Notes under the pieces: model-generated | What the model saw: only the letters and a program-made list of their open reading frames with translations | What the model was told of the DNA's origin: nothing | The model's database searches: none | Translations under genes and position numbers: made by a program | NCBI GenBank assembly: GCA_049282455.1 | Contig: JBAPUB010000029.1 | Span: forward strand, 5,176 to 69,175 | Direction: 5' to 3' | DNA length: 64,000 nucleotides | Source: Actinomycetes bacterium | Lineage (GTDB): Bacteria; Actinomycetota; Actinomycetes; JAHEKZ01 | Shown: positions 1 through 64,000 of the stretch, one piece after another | How positions within the stretch are numbered: the stretch's first letter is position 1 | Layout of the letters: every line of letters starts with the position of its first letter

Positions 1-1
1 C

Positions 2-643
2 TACCTGAGGTTCCTGCTGCGCGGCTGCGCCCCGGGGATCGTCACAGCCGACCAGTTCGAGCAGCTGAGCGCGCAACACGTCCAGACCGACGACACCACC
101 TGGTACGGGTACGGGCTGGAGACCATCGAGGACCAGGGTGGTCCAACGCTGGGCCACAGCGGCGGGATGGTCGGCCTCTACGCCGATGTCCGGGTCGACC
201 GTGAGCGAGGCCTCGGCACCTGCCTGATGGTCAACGGCCACGGCAACGTCACCGCCGCCAACCGCTACCTGCTCGACCTGCTCCGCACTGCTGCGGGTGC
301 CGTGATGGAGCCCACCGAGCCCGACGCGTGGCCGGCTCCTCCCGTCGATGACCCAGCACCGGACTCGTTGCCGCAAGCCTGGACGGCGATGGTGGGTCTC
401 TATCGCTCCTACAACCCGTGGGCTCCGACCCTGCAGGTCGCCGGCCATGCCGGGGGGCTGCTGCTGGTCGACCCGGTGGACGGCACGGGCGAACGGCTCG
501 TACCCGTCGACGACACACGGTTCGCGCCCGGTCACGCCGGTTCCCCGGAGCTGGTCTCCTTCGACGTGCTGGTCGACGGCCGCTACCTGACGTTGGACGT
601 CTCCGGCGCGACCTACGCGCGGGTGCGTCGGCCCATCGGCTGA
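2..643 (+). CDS. Serine hydrolase / beta-lactamase-family protein, C-terminal fragment (5' end lies outside the window)
   Basis: Reading frame is open from position 2. Translation ...WYGYGLETIEDQGGPTLGHSGGMVGLYADVRV... resembles the C-terminal part of class-C beta-lactamase-like serine hydrolases. Confidence 0.5.
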   Translation, partial: YLRFLLRGCAPGIVTADQFEQLSAQHVQTDDTTWYGYGLETIEDQGGPTLGHSGGMVGLYADVRVDRERGLGTCLMVNGHGNVTAANRYLLDLLRTAAGAVMEPTEPDAWPAPPVDDPAPDSLPQAWTAMVGLYRSYNPWAPTLQVAGHAGGLLLVDPVDGTGERLVPVDDTRFAPGHAGSPELVSFDVLVDGRYLTLDVSGATYARVRRPIG

Positions 644-665
644 ACCGCCCGGTTGTTGTGCGCGC

Positions 666-1838
666 TCAGTCGACGGCGAACAAGGTGGCGTTGGCCTGGC
701 CGCCTCCCTCGCACATGGTCTGCAGGCCGTACCGGCCGCCTGTCTGCCGCAGGTGGTGCAGCAACGTCGTCGCCAGCCGAGCACCCGACGCACCGAGCGG
801 ATGCCCCAAGGCGATCGCCCCGCCCCGCGGGTTCAGCTTCGCCGGGTCGGCTCCGGTGTCGGCCAGCCAGGCCAGAGATACCGGCGCGAACGCTTCGTTC
901 ACCTCGTAGGCATCGACGTCGTCCAGCCGGATCCCTGACCGTTCCAGGAGCCGTTGGGTTGCGGGGATCGGACCGGTCAGCATGGCCACGGGGTCGGACC
1001 CCACGACCACCGTCGTGTGCACGCGGGCCAGTACCGGCCATCCACGATGGGCCGCCACCGTGGACGTCGTCATCAGCAACGCCGCGGCACCGTCGCTGAT
1101 CTGGCTCGACGACCCGGCCGTCACGACCCCGCCGTCACGAAACGGGGTCGGCAGCTGTGACAGTCGCTGCGCCGTGGTGTCCCGGCGAATGCCCTCGTCG
1201 GCAACGACCACGCGACCGTCGGACAGCGGGACCGGGACGATCTCGTCGGCGAAGGCGCCCGCGTCGGATGCCGCTGCCGCCTTGCGATGGGACTCCAGTG
1301 AGAAGGCATCCAGCTTCTCGCGGCCCAGACCCCACCGGGCTGCGATCAGCTCGGCGCCGACCCCCTGGTCGAACGTCGTCGTTCCAGCCGAAGCCAGCGC
1401 GTCGGCGTAGCGCGCCCGGACGGCCGTGCCGAACGGGTCGGACCCCGCGGCGGACGATCCGAGTGGCACGCGAGACATCGACTCGACGCCACCGGCGACG
1501 ACGAGGTCGTACTGGCCGCTGACCAGGCCCGCGGCCGCAAACGCCAGGGCCTGTTGGCTCGAGCCGCACTGCCGGTCGATGGTGACACCAGGGACCGACT
1601 CCGGCCAGCCGGCCGCCAGCACGGCGCTGCGCGAGATGTTGCTGGTCTGCTCTCCGGCCTGGGAGACACAGCCCCACAGCACGTCGTCAACCTGTGCGGG
1701 ATCCAAGCCGCACCGCTGGGCCAACGCGGTGAGCACCACGGCCGACAGGTCGACCGGATGCACGCCGGAGAGCACCCCGTTACGACGTCCGACCGGTGTC
1801 CGAAGCGCTGCCACCACGACCGCATCTCGCACGATCAC
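666..1838 (-). CDS. Acetyl-CoA C-acetyltransferase (thiolase)
   Basis: 390 aa. N-terminus VVVAALRTPVGRRNG and the conserved thiolase motifs (CGSSQQA active-site Cys region, C-terminal NEAFA...GHPLGASG...CEGGGQA) are present. Confidence 0.9.
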   Translation of the reverse strand: MIVRDAVVVAALRTPVGRRNGVLSGVHPVDLSAVVLTALAQRCGLDPAQVDDVLWGCVSQAGEQTSNISRSAVLAAGWPESVPGVTIDRQCGSSQQALAFAAAGLVSGQYDLVVAGGVESMSRVPLGSSAAGSDPFGTAVRARYADALASAGTTTFDQGVGAELIAARWGLGREKLDAFSLESHRKAAAASDAGAFADEIVPVPLSDGRVVVADEGIRRDTTAQRLSQLPTPFRDGGVVTAGSSSQISDGAAALLMTTSTVAAHRGWPVLARVHTTVVVGSDPVAMLTGPIPATQRLLERSGIRLDDVDAYEVNEAFAPVSLAWLADTGADPAKLNPRGGAIALGHPLGASGARLATTLLHHLRQTGGRYGLQTMCEGGGQANATLFAVD

Positions 1839-1845
1839 ACCTCCG

Positions 1846-2739
1846 CTACTGGATGAGCGAGCTGCACTTGCTGGTCAGCTGGGGCGCGTCGACGCACGAC
1901 TGGATCTCGTTCGTCCGCCACACGGTGAGTCCGACGCAGACCGCGACGATGGCCACGGTGGCAGCGACCGAGGCGGCCACGCGCTTGGCTTGAGGGGCGT
2001 AGACCATGACCGCGGTGAGGATGGTGCCGGCGATGAGCCCGCCGACATGCGCGCGCCAGTTGATCCCGGTGCCAGGAATGAAACCGATGACCAGGTTGAT
2101 CGCAATGATCGCAATGACGCCACGCACATCCATCCGGAGCCTCAGCGCGAGGACGAAGAACGCCCCGAAGAGGCCGAAGACCGCTCCCGACGCCCCCACC
2201 GAGGGCGAGAAGATGGGGTCGACGGCGTAGGAGAGCACCGAACCCGCAAGGGCGCTCACCAGATAGACCGTGAGGTAGCGGGAGCGACCCAGCCGAGGTT
2301 CGATCGCCCCTCCCACCAACCACAGCGCCATCATGTTGAACAGCAGGTGGGTCACGCTGACGTGCAGGAAGGCCGAGCTGATCAGCCGCCACCACTCCCC
2401 CGCAGCGACCGGAGCACCCATCAGCCAGAAGCGCTGGGTGAACGAGCCGCCCATGACCTGCTGGGCGAGGAAGAGAACCACATTGACGGCCAGCAGCACC
2501 TTGGTGACCAGCACCGGGTCGCCATGAACGCGACCACCGGCGACCGTGCGGCCGACCTTGGTCGTGCGCGCAGCCTGCTGAACGCACTCCGGGCACTGGA
2601 AGCCGACCGGCGCCTCGCGCATGCAGTCGGGGCAGATCGGGCGCTCGCACCGTGTGCAGCGGATGTAGGTCTCACGGTCCGGATGCCGGTAGCAGGTCGG
2701 CGGAACCTGCGTCGGCTGCGAGCCGGTCGAGTCACTCAC
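1846..2739 (-). CDS. Rhomboid-family intramembrane serine protease with N-terminal zinc-ribbon
   Basis: N-terminal CxxC...CxxC zinc ribbon (CTRCERPICPDC...CPEC), multi-TM core with GASGAVFG (catalytic Ser) and a downstream His in the last TM segment. Confidence 0.85.
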   Translation of the reverse strand: MSDSTGSQPTQVPPTCYRHPDRETYIRCTRCERPICPDCMREAPVGFQCPECVQQAARTTKVGRTVAGGRVHGDPVLVTKVLLAVNVVLFLAQQVMGGSFTQRFWLMGAPVAAGEWWRLISSAFLHVSVTHLLFNMMALWLVGGAIEPRLGRSRYLTVYLVSALAGSVLSYAVDPIFSPSVGASGAVFGLFGAFFVLALRLRMDVRGVIAIIAINLVIGFIPGTGINWRAHVGGLIAGTILTAVMVYAPQAKRVAASVAATVAIVAVCVGLTVWRTNEIQSCVDAPQLTSKCSSLIQ

Positions 2740-2757
2740 AAGGCCTCGACGGGTCGG

Positions 2758-3288
2758 TCACCCGGCCACACGTTCGATGGCGACGGTCTCGACCACCACG
2801 GGCGTCACGGGTCGGTCACCCGCGCCGGTCGGCGTCGCGACGATCGCATCGACGACGGCCCGACTCTCGGCGTCGGCCACGACCCCGAAGATCGTGTGCT
2901 TGAAGTTCAGCCACGGCGTGGGGGCCACCGTCACGAAGAACTGCGACCCGTTCGTGTTCGGCCCGGCATTGGCCATGGCCAGCAGGTAGGGCTCGGTGAA
3001 CTGGAGCTCAGGGTGGGCCTCGTCGGCGAAGGTGTAGCCCGGGCCTCCCGTGCCGGTTCCGAGGGGGTCCCCACCTTGGATCATGAAGCCCGGGATCACC
3101 CGGTGGAACTGGGTGCCGTCGTACAGCCGTGCGTTGGACTTCTGGCGGGTCCGCGGGTCGGTCCACTCGCGGGTTCCCTCGGCCAGCTCGACGAAGTTGG
3201 CCACGGTCTTCGGCGCGTGGTTGGGGTACAGCTCGAGTCGGATGTCGCCCTGGGTGGTCGTCAGGGTCGCGAACAGCTGCTCAGCCAC
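2758..3288 (-). CDS. ppiA: Peptidyl-prolyl cis-trans isomerase (cyclophilin type)
   Basis: 176 aa with cyclophilin signatures FHRVIPGFMIQGGDP and GSQFFVT. ppiA sits next to a rhomboid gene near the ori in actinobacteria. Confidence 0.9.
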   Translation of the reverse strand: MAEQLFATLTTTQGDIRLELYPNHAPKTVANFVELAEGTREWTDPRTRQKSNARLYDGTQFHRVIPGFMIQGGDPLGTGTGGPGYTFADEAHPELQFTEPYLLAMANAGPNTNGSQFFVTVAPTPWLNFKHTIFGVVADAESRAVVDAIVATPTGAGDRPVTPVVVETVAIERVAG

Positions 3289-3351
3289 GGTACCGGCCTT
3301 TCGGGAACGGGAACTCGACGGCCAGATCCTCGCACAGGCACCGGTGGAGGC

Positions 3352-4170
3352 TCACTGCAGCGCCTTCGCGAGAAAGCCGAAGGCGGTCAAGGTCTGGTCG
3401 TTCCAGAACACCCGAGTGTGCGCCCCCGGGGTGAACGACGTGACGGCCGGGTCCTGGGGCAGGCCGTCGACCAGTGACGTCACGGCGCCGTAGAAGGGGT
3501 CGTCCAGCCCGCACCACACCCCGAGTCTCGAGCTATCGAGCCGGTCCGCCGCGGCAAACACGGGGTCGCCCACCGTCACCGCCGGGCTGAACGCCGCCGT
3601 CGCCCTCGCCCAGTCGGGTGCCACCTCGGCCAGGCGCAGGGCCCCGTAACCACCCATCGACCAGCCCCACACGGCTCGACGCGACGCGTCAAAACCACGA
3701 TCGCTCAGCCACTGCGGGAGCTCGTGCATCACCATGCCGCGGGGGTTGTCGCCACCGGGCTGCGGCTCCCACTGCAGCAGGCCACCGTCGGCACCGGCCA
3801 GCGCGAACGGGGCAGCCCCACTCTCGACGGCAGCGGTCAGGAACCGGCCGAACCCGAACGCCTGGTAGTCGGGCGGCCGGGCACTGGCTCCGTGCAGGAT
3901 CACGACGACTGGAAGGCCCGCGCCGTCGCCGTAGCCGGCCGGCACCGCGGTGAAGAGCGAGACGTCCGTGCCGCGCTCGGCCGAGGCCACGACCTCGAGG
4001 GTCACTGTCCCCTCTTCGGCGTCGGGGACGTACGGGTCCGCACCCAGCCCGACGCGTTGCTTGAGTCGGTTAGGCACCTGAGGCCAGCCCCAGACACCCG
4101 CAGCGGCCGCAGCGGCCAACCCGGCACCCCCGAGCAGGACGGCCCGACGGGTCACGTTCTCGTTCGTCAT
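3352..4170 (-). CDS. Secreted esterase-family alpha/beta hydrolase (Tat signal)
   Basis: Twin-arginine signal (TRRAVLLGGAGLAAAAAAG). GWSMGG nucleophile elbow typical of the esterase D / mycolyltransferase-like putative esterase family. Confidence 0.7.
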   Translation of the reverse strand: MTNENVTRRAVLLGGAGLAAAAAAGVWGWPQVPNRLKQRVGLGADPYVPDAEEGTVTLEVVASAERGTDVSLFTAVPAGYGDGAGLPVVVILHGASARPPDYQAFGFGRFLTAAVESGAAPFALAGADGGLLQWEPQPGGDNPRGMVMHELPQWLSDRGFDASRRAVWGWSMGGYGALRLAEVAPDWARATAAFSPAVTVGDPVFAAADRLDSSRLGVWCGLDDPFYGAVTSLVDGLPQDPAVTSFTPGAHTRVFWNDQTLTAFGFLAKALQ

Positions 4171-4214
4171 GACCCCCCGATTCGCACGAGCCTGCGTTAA
4201 TCACGCACCGAGAG

Positions 4215-4287
4215 TGGAGACGAGGGGACTTGAACCCCTAACCCCCGCCTTGCAAAGGCGGTGCTCTGCCAGTTGAGCTACGTCCCC
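4215..4287 (-). tRNA. tRNA-Ala (anticodon TGC)
   Basis: The reverse complement folds as a cloverleaf: acceptor GGGGACG/CGTCTCC with the G3:U70 Ala identity pair, anticodon loop TTTGCAA, T-arm GGGGTTCAAGTCCCC. CCA is not encoded. Confidence 0.9.
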
Positions 4288-4293
4288 GAGCGG

Positions 4294-4458
4294 TCAGCGC
4301 AGGTCGACGACCGGCGCCCCGGACTCCGGCGATGTGGAGACCTCGTCGTCGAAGATCGCCTCGTTCCAGAGGTCCTGTTCGGCCTTGTCCTGCTGGACCT
4401 TGCGGTAGATGGCATAGCCGGCGGCAGCGGCTACCGCGAGGATGAGCACCTTCTTCAC
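4294..4458 (-). CDS. DLW-39-like small membrane protein (54 aa from GTG 4458; the ORF-track version extends to 4533 and overlaps tRNA-Ile)
   Basis: VKKVLILAVAAAAGYAIYRKVQQDKAEQDLWNEA...: a single TM helix followed by the DLW motif. It lies between tRNA-Ile and tRNA-Ala, as this small-protein family does in actinobacteria. A GAGGGAG SD-like sequence is about 9 nt upstream of the GTG. Confidence 0.5.
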   Translation of the reverse strand: MKKVLILAVAAAAGYAIYRKVQQDKAEQDLWNEAIFDDEVSTSPESGAPVVDLR

Positions 4459-4509
4459 GGGGAACTCCCTCAGGGATCGGTCGGTCGTGGTCTCGGCGGG
4501 TGCCGGGGG

Positions 4510-4584
4510 TGGGCCTAGGTGGACTTGAACCACCGACCTCTTCCTTATCAGGGAAGCGCTCTAACCGAGCTGAGCTATAGGCCC
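4510..4584 (-). tRNA. tRNA-Ile (anticodon GAT)
   Basis: Reverse complement is GGGCCTATAGCTCAGCTCGGTTAGAGCGCTTCCCTGATAAGGAAGAGGTCGGTGGTTCAAGTCCACCTAGGCCCA. Standard cloverleaf with anticodon loop CTGATAA. Confidence 0.9.
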
Positions 4585-4663
4585 GTGCGAAACCAAGCCT
4601 CGGAAGGCTACCCCACGTCCAAAACCGTGCCCAAACTCGCGGCATGCGTCGGACCTGGTCACC

Positions 4664-5428
4664 CTACGGCTCTTCGCTGACGGTGATCTCGACCCCGCCG
4701 ACCAGACTGGCTGCCAGGTTGTACAGGAAGGCACCGAGCGTGGCGAGGGCGGTCACCAGCACGATGTCGACGGCCGCGACGACCAGCGAGAACATGAAGA
4801 CACGGCTGAACCCGAAGATCTCGGTGATCGACACAGCACCCTGCCCCACGAGGTCGTCCACCGTGCTCGTGACCGAGCTGAACACCCCAGCCACCGCGAG
4901 CAGACCCCACAACAACATGATCGCCACCACAGAGATGACCGCCAGGGCCACCGACAGAGCGAAAGCCATTCGCATGACGGTCCAGGGGTCCAGGGTGCTC
5001 ACGGTCAGCCGAGCCCGGCGCGTGCGCTGGACGGGGACGCCGCCCCCGGACACCGTCACAGCACCACCGGGAAGGATCGTGGCCGGACGGGTCGGGCGTG
5101 AGGCGGCTCCCGCCGGCTGCGCTGGCGGAGCCGGGTGTACCGGAGGGGCTGGCTGAGGGGTCGTGGGTCTGGTTGTCGGTCTCGGCGCGGGCGTCGAAGG
5201 CGTCGTCGACCTGGACGTGCCCGAGCTCGGCGAGCCCTTGCCCGGTGCTTGCTTCCCCGATGGTGGGGGCCCCGATGGTGGGGGCCCCGATGGTGGGGGC
5301 CCCGATGGTGCAGGCTTGGACGCGGCGGGTTGGGGCGTGCTCGGCTTGGGCGTGGTGCGTTTTTGCGTGCTGGGCTTGGGGGTCGTGGGCTTGGGCGGGC
5401 GTCCGCCGCTCCCCGACGACGCCATCAC
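4664..5428 (-). CDS. DUF3566 (Rv0007-like) membrane protein with Pro-rich N-terminal region
   Basis: Pro/Ser/Thr-rich N-terminal half containing a PSGPP x3 coding tandem repeat (15-bp DNA repeat near 5270-5310), then a conserved C-terminal TM domain ([18 protein letters not shown]...). It lies immediately downstream of gyrA, as Rv0007 does. Confidence 0.75.
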
Positions 5429-8007
5429 TGCGCTCCGTCGGTCGGCGGTTGGGCCCCGGACCCGTCACCCGTTTCGGGGTCGGCGGCCTCGTCGGCACCC
5501 TCGAGGTCGTCAGCCTCGGCAGCGTCGTCGGCGTCGTCGGCGTCGTCGGCGCTCTCCGCGTTGCGAGTCACGGCCACGACGGCGTCTCCCTCGGCGACGG
5601 TCGTCAACGTCACACCCATGGTGTCTCGCCCGGTCGCCCGCACCTGGTCGACAGACGTGCGAATGACCTCACCACTGGCTTTGATCGCGAAGAGCTCGTC
5701 GGTCTCGTCGACGACCAGAGCGCCCACGAGTGACCCGCGCTCCTCGTTCTGCAGCCGCATGGCCTTGACACCCAGGATGCCTCGGCCCTTCGGCGTCCAC
5801 TCCTCGACGGCGGTCTTCTTCGCGAACCCCCCGTCGGTGACGGTCACCACGTAGGAGCCCGGGCGTACGACATCGGCAGCCAACAGCTCGTCGTTGGCGC
5901 GAAAACGCATGCCGATGACGCCTTGGGTCGAGCGTGCCATCGGACGCATCGTGTCGTCGTCGGCGTGGAACCGAGCCGACTGCCCCTTTCGGGACACCAG
6001 CAGAAGGTCGTCGCTCGCGTCGGTCAGCATGGCAGCGATCACCTCGTCGCCGTCACGCAGGTTGATCGCGATGACCCCACCACTTCGGGGCGAGTCGTAC
6101 TCGACCAGGCGTGTCTTCTTCACCATGCCCCGTCGCGTGGCCAGGACCAGGTAGGGGGACTGCTCGTAGTCACGCAGGTCGACCACCTGGGCGATCGACT
6201 CGTCGGGCTGGAGGGCCAACAGGTTCGCCACATGCTGTCCGCGGGCATCGCGTGCTGCCTCGGGCAGCTCGTAAGCCTTGAGCCGGTAGACCCGCCCTTG
6301 GTTGGTGAAGAACAGGATCCAGTGGTGTGTGGTGGTGGTGAACAGCCGCTCCACGATGTCGTCGAGCTTCAGCGCTGCGCCACGGACGCCCTTCCCCCCG
6401 CGGCGCTGGGCCCGGTACAGGTCGGACTTGGTCCGCTTGGCGTAGCCGTCGCGGGTGATGGTGACGACGATGTCCTCTTCGGCGATGAGGTCTTCCATGG
6501 ACATGTCACCGTCGGCGGCGATCAGCTGCGTGCGCCGCTCGTCGCCGAACTTCTCGACGAGCACGGCGAGCTCGTCGCTGACGATCGCGCGCTGCCGGTC
6601 CTGACTCGCGAGGATCGCCTGCAGCTCGGCGATCTGCTCCTCGATCGCGGCAAGGTCGTCGACGATCTTCTGCCGCTCGAGTGCAGCGAGACGGCGCAGC
6701 TGCATGTCGAGAATCGCCGTGGCCTGGACTTCGTCGATGTCGAGCAGCGCCATCAAGCCGCCCCGGGCCTCCTCCGCGCTCGGCGAGCTTCGGATCAAGG
6801 CGATCACGGCGTCGAGCTGGTCCAGAGCCTTCGCCAGCCCGCGCAGGATGTGGGCCCGTTCTTCGGCCTTGCGCAGCCGGTAGGCCGTGCGGCGCCGAAT
6901 CACCTCGATCTGGTGCGTGACGTAGTGGCGGACGAACTCGTCGAGGCGCAACGTTCGAGGGATTCCGTCGACCAGCGCCAGCATGTTGCAGCCGAAGGTG
7001 TCCTGCAGCTGAGTGTGCTTGTAGAGGTTGTTCAGGACCACCTTGGCGACGGCGTCGCGCTTCAGCACGATCACCAGTCGCTGGCCGAGCCGCTCGTTTC
7101 CCTCGTCACGAACGTCGGCAATGCCGGCGATCTTGCCGTCCTTGACCAGGTCGGCGATCTTCAGCGCCAGGTTGTCCGGGTTCACCTGGTACGGCAGCTC
7201 GGACACCACGACACAGGTGCGGTTGTTGATCTCCTCGACCTCGACCACGGCCCGCATCGTGATAGAGCCGCGGCCCGTCCGGTAGGCCTCCTCGATACCG
7301 GCCCTGCCGACGATCAGCCCGCGGGTAGGGAAGTCTGGCCCCTTGACCCGTTCGAGCAGCGCGGCGAGCAGCTCGTCCGATGACGCCTCGGGGTGCTCCA
7401 GCAGCCACTGAACGCCACTGGCCACCTCACGAAGGTTATGAGGCGGAATGTTGGTGGCCATGCCGACGGCGATGCCGGAGGCGCCGTTGACGAGCAGGTT
7501 CGGGTAGCGACTGGGCAGCACGTTGGGCTCTTGCGCGCGGCCGTCATAGTTCGGCGAGAAGTCGACGGTCTCCTCGTCGATGTCGCGCATCATCTCCATG
7601 GCCAGTGGCGCCAACCGCGCCTCGGTGTACCGCATGGCCGCGGCGGGGTCGTTGCCCGGCGAGCCGAAGTTGCCGTTGCCGTCGACCAGCGGGTAGCGCA
7701 GAGACCACGGCTGGGCCAGACGCACAAGGGCGTCGTAGATCGCCGAGTCACCGTGCGGGTGGTACTGCCCCATGACGTCGCCCACGACGCGAGAGCACTT
7801 GGAGTAGCCACGGTCGGGGCGGTAGCCGCCGTCGAACATCGCGTAGAGCACCCGCCGGTGCACCGGCTTGAGTCCGTCGCGAACGTCCGGGAGCGCGCGG
7901 CTCACGATGACACTCATCGCATAGTCGAGGTACGAGCGGCTCATCTCCGACTGCAGCTCGACCGGCTCGATGCGGCCGCCCTCGGGTGGGAGCGTGGTCT
8001 CGGTCAC
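5425..8007 (-). CDS. gyrA: DNA gyrase subunit A
   Basis: 860 aa. N-terminal [24 protein letters not shown], the active-site Tyr region, and an acidic C-terminal tail (DDADDADD...). There is no intein. Confidence 0.97.
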
Positions 8008-8060
8008 GGGCTAGGCGTTCCTTCCGGGGTGGGCCGGCGGCGACGGTTGGGTCGGTCGCG

Positions 8061-10124
<2,064 letters not shown>

Positions 10125-10268
10125 TCATCCTACTGGTCGGAGGCGTCAGAACTGGCCTTCGGGGGCCCCTGGGGACGACGTGGTCGTTCGAACCCGTGTG
10201 CGCATGACTCCCCCTACGCGGGCTGGGGGTCTGGTGGGCTCTGAGCGCCGCAATCCGACTGGGACCAC

Positions 10269-10850
10269 TCAGCCGTAGGTGTCGCGCGGACCGCGTCCAG
10301 GCACCCTCAGGCGACCCTTGCGCCAGGAGGGTCCGTCCGGGCCGACCACGCTCACGACCCGTACCGTTCCGTCGCCGAGCACCTCGTTGAGCCGGCGGAC
10401 CACGGTGGCCGCCAGGAGTCGTACCTGGGTCGCCCAGGCGCTGGAGTCCGCCCGGACGGTGAGCACGCCCTCGTCGAAGCCCTCCGGCTGGCAGTGGGCC
10501 GCAAGCTCAGGTCCGACGATCTCGGCCCAGCGCCCCTCGACCCCGCCGACGGCGACCGGGACCTCCCAGCCGCGCTCGCCAACGAGTCGCTCGAGCGTCG
10601 AACCCACCGGCTGCGGGTCGCGCTCGTCGGGGAACGCCCCGCTGGCCGCGAGGTCCCCTTGACCGCGTCTGGAGCTGGACCGGGACCGCCGGCCCCCACT
10701 CGACGTCGGCCCTGCTCGGTGTCCCGGTGCCGAGCCCCGTTCGCGGGCGGTCGCCCGCGCCCGCGCCAACATCGCCCGGGCCAGGTCGACGCTGTCAGAC
10801 CGTGGGACGACGTCCGGGTCGGTGCCGCCGACCGCTTCGTCCTCAGGCAC
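10269..10850 (-). CDS. dciA: DUF721 / DciA-like protein (Rv0004 homologue)
   Basis: 193 aa, positioned between recF and gyrB as Rv0004 is. It overlaps the recF stop by 8 nt. The conserved C-terminal region ([54 protein letters not shown]) is typical of DUF721. Confidence 0.75.
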
Positions 10851-11982
10851 GACTGACCTCGCCCCCGACCACGCTGAACTGCGCGCCGAGCAGCTGCTCC
10901 GGCACGTCGTCGACCACCGCGGCCGTCACCCAGACCTGCTCCGCGTCACCCACGAGCCCAGCCAACCGCGCTCTCCGGGTGGAGTCCAGTTCGGCGAACA
11001 CGTCATCCAGGACGAGGACCGGGTCGTCGCCCTGGGCGCGCAGCAGCTCGAAGGAGGCCAGCCGCAGGGCCAGCGCGTACGACCATGACTCGCCGTGCGA
11101 GGCGTAGCCCTTGGCTGGGAGCTGGCCCAACGTGAGCACGACATCGTCGCGGTGGGGGCCAACGAGGGTGACCCCTCGGTCCAGCTCCTCGGTCCGGGCA
11201 GCCTCCAGAGCCTGCGACATCGCGGCGTGCCAACCTGCCCGGTCCCCGGGCAGGTTGGCAGTATCGGCGTCCAGCCAACGGGTCACCGACGACTGGTACG
11301 TCACGGTCGCACGGTCGCTGGACCCACTCACGGACTCGTACGCCGATGCGACGAGCGGCTCGAGCTCGTCGAGCAGGTCCCGCCGAGCAGACAGCAGCTC
11401 GGCACCGGTGTCGGTGAGGTGGGTGTCCCATACCCCCAGAACACCGAGGTCCGGTCCAGCACCACGCCGGGCAAGCGACGCGCTGCGCAGCAAAGCGTTG
11501 CGCTGCTTGAGAACTCGGTCGTAGTCGGCACGCACGCCAGCAAGCCGAGGGGTTCGCAGCACCAGCAGGTCGTCGAGGAACCGACGGCGGCCGTCGGGGT
11601 CACCACGCACCAAGGACAGGTCCTCGGGTGCGAACAGAACGGTGCGCAAGATCCCGGTCAGCTCACGGGCCCGAGGCAACGGCGACTGGTTCACCCGTGC
11701 GCGGTTGCTGCGCCCAGGGTTGATCTCGACCTCGAGGGTGAGCCGTCGACCGTCGCGCTCGACGACCCCGCGGACCACGGCCTGCGCTGCCCCGTGCCGG
11801 ACCAGCGGGGCATCCGAGGCGACCCGGTGGCTGCTCAACGTGGCCAGGTAGCCCATCGCTTCGACCAGGTTCGTCTTGCCCTCACCGTTGCGACCGATGA
11901 ACGTCGTGACGCCAACGTCGGTCTGCACCACGACGTGCGGGTAGGAGCGGTAGTCCACGAGCTCGAGGGAGATGACCCGCAC
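10843..11982 (-). CDS. recF: DNA replication and repair protein RecF
   Basis: 379 aa. Walker [14 protein letters not shown], an SMC-like signature and C-terminal [11 protein letters not shown]. Confidence 0.95.
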
Positions 11983-11993
11983 GGTGTCGCGAC

Positions 11994-13130
11994 TCAGCCT
12001 GAAAGTCGCACCGGCATCAGCAGGTAGCGGTAGCTGGCTGCGGCCGAGGAGTCGCCGCCGGCGGTGAGAACGGCAGGCTTGGTCGACGTCGTGAAGGACA
12101 GCTGCGCGGTCGACGCGTTGATGGCCCCGAGACCGTCGAGCAGGAACTGCGGGTTGAACGCAATCGTCAACGGCTCACCCTCGAACGACGCGGACATCGC
12201 CTCGGTGGCTTGGGCCTCGTCGCCCGTCCCTGCTTCGAGCACCAGCTCGTCGCCACCGAAGGACAACCGCACGGGTGTGTTTCGCTCCGCCACCAGGGCC
12301 ACACGCTTGACCGCCTCGATGAACGCGGCGGTCTCCAGTGAAGCCACCGCAGCGGAGTCGCTCGGAAGCAGGGCACGGTACTTCGGGAACTCACCGTCGA
12401 GCAGCCGTGTGGTGGTTCGCTTGCGTCCATCGGACCCGGATCCTTCGAACCCGATCAGGCCGTCACCGGAACCTCCGGCAGCCAACGCGATCGTCACGCT
12501 GTCGGCGTCGCCGAGGGATCGCGCGGTCTCGGCCAGGGACCGCGCCTGGACCAAAGCGACTGCGCTGGTGTCGGTGGTCTGAGGCGACCAGGCCAGCTCA
12601 CGCACGGCCAACCGGTAGCGGTCGGTGGCTGCCAGGGTGAGGAGGTCGCCCTCGAACTCCATCCGGACGCCGGTCAGCACGGGCAGGGTGTCGTCACGGC
12701 CAGCGGCGATGGCGACCGTGGAGACCGCGGTCGCGAAGTCGGCCCCAGCCAGGGTGCCCGCGGCCGCGGGAAGGTCGGGCAGGGTCGGGTAGTCCTCGAC
12801 CGGCAGGGTCAGCAGGGCAAACCGTGACGAGCCGCAGGTGAGCACCACCTTGGCGTCGTCGACGACGACCTCGACCGGACGCGCCGGGAGGCTGCGGACG
12901 ATCTCGGCGAGCAGCCGGCCGGAGACCAGCGCACGCCCGGGATCACTCACCTCGACGTCGACCTCGACCCGAGCGCTGACCTCGTAGTCGAAGCTGCTCA
13001 AGACCAAGCCGGAGTCGTTGGCCTCGACCAGCAGGCCGGCCAGGACCGGAAGCGGTGGCCGGGTGGGCAGACTCCGCGCGGCCCAGCCGACAGCGTCAGC
13101 CAGGACATCGCGTTCGACGCGGAACTTCAC
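11994..13130 (-). CDS. dnaN: DNA polymerase III beta sliding clamp
   Basis: 378 aa. [14 protein letters not shown]... with a three-domain beta-clamp pattern and C-terminal RYLLMPVRL. Confidence 0.95.
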
Positions 13131-13579
13131 GCCACTCTCCTCCCAATCGGGGTGGTCACTCTACGTGGTGGGGCGCTGGGCCGGGACGTCGCGGGGGCGG
13201 GTCTCATGGGTGGGTCCAGTCGTCGGGCGAACCTGGGGCGCAGGACCGATCATGACGGGGTTGGAGGAAGACCATTACTTGTTCCGTCATCGTCGTCGGT
13301 CCGGTGGACAGTGGGGACGAGCAGCATTGGGCCAGGTCAGCGCGGCGTGTCCGGTCCCCAACGCAGGGTGAGTAAACGGGGGCGGAGCTGGGGGCGACTG
13401 TGGACTGCGGACACGGAGAGTGAAGTTGTGCACCGCTGCGTGGCCTTTCGTCCCCAGGTCGTCCCCGGATGTCCGGGTTTCGTCCACAACGTTGTCCCCA
13501 GGGTGTGCACCCACGGTGACGAGCCGGCGAACTGGTCTTGGCGGTGGGGGAATCGGTCGATCCGACATGGCGAGGTGGC
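13131..13579. other. Candidate chromosomal replication origin (oriC) in the dnaA-dnaN intergenic spacer
   Basis: 449-bp non-coding spacer between dnaA and dnaN, the canonical actinobacterial oriC location. It contains several 7-8/9 matches to the actinobacterial DnaA box TTGTCCACA in both orientations: TCGTCCACA at about 13480, TTGTCCCCA at about 13492, TTGTGCACC at about 13425, CTGTGGACT at about 13397 and GGTGGACAG at about 13303. Confidence 0.6.
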
Positions 13580-15100
13580 TCAACCCTGGCGGGCTTGCGA
13601 CTTGATCCGGTTGGTGAGCTCGGTGACCTGGTTGTAGACGCTGCGCCGTTCGGCCATCAGCTGACGGATCTTGCGGTCGGCGTGCATGACCGTCGTGTGG
13701 TCGCGGCCACCGAACTGCTGCCCGATCTTGGGCAGCGACAGGTCGGTGAGCTCGCGGCACAGGTACATCGCGATCTGGCGGGCGTTGACCAGGACCCGCG
13801 ACCGGGACGACCCGCACAGGTCGTCCATGGTGAGGCCGAAGTAGGCCGCCGTCTGGGCCATGATCAACGCCGCCGTGACCTCTGGCCCGGTGGTGTCGGG
13901 GATGAGGTCCTTCAACACGATCTCGGCGAGGGCGAGGTCGACCGGCTGCCGGTTGAGACTGGCGAACGCCGTGACCCGGATCAGGGCACCTTCGAGCTCG
14001 CGGATGTTCGTGGCGATCTTGCTGGCGATGAACTCCAACACCTCAGGAGGCGCCTGGAGCCGCTCTTGCGCAGCCTTCTTGCGCAAAATCGCGATCCTGG
14101 TCTCGAGGTCGGGCGGTTGGACGTCGGTGGTGAGCCCCCAGGTAAAACGGGTCCGCATGCGGTCCTCGAACCCCGACAGCTTCTGCGGCGAGACGTCGGA
14201 CGTGATGACGATCTGCTTGTTCGCCGTGTGCAGCGTGTTGAACGTGTGGAAGAACTCCTCCTGGGTCTGGACCCGACCCTGCAGGAACTGGATGTCGTCG
14301 ATGAGCAGAACATCGACGTCGCGGTACCTGCGTTGGAAAGCCTGGGCTTTGTCGTCACGGATGGAGTTGATGAAGTCGTTGGTGAACTCCTCAGAGCTCA
14401 CGTAGCGGACGCGGGTCCCGGGGTAGAGGCTTCGGGCGTAGTGACCGATGGCGTGAAGCAGGTGGGTCTTGCCCAGGCCGGAGCCGCCGTAGATGAACAG
14501 GGGGTTGTAAGCCTTGGCAGGAGCTTCCGCGACCGCGACCGAGGCTGCGTGGGCGAACCGGTTGCTGGTACCGATGACGAACGTGTCGAACGTGTACTTG
14601 GGGTTGAGCCGCGAGTCGTGGTCGACCCGTACGCCGGGCTGCCCGGAGCCGGGCCTGGTCGCGGGCTCCTCCTTGGTGGCCACCGATCCCTCGACTCGCT
14701 GTGGAGCGTTCGGGCGGTCGGAGAAACCGGTCGGCGCACCCGACGTACGACCGAGCCCGCCTGATGGTGGACCTTGCTCTGGACTGCTCTTTGGACCTGT
14801 CGACGCTGTGGACTCGACGTCGGGCTCGGTCACCGGCTCCTGCAGCGGCTCGACGGTGACCGCGATCCTGATGTCCCGGCCGAGCTCACGGCTGAGGACC
14901 TCGGTGACGGCTGCCCGCAGGCGTGCCTCGATGAGCTCCTTGGTGAAGTCGTTGGGTGCGGCCACCAGCACGGTGTCCTCGACCACCCCGATGGGACGGG
15001 TCAAGGTCAAGAAGGCCTGAGCCTGGGGCCCGACCTCTGCCGCCAGCGTCTCGAGCGCACGGCTCCACACGGCCGCCAGATCCGGTTCCTGGGCTACCAA
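13580..15100 (-). CDS. dnaA: Chromosomal replication initiator protein DnaA
   Basis: 506 aa with the AAA+ Walker [16 protein letters not shown], box VII, and the C-terminal HTH ([12 protein letters not shown]). The annotated start is a non-ATG codon and the exact start is uncertain. Confidence 0.95.
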
Positions 15101-15144
15101 CTGGTCACCAACTCGTCACCAACCATCCTTTCGCTCCAGGTGGC

Positions 15145-15267
15145 TGGTCCACATGGCTGTCCACAAGGTGTGGAGGCGGTTGACCGATCCGGAAACCCGT
15201 AACCGATCCGCCGTCCGGGCGCGGACGCTACCCACTTGGAGCTCCCGCCGTCCAGCGGTTGTCCACA
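15145..15267. promoter_or_regulatory. DnaA-box cluster in the dnaA-rpmH divergent promoter region
   Basis: A perfect TTGTCCACA at 15259-15267, plus TGGTCCACA (15145-15153) and CTGTCCACA (15157-15165). GTCACCAAC is directly repeated twice at about 15103-15122. The site fits DnaA autoregulation. Confidence 0.6.
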
Positions 15268-15656
15268 TCCTGCCCCACTCCCTGGGTGTGTCGTCGGCCG
15301 GGTCCTGGGTGAGCGCGTGACACGATGAGAGGTTCAGCGGACGGATACGGACCCGACGATGACCGGGATCGGGCCTCCGGTTTGACCGGGGGCGCCCGCA
15401 GTTCGTACCGTAGGGCGCCCGCAGTGCGTCCAGGCTGTGCTCAGGTGGCTCCCGGGTGATACCCGAGCAGTGCCCGAGCAGTGCCCGAGCCGGATCTGGC
15501 CTCGCTGCAGGATGATCTTCGGACACCGTCGCATGCCTGCGCCCCCGCCCCCGCGGGACGTCGTCGGCGTCCGGTGGTGCCCGAAGCCCGACCGGTCGGT
15601 GCCTGGGTGGCGCTCGACCGTCAGCACCTCGACCCGAGCTTCTGGAGCGAATCCCC

Positions 15657-15794
15657 GTGAGCAAGCGCACCTTTCAGCCGAACACCCGTCGCCGGGCCAA
15701 GACCCACGGATTCCGGTTGCGGATGCGCACCCGGGCCGGTCGCTCGATCCTGTCGGCTCGCCGCCGTAGGGGTCGGGCTCGTCTGTCGGCCTGA
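15657..15794 (+). CDS. rpmH: 50S ribosomal protein L34
   Basis: Not on the ORF track because it is under 60 aa. GTG start, translation [45 protein letters not shown] (45 aa), divergent from dnaA. Confidence 0.9.
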
Positions 15795-15802
15795 TCTCCC
15801 TC

Positions 15803-16162
15803 GTGCTGCCCGCCGCTCACCGGATGCGTGCGAGCGACGACTTCACCCGGGCGACCCGCCAAGGCTCCCGCGCCGGGAGCCGCTCAGTCGTCGTCCACAC
15901 GGAGGTCGTTGACCCGACGCGGGTCGAGGCGCTGAACCCCACCAAGGTCGGGTTCGTCGTCGGCAAGAACGTCGGAGGCTCGGTCGTGCGACACCGGGTG
16001 GCCCGCCGACTGCGCGCCCAGGTGGCGCTACGCCTCGACCGGTGGCCGAACGGGCGGCTGGTCGTCGTGCGGGCGCTGCCGGCCGCGGCCGCGGCGACCT
16101 CGCGCCAGCTCGGCGCCGATCTGGACTCGGCCCTGTCGCGGGCGGCCCGGGTGGCGCGATGA
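15803..16162 (+). CDS. rnpA: Ribonuclease P protein component
   Basis: 119 aa, basic, directly after rpmH. ...FVVGKNVGGSVVRHRVARRLRA... shows RnpA family features. Confidence 0.9.
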   Translation: MLPAAHRMRASDDFTRATRQGSRAGSRSVVVHTEVVDPTRVEALNPTKVGFVVGKNVGGSVVRHRVARRLRAQVALRLDRWPNGRLVVVRALPAAAAATSRQLGADLDSALSRAARVAR

Positions 16163-16524
16163 ACGTCCTGCAGACGCTCACCTGGCCCCTTCGGGTGCCG
16201 GTACGCCTGGTCGTGCTGGGGCTGATCTGGTTCTACCGCGCCTGCATCACTCCGTGGACGCCGCAGACCTGCCGCTACTACCCGAGCTGCTCGGCCTACG
16301 CCGAGCAGGCCATCCGCAGGCACGGGTTGGTGAAGGGTGGCTGGCTGGCCGTCCGGAGGTTGGCTCGCTGCCACCCGTGGGCACCGGGCGGCGTCGACCA
16401 CGTGCCGAGTGCGGGAGGGGTCAGCCATGCGCACCCACCAGGCGACGCCACCGCTTCAACGGTCTTGACCTCAGCTGTGACCTCAGGGTCGCCGGCTGCA
16501 CCCTCGACCTCGACAGGAGCCTGA
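16159..16524 (+). CDS. yidD: Membrane protein insertion efficiency factor YidD
   Basis: ATG overlaps the rnpA stop (ATGA). LIWFYRACITPWTPQTCRYYPSCSAYAEQAIRRHGLVKGGWLAVRRLARCHPW is the hallmark YidD sequence. The ORF-track version includes an upstream out-of-context extension. Confidence 0.8.
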   Translation: MNVLQTLTWPLRVPVRLVVLGLIWFYRACITPWTPQTCRYYPSCSAYAEQAIRRHGLVKGGWLAVRRLARCHPWAPGGVDHVPSAGGVSHAHPPGDATASTVLTSAVTSGSPAAPSTSTGA

Positions 16525-16527
16525 CTC

Positions 16528-17583
16528 GTGTCCTTCCTCAACCCCCTCTACTACGCCGTGTCGTGGGTGCTGGTCGAGTTCCACGCGTTCTGGAGCCTGT
16601 TCGTCCCGGCGACCAGCGGGCTGGCCTGGGTGCTGTCGATCATGGGCCTGGTCGTGGTCATCCGGATCCTGCTGATCCCCCTGTTCGTCAAGCAGATCAA
16701 GGCCCAGCGCGGACTTCAGATGCTGCAGCCGCACATCAAGGAGATCCAGAAGAAGTACAAGGACGACAAGCAGAAGCAGCAGGAAGAGCTGATGAAGCTC
16801 TACCGCGAGACGGGCACGAACCCGCTGGCGTCGTGCCTGCCGATCATCTTGCAGATGCCGATCTTCTTCGCCCTGTTCCACGTGCTCAACGTGGGAGTCA
16901 AGGGCGGCCAGGGAGTCGGCCCGTTGACCCAGGAGCTGGCGATCCAGGCCGGTCAGGCGACGTTCCTGGGCGCTCCGCTCGACGCCACGTTCTTGACCAG
17001 CCCGGCCGACCTCGGCGGTGCCAACCCGCTGAACGTCAAGATCGTGACGCTCACCCTGATCGCGCTGATGACCTTGACCACCTTCATCACCCAGCGTCAG
17101 CTGATGGTCAAGAACATGCCTTCGGGGGCGGACAACCCGATGGCCCAGCAGCAGAAGATCCTGCTGTACGCCTACCCGGTGATGTTCGCCTTCTTCGGCA
17201 TCAACTTCCCGGTCGGTGTCCTGGTCTACTGGCTGACCACCAACCTGTGGTCGATGGGGCAGCAGTTCTACGTGATCCGGCGAAACCCGGCACCGGGCAG
17301 TCCGGCCTGGGAGGAGCTGCAGGAGCGCAAGCGCACCAAGGGTGTCGACCAGGGGCCCACGGGCGCGGCGTCGGCAGACACGGTGGTGGAGACCGAGCCC
17401 CCCAGGCCGCAGCGCCAGCAGCCCAAGCGCCAGCCACGCAGTCAACGCAAGGGCGGTGCGGCCAAACCCGACCCCAAGACCCCGGGGACCGCTGCCGAGA
17501 GCCGATCCGCCGACCAAACGACCGACGACGCCCCGGTCGGACCAGACCCCGAGCCGGAGTCCCCGGCTGCCACCAAGGAGTGA
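16528..17583 (+). CDS. yidC: Membrane protein insertase YidC
   Basis: 351 aa with multi-TM 60-kDa inner-membrane insertase motifs (...LQPHIKEIQKKYKDDKQKQQEELMKLYRETGTNPLASCLPIILQMPIFFALF...). Confidence 0.9.
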   Translation: MSFLNPLYYAVSWVLVEFHAFWSLFVPATSGLAWVLSIMGLVVVIRILLIPLFVKQIKAQRGLQMLQPHIKEIQKKYKDDKQKQQEELMKLYRETGTNPLASCLPIILQMPIFFALFHVLNVGVKGGQGVGPLTQELAIQAGQATFLGAPLDATFLTSPADLGGANPLNVKIVTLTLIALMTLTTFITQRQLMVKNMPSGADNPMAQQQKILLYAYPVMFAFFGINFPVGVLVYWLTTNLWSMGQQFYVIRRNPAPGSPAWEELQERKRTKGVDQGPTGAASADTVVETEPPRPQRQQPKRQPRSQRKGGAAKPDPKTPGTAAESRSADQTTDDAPVGPDPEPESPAATKE

Positions 17584-17590
17584 CGAGCCA

Positions 17591-18190
17591 GTGACTGAGC
17601 ACGCAGCCACCGTTGACCGTGATGACACCGCCCCCGTCGAGCCGGCGGACCCCAGTGAAGAGAGCGCAGTGGAGTCCCCAGTGGAGTCCCCAGTGGAGTC
17701 CCCAGAGGAGTCCGAGGGGCCGGCCAAGTCCCCCACGGCCGACCTCGAAGCCGAAGGTGACATCGCGGCCGACTACCTCGAGGGCCTGCTGGACATCGCC
17801 GACCTCGACGGCGACATCGACCTGGACGTCGAAGGCGACCGGGCCATGGTCTCCCTCGTCGGAGGTGACCTGTCCGTGCTCGTCGGCCCCGAAGGCCGGG
17901 TGCTCGACGCGCTGCAGGAGCTCACCCGGCTGGCCGTGCTGCGTGAGTCCGGTCACCGGAGCCGATTGATGCTGGACATTGACGGTTTCCGGGCCGCGCG
18001 CCGGGCCGCGCTGACCGAGCAGGGTCGAGAGGCCGCCGACACGGTGAAGTCCACCGGGGAGCCCGTCCGGCTCGAGCCGATGACTCCGTTCGAGCGCAAG
18101 GTCGTCCATGACGCCGTGGCCGCGGCCGGCCTCCGCTCGGAGTCCGAGGGTGAGGAGCCCCAGCGTCGCGTCGTCGTCCTGCCGGCCTGA
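17591..18190 (+). CDS. jag: Jag/KhpB-type R3H RNA-binding protein
   Basis: GTG at 17591 with an AGGAG-like SD upstream. Jag-N, KH and R3H regions (...RVVVLPA). Contains a VESP x3 coding repeat (12-bp DNA repeat at about 17670-17705). The track ORF 17342 has a spurious 5' extension overlapping yidC. Confidence 0.8.
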   Translation: MTEHAATVDRDDTAPVEPADPSEESAVESPVESPVESPEESEGPAKSPTADLEAEGDIAADYLEGLLDIADLDGDIDLDVEGDRAMVSLVGGDLSVLVGPEGRVLDALQELTRLAVLRESGHRSRLMLDIDGFRAARRAALTEQGREAADTVKSTGEPVRLEPMTPFERKVVHDAVAAAGLRSESEGEEPQRRVVVLPA

Positions 18191-18194
18191 GGGG

Positions 18195-18956
18195 GTGACC
18201 GGCGTTTCACGTGAAACGCCCGAGCCACCTGTCGAGGCGGCCGCGGTGTTCGGGACTGCCCTGCCCCGCGCACGTCGCTTCGCCGAGCTGCTGGCCGGCC
18301 CCGCGGTGGAGCGTGGCCTGATCGGCCCCCGCGAGGTGCCCCGGCTGTGGGAGCGCCACCTGCTCAACTGCGCCGCCTTGGCTCCGGTGGCTGACGAGGT
18401 GCTGGCCGGGTCCGGTCGTCTCAGTAGCCCGACCTTGGCCCCGCGGGTGGTCGACCTCGGCTCGGGGGCCGGGCTCCCCGGAGTGGTCGTGGCCCTGCTG
18501 CGGCCGACTTGGCAGGTGGTGCTGCTCGAGCCGATGCTGCGGCGGACCACTTTCCTGTCCGAGGTCGTGGCCGAGCTCGGGCTGGCCTCAGCGTCGGTGC
18601 TGCGCGGCCGGGCCGACGACCCCCCGGTGCGCCGTCAGCTGCGCGAGACCGGGCCGGTCGACCTGGTCGTGGCGCGAGCGGTGGCGCCGCTCGACCGGCT
18701 CAGCGGGTGGGCGCTGCCCCTGTTGGCGCCCGGTGGCAGCCTGCTGGCCCTCAAGGGCGAGAATGCGGCGTCGGAGTTGACGGCGGCAGCATCGACCCTG
18801 CACCGTCTGCACAGCACCGGGTCTCGGATCTGGCAGCTGCCCGGCCAGGCGAGCCGGGTGGTCCAGGTCGTGGCGGCCGGGCTGGCTGAGGATGCGGGTC
18901 CCAGCAAACGGCCCGTCGGTGCACCGACCGACAGCGCGGAAGGGAAGGCCCGATGA
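18195..18956 (+). CDS. rsmG: 16S rRNA (guanine527-N7)-methyltransferase RsmG (GidB)
   Basis: GTG at 18195, 5 nt after the jag stop. SAM-MTase motifs ([16 protein letters not shown]) are present. The stop overlaps the parA ATG (ATGA). Confidence 0.85.
18204..18217. promoter_or_regulatory. parS centromere-like site (GTTTCACGTGAAAC)
   Basis: Perfect 14-bp palindrome matching the ParB-binding consensus tGTTTCACGTGAAACa. It lies inside the first codons of rsmG. Confidence 0.85.
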
Positions 18957-20002
18957 CCGACCCGGAGCTGCCCGAGACCCCTCCAGCCCATGAACCCGGA
19001 ACGGTTGAGATTCCCTTGCGCTACGCGACTGCGGACGATGCCCCGGCCGAGGCCGACCACGGAGATGTTTCACGTGAAACGGCGCCTTGGAACGAGGACA
19101 CGCCCATCGCGACGGCGGCAGCCACGGCTGTCGCCGTGCTGGGCCGTGACGCCGGGGAGCTCCCCAGACCCCTGAAGCCGCGGGTGATCACGGTGGCCAA
19201 CCAGAAGGGGGGCGTCGGCAAGACGACCACGACCGTGAACCTGGCGGCCGCCCTGTCCCTGCACGGACTGCGGGTGCTCGTCATCGACCTCGACCCGCAG
19301 GGCAACGCATCGACCGCGTTGGCCGTGGCCCACCACGCCGACGTCCCGAGCATCTACGACGTGCTGATCGAGGGACGCCCACTGGCCGAGGTGGTGGCCC
19401 CGGTCGAGGCGATCCCGGACCTGTGGTGCGCCCCGGCGACCATCGACCTGGCCGGGGCAGAGATCGAGCTGGTCTCGATGGTCGCGCGGGAGACCAGGCT
19501 GAACCGGGCACTCGCGGCCTTCCTGGACGACCAGGCACGCAGCCCTGAGGGTGGGATCGACTACGTCCTGATCGACTGCCCGCCCTCGCTGGGGCTGCTC
19601 ACGGTCAACGCCTTCGTCGCCGCGCGGGAGGTCCTGATCCCGATCCAGTGCGAGTACTACGCGCTGGAGGGCCTGGGCCAGCTGCTGCGCAGCGTCGACC
19701 TCGTCCAGGCCCATCTGAACCCGGCCCTGCAGGTGTCGACCATCCTGCTGACGATGCACGACGCCCGGACCCGGCTGGCCGCCCAGGTGGCCGATGAGGT
19801 GCGGACCCACTTCGGGTCGGTCGTGCTGCGTGCCGCAATTCCCCGCTCGGTCCGCGTGTCGGAAGCCCCGAGCTACGCCCAGACCGTGCTGACATACGAC
19901 CCAGGGTCCAGTGGGGCGCTGTCCTACCTGGATGCCGCTCGAGAGCTGGCGCTGCGCGCCGCCCCCGGGGCGGGCGGGCATGAGTCGGAGGTGGCGCGAT
20001 GA
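18953..20002 (+). CDS. parA: Chromosome partitioning ATPase ParA (Soj)
   Basis: 349 aa with a deviant Walker [18 protein letters not shown] and an N-terminal unstructured extension. Confidence 0.95.
19067..19080. promoter_or_regulatory. Second parS site (GTTTCACGTGAAAC)
   Basis: Identical perfect palindrome inside the 5' part of parA. Confidence 0.85.
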
Positions 20003-21063
20003 CCGAGAAGCGACGAGGGCTCGGAAAGGGCCTGGGGGCGCTCATCCCCACCCAGCCCCGAGTCGACGAGGGCCCGTCGGTGTCGGTCGACCTGACCCGG
20101 CCGGCCCGCACCCTGCCCCCGCGCGGGGTCGACGCCGTCCTGGACGCGGCGGACACCGTCAACGACGCCCACGTCGCCCGGGTTGCCGACGCTGACTCAG
20201 CGGCGCTCACCGCGCACTACGCCGAGCTTCCCCTGGCCTCGATCGTGCCCAACCCCCGGCAGCCCCGCCAGGTCTTCGACGAGGAGGCCCTGGCCGAGCT
20301 GGTCCACTCGCTGCGCGAGATCGGGCTGCTCCAGCCGATCGTGGTGCGTCCGGTGGGAGCTGGCCGCTACGAGCTGGTGGCCGGTGAACGACGCTGGCGT
20401 GCGGCCGAGCAGGCCGGGTTCGAGCTGATCCCGGCGATCGTTCGCGAGACGGCCGACGACGTCTTGCTGAGGGACGCCCTGCTGGAGAACCTGCACCGGG
20501 CCCAGCTCAACCCGCTGGAGGAGGCTGCGGCCTACGACCAGCTCCTGAAGGACTTCGGGTGCACCCAGGACGAGCTGGCCACCCGGATCGGCCGATCGCG
20601 GCCCCAGGTGTCGAACACCTTGCGCCTGCTCCGGCTCCCGACCCCGGTGCAGCGCCGAGTCGCCGCGGGCGTGCTGTCCGCGGGCCATGCCCGGGCACTG
20701 CTGGCCCTGCCGGACTCCGCGGCGATGGAGCGGATGGCCAGCCGCGTCGTCGCCGAGGGCCTGTCGGTACGCACGGTCGAGGAACTAGTCGCTCTCGGTG
20801 ACGACGAATCGGACAAATCATCTGAAATAGGACGACGAAGGACGGCGAAAGTCCAGACGCCTGCGCTGGCGGACCTTGCCGAGGCGCTGAGTGACGCTCT
20901 GGAGACCCGGGTCCAGGTCAGCCTGGGCCGGCGCAAGGGGACGCTGTCGATCGACTTCGCCACCGTCGACGACCTCGAACGGATCGTCGAGCTCATCGCT
21001 CCAGCTGCGGCCGAGCAGCTGCGGGGGGCGGGCTCGGCACCGGCTGCAACCTCGCCGCGGTGA
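19999..21063 (+). CDS. parB: Chromosome partitioning protein ParB (Spo0J)
   Basis: 354 aa. ParB box [12 protein letters not shown]-terminal dimerisation domain. Overlaps the parA stop. Confidence 0.95.
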
Positions 21064-21203
21064 GGGGCCTGCGCTGGGCCGTGGCCGGCTTCGGCCTCGG
21101 CGTGCTCGCCGCGTTTGCCGTGTCCCTGCTAAGGCGTCGTCGGCTCGTTCCTACCACCGGCTACGTCCCGCCGGTGGCCGCGACCGGCCCGCACGCGGTC
21201 CCG

Positions 21204-21241
21204 CCTGGCTGAGCGGCCTGCGTGGCTGACCTGAGGACGCT
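21204..21241. terminator. Convergent hairpin between parB and cwlM
   Basis: Inverted repeat CTGGCTGAGCG ... CGCTCAGCCAG (11-bp stem, about 16-nt loop) spanning the cwlM stop. GC-rich and without a U-tract, so it is a putative bidirectional terminator only. Confidence 0.35.
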
Positions 21242-22518
21242 CAGCCAGGAAGTCCAGCGGGCGCAGGTGACGGCAGAACCACCGAGGTCGGTGGTTCGAC
21301 CGGCAGATAGAGCCGCTGCAGCGCGACGAGCACGGCCTCGGCCACGGTGTCGCGAAACGTCGGGTCGGACAGTCGGGCGGCGTCTCCGGGGTTGGTCAGG
21401 TAGCCGATCTCCACGCGGATGGTCGGCATCTTGGTCCGGCGCAGCAGGTCCCAGGTCTTGCCGTCGGTGTGGCCGTCGAGCAGGTCGGTCCGGGAGACCA
21501 CCTCCGCCTGGACGAGGTCGGCGACGCGCCGGCCCACCTCCGACGACGCGCCGGAGTGTCCGGACCCGTAGAAGAAGGTGGCCACGCCCGAGGCAGCGGT
21601 GCTGGGGTGGGCGTCGACGTGCAGGGACAGCACGAGGTCGGCGTCCAGTCGGTTGGCCAGGGCGGCGCGGGTCGACTCGTCCGGCGGCGCCGTGTCGGGG
21701 GCCAGCCGACCACGGGTGAGATAGGCCGAGACCCCCACCGCGACGAGGCGTCCTTCGATCCGCGCGGCCAGGTCGGCGACGATGTCCGCCTCAGCCAGGC
21801 CATGGCCGACGGCACCGGGGTCGCTGCCCCCGTGTCCGGGGTCGATGACCACGATCTTGCCTGCCAGACCCGGTCCGGAGCCGGCCCAGCGCTGGGTCTC
21901 GCGCAGGTGCTGGGCTGCTCCGCCGACGACCGTGCGGGCCAGGCGGTTCAGCGCCTTGAACGTGACCGGGCCGCACAGCCCGTCGACCGGGATCCCCACG
22001 TTGCGCTGGAAGTCGCGCAGCGCGGTCTCGGTGTCGATGCCGAACAACCCGTCGATGCGACCGGGGTCGAACCCGAGCTCGAGGAGTCGTCCCTGAAGGG
22101 CGGACACGTCGTCACCGGACAGCATGTGCGTGGGGGCGAACCGCAGCACCCGGTCGCCGAGCTGCCAGCGGGCGTCGTCCAGGCGGCGCCAGGTCTGGAT
22201 GCCCACGATGCCGTCACACGCGAGCCCGCGTTGCTGCTGGAAGGCCAGGACACCGCGCTCGACGCCGTCGTCGTACAGCGCGTCCATCGGATGGACGGCA
22301 CCCACAGCCTCGGGTCCGGCCTCGTCGTCAATGAGCCCGAGTCGGGCCAGGTGCCCCCGAACCTGGGCGACGGCTGGACCTTTGTCACCGTGGCGCAGGG
22401 GCAGCCCGCCACCGAGACCGTCGGTGGACGGCTCGCGTGGACGTTCGGGCTGTGGCATCGGGCCTCCGGCTCGACCGGGGTGTCGTTCCCGTGCCAGCAG
22501 AGGATGGCACCTGAGCAT
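21241..22518 (-). CDS. cwlM: N-acetylmuramoyl-L-alanine amidase with peptidoglycan-binding domains (CwlM-like)
   Basis: 425 aa with two PG-binding-1 repeats (LAFQQQRGLACDGIVG.. / LRDFQRNVGIPVDGLCG) followed by an amidase_3 domain (VVIDPGHGGSDPGA). It sits next to parB-trx as Mtb Rv3915 does. Confidence 0.85.
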   Translation of the reverse strand: MLRCHPLLARERHPGRAGGPMPQPERPREPSTDGLGGGLPLRHGDKGPAVAQVRGHLARLGLIDDEAGPEAVGAVHPMDALYDDGVERGVLAFQQQRGLACDGIVGIQTWRRLDDARWQLGDRVLRFAPTHMLSGDDVSALQGRLLELGFDPGRIDGLFGIDTETALRDFQRNVGIPVDGLCGPVTFKALNRLARTVVGGAAQHLRETQRWAGSGPGLAGKIVVIDPGHGGSDPGAVGHGLAEADIVADLAARIEGRLVAVGVSAYLTRGRLAPDTAPPDESTRAALANRLDADLVLSLHVDAHPSTAASGVATFFYGSGHSGASSEVGRRVADLVQAEVVSRTDLLDGHTDGKTWDLLRRTKMPTIRVEIGYLTNPGDAARLSDPTFRDTVAEAVLVALQRLYLPVEPPTSVVLPSPAPAGLPG

Positions 22519-22579
22519 GGTAGCCGCCCCGCGGCGCGGGCCCAGTGACTCAGCGCTGGCCCAAGCCCGCCCGACACGC

Positions 22580-22631
22580 CCCTACAGGTATGCCCTACAG
22601 GTAAGCCCTACAGGTAAGCCCTACAGGTAAG
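22580..22631. repeat. 13-bp perfect tandem repeat x4 (CCCTACAGGTA[T/A]G) in the trx / cwlM-5' intergenic region
   Basis: Four head-to-tail copies at 22580-92, 22593-605, 22606-18 and 22619-31. The last copy overlaps the trx stop codon. The array lies in the 5' UTR / promoter region of cwlM. Confidence 0.8.
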
Positions 22632-22944
22632 CGGAGAGGTCTTGCAGGAGGACCTGCTTGGGCTTGGCCCCGACGATCGTCTTGACGATCTCTCCGCCCG
22701 AGAACACCGCCATGGTCGGGATCGACGTGATGCCGTAGCTGGCAGCCGTGCGGGGGTTCTCGTCGACGTTCAGCTTCGCCACCGTCAACGTGGCGCCGTG
22801 CTCACCGGCGATCTCCTCCAGGATCGGGGCCACCATGCGGCACGGTCCGCACCACTCCGCCCAGAAGTCGACGAGGACCGGCTTGTCAGAACCGAGCACG
22901 TCCGTGGCGAACGTGGCGTCGGTGGTGGTGGTGGTGGCTCCCAT
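22621..22944 (-). CDS. trxA: Thioredoxin
   Basis: Internal ATG at 22944 (GGAG SD 6-9 nt upstream) gives a 107-aa protein with WAEWCGPCRM. The 206-aa track ORF is a spurious 5' extension. Confidence 0.9.
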   Translation of the reverse strand: MGATTTTTDATFATDVLGSDKPVLVDFWAEWCGPCRMVAPILEEIAGEHGATLTVAKLNVDENPRTAASYGITSIPTMAVFSGGEIVKTIVGAKPKQVLLQDLSAYL

Positions 22945-22993
22945 GAACAGCTCCAGTCGAAGAGGAATAGGTGGTGAGGTCGAGGGGATCGGC

Positions 22994-23974
22994 TCAGGCC
23001 GTGACGAGTCCGGCGTCCTGGGCGGCTGCCGCGGCACCGCCGTCGGCCAGGGCCGCGAGGAAGCGCTCGGCGTCCAGCGCCGCTGCGCACCCGGTGCCTG
23101 CAGCGGTGATGGCCTGTCGGTAGGTGTGGTCGACGAGGTCACCGCAGGCGAAGACGCCGGGAAGGTCGGTGTGGGTGCTGGGAGCGTCGACCAGGACGTA
23201 GCCCTCGTCGTCACGGCGCACCTGCCCGGCGACCAGGTCACTGCGGGGGTCGTGACCGATGGCGACGAACAGCCCGGTGACCGCCAGCTCGGACTCCGCG
23301 CCGGTCACGGTGTTGCGCAACCGGATACCACTCACCTTGTCCTCGCCGAGGACATCGATGACCTCGGAGTCCCAGGCGAAACCGATCTTGGGGTTGTCGA
23401 ACGCGCGCTGCTGCATGATCTTGCTCGCCCGAAGCGAGTCGCGGCGGTGGACCAAGGTGACCGAACGCGCGAACTTCGTCAAGAAGGTGGCTTCCTCGAC
23501 GGCGGAGTCGCCACCGCCGATGACAGCGATGTCCTGGTCGCGGAAGAAGAACCCGTCACACGTCGCGCACCACGAGACGCCGCGTCCGGACAGCCGCTTC
23601 TCGTTGACCAGACCGAGCTCGCGGTAGGCAGAGCCCATGGCCAAGATCACCGAGCGGGCCCGGTGCTCGTTGCCCGAGCCGTCCCGGACGATCTTCAGGT
23701 GTCCGGACAGGTCGACGGAGACGACGTCGTCGGTGACGAGCTCGGCGCCGAAACGCTTGGCCTGCTGGCGCATCTGGTCCATCAGCTCTGGGCCCATGAC
23801 ACCGTCGGAGAAGCCGGGGAAGTTCTCGACCTCGGTGGTGTTCATCAAGGCGCCGCCGGCGGTGACCGAGCCCTCGAACACCAGGGGAGCGAGGTTGGCC
23901 CGAGCGGTGTAGACGGCCGCGGTGTAGCCCGCTGGGCCTGAACCGATGATGATCACGTCACGGACGTCGGACAC
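22994..23974 (-). CDS. trxB: Thioredoxin-disulfide reductase
   Basis: 326 aa. FAD motif [12 protein letters not shown], redox-active CATC, NADPH motif. Confidence 0.95.
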
Positions 23975-24054
23975 GAAGGCTCCCTGGTCAACGATCGGCA
24001 GACCGCACGAACGCGGATCTGCCGCTGGTGCTCACAACCGATGGTAGGGCGCGG

Positions 24055-24975
24055 TCATTCCGCCGATGTGGAGGGCGTGGCCGAAGTCGTCGGCGCGGCC
24101 GAGGCGGTGGCCAGGGCCGAGGGGCTGCCGCTCACCGTTGGGGTCGGGGTGACGACTCCCGGGCTGGGTGTGACCGGTACGAACGTGCCGTCGTCCAGCG
24201 CAGCCAGGTCGGCGGCGTTGATGACCCGGTAGTACAGCAGCGTCGCATCCGGTCCCGAGCAGTCGGGGGCGACGACGAAGACCTGGACCTGGCTGCTGTT
24301 GGTCTGGCTGGGAAGCACGACGATCAAGGCGTTCTTGGCTGCCTGCCCCGTCTGGAAGGTGGCCAGGTCGACCGCGATCGGGGTGACCGTGTCGCTTTGG
24401 GCGAGCTCGGCCACGCATGCGCGCAGGGCGGCCTCGTCGTCGACGCGGGCGTACAGGTTGGCGGTCGGCTGGTCCGTCATGGCGACGCGCGGCCCGTTCG
24501 TCTCGGCCGAGACCAGCACCGTGTTCAGCTGCGCGGGAAGCTTCTCGGTCGAGTACTGCGTACCGCTGCTCATCAGCTCGATGGGTGCCGCTGTGCTCGT
24601 GGCGTCCGCGGACTCGGCAGTGAGCACACCTGGGTCGCCAGCCGGGCCGGAGGACGACAGGTTCGACACGACGACCCCACTGACGACCAGGACGGCCGCA
24701 ACCCCGGCCGCCAGGCCGAGGGCGCGCCCGGACCATGCAAGCCGCCGGTCCGACCGGTGACGTGCCTGGGCAGTGGACGAGCCGGGTACCGGCAGGGCGC
24801 TCAGGACGGCGTCGAGGCGTGTAGCGACGTCGTCGGGCATGGGGATCGTCGGCAGCGACGCGAGCAGAGCGGAAACGTGGTCCAGCTGCTCAGGTGAGAC
24901 CGCAGTGAGCTCGTCGTCGGGGACCGCGTTCAGCGCCGGGGTCGCCTGGTCGGGAGACAGGTCGTCGGACGTCAC
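24055..24975 (-). CDS. Putative anti-sigma factor (single-TM, Pro/Thr-rich C-terminal extracytoplasmic domain)
   Basis: Overlaps the ECF sigma gene by 4 nt (translational coupling). Has one TM helix (LGLAAGVAAVLVVSGVVV), no catalytic motifs, and occupies the Rv3912 position. Confidence 0.5.
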   Translation of the reverse strand: MTSDDLSPDQATPALNAVPDDELTAVSPEQLDHVSALLASLPTIPMPDDVATRLDAVLSALPVPGSSTAQARHRSDRRLAWSGRALGLAAGVAAVLVVSGVVVSNLSSSGPAGDPGVLTAESADATSTAAPIELMSSGTQYSTEKLPAQLNTVLVSAETNGPRVAMTDQPTANLYARVDDEAALRACVAELAQSDTVTPIAVDLATFQTGQAAKNALIVVLPSQTNSSQVQVFVVAPDCSGPDATLLYYRVINAADLAALDDGTFVPVTPSPGVVTPTPTVSGSPSALATASAAPTTSATPSTSAE

Positions 24976-25607
24976 GGCGTGCCTCCTTGGGGCTCAGTGG
25001 GTGGTGGTGCCTGGGCAATGGGTCCGACGTCGTCGGGCGCGTCGAGGTTCCGCAGGGGTGCGAGCAGCGGAACGAGCTTGGCCCGGGCCCGGGCACAGCG
25101 GCTCTTGATGGTGCCGGTCGGGCACTCCAGCATGGTTGCGGCGTCCTCGACGGAGTACCCCTCGACGTCCACCAGCACGAGCGCGGCTCGCTGGTCGGGC
25201 GGCAGGGTCTGCAGGGCCCGCTCGATCTCCATCGCCCACTCACGACGGCCGAGCTGGTCGTCGGGGTCGACCGGTGTCGACGCGTCGCCCTCGGGCAGCG
25301 GGACGGTCGGGCGTGCCTTGCGGCGGCGCAGGAGGTCCAGCGAGGCGTTGACGACGATGCGGTGCAGCCAGGTGGTCACGGCGGACTCGCCGCGGAAGCC
25401 GGCTGCCGCCTTGTGCGCGGACAGCAGGGCGTCCTGCAGGGCGTCGGCGGCGTCCTCGGGGTTGCCGGTGGTGCGCAGGGCCACCCCCCAGAGCCGGTCT
25501 CGATGCCGGGTCACCAAGGCGGCGAAGGCCTCCGGGTCGCCGTCGGCGTGGGCCGAGAGCAGCTCGGCGTCGCTGGGCTCGCCGTCGGTCTGCTCGTCCA
25601 AGGTCAC
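24972..25607 (-). CDS. ECF RNA polymerase sigma factor (SigM-like)
   Basis: 211 aa with region 2 (..DALQDALLSAHKAAAGF..) and region 4 (..VDVEGYSVEDAATMLECPTGTIKSRCARARAKL) motifs, in a conserved position next to trxB-trx. Confidence 0.85.
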   Translation of the reverse strand: MTLDEQTDGEPSDAELLSAHADGDPEAFAALVTRHRDRLWGVALRTTGNPEDAADALQDALLSAHKAAAGFRGESAVTTWLHRIVVNASLDLLRRRKARPTVPLPEGDASTPVDPDDQLGRREWAMEIERALQTLPPDQRAALVLVDVEGYSVEDAATMLECPTGTIKSRCARARAKLVPLLAPLRNLDAPDDVGPIAQAPPPTEPQGGTP

Positions 25608-25632
25608 GGTGGGTCAGCGTAGAGGCTGCCGC

Positions 25633-27018
25633 TCACGAGGCCCGCACCACGACGTCGGCCACGCCGCCCTGGTAGCCGTTCTCCCCGCCGGGCAGCCCCG
25701 TGAGCCAGATCAGCACGGCGTCAGAAGGCACTGCCGGCGCGAATCGAAGAGTCAAGCGGTCCCCCGCACCGACGACCTCGGCAGCCAGGCGGTAGTCGGA
25801 CAGCTTGGTGGGGTCTGCGCGCGTGGTCAGCACCTGCAGGTCGGTCCCGCGGCCGACGAGCTCGATGTCGACACCGGACACAGGGGTGCGGTGCTTGAGA
25901 CCGAGCACCAGGCCCACGCCCTGCTTGAGGCCGCCGAGGTCGCGGGTCGTGTAGGTCACCGTGGTCCAGGCACTGGTGAGGTCTCCGTCGATGGCGGCGG
26001 CGGCCTGGTCGTCGTTCTCGGTCTGGTCGCCCTGGGGGTCGAGCACCGTGACCGAGGCGATGGGCACGCTGACCGGGGTGCCCGGCGTCGGTGAGACCGA
26101 CGTCCTGCTCGGCGACGGCTCCGCTGAGGTGACCGGGGCAGCCGTCGACCTGTCCTGCCAGACCTGCCACCCGAGGAGCACGACGCCGGCAGCCAGGATG
26201 GCGACCACGGCGAGCAGTCCCGCGATGGCCGGCCAGGATGGTCGCCCCGAGGTGTCTGGACTGTGCCTGTCCCGGGCCGAGCCGTCAGCATCGACGGTTG
26301 CAGCGAGTGCGACCGAGACGGCGGCGGCGGTGTCGAGCGGAGGGCCGTCACCGGGGAAGCCCATTGCACGCCAGGCGATCTCGTCGAGGGTCGTGGGGAC
26401 CCCGGCGCGGACCTGCCGTGGTCGGGCTGGTGCGTCGTCGACCCTGGGTGCAGCCGGCAACCCTGCGCAGGGACCGTCGGGCCAGCACCCGGTCAACGTG
26501 GCGTAGAGCAGCGCGCCGAGGCGTCGAACGTCACGCAGCGCGCCAGAGTCGTCGTCCTCTTCCTCGGCGATCGCCGCCCGGACGCCGAGCCCGGTGACGA
26601 GGGCGCCGCTCTCCCCGACAAGCACGTCACGGGGGTCGAGCACGAGATGGTGCAGTCCCGCACCGTCTGCTGCCGCGAGGGCATCGGCGATCTGTCGCAC
26701 GAGGTCTGCAGCGTCAGCGGAGCGCATGTTCCTCGCGGTGATGATGTCGGCGAGGGTGTGGGCGGCTGACCATCGGGTGACGACGAAGACGCGGCCGTCG
26801 TCGACGTCGACGTCGACAACTTGTTGGAGGTGCGGGTGCTCGACGGCGGCGGCCTTCTGTGCAGCCGTGCGGACCTTGCGCGCCCGCGGGTCGTCGCGTT
26901 CGAGAAGCATCACTCCCACGCCGCGATCGAGCACGTCGTCGTGCGCCTGCCACAGGACCCGTCCCTGACCGACGGCCACAGGCGTCAGGAGGTCATAGCG
27001 TCCGGCAAGGCGTTCCAC
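25633..27018 (-). CDS. MviN-C-terminal-like pseudokinase with TM helix and extracellular discoidin-like domain
   Basis: Kinase-like fold lacking catalytic HRD/DFG residues (..HHLVLDPRDVLVG.., ..VTGLGV..), one TM helix (WPAIAGLLAVVAILAAGVVLLGW) and an extracellular DGD..W carbohydrate-binding-like domain. Start assigned to GTG 27018, because the 568-aa track ORF would overlap the upstream NlpC/P60 gene. The start is uncertain. Confidence 0.65.
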   Translation of the reverse strand: MERLAGRYDLLTPVAVGQGRVLWQAHDDVLDRGVGVMLLERDDPRARKVRTAAQKAAAVEHPHLQQVVDVDVDDGRVFVVTRWSAAHTLADIITARNMRSADAADLVRQIADALAAADGAGLHHLVLDPRDVLVGESGALVTGLGVRAAIAEEEDDDSGALRDVRRLGALLYATLTGCWPDGPCAGLPAAPRVDDAPARPRQVRAGVPTTLDEIAWRAMGFPGDGPPLDTAAAVSVALAATVDADGSARDRHSPDTSGRPSWPAIAGLLAVVAILAAGVVLLGWQVWQDRSTAAPVTSAEPSPSRTSVSPTPGTPVSVPIASVTVLDPQGDQTENDDQAAAAIDGDLTSAWTTVTYTTRDLGGLKQGVGLVLGLKHRTPVSGVDIELVGRGTDLQVLTTRADPTKLSDYRLAAEVVGAGDRLTLRFAPAVPSDAVLIWLTGLPGGENGYQGGVADVVVRAS

Positions 27019-27055
27019 GAGCAGCGAGCCTAGGTGGTGACGGGGGCTCGGCTCG

Positions 27056-28186
27056 TCAGGGCGCGAGTCCCGGGCGGGCCACGCCGTACAACCCGTCGAA
27101 GTAGACCGGCACCACGCGCACGAAGGCGCCGGTGTGCGGAGCCTCCACCATCTGGCCGTTGCCGATGTACATCGTGATGTGGTGGATGGTGGCGGCATCC
27201 CGAGGGTCGAAGGCGTACACCAGGACGTCGCCGGGCAGCATCTGGGACACGTCCACCGGTCGGCTCGCGAAGTACTGGTCACTGGCCAGGCGAGGCAGGG
27301 ACAAGCCCGCCTGGGCGTACGCCCACTGGACGAGCCCACTGCAGTCGAACGTGTCCGGGCCTTCGTCGCCCCACACGTAGGGCGAGCCGAGCTTGGTGAG
27401 GGCAGCAGTCACGGCAGCGTCGCCGAACGGCGTGCCCGAGGCGGGCCGAGCTGTGCTGGCGGTCAGGCCATAGGCGGCGAGTGCCTGGGCGGCGGCAGCT
27501 TCGGCTGCCGCCTGTCGTTGCTGGGCCAGCTGCGCTGCCAGCTGCTCGACGCGCGAGTCGGCATCGTGGAGGGCTTGGCGGGCGGCTGCTTTCAACGAGT
27601 CGAGCTGCTTGACCAGTGCCGCCGCCTGGCCGGCCAGCTGGGCGCGCTGCTGGGCCACGACCGCCTGCCGGGCGCGCAAGGTTCGGGCCGCGTCGAACGC
27701 GGCGGTCGAGGTGTCGACCGCCGTCCCGTCCGCCTGCAGGACCTGCTGGACCGTCGTGGCCCGGCTCAGCACGTCGGAGATGTCACCGCCGTCGAGCAGC
27801 GACGAGTACAGGGCCGGGGCGCCGCCTGACATGTAGAGGGCCCGCACCCGGTTGGTCGCGGAGTCGTCGACCGATGCGCTCTGGGTGGCCAGTGCGGCCA
27901 GCTGCTGTTCGGTGCTGATGGCCCGGTTCGACGCCGAGGCCAGCTGGTCCCTGACGTAGGCCAGCCGCTCCTGCGCGCGGTCCTGCTCGCCGGAGATCCG
28001 GGCGAGGCGGGCGCGCAGCTGCTCGGCTTGGCCCTGGGCGGTCGACAAGGTTGCTGGGTCCACCGGATCCATGCGGGCCACGATGCCGGGTGAGCCGAAC
28101 GCCGGGGCGCCCTGCAGGAGTGCCGCGGACGCGGCGACGGCCACGAGACCGGTGGCAAGGCGGCGTGCGAGGCCGCGGTGGCTCAC
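27056..28186 (-). CDS. NlpC/P60 peptidoglycan endopeptidase with long N-terminal coiled-coil (RipA/RipC-like)
   Basis: Signal peptide, about 230 aa of Ala/Gln-rich coiled coil, and a C-terminal NlpC/P60 catalytic domain (DCSGLVQWAYAQAG...H...). Confidence 0.85.
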   Translation of the reverse strand: MSHRGLARRLATGLVAVAASAALLQGAPAFGSPGIVARMDPVDPATLSTAQGQAEQLRARLARISGEQDRAQERLAYVRDQLASASNRAISTEQQLAALATQSASVDDSATNRVRALYMSGGAPALYSSLLDGGDISDVLSRATTVQQVLQADGTAVDTSTAAFDAARTLRARQAVVAQQRAQLAGQAAALVKQLDSLKAAARQALHDADSRVEQLAAQLAQQRQAAAEAAAAQALAAYGLTASTARPASGTPFGDAAVTAALTKLGSPYVWGDEGPDTFDCSGLVQWAYAQAGLSLPRLASDQYFASRPVDVSQMLPGDVLVYAFDPRDAATIHHITMYIGNGQMVEAPHTGAFVRVVPVYFDGLYGVARPGLAP

Positions 28187-28617
28187 GGAAGGGAGCCCGT
28201 CGAACCAATCGGTTCGGCGTTGATCGGCACCACGATCTCGGCGTAGTGCGCCAGCGGCTTGATACGGAACAGGACCAGCGTGGGTGCCGTCTTCCGCACG
28301 TCGAAGTTGACACTTCCGTCGACGTTGAGCATGAACGTCTTCTTGGGGATCGTGGCCCCCTGTGACTCTGCGTATGCGGCGGCGGCGTTGTACGCCGCGA
28401 CTGGGTCGTGGTGCTGCTGGAAGTCACTCAGCGCGTCGTCGGCGGCCGTGGCGCCAACGTCCTGCAGCGACACGTTTGTCACGGCGATGGACAAGACCTC
28501 GAAGCCGACGATGGCCAGGAGCCCCAGCGTGACCGTCACTCTGGTCAACCAGCCCAAGACGATGCTTCCGGAGTCGCGGGCGGCACCGGAGCTCCGGGGC
28601 GAGCGGGCCGGGTCCAT
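28183..28617 (-). CDS. Small membrane protein, translationally coupled to the NlpC/P60 gene
   Basis: ATG at 28617 gives 144 aa with one TM helix (IVLGWLTRVTVTLGLLAIVGFEVLSIAV) and a small extracytoplasmic domain. It overlaps the P60 start by 4 nt. The start is uncertain. Confidence 0.4.
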   Translation of the reverse strand: MDPARSPRSSGAARDSGSIVLGWLTRVTVTLGLLAIVGFEVLSIAVTNVSLQDVGATAADDALSDFQQHHDPVAAYNAAAAYAESQGATIPKKTFMLNVDGSVNFDVRKTAPTLVLFRIKPLAHYAEIVVPINAEPIGSTGSLP

Positions 28618-28696
28618 GTCTGGACTGTCGGCGTAGGTTGCGGCGTTCTTGAGCGGCAGGAGGGTTGGGCTGCCAACCCGGCACGGGACAGCAGCG

Positions 28697-29068
28697 TCAG
28701 GCGGGTGCCCACAGGGCGTTGAGGATCCTCCAGTGCTCGTCGACGAGAACCAGCTGCAGGTAGTCGACGTAGATGGCACCGCTTGCGTGCGCCGTTGCTA
28801 TCGATCCCTGGACGTGGTCGACACAGATGTCCACGCGACGCTCGTCTGGGTCCTCGCGCCGGCCCAGTCCCTCGGCTGCCCCGTCGATCATCTCTCGTGC
28901 GGTGATCGTCTCGACCACTTGGTCGTCCTCAAGGGATCGCTTGGCCAGGTCGGGGTGGAGGGCGCTCGCCATTCGGGCAGCGTCACCGTCGAACCAGCCT
29001 TCGTAGTAGTCGAGGACAGTTGCGAGGATCGCCGCGCGGGCGTCGTCGGCTGTTGCGGTGTCGTTCAT
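28697..29068 (-). CDS. SnoaL-like / NTF2-fold protein
   Basis: 123 aa from ATG 29068. ...AAILATVLDYYEGWFDGDAARMASALHPD... is a typical NTF2-like pattern. Its start overlaps the upstream hydrolase stop by 4 nt. Confidence 0.55.
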   Translation of the reverse strand: MNDTATADDARAAILATVLDYYEGWFDGDAARMASALHPDLAKRSLEDDQVVETITAREMIDGAAEGLGRREDPDERRVDICVDHVQGSIATAHASGAIYVDYLQLVLVDEHWRILNALWAPA

Positions 29069-29955
29069 CGGGCTCCTCCGGGACGAGCGGCAAGCAGGAA
29101 GTCGTCGATGCATGGGTTGACCACCTCAGGGACTCGGCATTGAGGCTCGTGCCCGCTGCCGGCCATCACCACGAGCTCGGACCCGGCGAGCCGCGCCAGC
29201 TCCTCGCCGCGAGTGACGGGAGTGATGGCGTCCGCGTCGCCGTGGATGACCAGCGACGGACACCGGATGCGGGTCGCAAACGCCCGGGCCATCTCCTCGG
29301 TCAGGTCGTTCTCCTCCGTGCCTTGCGTCGCAAGCAGCACTTCGGGCGTGGTCTGCAGGCCCATCCTGAGGAAGTGATCGATCTGCTCCTGCGAACCGGT
29401 CTCGGTGAAGCACTGCGAGAAGAAGAACCTCAGGAAGTCCTCGTACTCCGTGAGCCAGTAGTGGCGGTTCCACCGGGCCCAGCCCTGATAGGAGGGCAGC
29501 ACGGCCTCGAACGTGCGGGCTGCGGCGACTTGATCGGGGTGCTCGGGTGCGAGTGGGACGTTTGGTGCGATGAAGACAGCAGCAGAGATCCGCTCCGGAT
29601 GGCGAGCGGCCAACGCCAGTGCCCAGGGACCACCTTGCGAGACGCCCGCGACAGCAGCTTGGGCGACGCCACGAGCGTCGAGGACCGCGACCGCGTCCTC
29701 AGCGACGAGGAGGTCCCCGTACCTGCGCGCATCGGTGGGGCGGTCCGAGGCACCGTTGCCCAGACCGTCGAAGGCGATCACCCGGTAACGCTCGGCGAAG
29801 TACGGCACCTGATGGCGCCAGAAGTCGCTGTGCACGATCGACCACGTCGGAAGCAGCAAGAGGACGTCGGGGCCAGAGCCGAACTCCTGCCAGGCGATCC
29901 GCTGACCCTCTCGAGAGACGTAGCCCGCGGTTACGGGCTCACCGTCGACCACCAT
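29065..29955 (-). CDS. Alpha/beta-fold hydrolase
   Basis: 296 aa with nucleophile elbow GVSQGG and a C-terminal His (GSGHEP). Confidence 0.8.
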   Translation of the reverse strand: MVVDGEPVTAGYVSREGQRIAWQEFGSGPDVLLLLPTWSIVHSDFWRHQVPYFAERYRVIAFDGLGNGASDRPTDARRYGDLLVAEDAVAVLDARGVAQAAVAGVSQGGPWALALAARHPERISAAVFIAPNVPLAPEHPDQVAAARTFEAVLPSYQGWARWNRHYWLTEYEDFLRFFFSQCFTETGSQEQIDHFLRMGLQTTPEVLLATQGTEENDLTEEMARAFATRIRCPSLVIHGDADAITPVTRGEELARLAGSELVVMAGSGHEPQCRVPEVVNPCIDDFLLAARPGGAR

Positions 29956-30007
29956 CGAACCTCCCAGGAGTTGCGGGTCGTGAGCCGCGTCGCTTGCTCG
30001 TTGTGCG

Positions 30008-30397
30008 TCAGGGGGCGGTCGCCATGACGCCGATGGAGATCCGCACGTCCGACAGCCGATCCGGCAGCGGGAGCATCGCCCCGTGCCGCGCGGGTGGGTC
30101 GACGGTGAACCACCGACCCCACTCCTCGTTGAAGCCGTCGAAGTCGTCGGGGTTTCTCAACGACCAGATGGCCCAGACGACGTCCGCGAGAGTGCTCCCG
30201 GCCGCGAACAGCGCCGCCTCGACGTTGCGCAGGCACTGTGCGGTCTGCTCCTGGATCGTCGACCCGACAATGACGCCCGTCGCGGCATCGATCGGACCCA
30301 TCCCGGACACGTAGACCATGCCCCCGGCCTTCACCGCCTGGCTGTAGCCCGCGAGACCCGCCGGAGCGTTGGGCGTGGTGATGATCGTCTTGGGCAT
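30008..30397 (-). CDS. RidA-family (YjgF/TdcF) reactive-intermediate deaminase
   Basis: 129 aa with the characteristic RidA fold sequence (..AGYSQAVKAGGMVYVSGMGPID..). Confidence 0.85.
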   Translation of the reverse strand: MPKTIITTPNAPAGLAGYSQAVKAGGMVYVSGMGPIDAATGVIVGSTIQEQTAQCLRNVEAALFAAGSTLADVVWAIWSLRNPDDFDGFNEEWGRWFTVDPPARHGAMLPLPDRLSDVRISIGVMATAP

Positions 30398-30612
30398 GTC
30401 GACGCCTCCTGTAGCGGCCCGGAACGCTGCCGGACTGACCCGTGCCTCGGGTCCGCGACAACGGCGACGAATCTACGCCGCCCAGCAGGGAGGCGAGCCG
30501 GAACGCATCACGTCGCCGTGGCGGATACTGGGCGGTGACGAGCCGCTGTCGATGCTCAGGGCACTGCCCGCTGCGCGGCGCGACGCCGCCACACGGCGAG
30601 GGAGGTGACGCG

Positions 30613-33438
30613 ATGGCCGGAGGCGAGGCGACGAACGGCCGGGCCGCACCTGCAGCAAGTGGTGAGTCGGTGGACACTGTCGTGGCGACCGAGCCGCTCA
30701 AGCTTCTCTTCCGCGACCTGAGCTCGAACCCTCGCGGTCTGTCGGAACGTGAGGCGGCACGGCGCCTCGAGGAGTACGGGCCCAACGAGCTGCGTCGCGC
30801 CGCACGGCGCAACCCCTGGTTGTACCTGGTTGACCAGCTCGTGCACCCGCTCGCGCTCCTGCTGTGGGTGGCCGCGGGGCTCGCCCTCGTCATCAAGGCC
30901 CCCGTGCTCGCGGGCGCGATCGTGGTCGTCATCATCCTCAACGCGGTGTTCGCGTTCGTCCAGGAGCGGCAGGGCGAGCAGGCAGTCGAGGCATTGGCGC
31001 GCTACCTGCCGCAGCAGGCTGTCGTCCGGCGGGACGGTCACCACCGCGACGTCTCGGCCCGGGAGCTTGTGCCCGGTGACGTCATCGAGCTCACCGAGGG
31101 CGATCGCGTGAGCGCGGACGCTCGCCTCATCGATGGGTCGCTCGAGGTGGACCTCTCGACGATCAACGGGGAGTCCCTTCCGGCGTTTCGCTCCGCCTCG
31201 GCACCGGACTCCGGCGGGCCCCTGCTCCAGGCCGCCACGCTCGTCTTCAGCGGCACGACGTGCACCGGCGGAGACGCCGTGGCGATCGTCGTGCGGACGG
31301 GGATGCACACCGAGCTCGGTCGCATCGCAACGCTGTCACAGAGGGTCGTCCGCGAGCCGAGCCCGCTCGAGGTGCAGGTGCGCAAAGTCGCGTGGCTCAT
31401 CGCAGGCGTGGGCATCGCGGCTGCACTTGTGTTCATCCCGATCGGCGTCGTCATGGCAGGGCTTTCGCTGCCTGACGCCGTCAGCTTCGCGATCGGCCTC
31501 ATCGTCGCGAACGTGCCGGAAGGTCTGCTGCCGACCATCACGCTCGCGCTCGCAGTGGCGGTCCGCGACCTCGCCCGCAACGGCGCGCTGGTCAAGCGGC
31601 TGTCGGCGGTGGAGACGCTGGGATCCACCAGCGTCATCTGCACCGACAAGACCGGGACCCTCACGGAGAACCGTATGCACGCCGTCCTGGTCTGGACCCC
31701 AGCAGGCGAGCAGTGGCTGGGCGGGGCACCGCTGACGGACAGCGAGACGACACGGCTGCGACCGCTTGCGCAGGTGATCGCGTCGTGCAACACCGCCGAG
31801 CTGGCGCCGGACATCGACCCGAGCCTCGCCGTCGCACCAGGCGCGGGGACGCTCGGCACCGGAGACCCCACCGAGGTGGCGCTGCTCGCGGCCGCTGGAC
31901 TTCTGGGTGCGGACGTCGACCCTGGGCGCCGCATGGCCGGGCGCCTCGCGATGTTCCACTTCGACCCCGAGCGTCGGCTCATGACTACGGTCGACGAAGG
32001 GCCACGTGGGGCCGTCGTCCACACCAAGGGCGCTCCTGAGGAGGTGCTCGCGCGCAGCGTTGCCGTGCTCGACCCAGTGCACGGCGAAGTAATGATCGAC
32101 GACGCGCGGCGAAGCGAGCTCATGGCGGCCATCCCGCGATACGCCAGCCGCGGACTGCGGCTGATCGCCGCCGGCTACCGCGAGCTCGGCCCTGAAGCCG
32201 CGGTGCCACAGGACCGGGACGAGACCGAGAGTGGACTCACCATCGTCGGCTTCGTCGCGCTCCTCGACCCCGCGCGGCCGGAGGTGCGTCCAGCGGTCGA
32301 GCGCTGCCACGCGGCCGGCCTGCGCATCATCGTGCTCACTGGTGACCACCGACTCACCGCAGGAGAGATCGCGCGCGAGGTTGGCATCGGCAGTCCAGAC
32401 GTGGACCCGGTGAACGGCGACGAGCTCGACCAGCTCACGGACGCGGAGTTCGACGCGCTGCTCGACGGCGACGACGAGCTGGTGATCGCCCGCACGTCGG
32501 CCGAGATGAAGATGCGTGTGGCCGAGTCGTTGCAGTCGACCGGCCACGTCGTGGCAATGACCGGGGACGGTGTCAACGATGCACCCGCGCTTCGACGTGC
32601 AGACATCGGCATCGCGATGGGACGGACCGGCACCGATGTAGCACGAGAAGCAGCGACGATGGTGCTCACCGACGACAACTTCCGGACCATCGCGATGGCG
32701 GTCGAGGGCGGTCGCCGCGTGTACGACAATGTGAGGAAGTTCGTCCTCTACATCTTCGCGCACGCAACGCCGGAGGTCGTGCCCTTCCTCATCTACGCGA
32801 TGTCAGGTGGCCGGGTCCCGTTGCCGATCACCGTGCTGCAGATCCTGGCGATCGACATTGGCACCGAGACGTTGCCAGCGCTCGCGCTCGGCCGGGAGCG
32901 CGCTGAGCCCGGCCTCATGGATCGACCCCCACGTCCGAGCAGCGAGAAGCTGATCCAACGCAGACTGCTCGTCCGGGCCTGGGCGCTGCTCGGTGGCGTG
33001 TCCGCGGTACTGGTCACCGCTGGATTCTTCTGGACTCTCAGCGCTGGCGGCTGGACCCTCGGTGCCGACGTTGCGGTGGGGAGCCCGCTCCACGACACCT
33101 ACCTGCAGGCCACCACGATGACATTCCTCGGCATCGTCGCCTGCCAGGTGGGCACGGCGTTCGCTGCTCGCACCGACCACGCCTCGCTGGCGTCGATCGG
33201 CGTATTTAGCAACCGCTTGCTGCTCTGGGGCATCGCCTTCGAGCTCGTCTTCGCCGCGGCCATCGTCGCCCTCCCGGGCGTGAGCGAGGTGCTTGGGATG
33301 CGATGGCCGCCCGCTGCGCAGCTGGCGGTCCTGCCGTTCTTCGCGGTCGCGGTCTGGGGAGTCGACGAGATCGTCCGCTGGCTGCGCCGCGGCGTGTCCG
33401 GCCGCCGATCGCTGAGCCGAGCCAGCGCCGAGGAGTGA
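30613..33438 (+). CDS. P2-type cation-transporting P-type ATPase (Ca2+/cation pump-like)
   Basis: ATG at 30613 with a GGAGGTGA SD 5 nt upstream. DKTGTLT phosphorylation motif, TM4 PEGL motif, [10 protein letters not shown] hinge, about 10 TM helices. The track ORF 30442 is a spurious 5' extension. Confidence 0.9.
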
Positions 33439-33526
33439 TCGGCTCTTTGAGGCACCTAGGTCAACCTGATGTCGGCGCAGCCCATGACGGAAGTGGTGAT
33501 CGTGGGTTCGCGTGGGCCTTGGGGGA

Positions 33527-34219
33527 TCAGGGTTCCCACACCGCGTGGTCATGAGCGAAGACCACGCGCGCGGGATCCATCTGTTGAAGCCGGTCCACCC
33601 ACGCCGGTGCGATGGGCAGGGGCCCTCGGTGTCCGTCGCGGTGGGCCCGGACGGCCAGGACATCTGCGCTGTACTGCGTGGCCGAGTCATGGCTTTGCCC
33701 AGCGACGATGACGACACCGTCACCGCGTCGGACGATCAGTGACTGGTGGCCATCGGTATGACCCGGGGTGGGGATGAGGGTGATGCCAGGCAGGATCTGC
33801 GTCTCGCCGTCCAGCTCCTCCCAGCGGGTGCCGGGCGCGTCCAACAGCTGCGGCAGCGTGTAGTCCTTGGTGCTGCGGGCCGCGGCGAGCTCGATGGCTT
33901 GCGTGAAGAATGGGAGCCCGGCGAGTGGGGGATTCCCACCACAGTGGTCGAAGTGCAAATGGCAGTTCGCCACGTGCGTGATCTCGTCAAGTTGGTGTCC
34001 CGCACTCAACACCGCAGCCGGAAGCGATCTGCGACGCGGCCGGTAGTGCGCGTCCACGTCTGGATGGCTGCCCATGCCGGTGTCGAAGAGAAGCACTGAA
34101 TCGGCGAGCTCGACCAGGTAGCCCAAGCACGGCTCGACTCGCGGTGAACCAGAACCGGTCTCCTCCGCCGGGCGCACGAAGTAGCCGAAGTCCACGCGTC
34201 TGACTTTGATCTCGGCCAT
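33527..34219 (-). CDS. MBL-fold metallo-hydrolase (AHL-lactonase-like)
   Basis: ATG 34219 with GAGG 3 nt upstream gives 230 aa. HxHxDH metal-binding motif (HLHFDHCGG). The 365-aa track ORF N-terminus has an Arg-rich, low-complexity composition that looks non-coding. Confidence 0.75.
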   Translation of the reverse strand: MAEIKVRRVDFGYFVRPAEETGSGSPRVEPCLGYLVELADSVLLFDTGMGSHPDVDAHYRPRRRSLPAAVLSAGHQLDEITHVANCHLHFDHCGGNPPLAGLPFFTQAIELAAARSTKDYTLPQLLDAPGTRWEELDGETQILPGITLIPTPGHTDGHQSLIVRRGDGVVIVAGQSHDSATQYSADVLAVRAHRDGHRGPLPIAPAWVDRLQQMDPARVVFAHDHAVWEP

Positions 34220-34325
34220 ACCTCGAAGTGTGGCACCGGATCCGCCACACATCGGCTCCCCGGTCGGCTCGCGAGTGCCGGACTGGAACCATTCGCGGTT
34301 GCTGACGACCGGGTACCGGGTATCG

Positions 34326-34341
34326 GGCTGCCGTGGCAGCC
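34326..34341. terminator. GC-rich hairpin 4 nt downstream of the murJ stop
   Basis: GGCTGCC-GT-GGCAGCC perfect 7-bp stem. There is no U-tract, as is common in high-GC actinobacteria. Confidence 0.4.
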
Positions 34342-34344
34342 GGT

Positions 34345-35958
34345 TCAGCCGCGACGTGCCACCAGGTCGAGCACGCGGGAGAGCTCGCCGATCCGGAACA
34401 CCCGAGACAGCCCGAGGTAGACCGCACCGCCGGGCACCAGTCCGGCCGTGAGCGCCACGGCGATGGACCACGCCTGGTCGGGGCGGTCCAGCGTCGATGT
34501 GACGAGGCGGTAGCAGGCGACGGCGACCAGGACCGAGATCGTCGTGGCGATGCACACACGCACGAACGTGCGGACGACGAGCGCGGTCTGCAGACCATCG
34601 AGACGACGGGCCAGCCTCATCCACAACGGAACCAGGGCCACCCAGTACGACAACGCGTAGGCCAGGCCGAGTGCGGGAATCCGCCAGGCGGCGGAGATGT
34701 AGGGGAAGGTGAGATAGGCGATGGCGACGTTGACGCCGTTGAGCAGCAGGGCGTTGATCGTCGGAGTGCGGGTGTCCTCCAGCGCGTAGTAGCCACGCAG
34801 CAGCGTGTAGTAGGCACTGAACGCCGGGAGCCCCACGGCGTACGCGGCCACGGTGAGTCCGAGCTGCTGGGCGCCTTCGACTCCGGCGGACCCGTACCCG
34901 AACAGCAGGATCCCAATCGGCTCACCGAACGCCACGAGTACCGCGGCGCACGGAACCAGCAGGCTGGTCGTGGTGCGCAGCGCCCAGCTCATGCGTTCGC
35001 GGACGACGTCCCACTGCCCCTCGTGCGCCAGCCGGGACAGCTGTGGCAGCAGCGCGGTCACGATCGACACCGTGATCACCGACTGCGGGAGGATGAACAC
35101 GGTGTACGCGTTGGTGTAGACGGCCGCGCCGGCGTTGACGGTGGCGTCCTGCACGTTCGCTTTGGTAGCCAGACGCACGATCAACAAGGTGCCGACCTGG
35201 TTGATGAGGACCAGCGTGATGGTCCAGCGTGCGAGCGACCATGCCTTCCCCAGACCATGGCCCCGAAGGTCGAACCGGGGGCGAAACGAGAAGCCGGTCC
35301 GACGCAGCACAGGGACCAGGACCAGCGCCTGGAACACCGTGCCCAAGGTGGTGCCGATGCCGAGGAGCAGGATCTCGCCCTCGGTGACCGTCCTGGTCGT
35401 CACACCGATCCCCGCGACCCACAGGAACGCCAGCGCGGACAGGATGACGACGACGTTGTTCACGATCGGTGCGAACATCGGGACGCCGAATCGCCCGCGG
35501 GCGTTGAGCACCTGGGCGAGGACGGTGAACGCGCCGTAGAAGAAGATCTGCGGAAGCATCAGGCGAGCGAAAGCGGTGGAGACCTGGATCTGCTGCTCGT
35601 TCCAGCCGCTGGAGTACAGACGCACGATCAGGGGTGCGAACAGCACGGCCAGGACACTGAGCAGCAGAAGGACGAGGCCGACGGCGGTGACGAGGCGGTG
35701 GGCGTATGCGGTGCCGCCATCCTCGTCGTCCTTCATGCGACGGACGAGCTGCGGAACGAACACGGCGTTGATCGCACCGCCGATGAACAGCGTGTACACA
35801 ACCGTCGGCAGCATGTTCGCGACCGAGTAGGTGTCTGCGAACACACCTGTGCCGACGGCGGCGACGAGTGCGATGTTCTTGAAGACCCCGGTGAATCGGG
35901 AGGCTAGCGTGCCTGCGGCCATCACCGAGCTCGATCGCATCAGGGGCGCATCGCTCAT
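34345..35958 (-). CDS. murJ: Lipid II flippase MurJ (MviN)
   Basis: 537 aa with 14 predicted TM helices and the conserved MurJ N-terminus (..RFTGVFKNIALVAAVG...ADTYSVANMLP..). Confidence 0.9.
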   Translation of the reverse strand: MSDAPLMRSSSVMAAGTLASRFTGVFKNIALVAAVGTGVFADTYSVANMLPTVVYTLFIGGAINAVFVPQLVRRMKDDEDGGTAYAHRLVTAVGLVLLLLSVLAVLFAPLIVRLYSSGWNEQQIQVSTAFARLMLPQIFFYGAFTVLAQVLNARGRFGVPMFAPIVNNVVVILSALAFLWVAGIGVTTRTVTEGEILLLGIGTTLGTVFQALVLVPVLRRTGFSFRPRFDLRGHGLGKAWSLARWTITLVLINQVGTLLIVRLATKANVQDATVNAGAAVYTNAYTVFILPQSVITVSIVTALLPQLSRLAHEGQWDVVRERMSWALRTTTSLLVPCAAVLVAFGEPIGILLFGYGSAGVEGAQQLGLTVAAYAVGLPAFSAYYTLLRGYYALEDTRTPTINALLLNGVNVAIAYLTFPYISAAWRIPALGLAYALSYWVALVPLWMRLARRLDGLQTALVVRTFVRVCIATTISVLVAVACYRLVTSTLDRPDQAWSIAVALTAGLVPGGAVYLGLSRVFRIGELSRVLDLVARRG

Positions 35959-38003
35959 GCCTGGGAGTCACCACCGGCGCGGGAGGCCATGATGCGGCGC
36001 GTGACCCGGACCCCGGCGGCGAGCACCAGCAGGGCCGCCACGCCACCGAAGATGATGATGGCGACCTCTCCGTAGGCGCGGACCCGTACGTCGAGCGTCA
36101 CCGGCGCCGAGTAGGGCCGCCCGCGTGGGGTAGTCAGCTGTGCGGTCACCGACAGGTTGCCGCTGGTCGTGGCCTTGACTTGCGCGTTGACACTGACCCG
36201 GCCACCGGCGGGCACCCGCACCTGGTCCGGCGCCGTCACCTGGAGGCGCAGCTCGTCGGTCGACCGCACGTCCAGGCCCACCACCACCGGCTGGTCGAGA
36301 TCGTTGGCCACGGTGATCGGGATGGGGCCGGAGTTGCTCGTCACCGTTCCGCCGCGTGACAGGATCCGAACCTTCGCGCGGTCGGCCTGGAGCCGGTCGG
36401 TGGCCTGCTGCAGCAGCACCTGACCGCTGTCGATGTTGCCACGCCACACGGTCGAGACTGCCGAGTAGAACGCGGCTCCGTAGGCCGGTACGAGGGGGGC
36501 AGGGTCGGTGAGGATGCCGCCGAAGGTGATGGTGTCGGCGCGCCCCTGATCGGCCTGGCCCACGTATGACGCGGGAAGCTGGTTCGGCGGGGCTTGGTCG
36601 GGGACGGGTTGCCGCTCCAGGCTCGGGACCGGCCAGCGGAGCGCGCGACTCAGCGGAACCGGCTGGATCCAGCCGGCGCGGGCCGTCGCCCCGAGCAGCG
36701 ACTCGGCGTAGGCAAGGCTGGGGGACCACCGACGCGGCGGTGCGATGGCGACCAGCCGCGGCTGCGTCGGCAGCTCAACCGTGATGAGCAGGGTCTGGGC
36801 CAAGAACCTCTGCCGGACCAGGATCGCCGGGTCACCCACCGAGTCGGCCACCAGGGAGTCCAGGGCGGGGTCGGTGACGACGGCGGGCAGCGCGCCGGGG
36901 CCGACATTCGCCCGGCCGCTCGGGGTGTAAGCGGGGGTGGTCACGGGCGGCACCGTGTCACCGGACAAGACGGTGGCACGAAGTCCCGCCTGCGGCATCC
37001 GTTCGATGGCCGTGGCATCGGCCTGGCCGTCGACCGGCCAGGCGAAGTCCTTGCGCACCGGGCGACCGAGCATCGAGCGGGCGAGTGCAGCGCCGGAACG
37101 GGCACCCCCTCGGATGAGGCCGGGACGGTCGGCGTCGAGCACGCTCGTGACGTCCATGTCGCCGTACGGCACGACCGCGACCTCTCGGCGTGCTGAGGCT
37201 GCCTCCAGCTCCTGCAGCCAGCGGCGGGCGTCGTCGCCGCGGGCCCCGCGGCGGGCGTCGGGACCGGCACCGATCTCGTACCCGCCACTCATCGCTGAGG
37301 CGTCGGCCAGCAGGGCCGGGTCGACCATCCAGGTCACCGGCCGGCCCGCGCCCGCCTCGACCAACGTCGCGAGGCGTCCAGACGGTGCCATCGACTCGGC
37401 GAGTCCGTCGGAGGTGAATGCCCCGGTGGCGTCACGTCGGGGAGCGTCGATGACCGGCCACAGCCACAGCAGCCTGGTTCTGGCCACCTGGTCGCCGGCC
37501 GGGTACCACGGCAGCAGCGTCGTGAGATTGGCGACCTCGGTCCGGACCCCGCCCACCAGTCCGGTGACGACCAGGCGCATGGGGTAGACGCCGGTGATGC
37601 CCAGCGGCAGCGTGTCGGCGGGCACCCGGATCCGGTAGCTGGTCGGGCGACCGCCGCTGAGTCGTCCGAGGGAGTCGTCGGCGCCGGAGACCGCAGCCAT
37701 GTACGGCGGGTTCGCGAGCGCGTCGTCGATGGCGCTGCGGGCCGTGATCGGGGCGGTCGCCAGCTGCAGCTGCACCGAGGCATCCTGGACGTCGGCTCCG
37801 GCAAGCAGTCGGACGTCGCCTCCGACGCGCAGGGTGCGCTGCAGGGTCAAGGTGACCGGTTCGAGCTCGGTCAGGGTGAGGGCGACGTCGGGTGCCCGAC
37901 CGCGCTCGGCTCCGGCGGCGCCGGGGAGGGCCAAGGTCGACAGCACCAGGGCGAGCAGGACGAGTGCAGGCGAGCGTCGCAGCAGACGCCGCCTGGAGGT
38001 CAC
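35955..38003 (-). CDS. Large secreted conserved hypothetical protein (Rv3909-like)
   Basis: GTG 38003 gives 682 aa with a signal peptide ([26 protein letters not shown]). It is translationally coupled with NUDIX upstream and murJ downstream (4-nt overlaps) and sits in the Rv3909 position. Confidence 0.6.
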
Positions 38004-38503
38004 GCGGTGTCCAGGAGGTCGGCGGCCCCTGCGACCAGTCGTCGCTCGTCGGCGTAGGCCAGCCTCGTCTGCAGCTCGTCCAGCGGGACCCAGGCGACTT
38101 CCACGACCTCGACGTCGGCATCGCTCAGCGTTCCGTCCTGCGCCTCGAACAGGAAGTGGTGCACGGTCTTGTGCACCCTGCGGTCCTCGGCGACGAACCA
38201 GAAGTCGATGGTGCCCAGAGGGGCGACGAGCCGCCCACGGATCCCCGTCTCCTCCTCGACCTCGCGTGCGGCCGCCTGTTCGGCGGTCTCGCCTTGCTCC
38301 AGGTGGCCCTTGGGCAGCGACCAGACCAATCGCCCTCGTCGGTCGTGCCGGGCGATGAGGGCGGCGCTCCACGGGCCGACGGACCGGTCGACGACGAGCC
38401 CACCGGCAGAGGTCTCCTCCACCGTGCGCAGCCGGCGCCTGGCGTCGGCGGCGCGGGAGGCAGGCATACGGCGATCGTAGTCAGCGATCTGCCGTCCCCT
38501 CAC
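38000..38503 (-). CDS. NUDIX hydrolase (MutT4-like)
   Basis: Nudix box [22 protein letters not shown]. The start may be the internal Met at 38467. Confidence 0.75.
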
Positions 38504-40068
38504 CGTGTCCCGAACACCGCCGCGGTCCGGGTGAGGGACGCAGCCAGGTCGTCCAGCCCGGCCAGGGTCTGTGCCCGTTCTCGCTGTCCCGCAGCCTGTT
38601 GCTCGCTGGCTGAGGCGACCTCGGTCATCGCTGCCACGACCTGGTCGGACGCAGAAGTCTGCTGTCGCGTCGCCAGCTGGATCTGCCCGGCCGCACCCGT
38701 GGCCTGGCTCGCCACATCGCCGATCCGGTCGAGCATCACCTGGACCTGCGCGGCGAGGGTTGCCCCGAGCTCAGCTGCGGACTGCCCGTCCTCGGTGGCG
38801 GCCACGGTGGCTTGGGTACCGGTGCGGATCCGGGCCACGATCTGCTGGATCTGTCCGGTGGAGTCGGAGGCTCGCTGCGCGAGGGCGCGGACCTCGGCCG
38901 CGACCACGGCGAACCCGCGCCCGTGCTCGCCGGCACGAGCCGCTTCGATCGCTGCGTTGAGCGCGAGCAGGTTGGTCTGGTCGGCCAGCTCGTCGATCAC
39001 GGACAGGATCCGGCCGATCTCGGCCCCTGCCGCATCGAGGTCGGCCGCCTGCGCGGCGATCCCGCCCACCTGCTCAGCCATGGCCTGGATCTGGCTGGCT
39101 GCGTCGTCGACCGCCCGCTGAGCCGCCTGGGCCGCCGTGGTCACCTCGAGGGCTGCCCCGTTGACGAGGTCGGCCGTGTCGGCGATCTGGGCCGCGCTCG
39201 CCGCGAGCTGTTGCATGCTCGCGCTGGTCTGGTTGATCGCGGCAACCTGCTGGGTGTGCCCGGCAGCGGCGTCGGATGCTGCTTCGTGCAAGGCGCTGAC
39301 GCTGCCGGCGAGCTGGTCTGCACCGGACTGCACGCTCTCGACGACGCCGCGGATGCTGCGCAGGGTGGTGTCGAGAGAGGACCACAGCGCCGCCACCGGT
39401 CCGTCACCAGCATGGGATTGGTCGGATGTGGCCTCCAGGGCGGCCGGACGAAGGTTGCCTCCGGCCACCTCGGTGAGCACATCCGTGAGCGTGTCGACCT
39501 GGAGGCGCAGCGCCTGCTCAGACGTCGACGCCAGGGCCTCCTGCTTGCGCAGGGCTCCCGCCAGTGCCGCGGCGAAGACTCCGAGCAGAAGAAGCCCGAC
39601 GGAGGCTGACAGCACCTGTCCTGCGTGTGCGACGTCGAGGTCGCCGGTCACTGCCACCGAGGTGATGAAGCCGCCGGCGCTGAGCAGGCCCATGGCCAGC
39701 GCCCACGACGTGGGCATCGTCATCGCCGAGAAGATGACCACGAAGATCAGGTAGAACCACTGCAGCCCCTCCAGGCCCCCGCCGTTGACCGTCAGGACAA
39801 CGATGACCGCGACGAAGAAAGTCATCTGCGCGACGTCGACGACGAGCGGGTACGCGTCGAGGACAGGGATCCGTCGGGCCAGCTCAGGGCGCAGGAGGAA
39901 CCACACGGCACCCAGAAGGACGAGCATCGAGGCAGCGGCCAGCACGACGACCTGGCCCCCGATCTGCGGGTCCTGCGACGCCAGGAGCCACAGCGACACC
40001 GGGTTCAGCAGGGCGTAGACGAGCGCGCACACGCCGGACACCCGCGTCACTACGCGCGCGAAGTCCAT
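38500..40068 (-). CDS. Methyl-accepting chemotaxis protein-type signalling protein with 6-TM N-terminal sensor
   Basis: ATG 40068 (GGAAGAGGA SD) gives 522 aa. Six N-terminal TM helices, then a canonical MCP signalling domain ([44 protein letters not shown]). Confidence 0.8.
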
Positions 40069-40207
40069 CGTGTGTCCTCTTCCGGCTAGCGGGTCCAGCT
40101 GGGCCCGGTCGAGTCCTCTCGGGTCTGGTCGAGCATCGGCACGGCCATGGACCCCCTTGACCGGCCCTCGCGCACCGCGGGTCGAGGACTGCCTAGGGTG
40201 GTCTGTT

Positions 40208-41641
40208 GTGTCCACGCCTGAGAACGCCGCCGCGCTGCAACGGCGTGCGGTGACCGAGCTGGTCCGGGTCTCGCCCGTCGCCGACGATCTCGGACGACGG
40301 TTCGCTGCGGCGGGGCACGAGCTCGCCCTGGTGGGCGGCTCTGTGCGCGACGCCCTGCTCGGACGTCTGGGCGAGGACCTGGACTTCGCGACGTCCGCCC
40401 TGCCCGACGAGGTCGAGGCGCTCGTGGCCGGACCGGCGACGGCCGTGTGGGACATCGGCAAGGCGTTCGGGACGATCGGCTGCCTCATCGACGGGTACAC
40501 GTGCGAGATCACGACCTACCGGGCCGAGCGCTACGACCCGTCCTCGCGCAAGCCCCAGGTGACCTACGGGGACTCCCTGGCCGTCGACCTGTCCCGGCGC
40601 GACTTCACGGTCAACGCGATGGCCGTCGCCCTTCCCGGCGTCTCGTTCGTCGACCCCCACAACGGTCTGGCCGACCTCGCCGCGCGGGTGCTGCGCACAC
40701 CGGGGCGACCCGAGGAGTCCTTCGACGACGATCCCCTCCGGATGATGCGGGCTGCCCGGTTCGCTGCGCAGCTGGGGTTCGGCGTCGACCCCGACGTGGT
40801 CACCGCAATGACCGAGATGGCAGAGCGGATCTCGATCGTCTCCGCCGAGCGGGTTCGTGACGAGCTGGTCAAGCTGATCACGACCCCCCGGCCGAGGGTC
40901 GGGCTGGAGCTGCTGGTGACCACGGGGCTCGCCGCACAGGTGGTCCCCGAGCTCGCAGCACTGCAGCTCGAGGTCGACGAGCACCACCGGCACAAGGATG
41001 TGTATGAGCACACTCTGACCGTTCTCGAGCAGGCGATCGACCTTGAGGATGGCGACCCGGACCTGGTGCTTCGACTCGCGTCGCTGCTGCACGACATCGG
41101 CAAGCCCCGCACCCGGCGGTTCGAGGCCGACGGCGGAGTTTCGTTCCACCACCACGAGGTCGTCGGTGCGCGCATGACGGCCAAGCGGTTGAAGGCGCTG
41201 CGTTTCGACAAGGTGACTGTGGAGGCCACGTCGCAGCTGGTCGAGCTGCACCTTCGCTTCCACGGGTACGCCGACGGTGAGTGGAGCGACTCCGCCGTCC
41301 GCCGGTACGTGCGAGACGCTGGGCCGCTGCTCCAGCGGCTGCACCGGCTGACTCGAGCCGACTGCACGACGCGCAACAAGCGCAAGGCCGCGGCGTTGGC
41401 CAGCGCGTACGACCACCTCGAGGAGCGGATCGAGGAGCTGCAGGAGGCCGAGGAGCTCGCGGCCATGCGCCCCGACCTCGACGGCAACCAGATCATGGCG
41501 GTCCTGGGCATCCCGGCAGGGCGAGACGTCGGGGACGCCTATCGCTACCTGCTCGAGCTGCGGCTGGACCGCGGTCCGATCGGTGTCGAGGCGGCGACCG
41601 AGGCACTCAAGCAGTGGTGGGCGCAGCGCGAACCTGTCTAG
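40208..41641 (+). CDS. cca: CCA tRNA nucleotidyltransferase (PcnA-like)
   Basis: GTG 40208 gives 477 aa. PolyA-pol head domain ([27 protein letters not shown]) plus HD domain ([12 protein letters not shown]). Confidence 0.85.
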
Positions 41642-41651
41642 GAGCTACGGC

Positions 41652-42959
41652 CTAGGTGGGGTCAGCGCTGTCCTCACGTGAGATGCGTTGGTACCAGGTG
41701 GCGAGGAGGGCGTAGCCGACGGCGATAGCGGTGGTGAACGCCAGTGAGCGGCCATCGGCCGGGACGACGAGTGCGGCCACGGCGCCGGCCAGCACGAACG
41801 ACGCGTTGAACACCAGGTCGTACAGCGTGAACACCCGACCACGGTAGGGGTCGTCGATCGTCTCCTGCAGGATCGTGTCGATGGTCACCTTGACGCCTTG
41901 GGCCACCAGGCCGATGAGGAACGAGGCAGCCAGGAAGAGGGGTTCGCGGAACCAGCTGACCAGCAGAGCCATGTCCAGCGCGGCCAGCAAGAGCAAGGCG
42001 CAGATCCAGCGGGTCGGGCCGATCCGGCGGGTGGCGCCGGGTGTCAGCACAGCACCGGAGACGGCTCCGGCGCCACCGCAGGCCAGGCTCAGGCCCAGTG
42101 CGGTGAGTGCGGCTTTCGCGTCGTTGGGGTAGAAGGTGTTGCGGAACAACACGATGCTCAGCACAGTGGCCAGGCCGAACAGGAACCGGTGGCCTCCCAT
42201 CACCGTCAGTGCCCGAGCCGCTCGCGGCGCATCACGAACGTGGCCGACCCCCGCGACGAAACCTTGAACCACGTCGACGACGGCACTGTGCAGCGACACG
42301 TCAGCAGGCTGGTCAGGACCGAGCTGCGACCGGCCCAGACGTGTGGCCAGACCGGCCGCCACGATGCAGGCGGCTGCCCCGAGGCAGATGACCGATGCGT
42401 CAGCTGCGTCGCCTCCGCCGAGCCCCGACGCCAGCGCGATGCCTAGCCCCGCACCGACGAACGTCATGGCCGTTCCCGCGGTGGGAGCCACCGCGTTGGC
42501 AGTCACGAGGAGCTCGGTCGAGACCACGTGAGGCAGCGACGCTCCGAGGGCGGCCAGCACGAAGCGGTTCACACCGAGCACACTGAGTGCGGTCACGTAC
42601 AGCGGGGCGCCGTCCTGGCCGACGGCGATCAGGAGGGCGATCAAGGCCACCCCGACCGCTCGCGTGAGGTTGGCCACGACCAGGACCTGTCGGCGAGACC
42701 ACCGGTCGAGCAGAACGCCGGCGAACGGACCGACGAGCGAGAACGGGAGCAGCAAGACGGCGAAGCCCAGCGCCACCCGGCCCGGTGTGGCGGCGCGTTC
42801 GGGTGAGAAGAACACGAAGGACGCCAGCCCGACCTGGAGCAGCCCGTCGGCGAACTGGCCCGCGAGCCGCACCGCCAGCAGGCGACGGAACCCGCCGAGC
42901 CTCAGGACTGCGCGCAGTCCCGGCAGCGACTGCTGGGCAGCGGACTCAGGCACCCGCAC
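41652..42959 (-). CDS. MFS transporter
   Basis: 435 aa with 12 predicted TM helices and an MFS motif (..LLDRWSRRQVLV..). Confidence 0.8.
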   Translation of the reverse strand: MRVPESAAQQSLPGLRAVLRLGGFRRLLAVRLAGQFADGLLQVGLASFVFFSPERAATPGRVALGFAVLLLPFSLVGPFAGVLLDRWSRRQVLVVANLTRAVGVALIALLIAVGQDGAPLYVTALSVLGVNRFVLAALGASLPHVVSTELLVTANAVAPTAGTAMTFVGAGLGIALASGLGGGDAADASVICLGAAACIVAAGLATRLGRSQLGPDQPADVSLHSAVVDVVQGFVAGVGHVRDAPRAARALTVMGGHRFLFGLATVLSIVLFRNTFYPNDAKAALTALGLSLACGGAGAVSGAVLTPGATRRIGPTRWICALLLLAALDMALLVSWFREPLFLAASFLIGLVAQGVKVTIDTILQETIDDPYRGRVFTLYDLVFNASFVLAGAVAALVVPADGRSLAFTTAIAVGYALLATWYQRISREDSADPT

Positions 42960-43030
42960 AGGCTAGGGGACCGGGTCCCGGTGATCGTGCCCCGAAGTGA
43001 GTCGAGCAGGTCGACAGGGACCCGACCAGG

Positions 43031-44101
43031 TCAGCGACCGGCGATGAAGTCCTCGACTGCCTGGCGCGCGTCGTCGTCGCGGTACTGGACCGGCGGAGAC
43101 TTCATGAAGTAGCTGGAGGCCGACAGGATCGGTCCGCCGATCCCACGGTCCAACGCGATCTTGGCGCAGCGCACGGCGTCGATGATCACGCCGGCGGAGT
43201 TGGGGGAGTCCCACACCTCCAGCTTGTACTCGAGGTTCAGCGGAACGTCGCCGAACGCGCGGCCCTCGAGCCGGACGTACGCCCACTTGCGGTCGTCGAG
43301 CCAGGCCACGTAGTCGCTCGGCCCGATGTGCACGTTGCGCTTACCCAGGTCGTGACTGAGCTGAGACGTCACGGCCTGGGTCTTGGAGATCTTCTTGGAC
43401 TCCAGACGCTCGCGCTCGAGCATGTTCATGAAGTCCATGTTGCCGCCGACGTTGAGCTGCATCGTGCGGTCCAAGATGACGCCGCGGTCCTCGAACAGCT
43501 TGGCGAGAACCCGGTGGGTGATGGTGGCCCCGACCTGGCTCTTGATGTCGTCGCCGACGATCGGCACCCCAGCCGCGGTGAACTTGTCCGCCCACTCCTT
43601 GGTGCCTGCGATGAACACTGGCAGGGCGTTCACGAACCCGACGCCAGCGTCGATGGCTGCCTGCGCGTAGTAGCGGGCGGCGTCCTCCGAGCCGACGGGG
43701 AGGTAACAGACCAGAACGTCGGCACGGCTGTCGCGCAGCACCGAGACGATGTCGACCGCGGGCTCGTCGGACTCGGTGATGACCTCGCGGTAGTACTTGC
43801 CGAGCCCGTCGAGGGTCTCGCCCCGCTGCACCATGATTCCGGTCGGCGGGACGTCGGCGATCTTGATCGTGTTGTTCTCGCTGGCCCCGATCGCATGGGC
43901 GAGGTCCTGGCCGACCTTCTTGGCGTCGACGTCGAACGCGGCGACGAACTCGATGTCGCTGACGTGGTAGTCGCCGAGCTGTACGTGCATCAGCCCAGGT
44001 ACCGCCGCAGACGGGTCGGCGTCCTTGTAGTACTCGACACCTTGCACGAGCGATGCGGCGCAGTTTCCGACGCCGGCGATGGCTACGCGTACCGAACCCA
44101 T
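43031..44101 (-). CDS. ino1: Inositol-3-phosphate synthase
   Basis: ATG 44101 with AAGGAG 7 nt upstream gives 356 aa. [21 protein letters not shown]... with NAD-binding and catalytic motifs. Confidence 0.95.
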
Positions 44102-44105
44102 GGAC

Positions 44106-44720
44106 CTACTCCTTGTTCTTATTGGTGGCGCCGGATCGTTCGTCCCGGTCGGCCTGTTGCGTGGGGGTGCTGGCACGCTCAGTGGCGATCAGCTCGTTGA
44201 GCCATCGCACCTCGCGTTCCACGGACTCCAGGCCGTGGCGCTGCAGTTCGAGGGTGTAGCTGTCGACACGTTCGCGGGTACGGGTAGCCGCGACGCGCAC
44301 GTTGTCGAGGCGCTCCTCGAGCCGGCTTCGCCGACCTTCGAGAATGCGCAGTCGGGTGTCCGCGTCGGTTCGGGCGAAGAAGGCGAAGTGGACCCCGAAG
44401 CTCTCGTCCTCCCAGGCGGCAGGTCCGGCTTCGGCGAGCATCTCCCCGAACCGCTCCTTGCCCTCGGCGGTGAGCTGGTAGACGATCCGGGCCCGACGTC
44501 CCGACAGCGCCGGGGCACCAGCAGGGTCTGCGTCGGACTCGGCGATCCAGCCCAGGGCGACCAGCTGCTTCAGGCAGGGGTACAGCGAGCCGTAGCTGAA
44601 GGCCCGGAAGGTGCCCAGCAGGGCGTTGAGCCGCTTGCGCAGCTCGTATCCGTGCATCGGAGACTCGTGCAGCAGGCCGAGGACGGCCAGCTCGAGGGCG
44701 CCGCTGCTTCGCCGGCTCAT
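44106..44720 (-). CDS. PadR-family transcriptional regulator
   Basis: Internal Met (aa 30 of the track ORF) gives about 204 aa. PadR winged-HTH [23 protein letters not shown]... It lies immediately upstream of ino1, as Rv0047c does. My reading of the 5' end shows 1-nt inconsistencies with the track, so coordinates are +/-1. Confidence 0.75.
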
Positions 44721-44737
44721 CGGGTCCCTCCTGGCGC

Positions 44738-44751
44738 ATTCGATATATCGA
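44738..44751. promoter_or_regulatory. AT-rich perfect palindrome TTCGATATATCGAA upstream of the PadR start (candidate autoregulatory operator)
   Basis: A 14-bp perfect inverted repeat, strikingly AT-rich for this genome, sits about 18 nt upstream of the proposed PadR start in the PadR/DUF5318 divergent region. Confidence 0.4.
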
Positions 44752-44851
44752 ACCGATACATCGAGTCGATGGGTCGCCACGATAGCCCGCGCCGCCGACC
44801 GGCGCAAACGCGGCCCGCGCGGGACCGGGTGGCAAAACGTAGGCTGGTGCG

Positions 44852-45265
44852 GTGCTCGGCAAGCGGTCGGTCACCGACTACACGCTGCAGCGCCGCGCGA
44901 CGCTCGCGGCGCTGTCTCGAGGGGCGGCTTCGACCACCGACGTGTGCGACGCCGACCCGTACCTGCTTCGGGCCGCCCACCACCATGGCGAGCTGACGTC
45001 TCGGCCGTGCCCGGTCTGCCGCAAGCGTCGACTCAGCGAGCTGCACTACGTCTACGGTGACGAGCTGGGCCCCTACCAGGGGCGGATCAAGCACCCGCGT
45101 GAGCTGGCCGTGATGGCCACCGAGCACGGGGAGTTCCGGGTCTACGTGGTCGAGGTCTGCACCGAGTGCTCATGGAACCACCTCGCCGTGTCCTACGTCC
45201 TTGGTGACGGGGAGCCGCGTCGTCCGCTTCGTGCCCGTCGGGGAGACTCTCCACCGAACCCCTAG
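44852..45265 (+). CDS. DUF5318-like conserved actinobacterial protein (Rv0049 position) with CxxC...CxxC
   Basis: 137 aa, divergent from PadR and upstream of ponA1, as Rv0049 is. Two Cys pairs (CPVCRK ... CTEC). Confidence 0.55.
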   Translation: MLGKRSVTDYTLQRRATLAALSRGAASTTDVCDADPYLLRAAHHHGELTSRPCPVCRKRRLSELHYVYGDELGPYQGRIKHPRELAVMATEHGEFRVYVVEVCTECSWNHLAVSYVLGDGEPRRPLRARRGDSPPNP

Positions 45266-45342
45266 CTGCTGGTACCTGCTGAACCGACGCGACGAGCGGA
45301 TCGAACGGCGCAGTCTGAGAGTGCGCGCCGGCCGAGCTCAAG

Positions 45343-45392
45343 CGAACCAATGCTGACGAACCGATGATGACGAACCGATGCTGACGAACCGA
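45343..45392. repeat. 14-bp tandem repeat x3.6 (CGAACC[A/G]ATG[C/A]TGA) immediately upstream of the ponA1 start
   Basis: Copies at 45343-56, 45357-70 and 45371-84, plus a partial copy 45385-92 that runs into the GAGAGG SD of ponA1 (GTG 45403). Each unit carries ATG...TGA, creating 5-6-codon mini-ORFs (MLTNR*, MMTNRC*). Confidence 0.75.
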
Positions 45393-45402
45393 GAGGACCT
45401 CC

Positions 45403-47517
45403 GTGGGAGTCGACTACCCCCGCAGCCACAAGCGCGGGTGGCGCCGGTTCGTGCCGTCATGGCGGCAGTGGCTGATTCTGATCGGTGCCGGGTTCATGGC
45501 CCTTGTGACGCTGTTCGTGGTGCTGTACGTCGCCATCGACGTGCCCGCACCCAACGACCTGGCCGAGGCCCAGAGCTCGACGATCTACTACGACGACGCC
45601 AAGCACCAGCTCGGAACCTTCGCCGAAGTGAACCGCCAGTCGATTCCCCTGTCGGAGGTTCCGCAGCACGTGCAGGATGCCGTGCTCGCTGCCGAGGACC
45701 GGTCGTTCTACCGCAACCGTGGAGTCTCCCTGACCGGGATCGGGCGCGCGGTGATCAACAACCTCACCGGCGGGGACACCCAGGGCGGCTCGACGATCAC
45801 CCAGCAGTACGCGCGTAACGCGTTCCTCACCCAGGACCGCACCTGGTCGCGCAAGATCAAAGAGCTGGTCGTCGCGTTGAAGCTCGACCGTGAGCTGAGC
45901 AAGCAGCAGATCCTGGAGGACTACCTCAACACCATCTACTTCGGTCGCGGTGCCTACGGCATCGAAGCGGCGAGCCAGGCGTTCTTCGACCGGCCCGCGT
46001 CACAGCTGACCGTGGCCCAGGGGGCAGAGCTGGCCGCCATGATCCGTGCGCCGAGCTCCTACGACCCGGCTCAGGGCCGCGACGCCAAGCAGGCACTCAA
46101 GGCCCGGGTCCTCGACTACGTCGTCCCTGGGATGGTGTCCGAGGGGTGGCTGACACCGAGTGCGGCCGCCAAGGTTCGCCTGGCGCCGGTCATCGCCCCG
46201 ACCTCCCTCAACGCCTACGCCGGTACCAACGGCTACCTCATGCAGTACGTGAAGGACGAGCTGAAGTCCCTGGGCTTCTCCCAGCAGGAGCTCGACACCG
46301 GCGGCCTGACGGTGATCACGACTTTCGACAAGCAGGCGCAGACCGCGGCCGTCGCCGCGGTCCAGAACAACTTCCCGACCTACGACATCGCCGGCGTGCA
46401 GGCCGGGCTCGCCTCGGTCGAACCGGGAACGGGCGCTCTGCGCGCCATCTATGGCGGCAAGAACTACCTGCGCCGCTACGTCAACAACGCAACCGCCGAA
46501 CAACCCGTCGGGTCGACCTTCAAGGCGTTCACGACCGCAGCAGCTCTGCAGGACGGCTACACGTACTCCGACACGTTCTGGGGCAACACGCCGTACGTGA
46601 TCCCCGGGACGGGGATCGAGATCCACAACCAGGGAGACGAGAGCTACGGGAGCCAGATCAGCCTGCTCACGGCGCTGGAGAACTCCGTCAACACCGCGTT
46701 CGTCAACCTCAACGTCGAGATGGGCCCCCAGAAGGCGGTCGACGCCGCGATCGCTGCGGGCATCCCCGCCGACGCCCCCGACCTGTCCGCCGTGCCGGCC
46801 GTCACGATCGGCCCGGTCGCGGCGTCACCGATCCAGATGGCGGGTGCCTACGCCACCTTTGCGGCCCAGGGCCAGCAGGTGACGCCGTACAGCGTGCAGG
46901 AGGTCCGCTCGGCAAGTGGAGCGGTCCTCTACTCGGCCCCGACTGCGACGGTGGACGCCTTCCCCGCCGACATTGCCAACGAGGTGACCTACGGCTTGAC
47001 CCAGGTCGTGGCCAACGGCACGGGGTACAACGCCCAGAGCCTGGGCCGGCCCGCCGCAGGCAAGACCGGGAACCACCAGGGGCTCACCGCGTGGTTCGTC
47101 GGGTACACCCCTCAGCTGTCCACGGCCGTGATGTTCTACCGCGACCTGCCTAACGACCACCAGGCTCCGCTCAACGGTGTCGGCGGCATGTCCGTCTTCA
47201 CCGGAGCCGAGTACCCGACCCGGATCTGGACGGCGTACATGGGGGCGGCGCTGGCCGGGAAGCCGGTGCTGTCGTTCCCGCCGCCCCCGCAGCCGGTGGT
47301 CACCGCCACCCCGACCCCGACCCCGACCCCGACGAAGAGCGCGACCCCGACGCCGACCCCGACCCCAACGCCGACCCCGACCCCGACGACCACCTCGGGA
47401 ACGCCCAGCCCGACACCGACGTCTCCATCGCCCAGCCCGACCTCCACCCCTGCGGTGCCCGGACCAGCGAAGTCGGGGCTGGGTCAACCGGCGCCCCGCG
47501 TGGCGGCGAGCGGCTGA
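45403..47517 (+). CDS. ponA: Class A penicillin-binding protein (transglycosylase/transpeptidase, PonA1-like)
   Basis: 704 aa with an N-terminal TM, GT51 motifs (EDRSFYRNRGV, RKIKELV), a transpeptidase SxxK (STFK) and a Pro/Thr-rich C-terminal tail. Confidence 0.9.
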   Translation: MGVDYPRSHKRGWRRFVPSWRQWLILIGAGFMALVTLFVVLYVAIDVPAPNDLAEAQSSTIYYDDAKHQLGTFAEVNRQSIPLSEVPQHVQDAVLAAEDRSFYRNRGVSLTGIGRAVINNLTGGDTQGGSTITQQYARNAFLTQDRTWSRKIKELVVALKLDRELSKQQILEDYLNTIYFGRGAYGIEAASQAFFDRPASQLTVAQGAELAAMIRAPSSYDPAQGRDAKQALKARVLDYVVPGMVSEGWLTPSAAAKVRLAPVIAPTSLNAYAGTNGYLMQYVKDELKSLGFSQQELDTGGLTVITTFDKQAQTAAVAAVQNNFPTYDIAGVQAGLASVEPGTGALRAIYGGKNYLRRYVNNATAEQPVGSTFKAFTTAAALQDGYTYSDTFWGNTPYVIPGTGIEIHNQGDESYGSQISLLTALENSVNTAFVNLNVEMGPQKAVDAAIAAGIPADAPDLSAVPAVTIGPVAASPIQMAGAYATFAAQGQQVTPYSVQEVRSASGAVLYSAPTATVDAFPADIANEVTYGLTQVVANGTGYNAQSLGRPAAGKTGNHQGLTAWFVGYTPQLSTAVMFYRDLPNDHQAPLNGVGGMSVFTGAEYPTRIWTAYMGAALAGKPVLSFPPPPQPVVTATPTPTPTPTKSATPTPTPTPTPTPTPTTTSGTPSPTPTSPSPSPTSTPAVPGPAKSGLGQPAPRVAASG

Positions 47518-47534
47518 CCGGGCAGGATGGCGGG

Positions 47535-49007
47535 GTGAGCGCCGACCCCCTGCAGAGTCAGCAGTGGGTGCTCCCCAGCCGTGACGACCCGGTGGTCGCT
47601 GGGGCCAGCGAGCTCATCGGCGGCCCGGTCGGGCGCCGGGCGGTCGTCGGCGGCTCGTGGTGGACGCCGATGCGGGTTGTCCTGGTCCTGGTCGTCCTGG
47701 CGAGCCTGCTCGGCGTCCTCGCCGACGAGCCCTGCCGCAAGTCGGCCTGGTCGGACTCGACCAAGCAGTACACCCACGCGTGCTACAGCGACGTCGTGCC
47801 GCTGTTCTGGGGACGCGGCCTGGCCGACCACCTGGTCCCCTACTTCAGCGACACGACTGGGACGACGGCCGAGCCCGTCGAGTACCCGGTGCTCACCGGA
47901 CTGGCGATGTGGTTCACCTCGCTCGCCGTTCCCTCGACCGGGTCGCCCACGTACCGGGGTCGGCTCTACTACGACATCAACGCCGGGGTGGCACTCGTCC
48001 TTGCGATGCTCACGGTGTGGGCCACCGCCTTGCTGGCACGCCGGCGGGTGTGGGACGCCGCGATGGTGGCGGTGGCGCCGGGGTTGATCCTCACGGCGAC
48101 GATCAACTGGGACCTCTGGGCGGTGGCGCTCACAGCGGTGGCGATGCTGGCCTGGTCCCGGCGCTACGAGTTCAGCGCTGGACTGCTGCTCGGTCTCGCA
48201 GTGTCCGCGAAGTTCTACCCGCTGTTCCTGCTGGGTCCTCTGCTCGTCCTGTGCGTGCGCGCGGCACGTCCGCGGGCCTTCACGCTGGCGCTGCTCGGGA
48301 CGGTCCTGAGCTGGGTGGCGCTGAACGTTCCGATCATGGTCACCCACTGGGACAACTGGCTGCGGTTCTACCAGCTGTCCAGGGACAGAGGCGCCGACTA
48401 CGGGTCGATCTGGCTCGTGATCACCGGCACCGGCCACTCGATGACGCTCGACGCGATCAACAAGTGGGGCATGGCGAGCTTCGCGGCGCTGTGTCTCGCG
48501 ATCGCCGTCCTGGCTCTGCTGGCTCCACGGCGTCCGAGGTTCGCCCAGCTCGCATTCCTCGTCGTTGCCAGCTTCGTTCTCACGAACAAGGTCTACTCAC
48601 CGCAGTACGTGCTGTGGCTGATCCCCCTGGCCGTGCTGGCACGGCCCCGCTGGCGCGACTTCATCTGGTGGCAGGGAGTCGAAGTCGTCTACTTCTTGGC
48701 CGTGTGGTGGTACATCCACGGCTTCACCAACCCCGACCGTGCGTTACCGGCCACGAGCTACTACCTGGTGGTCGGCCTCCACCTGCTGGCCACTGCGGTC
48801 CTGTGCGGCTTCGTGGTCCGAGACGTCTGGCTTCCCAGGTACGACGTGGTGCGGCGCGACGACGTCGACGACCCCAGCGGCGGCGTTCTCGACGGTGCGT
48901 CCGACCGCATCACGCTTGGGCCGTGGGCGAGGCGTCAGCGCACTGCCGCGAGTGGCAGTGACCAGCACTCGTCGACGGTCCCTGACGACATCCCGACACG
49001 GCGGTAG
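47535..49007 (+). CDS. GT87/DUF2029-family polyprenol-dependent glycosyltransferase-like membrane protein (Rv0051 position)
   Basis: 490 aa with multiple TM helices and conserved acidic/aromatic loops typical of the PimE/GT87 family. The start is uncertain. Confidence 0.65.
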   Translation: MSADPLQSQQWVLPSRDDPVVAGASELIGGPVGRRAVVGGSWWTPMRVVLVLVVLASLLGVLADEPCRKSAWSDSTKQYTHACYSDVVPLFWGRGLADHLVPYFSDTTGTTAEPVEYPVLTGLAMWFTSLAVPSTGSPTYRGRLYYDINAGVALVLAMLTVWATALLARRRVWDAAMVAVAPGLILTATINWDLWAVALTAVAMLAWSRRYEFSAGLLLGLAVSAKFYPLFLLGPLLVLCVRAARPRAFTLALLGTVLSWVALNVPIMVTHWDNWLRFYQLSRDRGADYGSIWLVITGTGHSMTLDAINKWGMASFAALCLAIAVLALLAPRRPRFAQLAFLVVASFVLTNKVYSPQYVLWLIPLAVLARPRWRDFIWWQGVEVVYFLAVWWYIHGFTNPDRALPATSYYLVVGLHLLATAVLCGFVVRDVWLPRYDVVRRDDVDDPSGGVLDGASDRITLGPWARRQRTAASGSDQHSSTVPDDIPTRR

Positions 49008-49602
49008 AGCCGGTCGGCCCCGGTCCGGTTTCCTACCTGTACGTGCAGCTTCGCCTGGTGCCAGCCTGTGGCTCTGAACCGTCTGAACGACTCGTGCAGG
49101 AGAGCCTTGCCCAGCCCCTGGCCCCGAGCCCGACGGACGACGCCGAGCGTGCCGACGTAGCCGCACGGCTCTTTGTCGATCTTGACGGAGTTCAGTGCCA
49201 GACCGACCGCACCGACGTCGTCGACCGCGAGCAGTGACAAGTCGGGTCGCACGGTCGGCATCGTCTGCACCATGTGGAGAAAGTCGTCGACGGGCGTGAC
49301 GTAGTCACCGTCGTGGTCGCCGCAGGACGCTCGCTGGTCGGTTTCAGCGCGAGATGCAGCTGCGCGGTGGACCAGGGTTCGGATGTCGTGACGAAGACTG
49401 CCCCGACCGCGTCCCCTTGACCGTCGACGAGCAGGCGAGGATCACGTTCGAGGTCGGTGCTGGGGAACCGCAGTATCGACTCGAGCTCGTCTGGGGTGAA
49501 GACGTCCTCGTTCCGGAACATCCGGTTCCCGGCGTTGACGAGCGCGGTCACCACCGTTGTGTCGTCGTAGGTGAGGGGTCGCAGGGTCCACGTGCCGTCC
49601 AT
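48935..49602 (-). pseudogene. GNAT-family N-acetyltransferase split by a frameshift
   Basis: The N-terminal half (track ORF 49192-49602, MDGTWTLRPLTYDDTTVVTALVNAGNRMF...) and the C-terminal half (track ORF 48935-49273, ...GYVGTLGVVRRARGQGLGKALLHESF... with the GNAT motif A) are in different frames and overlap near 49200-49270. Confidence 0.45.
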
Positions 49603-49643
49603 CGATCCCCTTCCCTCGCGCCGTCGCCCGGGTGCGTTGCGTT

Positions 49644-50681
49644 CTACTGAAGGACGACGCGGTCGAACAAGGCCGTCGTCATGCGCATGTCGACGTCGAG
49701 CTCGTCGCCGACGAGCGGTGGAGTCACGTCACCCGGCAACAGCACCATCGAGACCTGCATGTGGGGCGGCTCGCCGAACCATCGTCTCTTCCCGGCGACG
49801 TAGAAGGGCGACAGCACCCGCCCCGCAGCCTCGAGCCCCCCCAGTGCCGCAGCCTTGGCTCGAGGCATCACACCGGCGACCGGGCGGGGTGCGCTCAGAG
49901 CGACGCCGTGCGAGGTGCCACCGGCAACGATCAGCAGGTGACCGTCACTGGGAGCCTTGCGCTGCCGGTAGCCGAATCGTTCACCGCGGCGAGTCGGGTG
50001 GACAGCCAGAACCGTGCCCCGTGCCTGGTAGGTGCGCGGAGGCCCGAGCCACAACCGGGTGCCGATGCGCGGTCGAAGGACAATGGCGGGGTGGCGGCGG
50101 CGGAGCGTCGCGAGCTCATCGTCACCGAGGTGGCTGACCCACAACGACGGGATCTCGACCCCGAGCCGAGTGAGGTGCTGGACCCAGTGAGACACCTCGT
50201 CGACCCGCGCGGTCTCGCCCTCGTCGAGCGGCAGATGCAGGGCGAAGCCGGCGAGGTTCAGCTGTCCGATGGTCGGTAGCGCGGCGACGAGCTCGTCGTG
50301 GTCGAGCCCGAACCGGTCCATGGAGGTCAGCAGCTCGACCACCACCCTGGTCGGTGACCCAGCCAGTGCGTGGACGGCCTCGACATGGCCGAGCGTCAGC
50401 ACGAGCCGGTCGTCCAGCGGCGGCGGCGCGTCGATGATCGGGTGCCACGGGGTGAGCACGAGCACGTCCCCTGCGAAGCCGTCGTGCACCAGCTCGACCT
50501 CGGGGATCGTGCCGACCGCGAGGGTGTCGACACCGAGCCTTTGGCACTGGTCGGCCAGCAGCTGGAGGCCGAACCCGTAGCCGTTCCCCTTGGCCACGGG
50601 GACCAGACCCGGCACGGCATCTCGAACGCTTTCAGCGTGGGCCCGCCAGTCGGCGGCATCGACGTAGAGTGAGAAGGTCAC
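49644..50681 (-). CDS. Alanine-racemase-family PLP enzyme (second, non-canonical alr homologue)
   Basis: 345 aa with a PLP-lysine region VAKGNGYGFG (compare alr VVKANAYGHG) and an Alr C-terminal beta-domain-like end. It starts 4 nt after the FemAB stop, so the two are translationally coupled. Confidence 0.65.
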   Translation of the reverse strand: MTFSLYVDAADWRAHAESVRDAVPGLVPVAKGNGYGFGLQLLADQCQRLGVDTLAVGTIPEVELVHDGFAGDVLVLTPWHPIIDAPPPLDDRLVLTLGHVEAVHALAGSPTRVVVELLTSMDRFGLDHDELVAALPTIGQLNLAGFALHLPLDEGETARVDEVSHWVQHLTRLGVEIPSLWVSHLGDDELATLRRRHPAIVLRPRIGTRLWLGPPRTYQARGTVLAVHPTRRGERFGYRQRKAPSDGHLLIVAGGTSHGVALSAPRPVAGVMPRAKAAALGGLEAAGRVLSPFYVAGKRRWFGEPPHMQVSMVLLPGDVTPPLVGDELDVDMRMTTALFDRVVLQ

Positions 50682-50684
50682 GAG

Positions 50685-51800
50685 TCACCGCCTCGCCAGG
50701 TAGAGCTCGAAGGCCTTGTGCAGCGGGCCGTTGATCGGGAAGTCCCACTCACCGAGGTACTCGACGGCTTCGCCGCCCGTGCCGAGCTTGAAGCGGATGA
50801 GCCCGAACAAGGGGTCGTCCTCGCGCAGCGTGTCGGAGATGCCTCGCAAGTCGTAGACCGCCGCTCCAGCGGCGTGAGCGTCCACGAGCATGCGCCACTG
50901 AACGGCATTGCTGGGCCGCAGCTCGCGCTTGTGGTCGGCTGAGGCGCCATAGGAGTACCAGACGTGGTCACCCACGCGCACCCAGGTGGTGGCGGCCAGG
51001 ACTTCGCCCTCGTGACGGGCGAGGTACAGGCGGATCCGGTCGTCGTCCTCGGCGTTCATCGAACGCCACATCTGCTGGAAGTAGCGCAGAGGTCGTGCGG
51101 TGAAGCCGTCACGTAGCGCGGTGACGGCGTAGACCGCGTGGAAGGCGGCCAGGTCGTCGAACCCGCCGAGCTCGACGGTGACACCTGACTTCTCCGCCTT
51201 CCTGACGTTGCGCCGCCACAGCTGGTTGAAGCCGCTGAACAGGTCGTCGGTGCTGCGCCCAACGAGCGGAACCTGGAACACGTACCGGGGCTGAAGGTCG
51301 CCGAAGCCGGCTCCGCCGGCGTCGTTGCGACGCCAGCCGAGCACCTTCAGCTCGGCACCGACGTTCATCGCGTCTGCGTCGGTGACGTCGGGGCTGACGT
51401 CCCCGAGGCGGGTGGTGCCTGCGGCGATGGCGTCCTTGACCGAGGTGGCCGACCATCGACGAGTGACCAGCTGGGGTCCGATCTTGGCCGTGAACGCCTT
51501 GCTGCGTTTCAAGTGGGTGAGCAAGGGCTTGGTCACGGCCTCTGCCCCGTGGCGACGCCAGTCGATCACGGGTCCCTCGGGCAGGTAGGCGAAGTAGCGC
51601 TCGATCAGCGGCGTACGGCGGTAGAGAACGAGAGCAGCTCCGACCAGATGGTCGCCGTCGAACCAGCCGATGCTCTCGTGACGCCAGTCTGCCTTCACCT
51701 CACCCCAGGCCGGGGTCTGCAAGAACGAGCCACTTGCGTCGACGACGAACGCCAGATGCTCGTCGTGAGCGATCGGTCGGACGGTCAGCGGTGTCGGCAC
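50685..51800 (-). CDS. FemAB-family aminoacyl-tRNA-dependent peptidoglycan bridge-forming transferase
   Basis: GTG 51800 gives 371 aa. The two-GNAT-like-domain FemX/FemAB pattern is present (..WRHESIGWF...YVFQVPL...HEGEVLAATTWVRVGDHVWYSYGAS..). Confidence 0.8.
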   Translation of the reverse strand: MPTPLTVRPIAHDEHLAFVVDASGSFLQTPAWGEVKADWRHESIGWFDGDHLVGAALVLYRRTPLIERYFAYLPEGPVIDWRRHGAEAVTKPLLTHLKRSKAFTAKIGPQLVTRRWSATSVKDAIAAGTTRLGDVSPDVTDADAMNVGAELKVLGWRRNDAGGAGFGDLQPRYVFQVPLVGRSTDDLFSGFNQLWRRNVRKAEKSGVTVELGGFDDLAAFHAVYAVTALRDGFTARPLRYFQQMWRSMNAEDDDRIRLYLARHEGEVLAATTWVRVGDHVWYSYGASADHKRELRPSNAVQWRMLVDAHAAGAAVYDLRGISDTLREDDPLFGLIRFKLGTGGEAVEYLGEWDFPINGPLHKAFELYLARR

Positions 51801-51810
51801 GGCCAGGAGC

Positions 51811-52608
51811 CTACGGAAGGCCCGGAACGTCGACGTCGACGACGACCGGGGCGTGGTCGGAGGGCCCGCTCCCCTTCCGCGCCTCGCGGTCGACGTAGGC
51901 ATCGGTGACGCCGGTGACGAATGCGGTGTTGCCGTAGACCAGGTCGATGCGCATCCCCTCGGCCTTGTGGAAGGCGCCGCCCCGGTAGTCCCAGAACGTG
52001 TATGGGTGCGGCCCTTTCATCGCCCGGGGCATGACGTCGGTCAGGCCCAGGGCCCGCAGGTCGCTCAGTGCTGCCCGCTCGGCCGGTGTCACGTGGGTGG
52101 CTCCCTCGAACTTCGCGACGTCCCAGACGTCGTCGTCGGTCGGGGCCACGTTGAAGTCGCCGACGAGAACGAAGGGCGAGCTCGCCGCGGCCTCCCCGCG
52201 AACCGCATCGGTCAGCGCCGCCAACCACCGAAGCTTGTAGTCGTAGTGGGGGTTGTCCGGTTCGCGCCCGTTGGGGACGTACAGCGACCAGACCCGCACT
52301 CCGCCGCACGTGGCCCCCAGGGCGCGGGCCTCCAAGGTGGACGCGTCGGGGAACCCCGGGTCTCCGGCGAACCCGCGGGTGACGTCGTCCAGGCCCACCC
52401 GGGACACGATGGCGACCCCGTTCCACCGGCCCTGGCCCAGGTGGGCGACCTGGTAGCCCAGCGCCTCGACGGGCTCGGCGGGGAAGGCGTCGTCGGCCAC
52501 CTTGGTCTCCTGCAGGCACACGACGTCGGGCGAGGCCAGCTCCAGCCACTGGACCAGGCGCGGCAGCCGCGCAGTGACCGAGTTCACGTTCCAGGTCGCG
52601 AGGCGCAT
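51811..52608 (-). CDS. xthA: Exodeoxyribonuclease III (AP endonuclease)
   Basis: ATG 52608 with a GGGAGG SD gives 265 aa. MRLATWNVNS..., CLQETK, ...SDHAPV catalytic motifs. The 312-aa track ORF is a 5' extension. Confidence 0.85.
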   Translation of the reverse strand: MRLATWNVNSVTARLPRLVQWLELASPDVVCLQETKVADDAFPAEPVEALGYQVAHLGQGRWNGVAIVSRVGLDDVTRGFAGDPGFPDASTLEARALGATCGGVRVWSLYVPNGREPDNPHYDYKLRWLAALTDAVRGEAAASSPFVLVGDFNVAPTDDDVWDVAKFEGATHVTPAERAALSDLRALGLTDVMPRAMKGPHPYTFWDYRGGAFHKAEGMRIDLVYGNTAFVTGVTDAYVDREARKGSGPSDHAPVVVDVDVPGLP

Positions 52609-52831
52609 GGGGTGATCCTCCCAGCCCGCTGGACCGGCGTCCCCAGGTGGAGTGGGCGGGAAGCCGTCCCCAGCCGATTTCAGATCTTCGGTCGTTGGCC
52701 GATACCCTGGCACCTTGTGCCGGGGCCAGTGACCCGAGCGGGTCGCCACTTACGTTGGCGCCGGCACGACGCAACGCCCTCCTGCCACGGATGGACCGTG
52801 GCCGATCCAGTCCGAAGGAGGTTGGCGCCAC

Positions 52832-53122
52832 ATGCGTCAATACGAGCTCATGGTGATCCTCGACCCCGATCTCGAGGAGCGCACCGTAGCCCCCAGCCTC
52901 GACCAGTTCCTCAACGTGATCCGGCAGTCCGGCGGGACCGTGGACAAGGTCGACCTGTGGGGACGCCGTCGTCTCGCCTACGAGATCGACAAGAAGTCCG
53001 ACGGGATCTACGCACTGGTCGACATGACCGCCGAGCCCGACGCGGTCAAGGAGCTCGACCGACAGCTCAACCTCAACGAGGCTGTGCTGCGTACCAAGGT
53101 CATGCGCCCGGACATGCGATAA
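52832..53122 (+). CDS. rpsF: 30S ribosomal protein S6
   Basis: 96 aa, [16 protein letters not shown]... The upstream GAAGGAGG SD is perfect. Confidence 0.95.
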
Positions 53123-53132
53123 GGAGGCTGAC

Positions 53133-53636
53133 ATGGCAGCCGGTGACACCGTCATCACCCTGGTCGGCAACCTCGTCGACGATCCCGAGCTTCGGTTCAC
53201 GCCCTCGGGTGCGGCCGTCGCGAAGTTCCGGATGGCCTCGACTCCCCGCTACCTGGACAAGCAGACCAACGAGTGGAAGGACGGCGAGAGCCTGTTCCTC
53301 TCGTGCAACGTGTGGCGCCAGGCGGCCGAGAACGTGGCCGAGTCGCTGCAGCGAGGCATGCGCGTCATCGTCCAGGGCCGCCTCAAGCAGCGCAGCTACG
53401 AGACCCGTGAGGGCGAGAAGCGCACGGTCTACGAGGTCGAGGTCGACGAGGTCGGTCCGTCCCTGAAGAGCGCCACCGCCAAGGTCACGAAGGCGTCGCG
53501 AAGTGGCGCAGGTGGCAGCTTCGGTGGGGGTGGCGGCCAGGCCGCCGACGACCCCTGGGCCTCTGCCGCACCCGCTGGCGACTCGTGGGGCGGCGGCTCC
53601 AACGCCAAGGCTGGCTCCGACGAACCACCGTTCTGA
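53133..53636 (+). CDS. ssb: Single-stranded DNA-binding protein
   Basis: 167 aa with an OB-fold N-terminus, a Gly-rich linker and a C-terminal DEPPF tip. Confidence 0.95.
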
Positions 53637-53691
53637 TCCCTTCCATCCGCCCATCCCCGCATGATGCGGGGCTTCGAACTGGAGCACCACG

Positions 53692-53928
53692 ATGGCGAAA
53701 CCGCCGCTGCGCAAGCCCAAGAAGAAGGTTTGCGCCTTCTGCAAGGACAAGGCGACCTCGGTCGACTACAAGGACACGAACTTGCTGCGCAAGTACATCT
53801 CCGACCGAGGCAAGATCCGGGCCCGTCGGGTGACCGGCAACTGCACCCAGCACCAGCGCGACGTCGCCATGGCCGTGAAGAACGCCCGTGAGATGGCGCT
53901 GCTGCCCTACACGTCGACGGCGCGCTGA
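53692..53928 (+). CDS. rpsR: 30S ribosomal protein S18
   Basis: 78 aa, ..[11 protein letters not shown]...[11 protein letters not shown].. Confidence 0.95.
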
Positions 53929-53943
53929 GGGGGCTGACGAATC

Positions 53944-54393
53944 ATGAAGCTCATCCTCACCCAAGAGGTCAGTGGCCTGGGCAGTCCCGGAGACGTCGTC
54001 GAGGTCAAGGACGGCTACGGCCGTAACTTCCTGGTCCCTCGCGGCCTGGCGACCGGCTGGACCCGCGGTGGCGAGAAGCAGGTGGCCCAGATCAAGCGTG
54101 CGAGGGACACCCGCGAGGTGCGCGACCTCGGTCACGCCCAGGAGATCAGGGGCCAGCTCGCCGGACTCACCGTCACCCTGCCGGCCCGCGCCGGTGACAC
54201 CGGTCGGCTGTTCGGCTCGGTCACCGTCGGCGACATCGCCGACGCCGTGGTCGCGGCCGGCGGCCCTGCGCTCGACAAGCGTCGGATCGAGATCGGCCAG
54301 CCGATCAAGACCGTTGGCACGCACCGGGTCAGTGTTCGGCTGCACCCCGAGGTGGCCGTCGCGATCGACGTCGACGTCGTCCAGGGTTCCTGA
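53944..54393 (+). CDS. rplI: 50S ribosomal protein L9
   Basis: 149 aa, [30 protein letters not shown]... Confidence 0.95.
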
Positions 54394-54424
54394 GGGAAAC
54401 GGCCCCACAGCGGCTGTTTCCCTC
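54391..54424. terminator. Bidirectional hairpin between convergent rplI and the MATE transporter gene
   Basis: TGAGGGAAAC-(14 nt)-GTTTCCCTCA, a perfect 10-bp stem starting at the rplI stop codon. Confidence 0.5.
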
Positions 54425-54439
54425 AGGAAGTCCTGGCGG

Positions 54440-55897
54440 TCAGGACGTGAGCGAGGCTCCGGTACGCAGCCAGGTGTCACCTCGGGCCCGGTAGGCCAGC
54501 AGAGCCAGCCGCACGACCATGAACCACAGCAGGGCCCACCACAGGGCCACGACCCCGTCGTCGTTGGCACGCACGAGCGCGGCCGCCGGTACGAAGGCGA
54601 CCAGCGTCACCGCACCGGCTCCGGCCAGCCAGGTGGCGTCGCCGGCCCCGATGAGAACGCCGTCCAGCACGAACACGGGACCGGCCACCGGTTGGTGGAC
54701 GGCCACCACCAGCAACGACGCCGTCAGCAGTGAGCGCACGGCAGGGTCTGCGCTGAACATCGCCGGAAGTAGCGGGGCCAGCAGCACCACGAGGCCCGCG
54801 AGCGCGAAACCGGCACCGATCCCCCACTGCAGCAGACGCCGGAGGTCCTGGCGGGCGGCATCGACGTCGGAGGCGCCGAGGTCACGGCCGACCAGGGCCT
54901 GGCCGGCGATGGCCAGGGCGTCCAGGGCGAGGGAAAGCAGCAACCACACCTGGAGGGACACGTGGTAGGCCGCGAGGTCGGCGTCGCCGGCATGCGCAGC
55001 CACCGACACCGACACGATGAAGACGGCTCGCAGGGCGAGCGTCCTCAGGAGCAACGGTCCGCTCAGCCGCGCCGTCTCACGGACCCCCGCAAGGTCGGGC
55101 CACCACGAGACCGCGTACGGACGCGACCGCCGGACGACGACGGCGACGTACGCCGCGGCACCGATGGCCTGGGCGAGCACCGTCGCCCAGGCCGAGCCGG
55201 CCACACCGTGGTGGAGGCCGAGGACGAACCACAGGTCCAGGACCAGGTTCAAGCTGGCGGTCACGACGGTGATCACCAACGGCGTCCGGGTGTCCTGCAA
55301 GCCCCGCAGCAGGCCGATGGCAGCGAACGACACGAGCACCGCCGGAAGCCCGAGGAGGCTGACCCGCAGGTAGTCACCGGCAAAGGGCGCAGCGGTCGCG
55401 GACGCCCCCAGTCCGGCGACCAGAGCCGTCGCCAGCAGCTCTCCGACCACGACCAGGGCCAGGCCCAGCACCAGTCCGAGCCACAGCGCGTCGGCCCCCA
55501 GCCGCAGGGCGTCGTCGGCGCGGCCAGCGCCGAGGCGACGCGCGACGACCGCGGTGGTGCCGTACGCCAGGAAGACACACAGCCCCACCGTGGTGGCCAG
55601 CACGGTGCCGGCCGCACCGAGGCCGGCCAGCTGTGCGGTGCCCAGCGTTCCCACGACCGCGGCGTCGGCCAGCAGGAACAACGGCTCGGCGACCAGCGCC
55701 CCGAGCGCGGGAACGGCCAGGGCCAGGATCGCTCGGTCACGGGGGTCCAGGCGCACGAGCCGCGACGCTACCCGGACCCGGCCGAACACCAGGGCCGGGA
55801 GGGACGGCGCCCGATAGTTGTCCACAGGTTGCCCACAGGCAGGTCCCGCAGGATCCACCGATGCCGGGCGCGTCGTCCACAGTCGGCCTGGGGACAA
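54440..55897 (-). CDS. MATE-family efflux transporter
   Basis: 485 aa with 12 TM helices and the DinF/NorM-like pattern. The start is possibly downstream of the annotated one. Confidence 0.8.
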   Translation of the reverse strand: MSPGRLWTTRPASVDPAGPACGQPVDNYRAPSLPALVFGRVRVASRLVRLDPRDRAILALAVPALGALVAEPLFLLADAAVVGTLGTAQLAGLGAAGTVLATTVGLCVFLAYGTTAVVARRLGAGRADDALRLGADALWLGLVLGLALVVVGELLATALVAGLGASATAAPFAGDYLRVSLLGLPAVLVSFAAIGLLRGLQDTRTPLVITVVTASLNLVLDLWFVLGLHHGVAGSAWATVLAQAIGAAAYVAVVVRRSRPYAVSWWPDLAGVRETARLSGPLLLRTLALRAVFIVSVSVAAHAGDADLAAYHVSLQVWLLLSLALDALAIAGQALVGRDLGASDVDAARQDLRRLLQWGIGAGFALAGLVVLLAPLLPAMFSADPAVRSLLTASLLVVAVHQPVAGPVFVLDGVLIGAGDATWLAGAGAVTLVAFVPAAALVRANDDGVVALWWALLWFMVVRLALLAYRARGDTWLRTGASLTS

Positions 55898-55930
55898 CCC
55901 AGGACGGCCGGCTTCCTACACTGACCTGCG

Positions 55931-57235
55931 ATGCCCGACACCCCGGCGACGCCTGGCCGACTCCCGGTCGCGAGCCACGCTGCGCTCACCCTGGGACGTG
56001 CGGCAGCCCGCCTGAGCCAGTGGGGTGGTCACGGCCGTGGGTCCCAGGTCGGGGGCAAGGTCGCCTACCGGCTGCGGCCGCAGACCCTGGCCGACCTTGC
56101 CGCCCACCGGTCCGTCGCGCTGGTGTCGGGGACCAACGGCAAGAGCACGACGGCGACGCTGCTCGCCGCCGCAGCATCGATGCTGGGACCTGTGGCCTTC
56201 AACCGCACGGGCGCCAACATGGAGGAAGGACTCGTCACCGCGCTCGACGCCGACCGGCGTGCCGCGGTGGCCGTGCTCGAGACCGACGAGGCCTACCTGA
56301 GCTCGGTGGTCGAGGCGACGCGACCGCGGCTGATCGTGCTGATGAACCTCAGCCGCGACTTCCTGGAACGCGGGGTCAGGGCCAAGCGCCTGGCCGGTCA
56401 CTGGCACGACACCGTGACCCGGATCGACTGGCCGTGCACGGTCGTGGCCAACGTCGACGACCCGCTGGTCGCCTGGGCGGTGGCGAAGGCACCACGTGTG
56501 ATCTGGGTCGCCGGCGAGGACACGTACCTCGACGATGCGGTGCTGTGCCGTGACTGCCTCGTCCGGCTGGACCGAGACGGGTGGAAGTGGGCGTGCCCGC
56601 GCTGCCGGTTCTCACGCCACGAGCCCCACTGGATGCTGCACCGCGAAGGCGGAGAGGTGTCGGCACAGGCACCAAACGGGGCAGTCGTCGGTGTACCACG
56701 CGCTCTTCCCGGCCATGCCGCAGAGGTGAACGTGCTGTTCGCCCTCGCTGCAGCCGTCGAGCTCGGCGTTCCCGTGGAGTCCGCGGCAGCACGGATCGCC
56801 GAGGTCGAGGGCGTCGACGGCCGCTACGCGCCCCGGCCCTTCGGCGCGCATCGGGTGCGCGTCCTCCTGGCGAAGAACCCGGCCAGCTGGACCGAGTCGC
56901 TGGCGACGGTCAGCGAGGGGCCGGCGGGCAGCGCCTCCCGTTCGCTTGTCCTGGCGATGCACGGCCGGGGTGGAGGCGGTGGTCAGGACACGGCGATGCT
57001 GTGGGATGCGCCGTTCGAGCGCCTCGCAGGACGCCGAGTAACCGTGGCGGGGTCCCGAGGCAACGAGCTGGCGCTTCGCCTGACTGTCGCCGGCGTCCAC
57101 GTCGACGTAGGCGGAGACGACGTCCTCGGGGCAGTAGGCACGTTGCCGCCTGGGGACGTCGACCTGGTCGCCAACTGGCCGGCGTTCAACGATGTGCTCG
57201 ACGTGCTGGGTCGTGACATCCAGGTCGGCCCATGA
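55931..57235 (+). CDS. murT: Lipid II isoglutaminyl synthase, Mur-ligase-like subunit MurT
   Basis: 434 aa with the Mur ligase P-loop VSGTNGKSTT, a Cys-rich insert (CRDC...CPRC) and a C-terminal DUF1727 region, followed by gatD. Confidence 0.8.
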   Translation: MPDTPATPGRLPVASHAALTLGRAAARLSQWGGHGRGSQVGGKVAYRLRPQTLADLAAHRSVALVSGTNGKSTTATLLAAAASMLGPVAFNRTGANMEEGLVTALDADRRAAVAVLETDEAYLSSVVEATRPRLIVLMNLSRDFLERGVRAKRLAGHWHDTVTRIDWPCTVVANVDDPLVAWAVAKAPRVIWVAGEDTYLDDAVLCRDCLVRLDRDGWKWACPRCRFSRHEPHWMLHREGGEVSAQAPNGAVVGVPRALPGHAAEVNVLFALAAAVELGVPVESAAARIAEVEGVDGRYAPRPFGAHRVRVLLAKNPASWTESLATVSEGPAGSASRSLVLAMHGRGGGGGQDTAMLWDAPFERLAGRRVTVAGSRGNELALRLTVAGVHVDVGGDDVLGAVGTLPPGDVDLVANWPAFNDVLDVLGRDIQVGP

Positions 57236-57951
57236 GCCTGGACACACTGATGGTGGTCGAGGTGTTCCCCTCGTTGCTGCAGCCGGAGGGTGACCACGGC
57301 AACGTCGTGATCCTCACAGACCGGGCCCATCGACGAGGCGTCGACGTCGACGTGCTCATCGTTCATCCCGGTGACGACCTTCCGGACGACGCTCAGCTGT
57401 ACCTCATCGGCGGCTCCACGGACTCCGACTTGACGGAGTGCGCGCGTCGGCTGCGCTCGGGTGGAGAGCTCACACGCGCCGTTGCCGCAGGTGCGGCCGT
57501 GCTCGGCGTCGGCGCGGGGTACCAGGTCTTGTCACAGCGCTTTGACGACCCCGACGGCTTGCCGCACGACGGCGTCGGCCTGCTCGATGTCGAGATGTCA
57601 CATGCCCCGTGGGCCAAGGGTCCAGTCGTCACTGCGCCCAGCCCCGCACTCGGTCTTCCCCAGCTGTCCGGGTACGAGTACCACTGCAGCGGGGCGTCGC
57701 TCGGCCCCGACGTGCTGCCGCTCGCCGCGCTCGAGATCGGCGTGGGTAACGGAGAGCGTGCAGGGGCAAACCATGACGGAGCCGTTTCCGGGAGGGTCAT
57801 CGGCACCTGGCTGCACGGACCGCTCCTGCCCCGCAACCCCGAGGTGGCCGACCTCCTGCTGCGCTGGGTCGGCGTCGACGTGACGCCGCTCGACGACTCG
57901 GCAGCGCACGAGGCCAGGACGATCAGGATCCGTGAGGCGCGCGCGGGCTGA
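57232..57951 (+). CDS. gatD: Lipid II isoglutaminyl synthase, glutaminase subunit GatD (CobQ/CobB-type GATase)
   Basis: 239 aa with a GATase1-like domain and catalytic Cys and His regions. The ATG overlaps the murT stop. Confidence 0.8.
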   Translation: MSLDTLMVVEVFPSLLQPEGDHGNVVILTDRAHRRGVDVDVLIVHPGDDLPDDAQLYLIGGSTDSDLTECARRLRSGGELTRAVAAGAAVLGVGAGYQVLSQRFDDPDGLPHDGVGLLDVEMSHAPWAKGPVVTAPSPALGLPQLSGYEYHCSGASLGPDVLPLAALEIGVGNGERAGANHDGAVSGRVIGTWLHGPLLPRNPEVADLLLRWVGVDVTPLDDSAAHEARTIRIREARAG

Positions 57952-57995
57952 TACGTTCGCGGCTTCTCGGTCCGGGGTGACTTCTGGAGGACGCT

Positions 57996-58433
57996 GTGGC
58001 GAGGGTCAGCATCTATCTGAACTTCATGGGAAACGCAGAAGAGGCGTTCAACCACTACAGGTCGGTGTTCGGTGGCGACTTCACGTCTTTCCAACGGATG
58101 AGTGACGTGCCACCCGACTCCTCTCAGCCGCCCCTGCCGGACAACGAGAAGAACCTGGTGATGCACGTCGAGCTGCCGATTCTCGGCGGGACGGTGCTGA
58201 TGGCCACGGACATGCTGGAGTCGATGGGACATGCCCTCCGTACCGGCAACAACGTCGCGATCAACCTCGAGCCCGATGACCTCGATGAGACCAGGCGGCT
58301 GTTCGCCGCTCTGTCCGACGGTGCAACCGACATCGCGCCCCTCGAGAAGATGTTCTGGGGCGCCTACTGGGGCACGTGCTGCGACCGGTTCGGTGTCCGC
58401 TGGATGTTCAACTACGCGGACTCCCCCGCCTGA
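57996..58433 (+). CDS. VOC-family (glyoxalase/PhnB-like) protein
   Basis: 145 aa with PhnB/3-demethylubiquinone-9 methyltransferase-domain-like sequence (..LVMHVELPILGGTVLMATD..). Confidence 0.7.
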   Translation: MARVSIYLNFMGNAEEAFNHYRSVFGGDFTSFQRMSDVPPDSSQPPLPDNEKNLVMHVELPILGGTVLMATDMLESMGHALRTGNNVAINLEPDDLDETRRLFAALSDGATDIAPLEKMFWGAYWGTCCDRFGVRWMFNYADSPA

Positions 58434-58553
58434 CGGCGCGTCGGCCATCTCCGCTCGGTGCGGGGCTGTTCGCGTGGCGGGGCTAGGGTCGCAGACGTAG
58501 GGAGCCCAGCCGGGTCCACCGAGCTGCTGGCGAAGCGTCGTGGAGGCTGCCGC

Positions 58554-60044
58554 GTGAAGACTGCCGCGACGCAAACAGCGGCACTCCCGGCCCAGGTCGA
58601 CGTCCTGGTCGTCGGCGGGGGAGTGAGCGGTCTGGCGACGGCGTACTTCCTGCGCAAGCGGCTGGGGTCGAATGCCTCGGTCCTGGTGCTGGAGGCCGAC
58701 CCCCGACCAGGCGGCAAGGTCTGGACCCGCACGGTCGCCGGTCTACCCGTCGACGTGGGGCCGGATGCGTTCTTGGCCAGGGCTCCGCAGCTGCGGTCCC
58801 TGGTGGCCGACCTGGGCCTGGCGGAGCAGGTGACCGGACCCGCCGCCTCTGGCGCCTACGTGTGGTCTCGTGGACGGCTGCGCAGGCTCCCACCCGGTGC
58901 GCTGTTCGGGATCCCGGACCGGATCGTGCCGATGCTCGCCTCGGGCCTGCTCTCCCCTCGCGGTGCGGCCCGGGCAGCGGTCGACCTGGTCCGTCCGACG
59001 ACGACCCCGCGCTGTGCCGACCCGTCCGTCGGTGACCTCCTGCGGCCCCGGTTCGGTCGTGAGGTGTTCGACCGGCTCGTGCAGCCGCTGGTCGGAGGAG
59101 TTCACGCCGGGGATGCCGACCTGCTCAGCGCGAGCGCCACGGTCCCGGAGATCGCTGCCCTGGCGCGGTCGGGGCGCAGTCTGTTCCTGACGTTGCGGGC
59201 TCGCCGCCGTGCAGCCAGCGCCGCGGCCCGTGCCGAGCCGGGGCGTCCATCGCCAGCACTGGTGTCGCTGCTGGGCGGGATGGGCGGCCTGGTGGAGGCG
59301 TTGGTCGCCGCCGTCGATGCAGACCTGCGGTCGGGTGTGCGCGTCGAGGACGTCGCCGCTTCGCCCGAAGGTCTGCTCGTCAGCACCTCGGCGGGCCACG
59401 TGTCGGCTCACCAGGTGGTCCTGGCCGCGCCGGCTCCCGCGGCGGCAGACCTGCTCGCCCGCCACAACGTGACAGCGTCTGCGACTCTGCGTGAGATCCC
59501 GTACGTCGATGTCGCCAACGTGACGCTGGCGTTCCGGGCCGCCGACCTGTCGGGTGTGCCGATGGACGGTACTGGCTTCATGGTTCCTCCGGTCGAGGGC
59601 GAGCTGCTGGTCGGCTGCAGCTGGCTGTCCAGGAAGTGGCCGCACCTCGTCGGCAAGGACGTGCTGCTCATCCGTTCCATGGTGGGACGCGCGGGTGACC
59701 AGCGCTGGACCGCGTTCGACGACGACGAGCTGGTCCTGCAGGTGCGTGAGTCTCTGTCCCGACTGATGGGGGTGTCCGCTGCGCCGGTCGACGTGCTGGT
59801 GCAGCGGTGGCCGTCGGCGATGCCCCAGTACACCGTCGGACACGCCGAGCGCCTCGCGCGGCTCGATGCAGCGTTGGTGTCGTCGCCGTCGCTGCATGTG
59901 ACAGGAGCTGCGTACCGCGGTGCGGGCCTGGCCGGTTGCGTGGCCCAGGCAAGCATCGTCGCGTCGCAGGTCTGCGAACGTCTCGCCGTCCCCGGGTTGG
60001 GTGCCGGCGACCTGGTTGGTCCTCCTGAAGGGGCACTTCGATGA
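58554..60044 (+). CDS. hemY: Protoporphyrinogen / coproporphyrinogen III oxidase (HemY/CgoX family, FAD-dependent)
   Basis: GTG 58554 with a GGAGG SD 7 nt upstream gives 496 aa. N-terminal FAD dinucleotide-binding motif VLVVGGGVSGLATAY. Overall HemY-family length and C-terminal region. Confidence 0.8.
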   Translation: MKTAATQTAALPAQVDVLVVGGGVSGLATAYFLRKRLGSNASVLVLEADPRPGGKVWTRTVAGLPVDVGPDAFLARAPQLRSLVADLGLAEQVTGPAASGAYVWSRGRLRRLPPGALFGIPDRIVPMLASGLLSPRGAARAAVDLVRPTTTPRCADPSVGDLLRPRFGREVFDRLVQPLVGGVHAGDADLLSASATVPEIAALARSGRSLFLTLRARRRAASAAARAEPGRPSPALVSLLGGMGGLVEALVAAVDADLRSGVRVEDVAASPEGLLVSTSAGHVSAHQVVLAAPAPAAADLLARHNVTASATLREIPYVDVANVTLAFRAADLSGVPMDGTGFMVPPVEGELLVGCSWLSRKWPHLVGKDVLLIRSMVGRAGDQRWTAFDDDELVLQVRESLSRLMGVSAAPVDVLVQRWPSAMPQYTVGHAERLARLDAALVSSPSLHVTGAAYRGAGLAGCVAQASIVASQVCERLAVPGLGAGDLVGPPEGALR

Positions 60045-61198
60045 CTCACGGCGTGCCATCGCGACCGGTCAACTTCGACCAGCGACCGATGCTGGTGTTC
60101 TGGGAGGTCACTCGCTCGTGCCTGTTGGCATGCGAGCACTGTCGCGCGTCAGCGACAGCCGGACCGTTGCCCGGCGAGCTCGACCACGCCGAGGGGTTCG
60201 ACCTGATCGACCAGGTGGCGGGTTTCGGGCGCCCCTACCCGATCCTGGTGCTCACCGGTGGCGACTGCCTGCTGCGCGAGGACATTTTCAGCCTGGTCGA
60301 CCACGCCGCGTCGAAGGGCATCCCCGTGGCGCTGTCACCGTCGGTCACGCCGATGCTCACGCCCGACGCCGTCGCCTCCATGGTGAGCTCGGGGGTTAAG
60401 GCAGTGTCGATCAGCCTGGACGGAGCGTGTGCTGCGACGCACGACGGCGTGCGGGGCATCCCGGGTCACTTCGAGCAGACGATCCCGGCGATCAAGCAGC
60501 TGGTCTCCGCCGGGCTGACCGTGCAGATCAACACGACGGTCATGGCCTCGAACGTCCGCGAGCTGCCCGACGTCGCTGCGCTCGTCACCGACACAGGGGC
60601 GCACATGTGGGAGGTGTTCTTCCTGGTCCACGTCGGCCGCGGGGAGGCGACCGGAGCGATCAGCCCGGTCGAGCACGAGGACGTGTGCCACTTCTTGTTC
60701 GACGCATCGCAGTACGGGTTCATCGTTCGTACGGTCGAGGCCCCGTTCTTTCGGCGCGTTGTGGCGCAGCGACGCGCAGACGACTCTGCCCGCCCCGACA
60801 CCGAGCTCTACTCCCACCTGTCGGCACGGCTCGTCCAGCGCCTGGGGACCTCGCAGGCCCGCCCGTCGGCGCACACGGCGGCCACCCGCGACGGCAAGGG
60901 GATCTTGTTCGTCGCGCACGACGGTGAGGTGTACCCGGCCGGCTTCTTGCCACTGGGTCTGGGATCGGTGCGGGACCGTCCGCTGGCCGACATCTACCGT
61001 GAGCACCCCACGTTGCGGGCGATCCGTGCAGCACAGTTCTCCGGCAAGTGCGGGGTGTGCGAGTTCTCCGACCTGTGCGGCGGGTCGAGGGCCCGGGCCT
61101 ACGCTGCGTCCGGTGACCCCCTAGGGTCCGACCCGGCGTGCCCGTACGAGCCCGGGCCGATGCTCGCGGCCGGGCCGGTGAAACGTCTCAGTGGGTGA
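60041..61198 (+). CDS. Radical SAM / SPASM-domain protein (AhbD/NirJ-like), translationally coupled to hemY
   Basis: 385 aa. CxxxCxxC motif in the WE-x-T-R-x-C-x-L-x-C-x-H-C context (VFWEVTRSCLLACEHC), a GGD..LLRED SAM-binding region and a C-terminal Cys cluster (CGVCEFSDLCGG...CPY) typical of SPASM/twitch domains. The ATG overlaps the hemY stop (ATGA). Confidence 0.8.
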   Translation: MTHGVPSRPVNFDQRPMLVFWEVTRSCLLACEHCRASATAGPLPGELDHAEGFDLIDQVAGFGRPYPILVLTGGDCLLREDIFSLVDHAASKGIPVALSPSVTPMLTPDAVASMVSSGVKAVSISLDGACAATHDGVRGIPGHFEQTIPAIKQLVSAGLTVQINTTVMASNVRELPDVAALVTDTGAHMWEVFFLVHVGRGEATGAISPVEHEDVCHFLFDASQYGFIVRTVEAPFFRRVVAQRRADDSARPDTELYSHLSARLVQRLGTSQARPSAHTAATRDGKGILFVAHDGEVYPAGFLPLGLGSVRDRPLADIYREHPTLRAIRAAQFSGKCGVCEFSDLCGGSRARAYAASGDPLGSDPACPYEPGPMLAAGPVKRLSG

Positions 61199-61274
61199 GA
61201 CGCCGGCAGACGGTGTGTTCTCCACAGTTCGTGGCAGACGAACGCGCAGGTCAGAGACGGTGCGGAGCGCTGGG

Positions 61275-61292
61275 CCTGTGGATATCCACAGG
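61275..61292. promoter_or_regulatory. Perfect 18-bp palindrome CCTGTGGATATCCACAGG (head-to-head DnaA-box-like pair) in the dnaB leader
   Basis: Contains TGTGGATAT / ATATCCACA, each an 8/9 match to TTATCCACA. It lies 77 nt after the radical SAM stop and about 160 nt before the dnaB start. It could alternatively act as a 7-bp-stem hairpin terminator. Confidence 0.45.
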
Positions 61293-61452
61293 TCCGTCCC
61301 GAAGGTTACGCACGGGTGAACCGGCGTGTTCCCCACGATGTCCCCAGGGGCATCCCCAGGCTCACTTGGTCTTGTCGGACCTGCCGGGTAGAGATGGTCT
61401 CGATCGTTGCTCTCGCCTGCTGACAGCCTGCCCACCCCTGAACAGGAGCCCG

Positions 61453-62835
61453 GTGACCGTCGCGCAGTTCCAGACCCCCGCCGACGAGTCCGGCTTCGCC
61501 GGTGGGTTCGGGCCGGCCTTCGACCGGACCCCGCCGCAGGATCTCGAGGCCGAGCAGGGCGTGCTCGGCGGGATGCTGCTGAGCAAGGACGCCATCGCCG
61601 ACGTCGTCGAGCAGCTCCGCGCCGGCGACTTCTACAAGCCTGCGCACCAGACGGTGTACGAGGCGATCCTCGACCTCTACGGCCGCGGCGAGCCCGCCGA
61701 CCCGGTCACCGTCGCCGACGAGCTCACCAAGCGTGGCGAGATCTCCCGGATCGGCGGTGCGCCGTACCTGCACACGTTGATCGCGTCGGTTCCGACCGCG
61801 GCGAACGCTGGGTACTACGCGCGCATCGTCGGCGAGCGAGCCATCCTGCGACGACTGGTCGAGGCGGGGACCCGGATCGTGCAGCTGGGATACGCCGACA
61901 CCGGTGAGGTCGACGACGCCGTCGACCGCGCACAGGCGGAGATCTACCACGTCACCGAACGACGCACGAGCGAGGACTACCTGCCGCTGTCGCAGATCAT
62001 GGAGGGCACCCTCGACGAGCTGGAGGCCATCGGGTCGCGCGGTGGAACCCTGGCGGGCGTTCCGACCGGCTTCACCGACCTGGACAACCTCACCAATGGC
62101 CTGCATCCCGGCCAGCTCGTGGTCGTCGCCGCTCGGCCCGGCCTCGGCAAGTCGACGGTCGCGCTGGACTTCGCGCGAGCGGCCTCCATCAAGCACGGCC
62201 TGACCAGTGTCATCTTCAGCCTCGAGATGACCCGCAACGAGATCACCATGCGTCTTCTCTCCGCCGAGGCGCGAGTGGCACTGCACCACATGCGCACGGG
62301 GTCGATGAGCGACGACGACTGGACCAGGCTCGCGCGCAAGATGAGCGAGGTCGCGAGCGCGCCACTGTTCATCGACGACTCTCCCAACATGAACATGATG
62401 GAGATCCGCGCCAAGTGCCGCCGACTCAAGCAGCGTCACGACCTCAAGCTCATCGTCGTCGACTACCTGCAGCTCATGAGCAGCGGCAAGCGCGTCGAGA
62501 GCCGCCAGCAGGAGGTCGCCGAGTTCTCGCGCTCGCTGAAGCTGCTGGCCAAAGAGCTGGGTGTTCCGGTCGTCGCGCTCAGCCAGCTGAACCGCGGTCC
62601 CGAGCAGCGCACCGACAAGCGCCCGATGTTGTCCGACCTGCGTGAGTCCGGCTCGATCGAGCAGGACTCCGACGTCGTCATGCTGCTGCACCGCGAGGAC
62701 GCCTACGAGCGCGAGTCGCCGCGGGCAGGTGAAGCCGACTTCATCATCGCCAAGCACCGCAACGGACCGACGGCAACGGTCACGGTGGCCTTCCAGGGCC
62801 ACTACTCGCGCTTCGTCGACATGGCCAACAGCTGA
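61453..62835 (+). CDS. dnaB: Replicative DNA helicase DnaB
   Basis: GTG 61453 with AGGAG 4 nt upstream gives 460 aa, with Walker A GLGKST, Walker B and an arginine finger. No intein is present. The 565-aa track ORF is a 5' extension through the leader. Confidence 0.95.
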   Translation: MTVAQFQTPADESGFAGGFGPAFDRTPPQDLEAEQGVLGGMLLSKDAIADVVEQLRAGDFYKPAHQTVYEAILDLYGRGEPADPVTVADELTKRGEISRIGGAPYLHTLIASVPTAANAGYYARIVGERAILRRLVEAGTRIVQLGYADTGEVDDAVDRAQAEIYHVTERRTSEDYLPLSQIMEGTLDELEAIGSRGGTLAGVPTGFTDLDNLTNGLHPGQLVVVAARPGLGKSTVALDFARAASIKHGLTSVIFSLEMTRNEITMRLLSAEARVALHHMRTGSMSDDDWTRLARKMSEVASAPLFIDDSPNMNMMEIRAKCRRLKQRHDLKLIVVDYLQLMSSGKRVESRQQEVAEFSRSLKLLAKELGVPVVALSQLNRGPEQRTDKRPMLSDLRESGSIEQDSDVVMLLHREDAYERESPRAGEADFIIAKHRNGPTATVTVAFQGHYSRFVDMANS

Positions 62836-63147
62836 CGTCAACTGCTGGGAGTTCGCGGTGGGTGACCTCGACGGCCTGCGACCAGCGTCGGACTCCGACG
62901 CCCCGCTGATCCAGCGACTGGTCGCCGAAGCGTACGGAGACTACGTCGCTCGCATCGGCATGAAGCCCAACCCGGTGGTCGACGACTATGCGCGGCGCAT
63001 CGCCGACGACGAGGTGTGGGTACTCGGCCAAGACCCACTTGACGCAGTTCTCGTGCTCGTCGATCACGGCTCGTGCGGTGTGGATGTCGAAGCTCCTTCA
63101 ACCCTGAGCCCAGGGGCCGATCGGTTCCGGTCTCACAGCCAGCGAGA

Positions 63148-64000
63148 TCAGGGCCGGATCTGTTGCGAACGCAGCTCGCGCGCTCGAGTGCGCCACTTCG
63201 CTCTTTCGGCTGCCCGGAGTCGGGCATCCGCGCGACGTTCCAACCATGCCGCCTCGCGCTGGAGCTTGCGCCAGGACACGAGGCGTCGCTCATCCAGCAC
63301 GCCGGTCTCGATGGCGGAGAGCACGGCACAGCCGGGCTCGGTCTCGTGCACGCAGTCGGAGAAGCGGCATGCGGTCGCGAGCTCCTCCAGGTCGGCGAAG
63401 ACCTGGTCGAGGGCCTCACTGCTGGCTAGTCCGACACTGCGCAAGCCAGGCGTGTCGATCACCATGGCCCCGCCGGGAAGGACGATGAGCTCACGGTGAA
63501 CCGTTGTGTGCCGGCCTCGGTGGTCGCTGCGCACCTCGGCCGTCTCCATGACGGGGTGCTGGGCGAGAAGGTTGACCAGCGTCGACTTGCCGGCACCTGA
63601 CGGCCCGATGAATGCGACCACTGTTCCGGTCAGCAACCGTTCGCGCAGCATGGCCACGCCGTCCGCCCAGGCCGAGCTGCAGATGATGACGTCAACACCC
63701 GGAGCGTTGTCCCGAGCGACTTCGATGGACGCGTCGAGATCGACTGCTAGGTCAGCCTTGGTCAGCACCAGCAGCGGTTGGGCACCGGACTCCCAGCCGA
63801 GAGCGAGCAGTCGTTCGATGCGCCCCGGCCGGGGTGCTGCGTTGACCGGTTCGATGACAGCGACGAGGTCCATGTTGGCTGCCAGCACCTGCCGCTGTGA
63901 GCTTCCAGGTGTCACGGAGGCGCGAGTGATCGCCGTCCCTCGCGGATGGATGGAGTGGACGAGCCTGCGCCCCTCGTCGAGGGTTCGCAAAGACACTCGA
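63148..64000 (-). CDS. rsgA: Ribosome small-subunit-dependent GTPase A (RsgA), 5' end outside the window
   Basis: Circularly permuted GTPase motifs (LTKADL...GPSGAGKSTLVN...DTPG) and a C-terminal zinc finger (CRFSDCVHETEPGCAV). The N-terminal OB domain is missing, so the gene continues beyond 64000. Confidence 0.8.
   Translation of the reverse strand, partial: RVSLRTLDEGRRLVHSIHPRGTAITRASVTPGSSQRQVLAANMDLVAVIEPVNAAPRPGRIERLLALGWESGAQPLLVLTKADLAVDLDASIEVARDNAPGVDVIICSSAWADGVAMLRERLLTGTVVAFIGPSGAGKSTLVNLLAQHPVMETAEVRSDHRGRHTTVHRELIVLPGGAMVIDTPGLRSVGLASSEALDQVFADLEELATACRFSDCVHETEPGCAVLSAIETGVLDERRLVSWRKLQREAAWLERRADARLRAAERAKWRTRARELRSQQIRP

Follow-up and report, generated by a model that had tools for sequence, protein, structure and literature searches.

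A 385-aa radical SAM protein, encoded by a gene that overlaps the 3' end of hemY, is probably an O2- and H2O2-independent coproheme decarboxylase of the coproporphyrin-dependent haem pathway, judging from its sequence and from that of its relatives. The gene structure, the protein family, the cysteine motifs and the conserved proximity of hemY and further hem genes were all observed directly, either in the window (the whole 64-kb stretch of DNA analysed here) or among relatives. The original prediction had proposed that the pair provides a candidate O2-independent terminal step of haem synthesis. This predicted role is the best-supported reading, since the best-matching profile is not of a maturase type and the pairing with hemY is conserved, with AhbD as the nearest characterised family.

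The hemY–radical SAM gene pair

The features of the locus are listed below.

58542..58546, forward strand: Shine–Dalgarno-like GGAGG, with a 7-nt spacer to the hemY GTG start at 58554 (read from the sequence)
58554..60044, forward strand: hemY/cgoX, predicted HemY-family FAD-dependent coproporphyrinogen III oxidase, 496 aa
60027..60033, forward strand: purine-rich GAAGGGG within the 3' end of hemY, 7 nt before the radical SAM ATG (read from the sequence)
60041..60044, forward strand: ATGA overlap, formed by the radical SAM ATG (60041–60043) and the hemY stop TGA (60042–60044)
60041..61198, forward strand: gene for a 385-aa AhbD-like radical SAM protein (TIGR04053), a putative haem b synthase acting as an O2-independent coproheme decarboxylase
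60119..60142, forward strand: cysteine motif of the radical SAM cluster, C27-x3-C31-x2-C34, shared by each of the 86 relatives examined
61049..61141, forward strand: predicted AuxII-type [4Fe-4S] motif C337-x2-C340-x5-C346-x20-C367, with Ser349 at the AuxI-ligand position

The open reading frame containing the HemY-type flavoprotein spans 58458..60044 on the forward strand, and the GTG start at 58554 agrees with the GenBank product MFZ0322776.1 (496 aa, 'protoporphyrinogen oxidase'). The radical SAM product is recorded as MFZ0322777.1 (385 aa, 'TIGR04053 family radical SAM/SPASM domain-containing protein'). Both records lie on one 69,407-bp contig of a metagenome-assembled genome labelled Actinomycetes bacterium. 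Coordinates and GenBank products thus confirm that hemY overlaps the radical SAM gene by ATGA, as originally described. The GAAGGGG element may serve as a ribosome-binding site in translational coupling. A scan of positions 57900–61600 for promoters and terminators gave no signal exceeding the shuffled expectation, and no paralogue of the radical SAM protein was found within the 64-kb window.

In a profile search, the HemY protein scored 262.2 bits against TIGR00562 (cut-off 97.85), which places it in the HemY family, and it also matched PF01593 (Amino_oxidase, 165 bits) and PF13450 (55 bits). Its closest solved relative is Bacillus subtilis HemY (3I6D, 262 bits), ahead of the Myxococcus xanthus protoporphyrinogen oxidase (2IVD, 213 bits). 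NCBIfam names for HemY are all 'protoporphyrinogen oxidase', and HemY sequences give no clean split between CgoX and PgoX. In relatives with full hem clusters (L014, L033, L050 and L077), the paired hemY is the sole hemY. With B. subtilis HemY as its nearest solved relative, and with chdC and hemH in clusters of relatives, the hemY product is a probable coproporphyrinogen oxidase.

Family and cysteine motifs of the radical SAM protein

The radical SAM protein belongs to TIGR04053, with 510.3 bits against a cut-off of 395 and residues 11–371 aligned to profile positions 2–366 of 366. The second-best model is that of AhbD (TIGR04545), matched over its full length (profile 1–339 of 339) at 288.6 bits, under the curated cut-off of 500. 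NirJ2 (189.9 bits, cut-off 500), NirJ (155.7, cut-off 515) and AhbC/NirJ1 (144, cut-off 650) also fall below their thresholds. The top model is therefore TIGR04053, the nearest characterised family is AhbD, and no peptide maturase leads the list. Membership of the radical SAM superfamily is established by PF04055 (54.2 bits against 29.5) together with the CX3CX2C motif, while the SPASM model PF13186 scores 19.8, below its gathering score of 21.5. TIGR04053 and AhbD grade together, in that relatives at 36–41% identity score near-equally on both models (TIGR04053 versus AhbD bits: P0230, 380 versus 374.5; P0190, 417 versus 426; P0192, 392 versus 497). TIGR04053 carries no functional name at NCBI. 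The literature searched yielded no entry naming TIGR04053 and no published assay of any of its members, Gram-positive ones included.

All AhbDs have in common an N-terminal CX3CX2C and a C-terminal CX2CX5CX20-38C (PMC10452713), and the 385-aa protein carries both, as CX3CX2C and CX2CX5CX20C. Its N-terminal sequence VFWEVTRSCLLACEHC corresponds to residues 19–34 and includes C27, C31 and C34. At the C-terminus, Ser349 occupies the place of the AuxI ligand C324 of Methanosarcina barkeri AhbD. The spacing of 20 in CX2CX5CX20C and the Ser at the C324 position recur in 86/86 relatives, and the full combination of CX3CX2C and CX2CX5CX20C with Ser is found in 70 of the 78 motif-bearing cluster representatives. 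A lack of AuxI cysteines and a Ser in place of C324 are likewise documented for AhbDs of non-methanogenic archaea (PMC10452713). Just C337, C340, C346 and C367 are present, compared with the seven to eight C-terminal cysteines of two-auxiliary-cluster SPASM proteins, and the protein is, by its cysteine content, of the one-auxiliary-cluster (AuxII-only) type. The proposed match of both termini to the AhbD/NirJ/AhbC family is supported, with one correction. AhbD is the nearest family and the cysteine motifs are shared, but the score lies under the AhbD cut-off and the AuxI cysteines are absent, so the protein is accurately described as 'AhbD-like, AuxII-only type'.

Structure prediction was of moderate quality. 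The AlphaFold2 model of the radical SAM protein has a pLDDT of 72.8, low at the cluster loops, and a PDB fold search with it returned generic SPASM/Twitch enzymes alone, at a TM of about 0.55–0.59. No AhbD or NirJ structure was found for the fold comparison.

Conservation and neighbourhood in relatives

The gene neighbourhood was surveyed in 80 species-representative relatives, of which 78 loci were informative. The pairing is conserved, with hemY adjoining the radical SAM gene in 59 of the 78. It lies immediately upstream on the same strand in 50/80 relatives, and 43 of these 50 co-directional pairs keep a 4-bp overlap (ATGA or GTGA), confirming that the overlap exceeds chance. Other hem genes recur within 10 kb of the radical SAM gene, namely hemA (15 loci), hemL (8), chdC (6), hemH (5–6) and hemE (5), and hemC is nearby in locus L058. 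Genes for haem uptake or haem degradation do not recur around the pair in relatives. No ahb gene was found among the conserved Actinomycetota neighbours, so the pair shows no genomic link there to the siroheme route (ahbA/B, ahbC); neither nir nor ahb genes lie near the pair in the window. Cultured carriers of the radical SAM gene include Intrasporangium calvum and Phycicoccus endophyticus, and it also occurs in Nocardioides. No chdC, cpfC or uroD was found in the 64-kb window.

TIGR04053 members also occur in archaea (Nitrososphaerota and Thermoplasmata, 37–48% identity). In one archaeal locus, L086, the TIGR04053 gene shares an overlap with another radical SAM gene of NirJ/AhbC/AhbD-like type, and an Lrp/AsnC-type (AhbA/B-like) gene is located ~1.7 kb upstream of it. 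This layout is ahb-operon-like, and it was seen in L086 only.

Beyond the pair itself, surroundings vary, and hemY and the radical SAM gene move together, as a cassette of two genes, between contexts that otherwise have nothing in common. Nineteen relatives have no hemY nearby, and in six of these an NMO-like flavoprotein gene follows the radical SAM gene. Counting HemY upstream or convergent downstream and the NMO-like protein downstream, a flavoprotein gene directly adjoins in 65/78 informative loci. Both this count and the movement of the pair as a cassette are consistent with a different tetrapyrrole-related or redox function that depends on a partner flavoprotein, such as NirJ-like side-chain modification, processing of porphyrin or haem obtained by salvage, or electron exchange of HemY or the NMO-like protein with the clusters. 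The matches to NirJ2 (190 bits) and NirJ (156 bits) point the same way, as does the occurrence of the pair in two Ca. Planktophila-labelled genomes (L037 and L067), given that in published tables cultured Planktophila strains receive a zero for both modules, CPH and SIRO. However, among characterised models AhbD is clearly the closest, and hem biosynthesis genes recur nearby whereas haem uptake and degradation genes do not; we consider such a role unlikely. The further argument that the pair, being present in haem-auxotrophic acI bacteria, signals a non-biosynthetic role is weakened because of these zero scores, and only some members carry the pair.

Proposed function and its alternatives

We infer the substrate, chemistry and physiological role of the radical SAM enzyme as follows. 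Together with hemY, its gene would form a two-gene haem operon. HemY/CgoX would oxidise coproporphyrinogen III to coproporphyrin III, ferrochelatase (CpfC), encoded outside the window, would insert iron to give Fe-coproporphyrin III (coproheme), and the AhbD-type enzyme would turn coproheme into haem b with no need for O2 or H2O2. By analogy with its characterised homologue AhbD, the [4Fe-4S] cluster held by CX3CX2C would cleave SAM reductively, and the resulting 5'-deoxyadenosyl radical would take a hydrogen from the propionate beta-carbon. CO2 would then be lost and one electron would exit via the lone auxiliary [4Fe-4S] cluster at the C-terminus, producing a vinyl group. Two such cycles, with a monovinyl intermediate between them, would spend two SAM. 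The enzyme would most likely stand beside ChdC/HemQ as its oxygen-independent isozyme, as HemN does beside HemF, and the ATGA overlap would provide co-expression with CgoX. Six relatives carry chdC within 10 kb, which suggests that the enzyme supplements ChdC there; its replacement of ChdC is ruled out in those six. As many carriers are aerobes, ammonia-oxidising archaea among them, the word 'anaerobic' may be too narrow for the step.

Several points count against the coproheme decarboxylase assignment. The family has no functional name, nineteen relatives have no hemY close by, and the 64-kb window contains neither chdC nor cpfC. The protein misses the AhbD cut-off (289 versus 500), and it is coupled to CgoX, whose step is not adjacent to decarboxylation because ferrochelatase acts between the two. 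Tight coupling would fit consecutive steps, and HemY and the decarboxylase are non-consecutive in the coproporphyrin-dependent route. The score and the coupling, together with the difficulty of separating CgoX from PgoX by HemY sequence, argue for an enzyme that decarboxylates a metal-free substrate one step from HemY, in an O2-sparing branch of the protoporphyrin type. It could act on coproporphyrinogen III to give protoporphyrinogen IX, as an analogue of HemN/CgdH with HemY as protoporphyrinogen oxidase, or it could decarboxylate coproporphyrin III. However, Fe-coproporphyrin is the substrate of the nearest characterised family, the HemY of the window resembles B. subtilis CgoX (262 bits) more closely than M. 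xanthus PgoX (213), and chdC and hemH beside the pair in clusters of relatives make up a complete coproporphyrin-dependent set. The coupling itself has a parallel in hemY–chdC adjacency, which is normal in actinobacterial operons though it likewise joins non-consecutive steps. A metal-free substrate thus appears quite improbable.

The radical SAM enzyme and its coupled flavoprotein, usually HemY and in some lineages the NMO-like FMN protein, might also form a redox-coupled complex, with a metal-free porphyrin(ogen) substrate next to HemY as a variant. Flavin electrons from coproporphyrinogen would then flow to the radical SAM cluster or to the auxiliary ones. We regard this as rather a long shot. 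Finally, it is extremely improbable that the gene encodes a SPASM maturase of peptides or cofactors (of the sactipeptide, mycofactocin or PQQ type) with hemY as no more than a neighbour: the protein shares the generic radical SAM/SPASM fold of SkfB, PqqE, anSME and SuiB (TM 0.55–0.59, with sequence matches too), but the low scores against cut-offs (StsB 129.5/625, MftC 106.6/265, PqqE 81.3/381) and the absence of a conserved precursor peptide, peptidase or exporter near the gene among the surveyed relatives effectively refute it, and the four C-terminal cysteines and the conserved hemY linkage likewise speak against it.

Comparison with known systems

The coproheme decarboxylase reading can be set against several characterised enzymes. 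AhbD (EC 1.3.98.6) of M. barkeri and Desulfovibrio vulgaris shares the full-length profile match, CX3CX2C and the AuxII motif, and the same reaction on coproheme is predicted here. The window protein differs in its sub-threshold score, in lacking the AuxI cysteines (Ser349 for C324) and in having neighbours of the coproporphyrin pathway (hemY; in relatives also hemE, hemH and chdC) instead of ahbA/B/C. AhbDs of non-methanogenic archaea (Aeropyrum, Sulfolobus, Pyrobaculum and Halorubrum; Fix et al. 2023) have, according to the published description, a like cysteine content and the Ser, whereas the present protein has a bacterial host and a coproporphyrin-dependent pathway. NirJ, NirJ1/AhbC and NirJ2 belong to the same tetrapyrrole-modifying radical SAM/SPASM clade, at much lower scores (144–190 bits).

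ChdC/HemQ would share substrate and product with the radical SAM enzyme and shares hem clusters with it in six relatives, but has an unrelated fold and chemistry, depends on H2O2 and uses coproheme as its own cofactor. The HemF/HemN pair (CgdC/CgdH) follows a similar logic of O2-dependent and radical SAM isozymes for one decarboxylation step, although HemN is of another radical SAM family and acts on coproporphyrinogen. In Haloferax volcanii, deletion genetics assign ChdC to aerobic and AhbD to anaerobic conditions (PMC5746218; PMC8305020). This is a parallel isozyme logic, fed there from the siroheme route.

Significance

An 'AhbD-like' step has already been placed in the coproporphyrin-dependent pathway (PMC10114771, PMC10548856, PMC12670364, PMC13564367), and passages in these 2022–2026 reviews, citing Dailey 2015, state that ahbD-like genes colocalise with hemY, hemH and hemQ. 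A 2024 paper calls the anaerobic enzyme 'yet unknown' (PMC10965808). The suggestion that the locus represents an unusual hybrid pathway is therefore not borne out: the pairing is common in Actinomycetota and has been described as a prediction, which makes the locus an ordinary example of a known arrangement that brings no new concept.

How Gram-positives finish haem when neither O2 nor H2O2 is available is a recognised gap, as ChdC requires peroxide. The survey sharpens the candidate for this step through the conserved hemY overlap, the presence of chdC in the same hem clusters, the AuxII-only architecture and the archaeal members. Were the redox-coupled complex true, the 'aerobic' CgoX would become O2-independent while SAM cleavage is primed, giving a self-contained anoxic end module of the coproporphyrin pathway. 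The locus is a clean, typical example, and its value lies in offering a well-defined biochemical target.

An AhbD-like radical SAM gene overlaps hemY near the replication origin

The window represents the chromosomal replication-origin region, with gyrA, gyrB and dnaA at 5-15 kb (5425-15100). The gene pair under study is flanked by rpsF/ssb/rplI and dnaB (52832-62835), and the block between rplI and dnaB comprises a MATE transporter, murT/gatD homologues and a VOC-family protein gene, the latter two directly 5' of the pair, followed by two co-directional ORFs:

58458/58554..60044, + strand, hemY ORF (GenBank start at 58554)
60041..61198, + strand, radical SAM ORF
60041-60044, + strand, ATGA overlap of the radical SAM start ATG with the hemY stop TGA

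The overlap is as originally described. In GenBank the hemY product, MFZ0322776.1 (496 aa, 'protoporphyrinogen oxidase'), uses the GTG at 58554, which has GGAGG 7 bases upstream, and the second ORF gives MFZ0322777.1 (385 aa, named 'TIGR04053 family radical SAM/SPASM domain-containing protein'); the two are encoded on one 69,407-bp MAG contig. Neither a further haem gene besides the pair nor a radical SAM paralogue was found within the 64-kb window. Elsewhere in the window, a 670-aa methyl-accepting chemotaxis protein homologue (38500-40512, -) implies a motile or chemotactic actinomycete, and two large ORFs with coding-like GC3 (35955-38372, -, 805 aa; 47535-49007, +, 490 aa) had no NCBIfam match at E <= 1e-20.

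HemY has an amine-oxidase FAD fold by profile match and passes TIGR00562 (262 bits, cut-off 97.85). Its closest solved relative is the coproporphyrin-pathway enzyme of Bacillus subtilis (3I6D, 262 bits), whereas Myxococcus PPO is more distant (2IVD, 213 bits).

The radical SAM protein adjoins the AhbD family

The radical SAM protein matches TIGR04053 along its full length and belongs to that family (510.3 bits, curated cut-off 395). The second-best model is AhbD, TIGR04545, with 288.6 bits over the whole length; this is under its cut-off of 500, yet far exceeds the scores of the models listed below. The best match is therefore not to an unrelated SPASM subfamily, a possibility that the original prediction had raised against itself.

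Lower-ranking models for the radical SAM protein (bits, cut-off)
NirJ2: 189.9, 500
NirJ: 155.7, 515
AhbC: 144, 650
StsB sactipeptide maturase: 129.5, 625
MftC: 106.6, 265
PqqE: 81.3, 381

The cysteines are arranged as C27-x3-C31-x2-C34 and C337-x2-C340-x5-C346-x20-C367, and CX3CX2C together with CX2CX5CX20-38C occurs in every AhbD (Fix et al. 2023, PMC10452713). Four additional cysteines for the auxiliary cluster AuxI are found only in AhbDs of methanogens and sulfate reducers, these positions being Glu or Ser in those of non-methanogenic archaea (PMC10452713). Ser349 sits exactly at the position of M. barkeri C324, and 86/86 relatives examined share this Ser as well as the 20-residue spacing. 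The enzyme is thus of an AuxII-only, AhbD-like type. Sequence and fold searches revealed no close solved structure, returning only generic SPASM/Twitch enzymes (BlsE, SkfB, PqqE, anSME and SuiB).

When 1.84 billion cluster representatives were searched exhaustively with HMMER, 821 clusters passed E <= 1e-30, and ten sampled along the identity gradient were scored against the models. Cluster representatives P0186 (41% identity, 396.9) and P0209 (37%, 407.2) still exceed the TIGR04053 cut-off, P0199 (39%) falls under it (350.6), and P0230 (36%) scores nearly equally with TIGR04053 (380) and AhbD (374.5). Relatives with the extra AuxI cysteines appear solely at <=41% identity, scoring 426-497 with AhbD and 363-417 with TIGR04053. 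The graded scores show that the two models describe adjoining parts of one continuous clade. Named TIGR04053 members occur in Nitrososphaerota (48% identity), Thermoplasmataceae (46%), Thermoplasmata (37%) and Thermoanaerobaculia (41%). In the Nitrososphaerota MAG locus L086 (5869-9167), the gene of the family member (48% identity to the window protein) overlaps that of another NirJ/AhbC/AhbD-like radical SAM protein and lies ~1.7 kb 3' of an Lrp/AsnC-type gene with AhbA/AhbB scores below threshold. This layout resembles an ahb operon; it is suggestive, not conclusive, of a link to the archaeal siroheme route.

hemY is the widely shared neighbour

Scanning one genome per GTDB species, we confirmed 455 relatives and took the best 80 of 455 with 10-kb flanks. 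Every one of these belongs to Actinomycetota and shares 67-78% identity, so the following statistics describe close relatives only. Two loci are cut off on the upstream side of the radical SAM gene, leaving 78.

Position of hemY relative to the radical SAM gene
Directly upstream, same strand: 50/78 loci
 4-bp ATGA/GTGA overlap: 43/50
 1-bp overlap: 1/50
 22-nt gap: 4/50
 spacing an artefact of the stop-codon extension used in ORF calling: 2/50 (L001, L069)
Convergent, more distant hemY (31-37% identity): 9/78 loci, immediately downstream in 8, one intervening gene in L058
Absent within 10 kb: 19/78 loci

The pairing is thus conserved, with 50 co-directional and 9 convergent cases among 78. Clustering of neighbouring ORFs, based on crude gene calling, found hemY alone widely shared while other neighbours vary by lineage; the pair thus acts as a cassette of two genes.

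The convergent hemY, which still passes TIGR00562, belongs to low-GC Nanopelagicaceae and Acidimicrobiia. In the former (L037, L067, L063, L064, L078 and L079), an intact radical SAM gene and a divergent hemY converge, and their surroundings are unrelated, e.g. radical SAM 185-1270 and hemY 1309-2811 (-) in L037, and 4651-5814 and 5822-7297 (-) in L067. Two such genomes are labelled Ca. Planktophila. For cultured acI Planktophila strains, haem auxotrophy has been reported, with zero scores for both the coproporphyrin and the siroheme modules; the pair is therefore retained in some members only.

Haem genes and flavoproteins around the pair

Those neighbours that do recur, each in a minority of loci, are haem genes too: hemA (15), hemL (8) and hemE (5), one representative each confirmed by NCBIfam, and hemC (L058). 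Using exact Listeria ChdC (checked against PDB 6FXJ), B. subtilis HemH and locus-derived sequences as queries, we found ferrochelatase in 5-6 loci and chdC in 6 (L014, L033, L050, L058, L075 and L077). In L014, hemY and the radical SAM gene occupy one strand and hemH, chdC and hemE the other; hemA and hemL lie farther out. The radical SAM enzyme therefore coexists with ChdC in such clusters, and, as the coupled hemY is the sole copy there, it is probably the housekeeping CgoX. In eight Dermatophilaceae-type loci (L028, L035, L038, L043, L044, L051, L056 and L060), feoB, for a ferrous iron transporter (TIGR00437), and the gene of a conserved 172-aa membrane protein that matched no family lie upstream of the pair, e.g. 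feoB 4-1848, small ORF 2113-2628, hemY 2695-4176 and radical SAM 4173-5336 in L056, which hints at an iron-linked operon.

A ~490-aa NMO-like FMN protein is a second recurrent flavoprotein partner. In 6/19 loci lacking hemY, its gene comes directly after that of the radical SAM enzyme; loci with this order (~11.1-12.7 kb, locus coordinates) are L031, L036, L052, L054, L061, L070 and L084/L085. It also stands beside the convergent hemY in two Acidimicrobiia loci (L065, 12467-13948, -; L075, 12538-13959, -). The protein matches PF03060 and no NCBIfam model, its nearest solved relatives being 2-nitropropane dioxygenases (E ~1e-6). This partner raises another tetrapyrrole or redox role requiring a flavoprotein, which we consider unlikely. 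Slightly less probable still is that the enzyme, like HemN, acts on a metal-free porphyrinogen adjacent to the HemY step; this would account for the tight coupling but conflicts with the substrate of AhbD, the nearest family, and with the chdC/hemH context. A peptide-maturase role is effectively excluded, as maturase models score far under their cut-offs and hemY is the only widely shared neighbour.

A probable peroxide-independent coproheme decarboxylase

The best reading remains the AhbD-like, O2-independent terminal haem step first proposed, given the second-best model and matching motifs. Inferring substrate and physiological role, we consider the enzyme probably an O2- and peroxide-independent coproheme decarboxylase that ends the coproporphyrin-dependent pathway alongside ChdC. 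By analogy with AhbD (PMC10452713), SAM would be reductively cleaved at the CX3CX2C cluster and hydrogen abstracted from the propionate beta-carbon; CO2 would be lost, with one electron leaving via the auxiliary cluster, in two rounds through a monovinyl intermediate. Haloferax volcanii offers a genetic precedent for oxygen-dependent and anaerobic enzymes side by side: aerobic growth suffers when its ChdC-domain protein is deleted, and only anaerobic growth when ahbD is, haem rescuing both (PMC5746218; PMC8305020). Streptomyces coelicolor CgoX gave no anaerobic complementation (PMC6620371).

The suggestion of an unusual hybrid pathway was not borne out. An AhbD-like step in the coproporphyrin-dependent route is already a published idea, Layer et al. 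being one source: a passage in a 2023 review citing Dailey 2015 places ahbD with hemY/hemH/hemQ or with ahbA/B/C (PMC10548856), AhbD appears as the anaerobic alternative to ChdC in two Chemical Reviews articles (2025, 2026), and JGI annotates many family members 'AdoMet-dependent heme synthase'. For Mingers et al. 2024 (PMC10965808), in contrast, the oxygen-independent enzyme is still 'yet unknown', and our literature search yielded no assay on any member from a Gram-positive organism. Novelty is low, as this gene order occurs widely and had been predicted before; the window locus or a cultured orthologue would be a suitable target for experimental proof.
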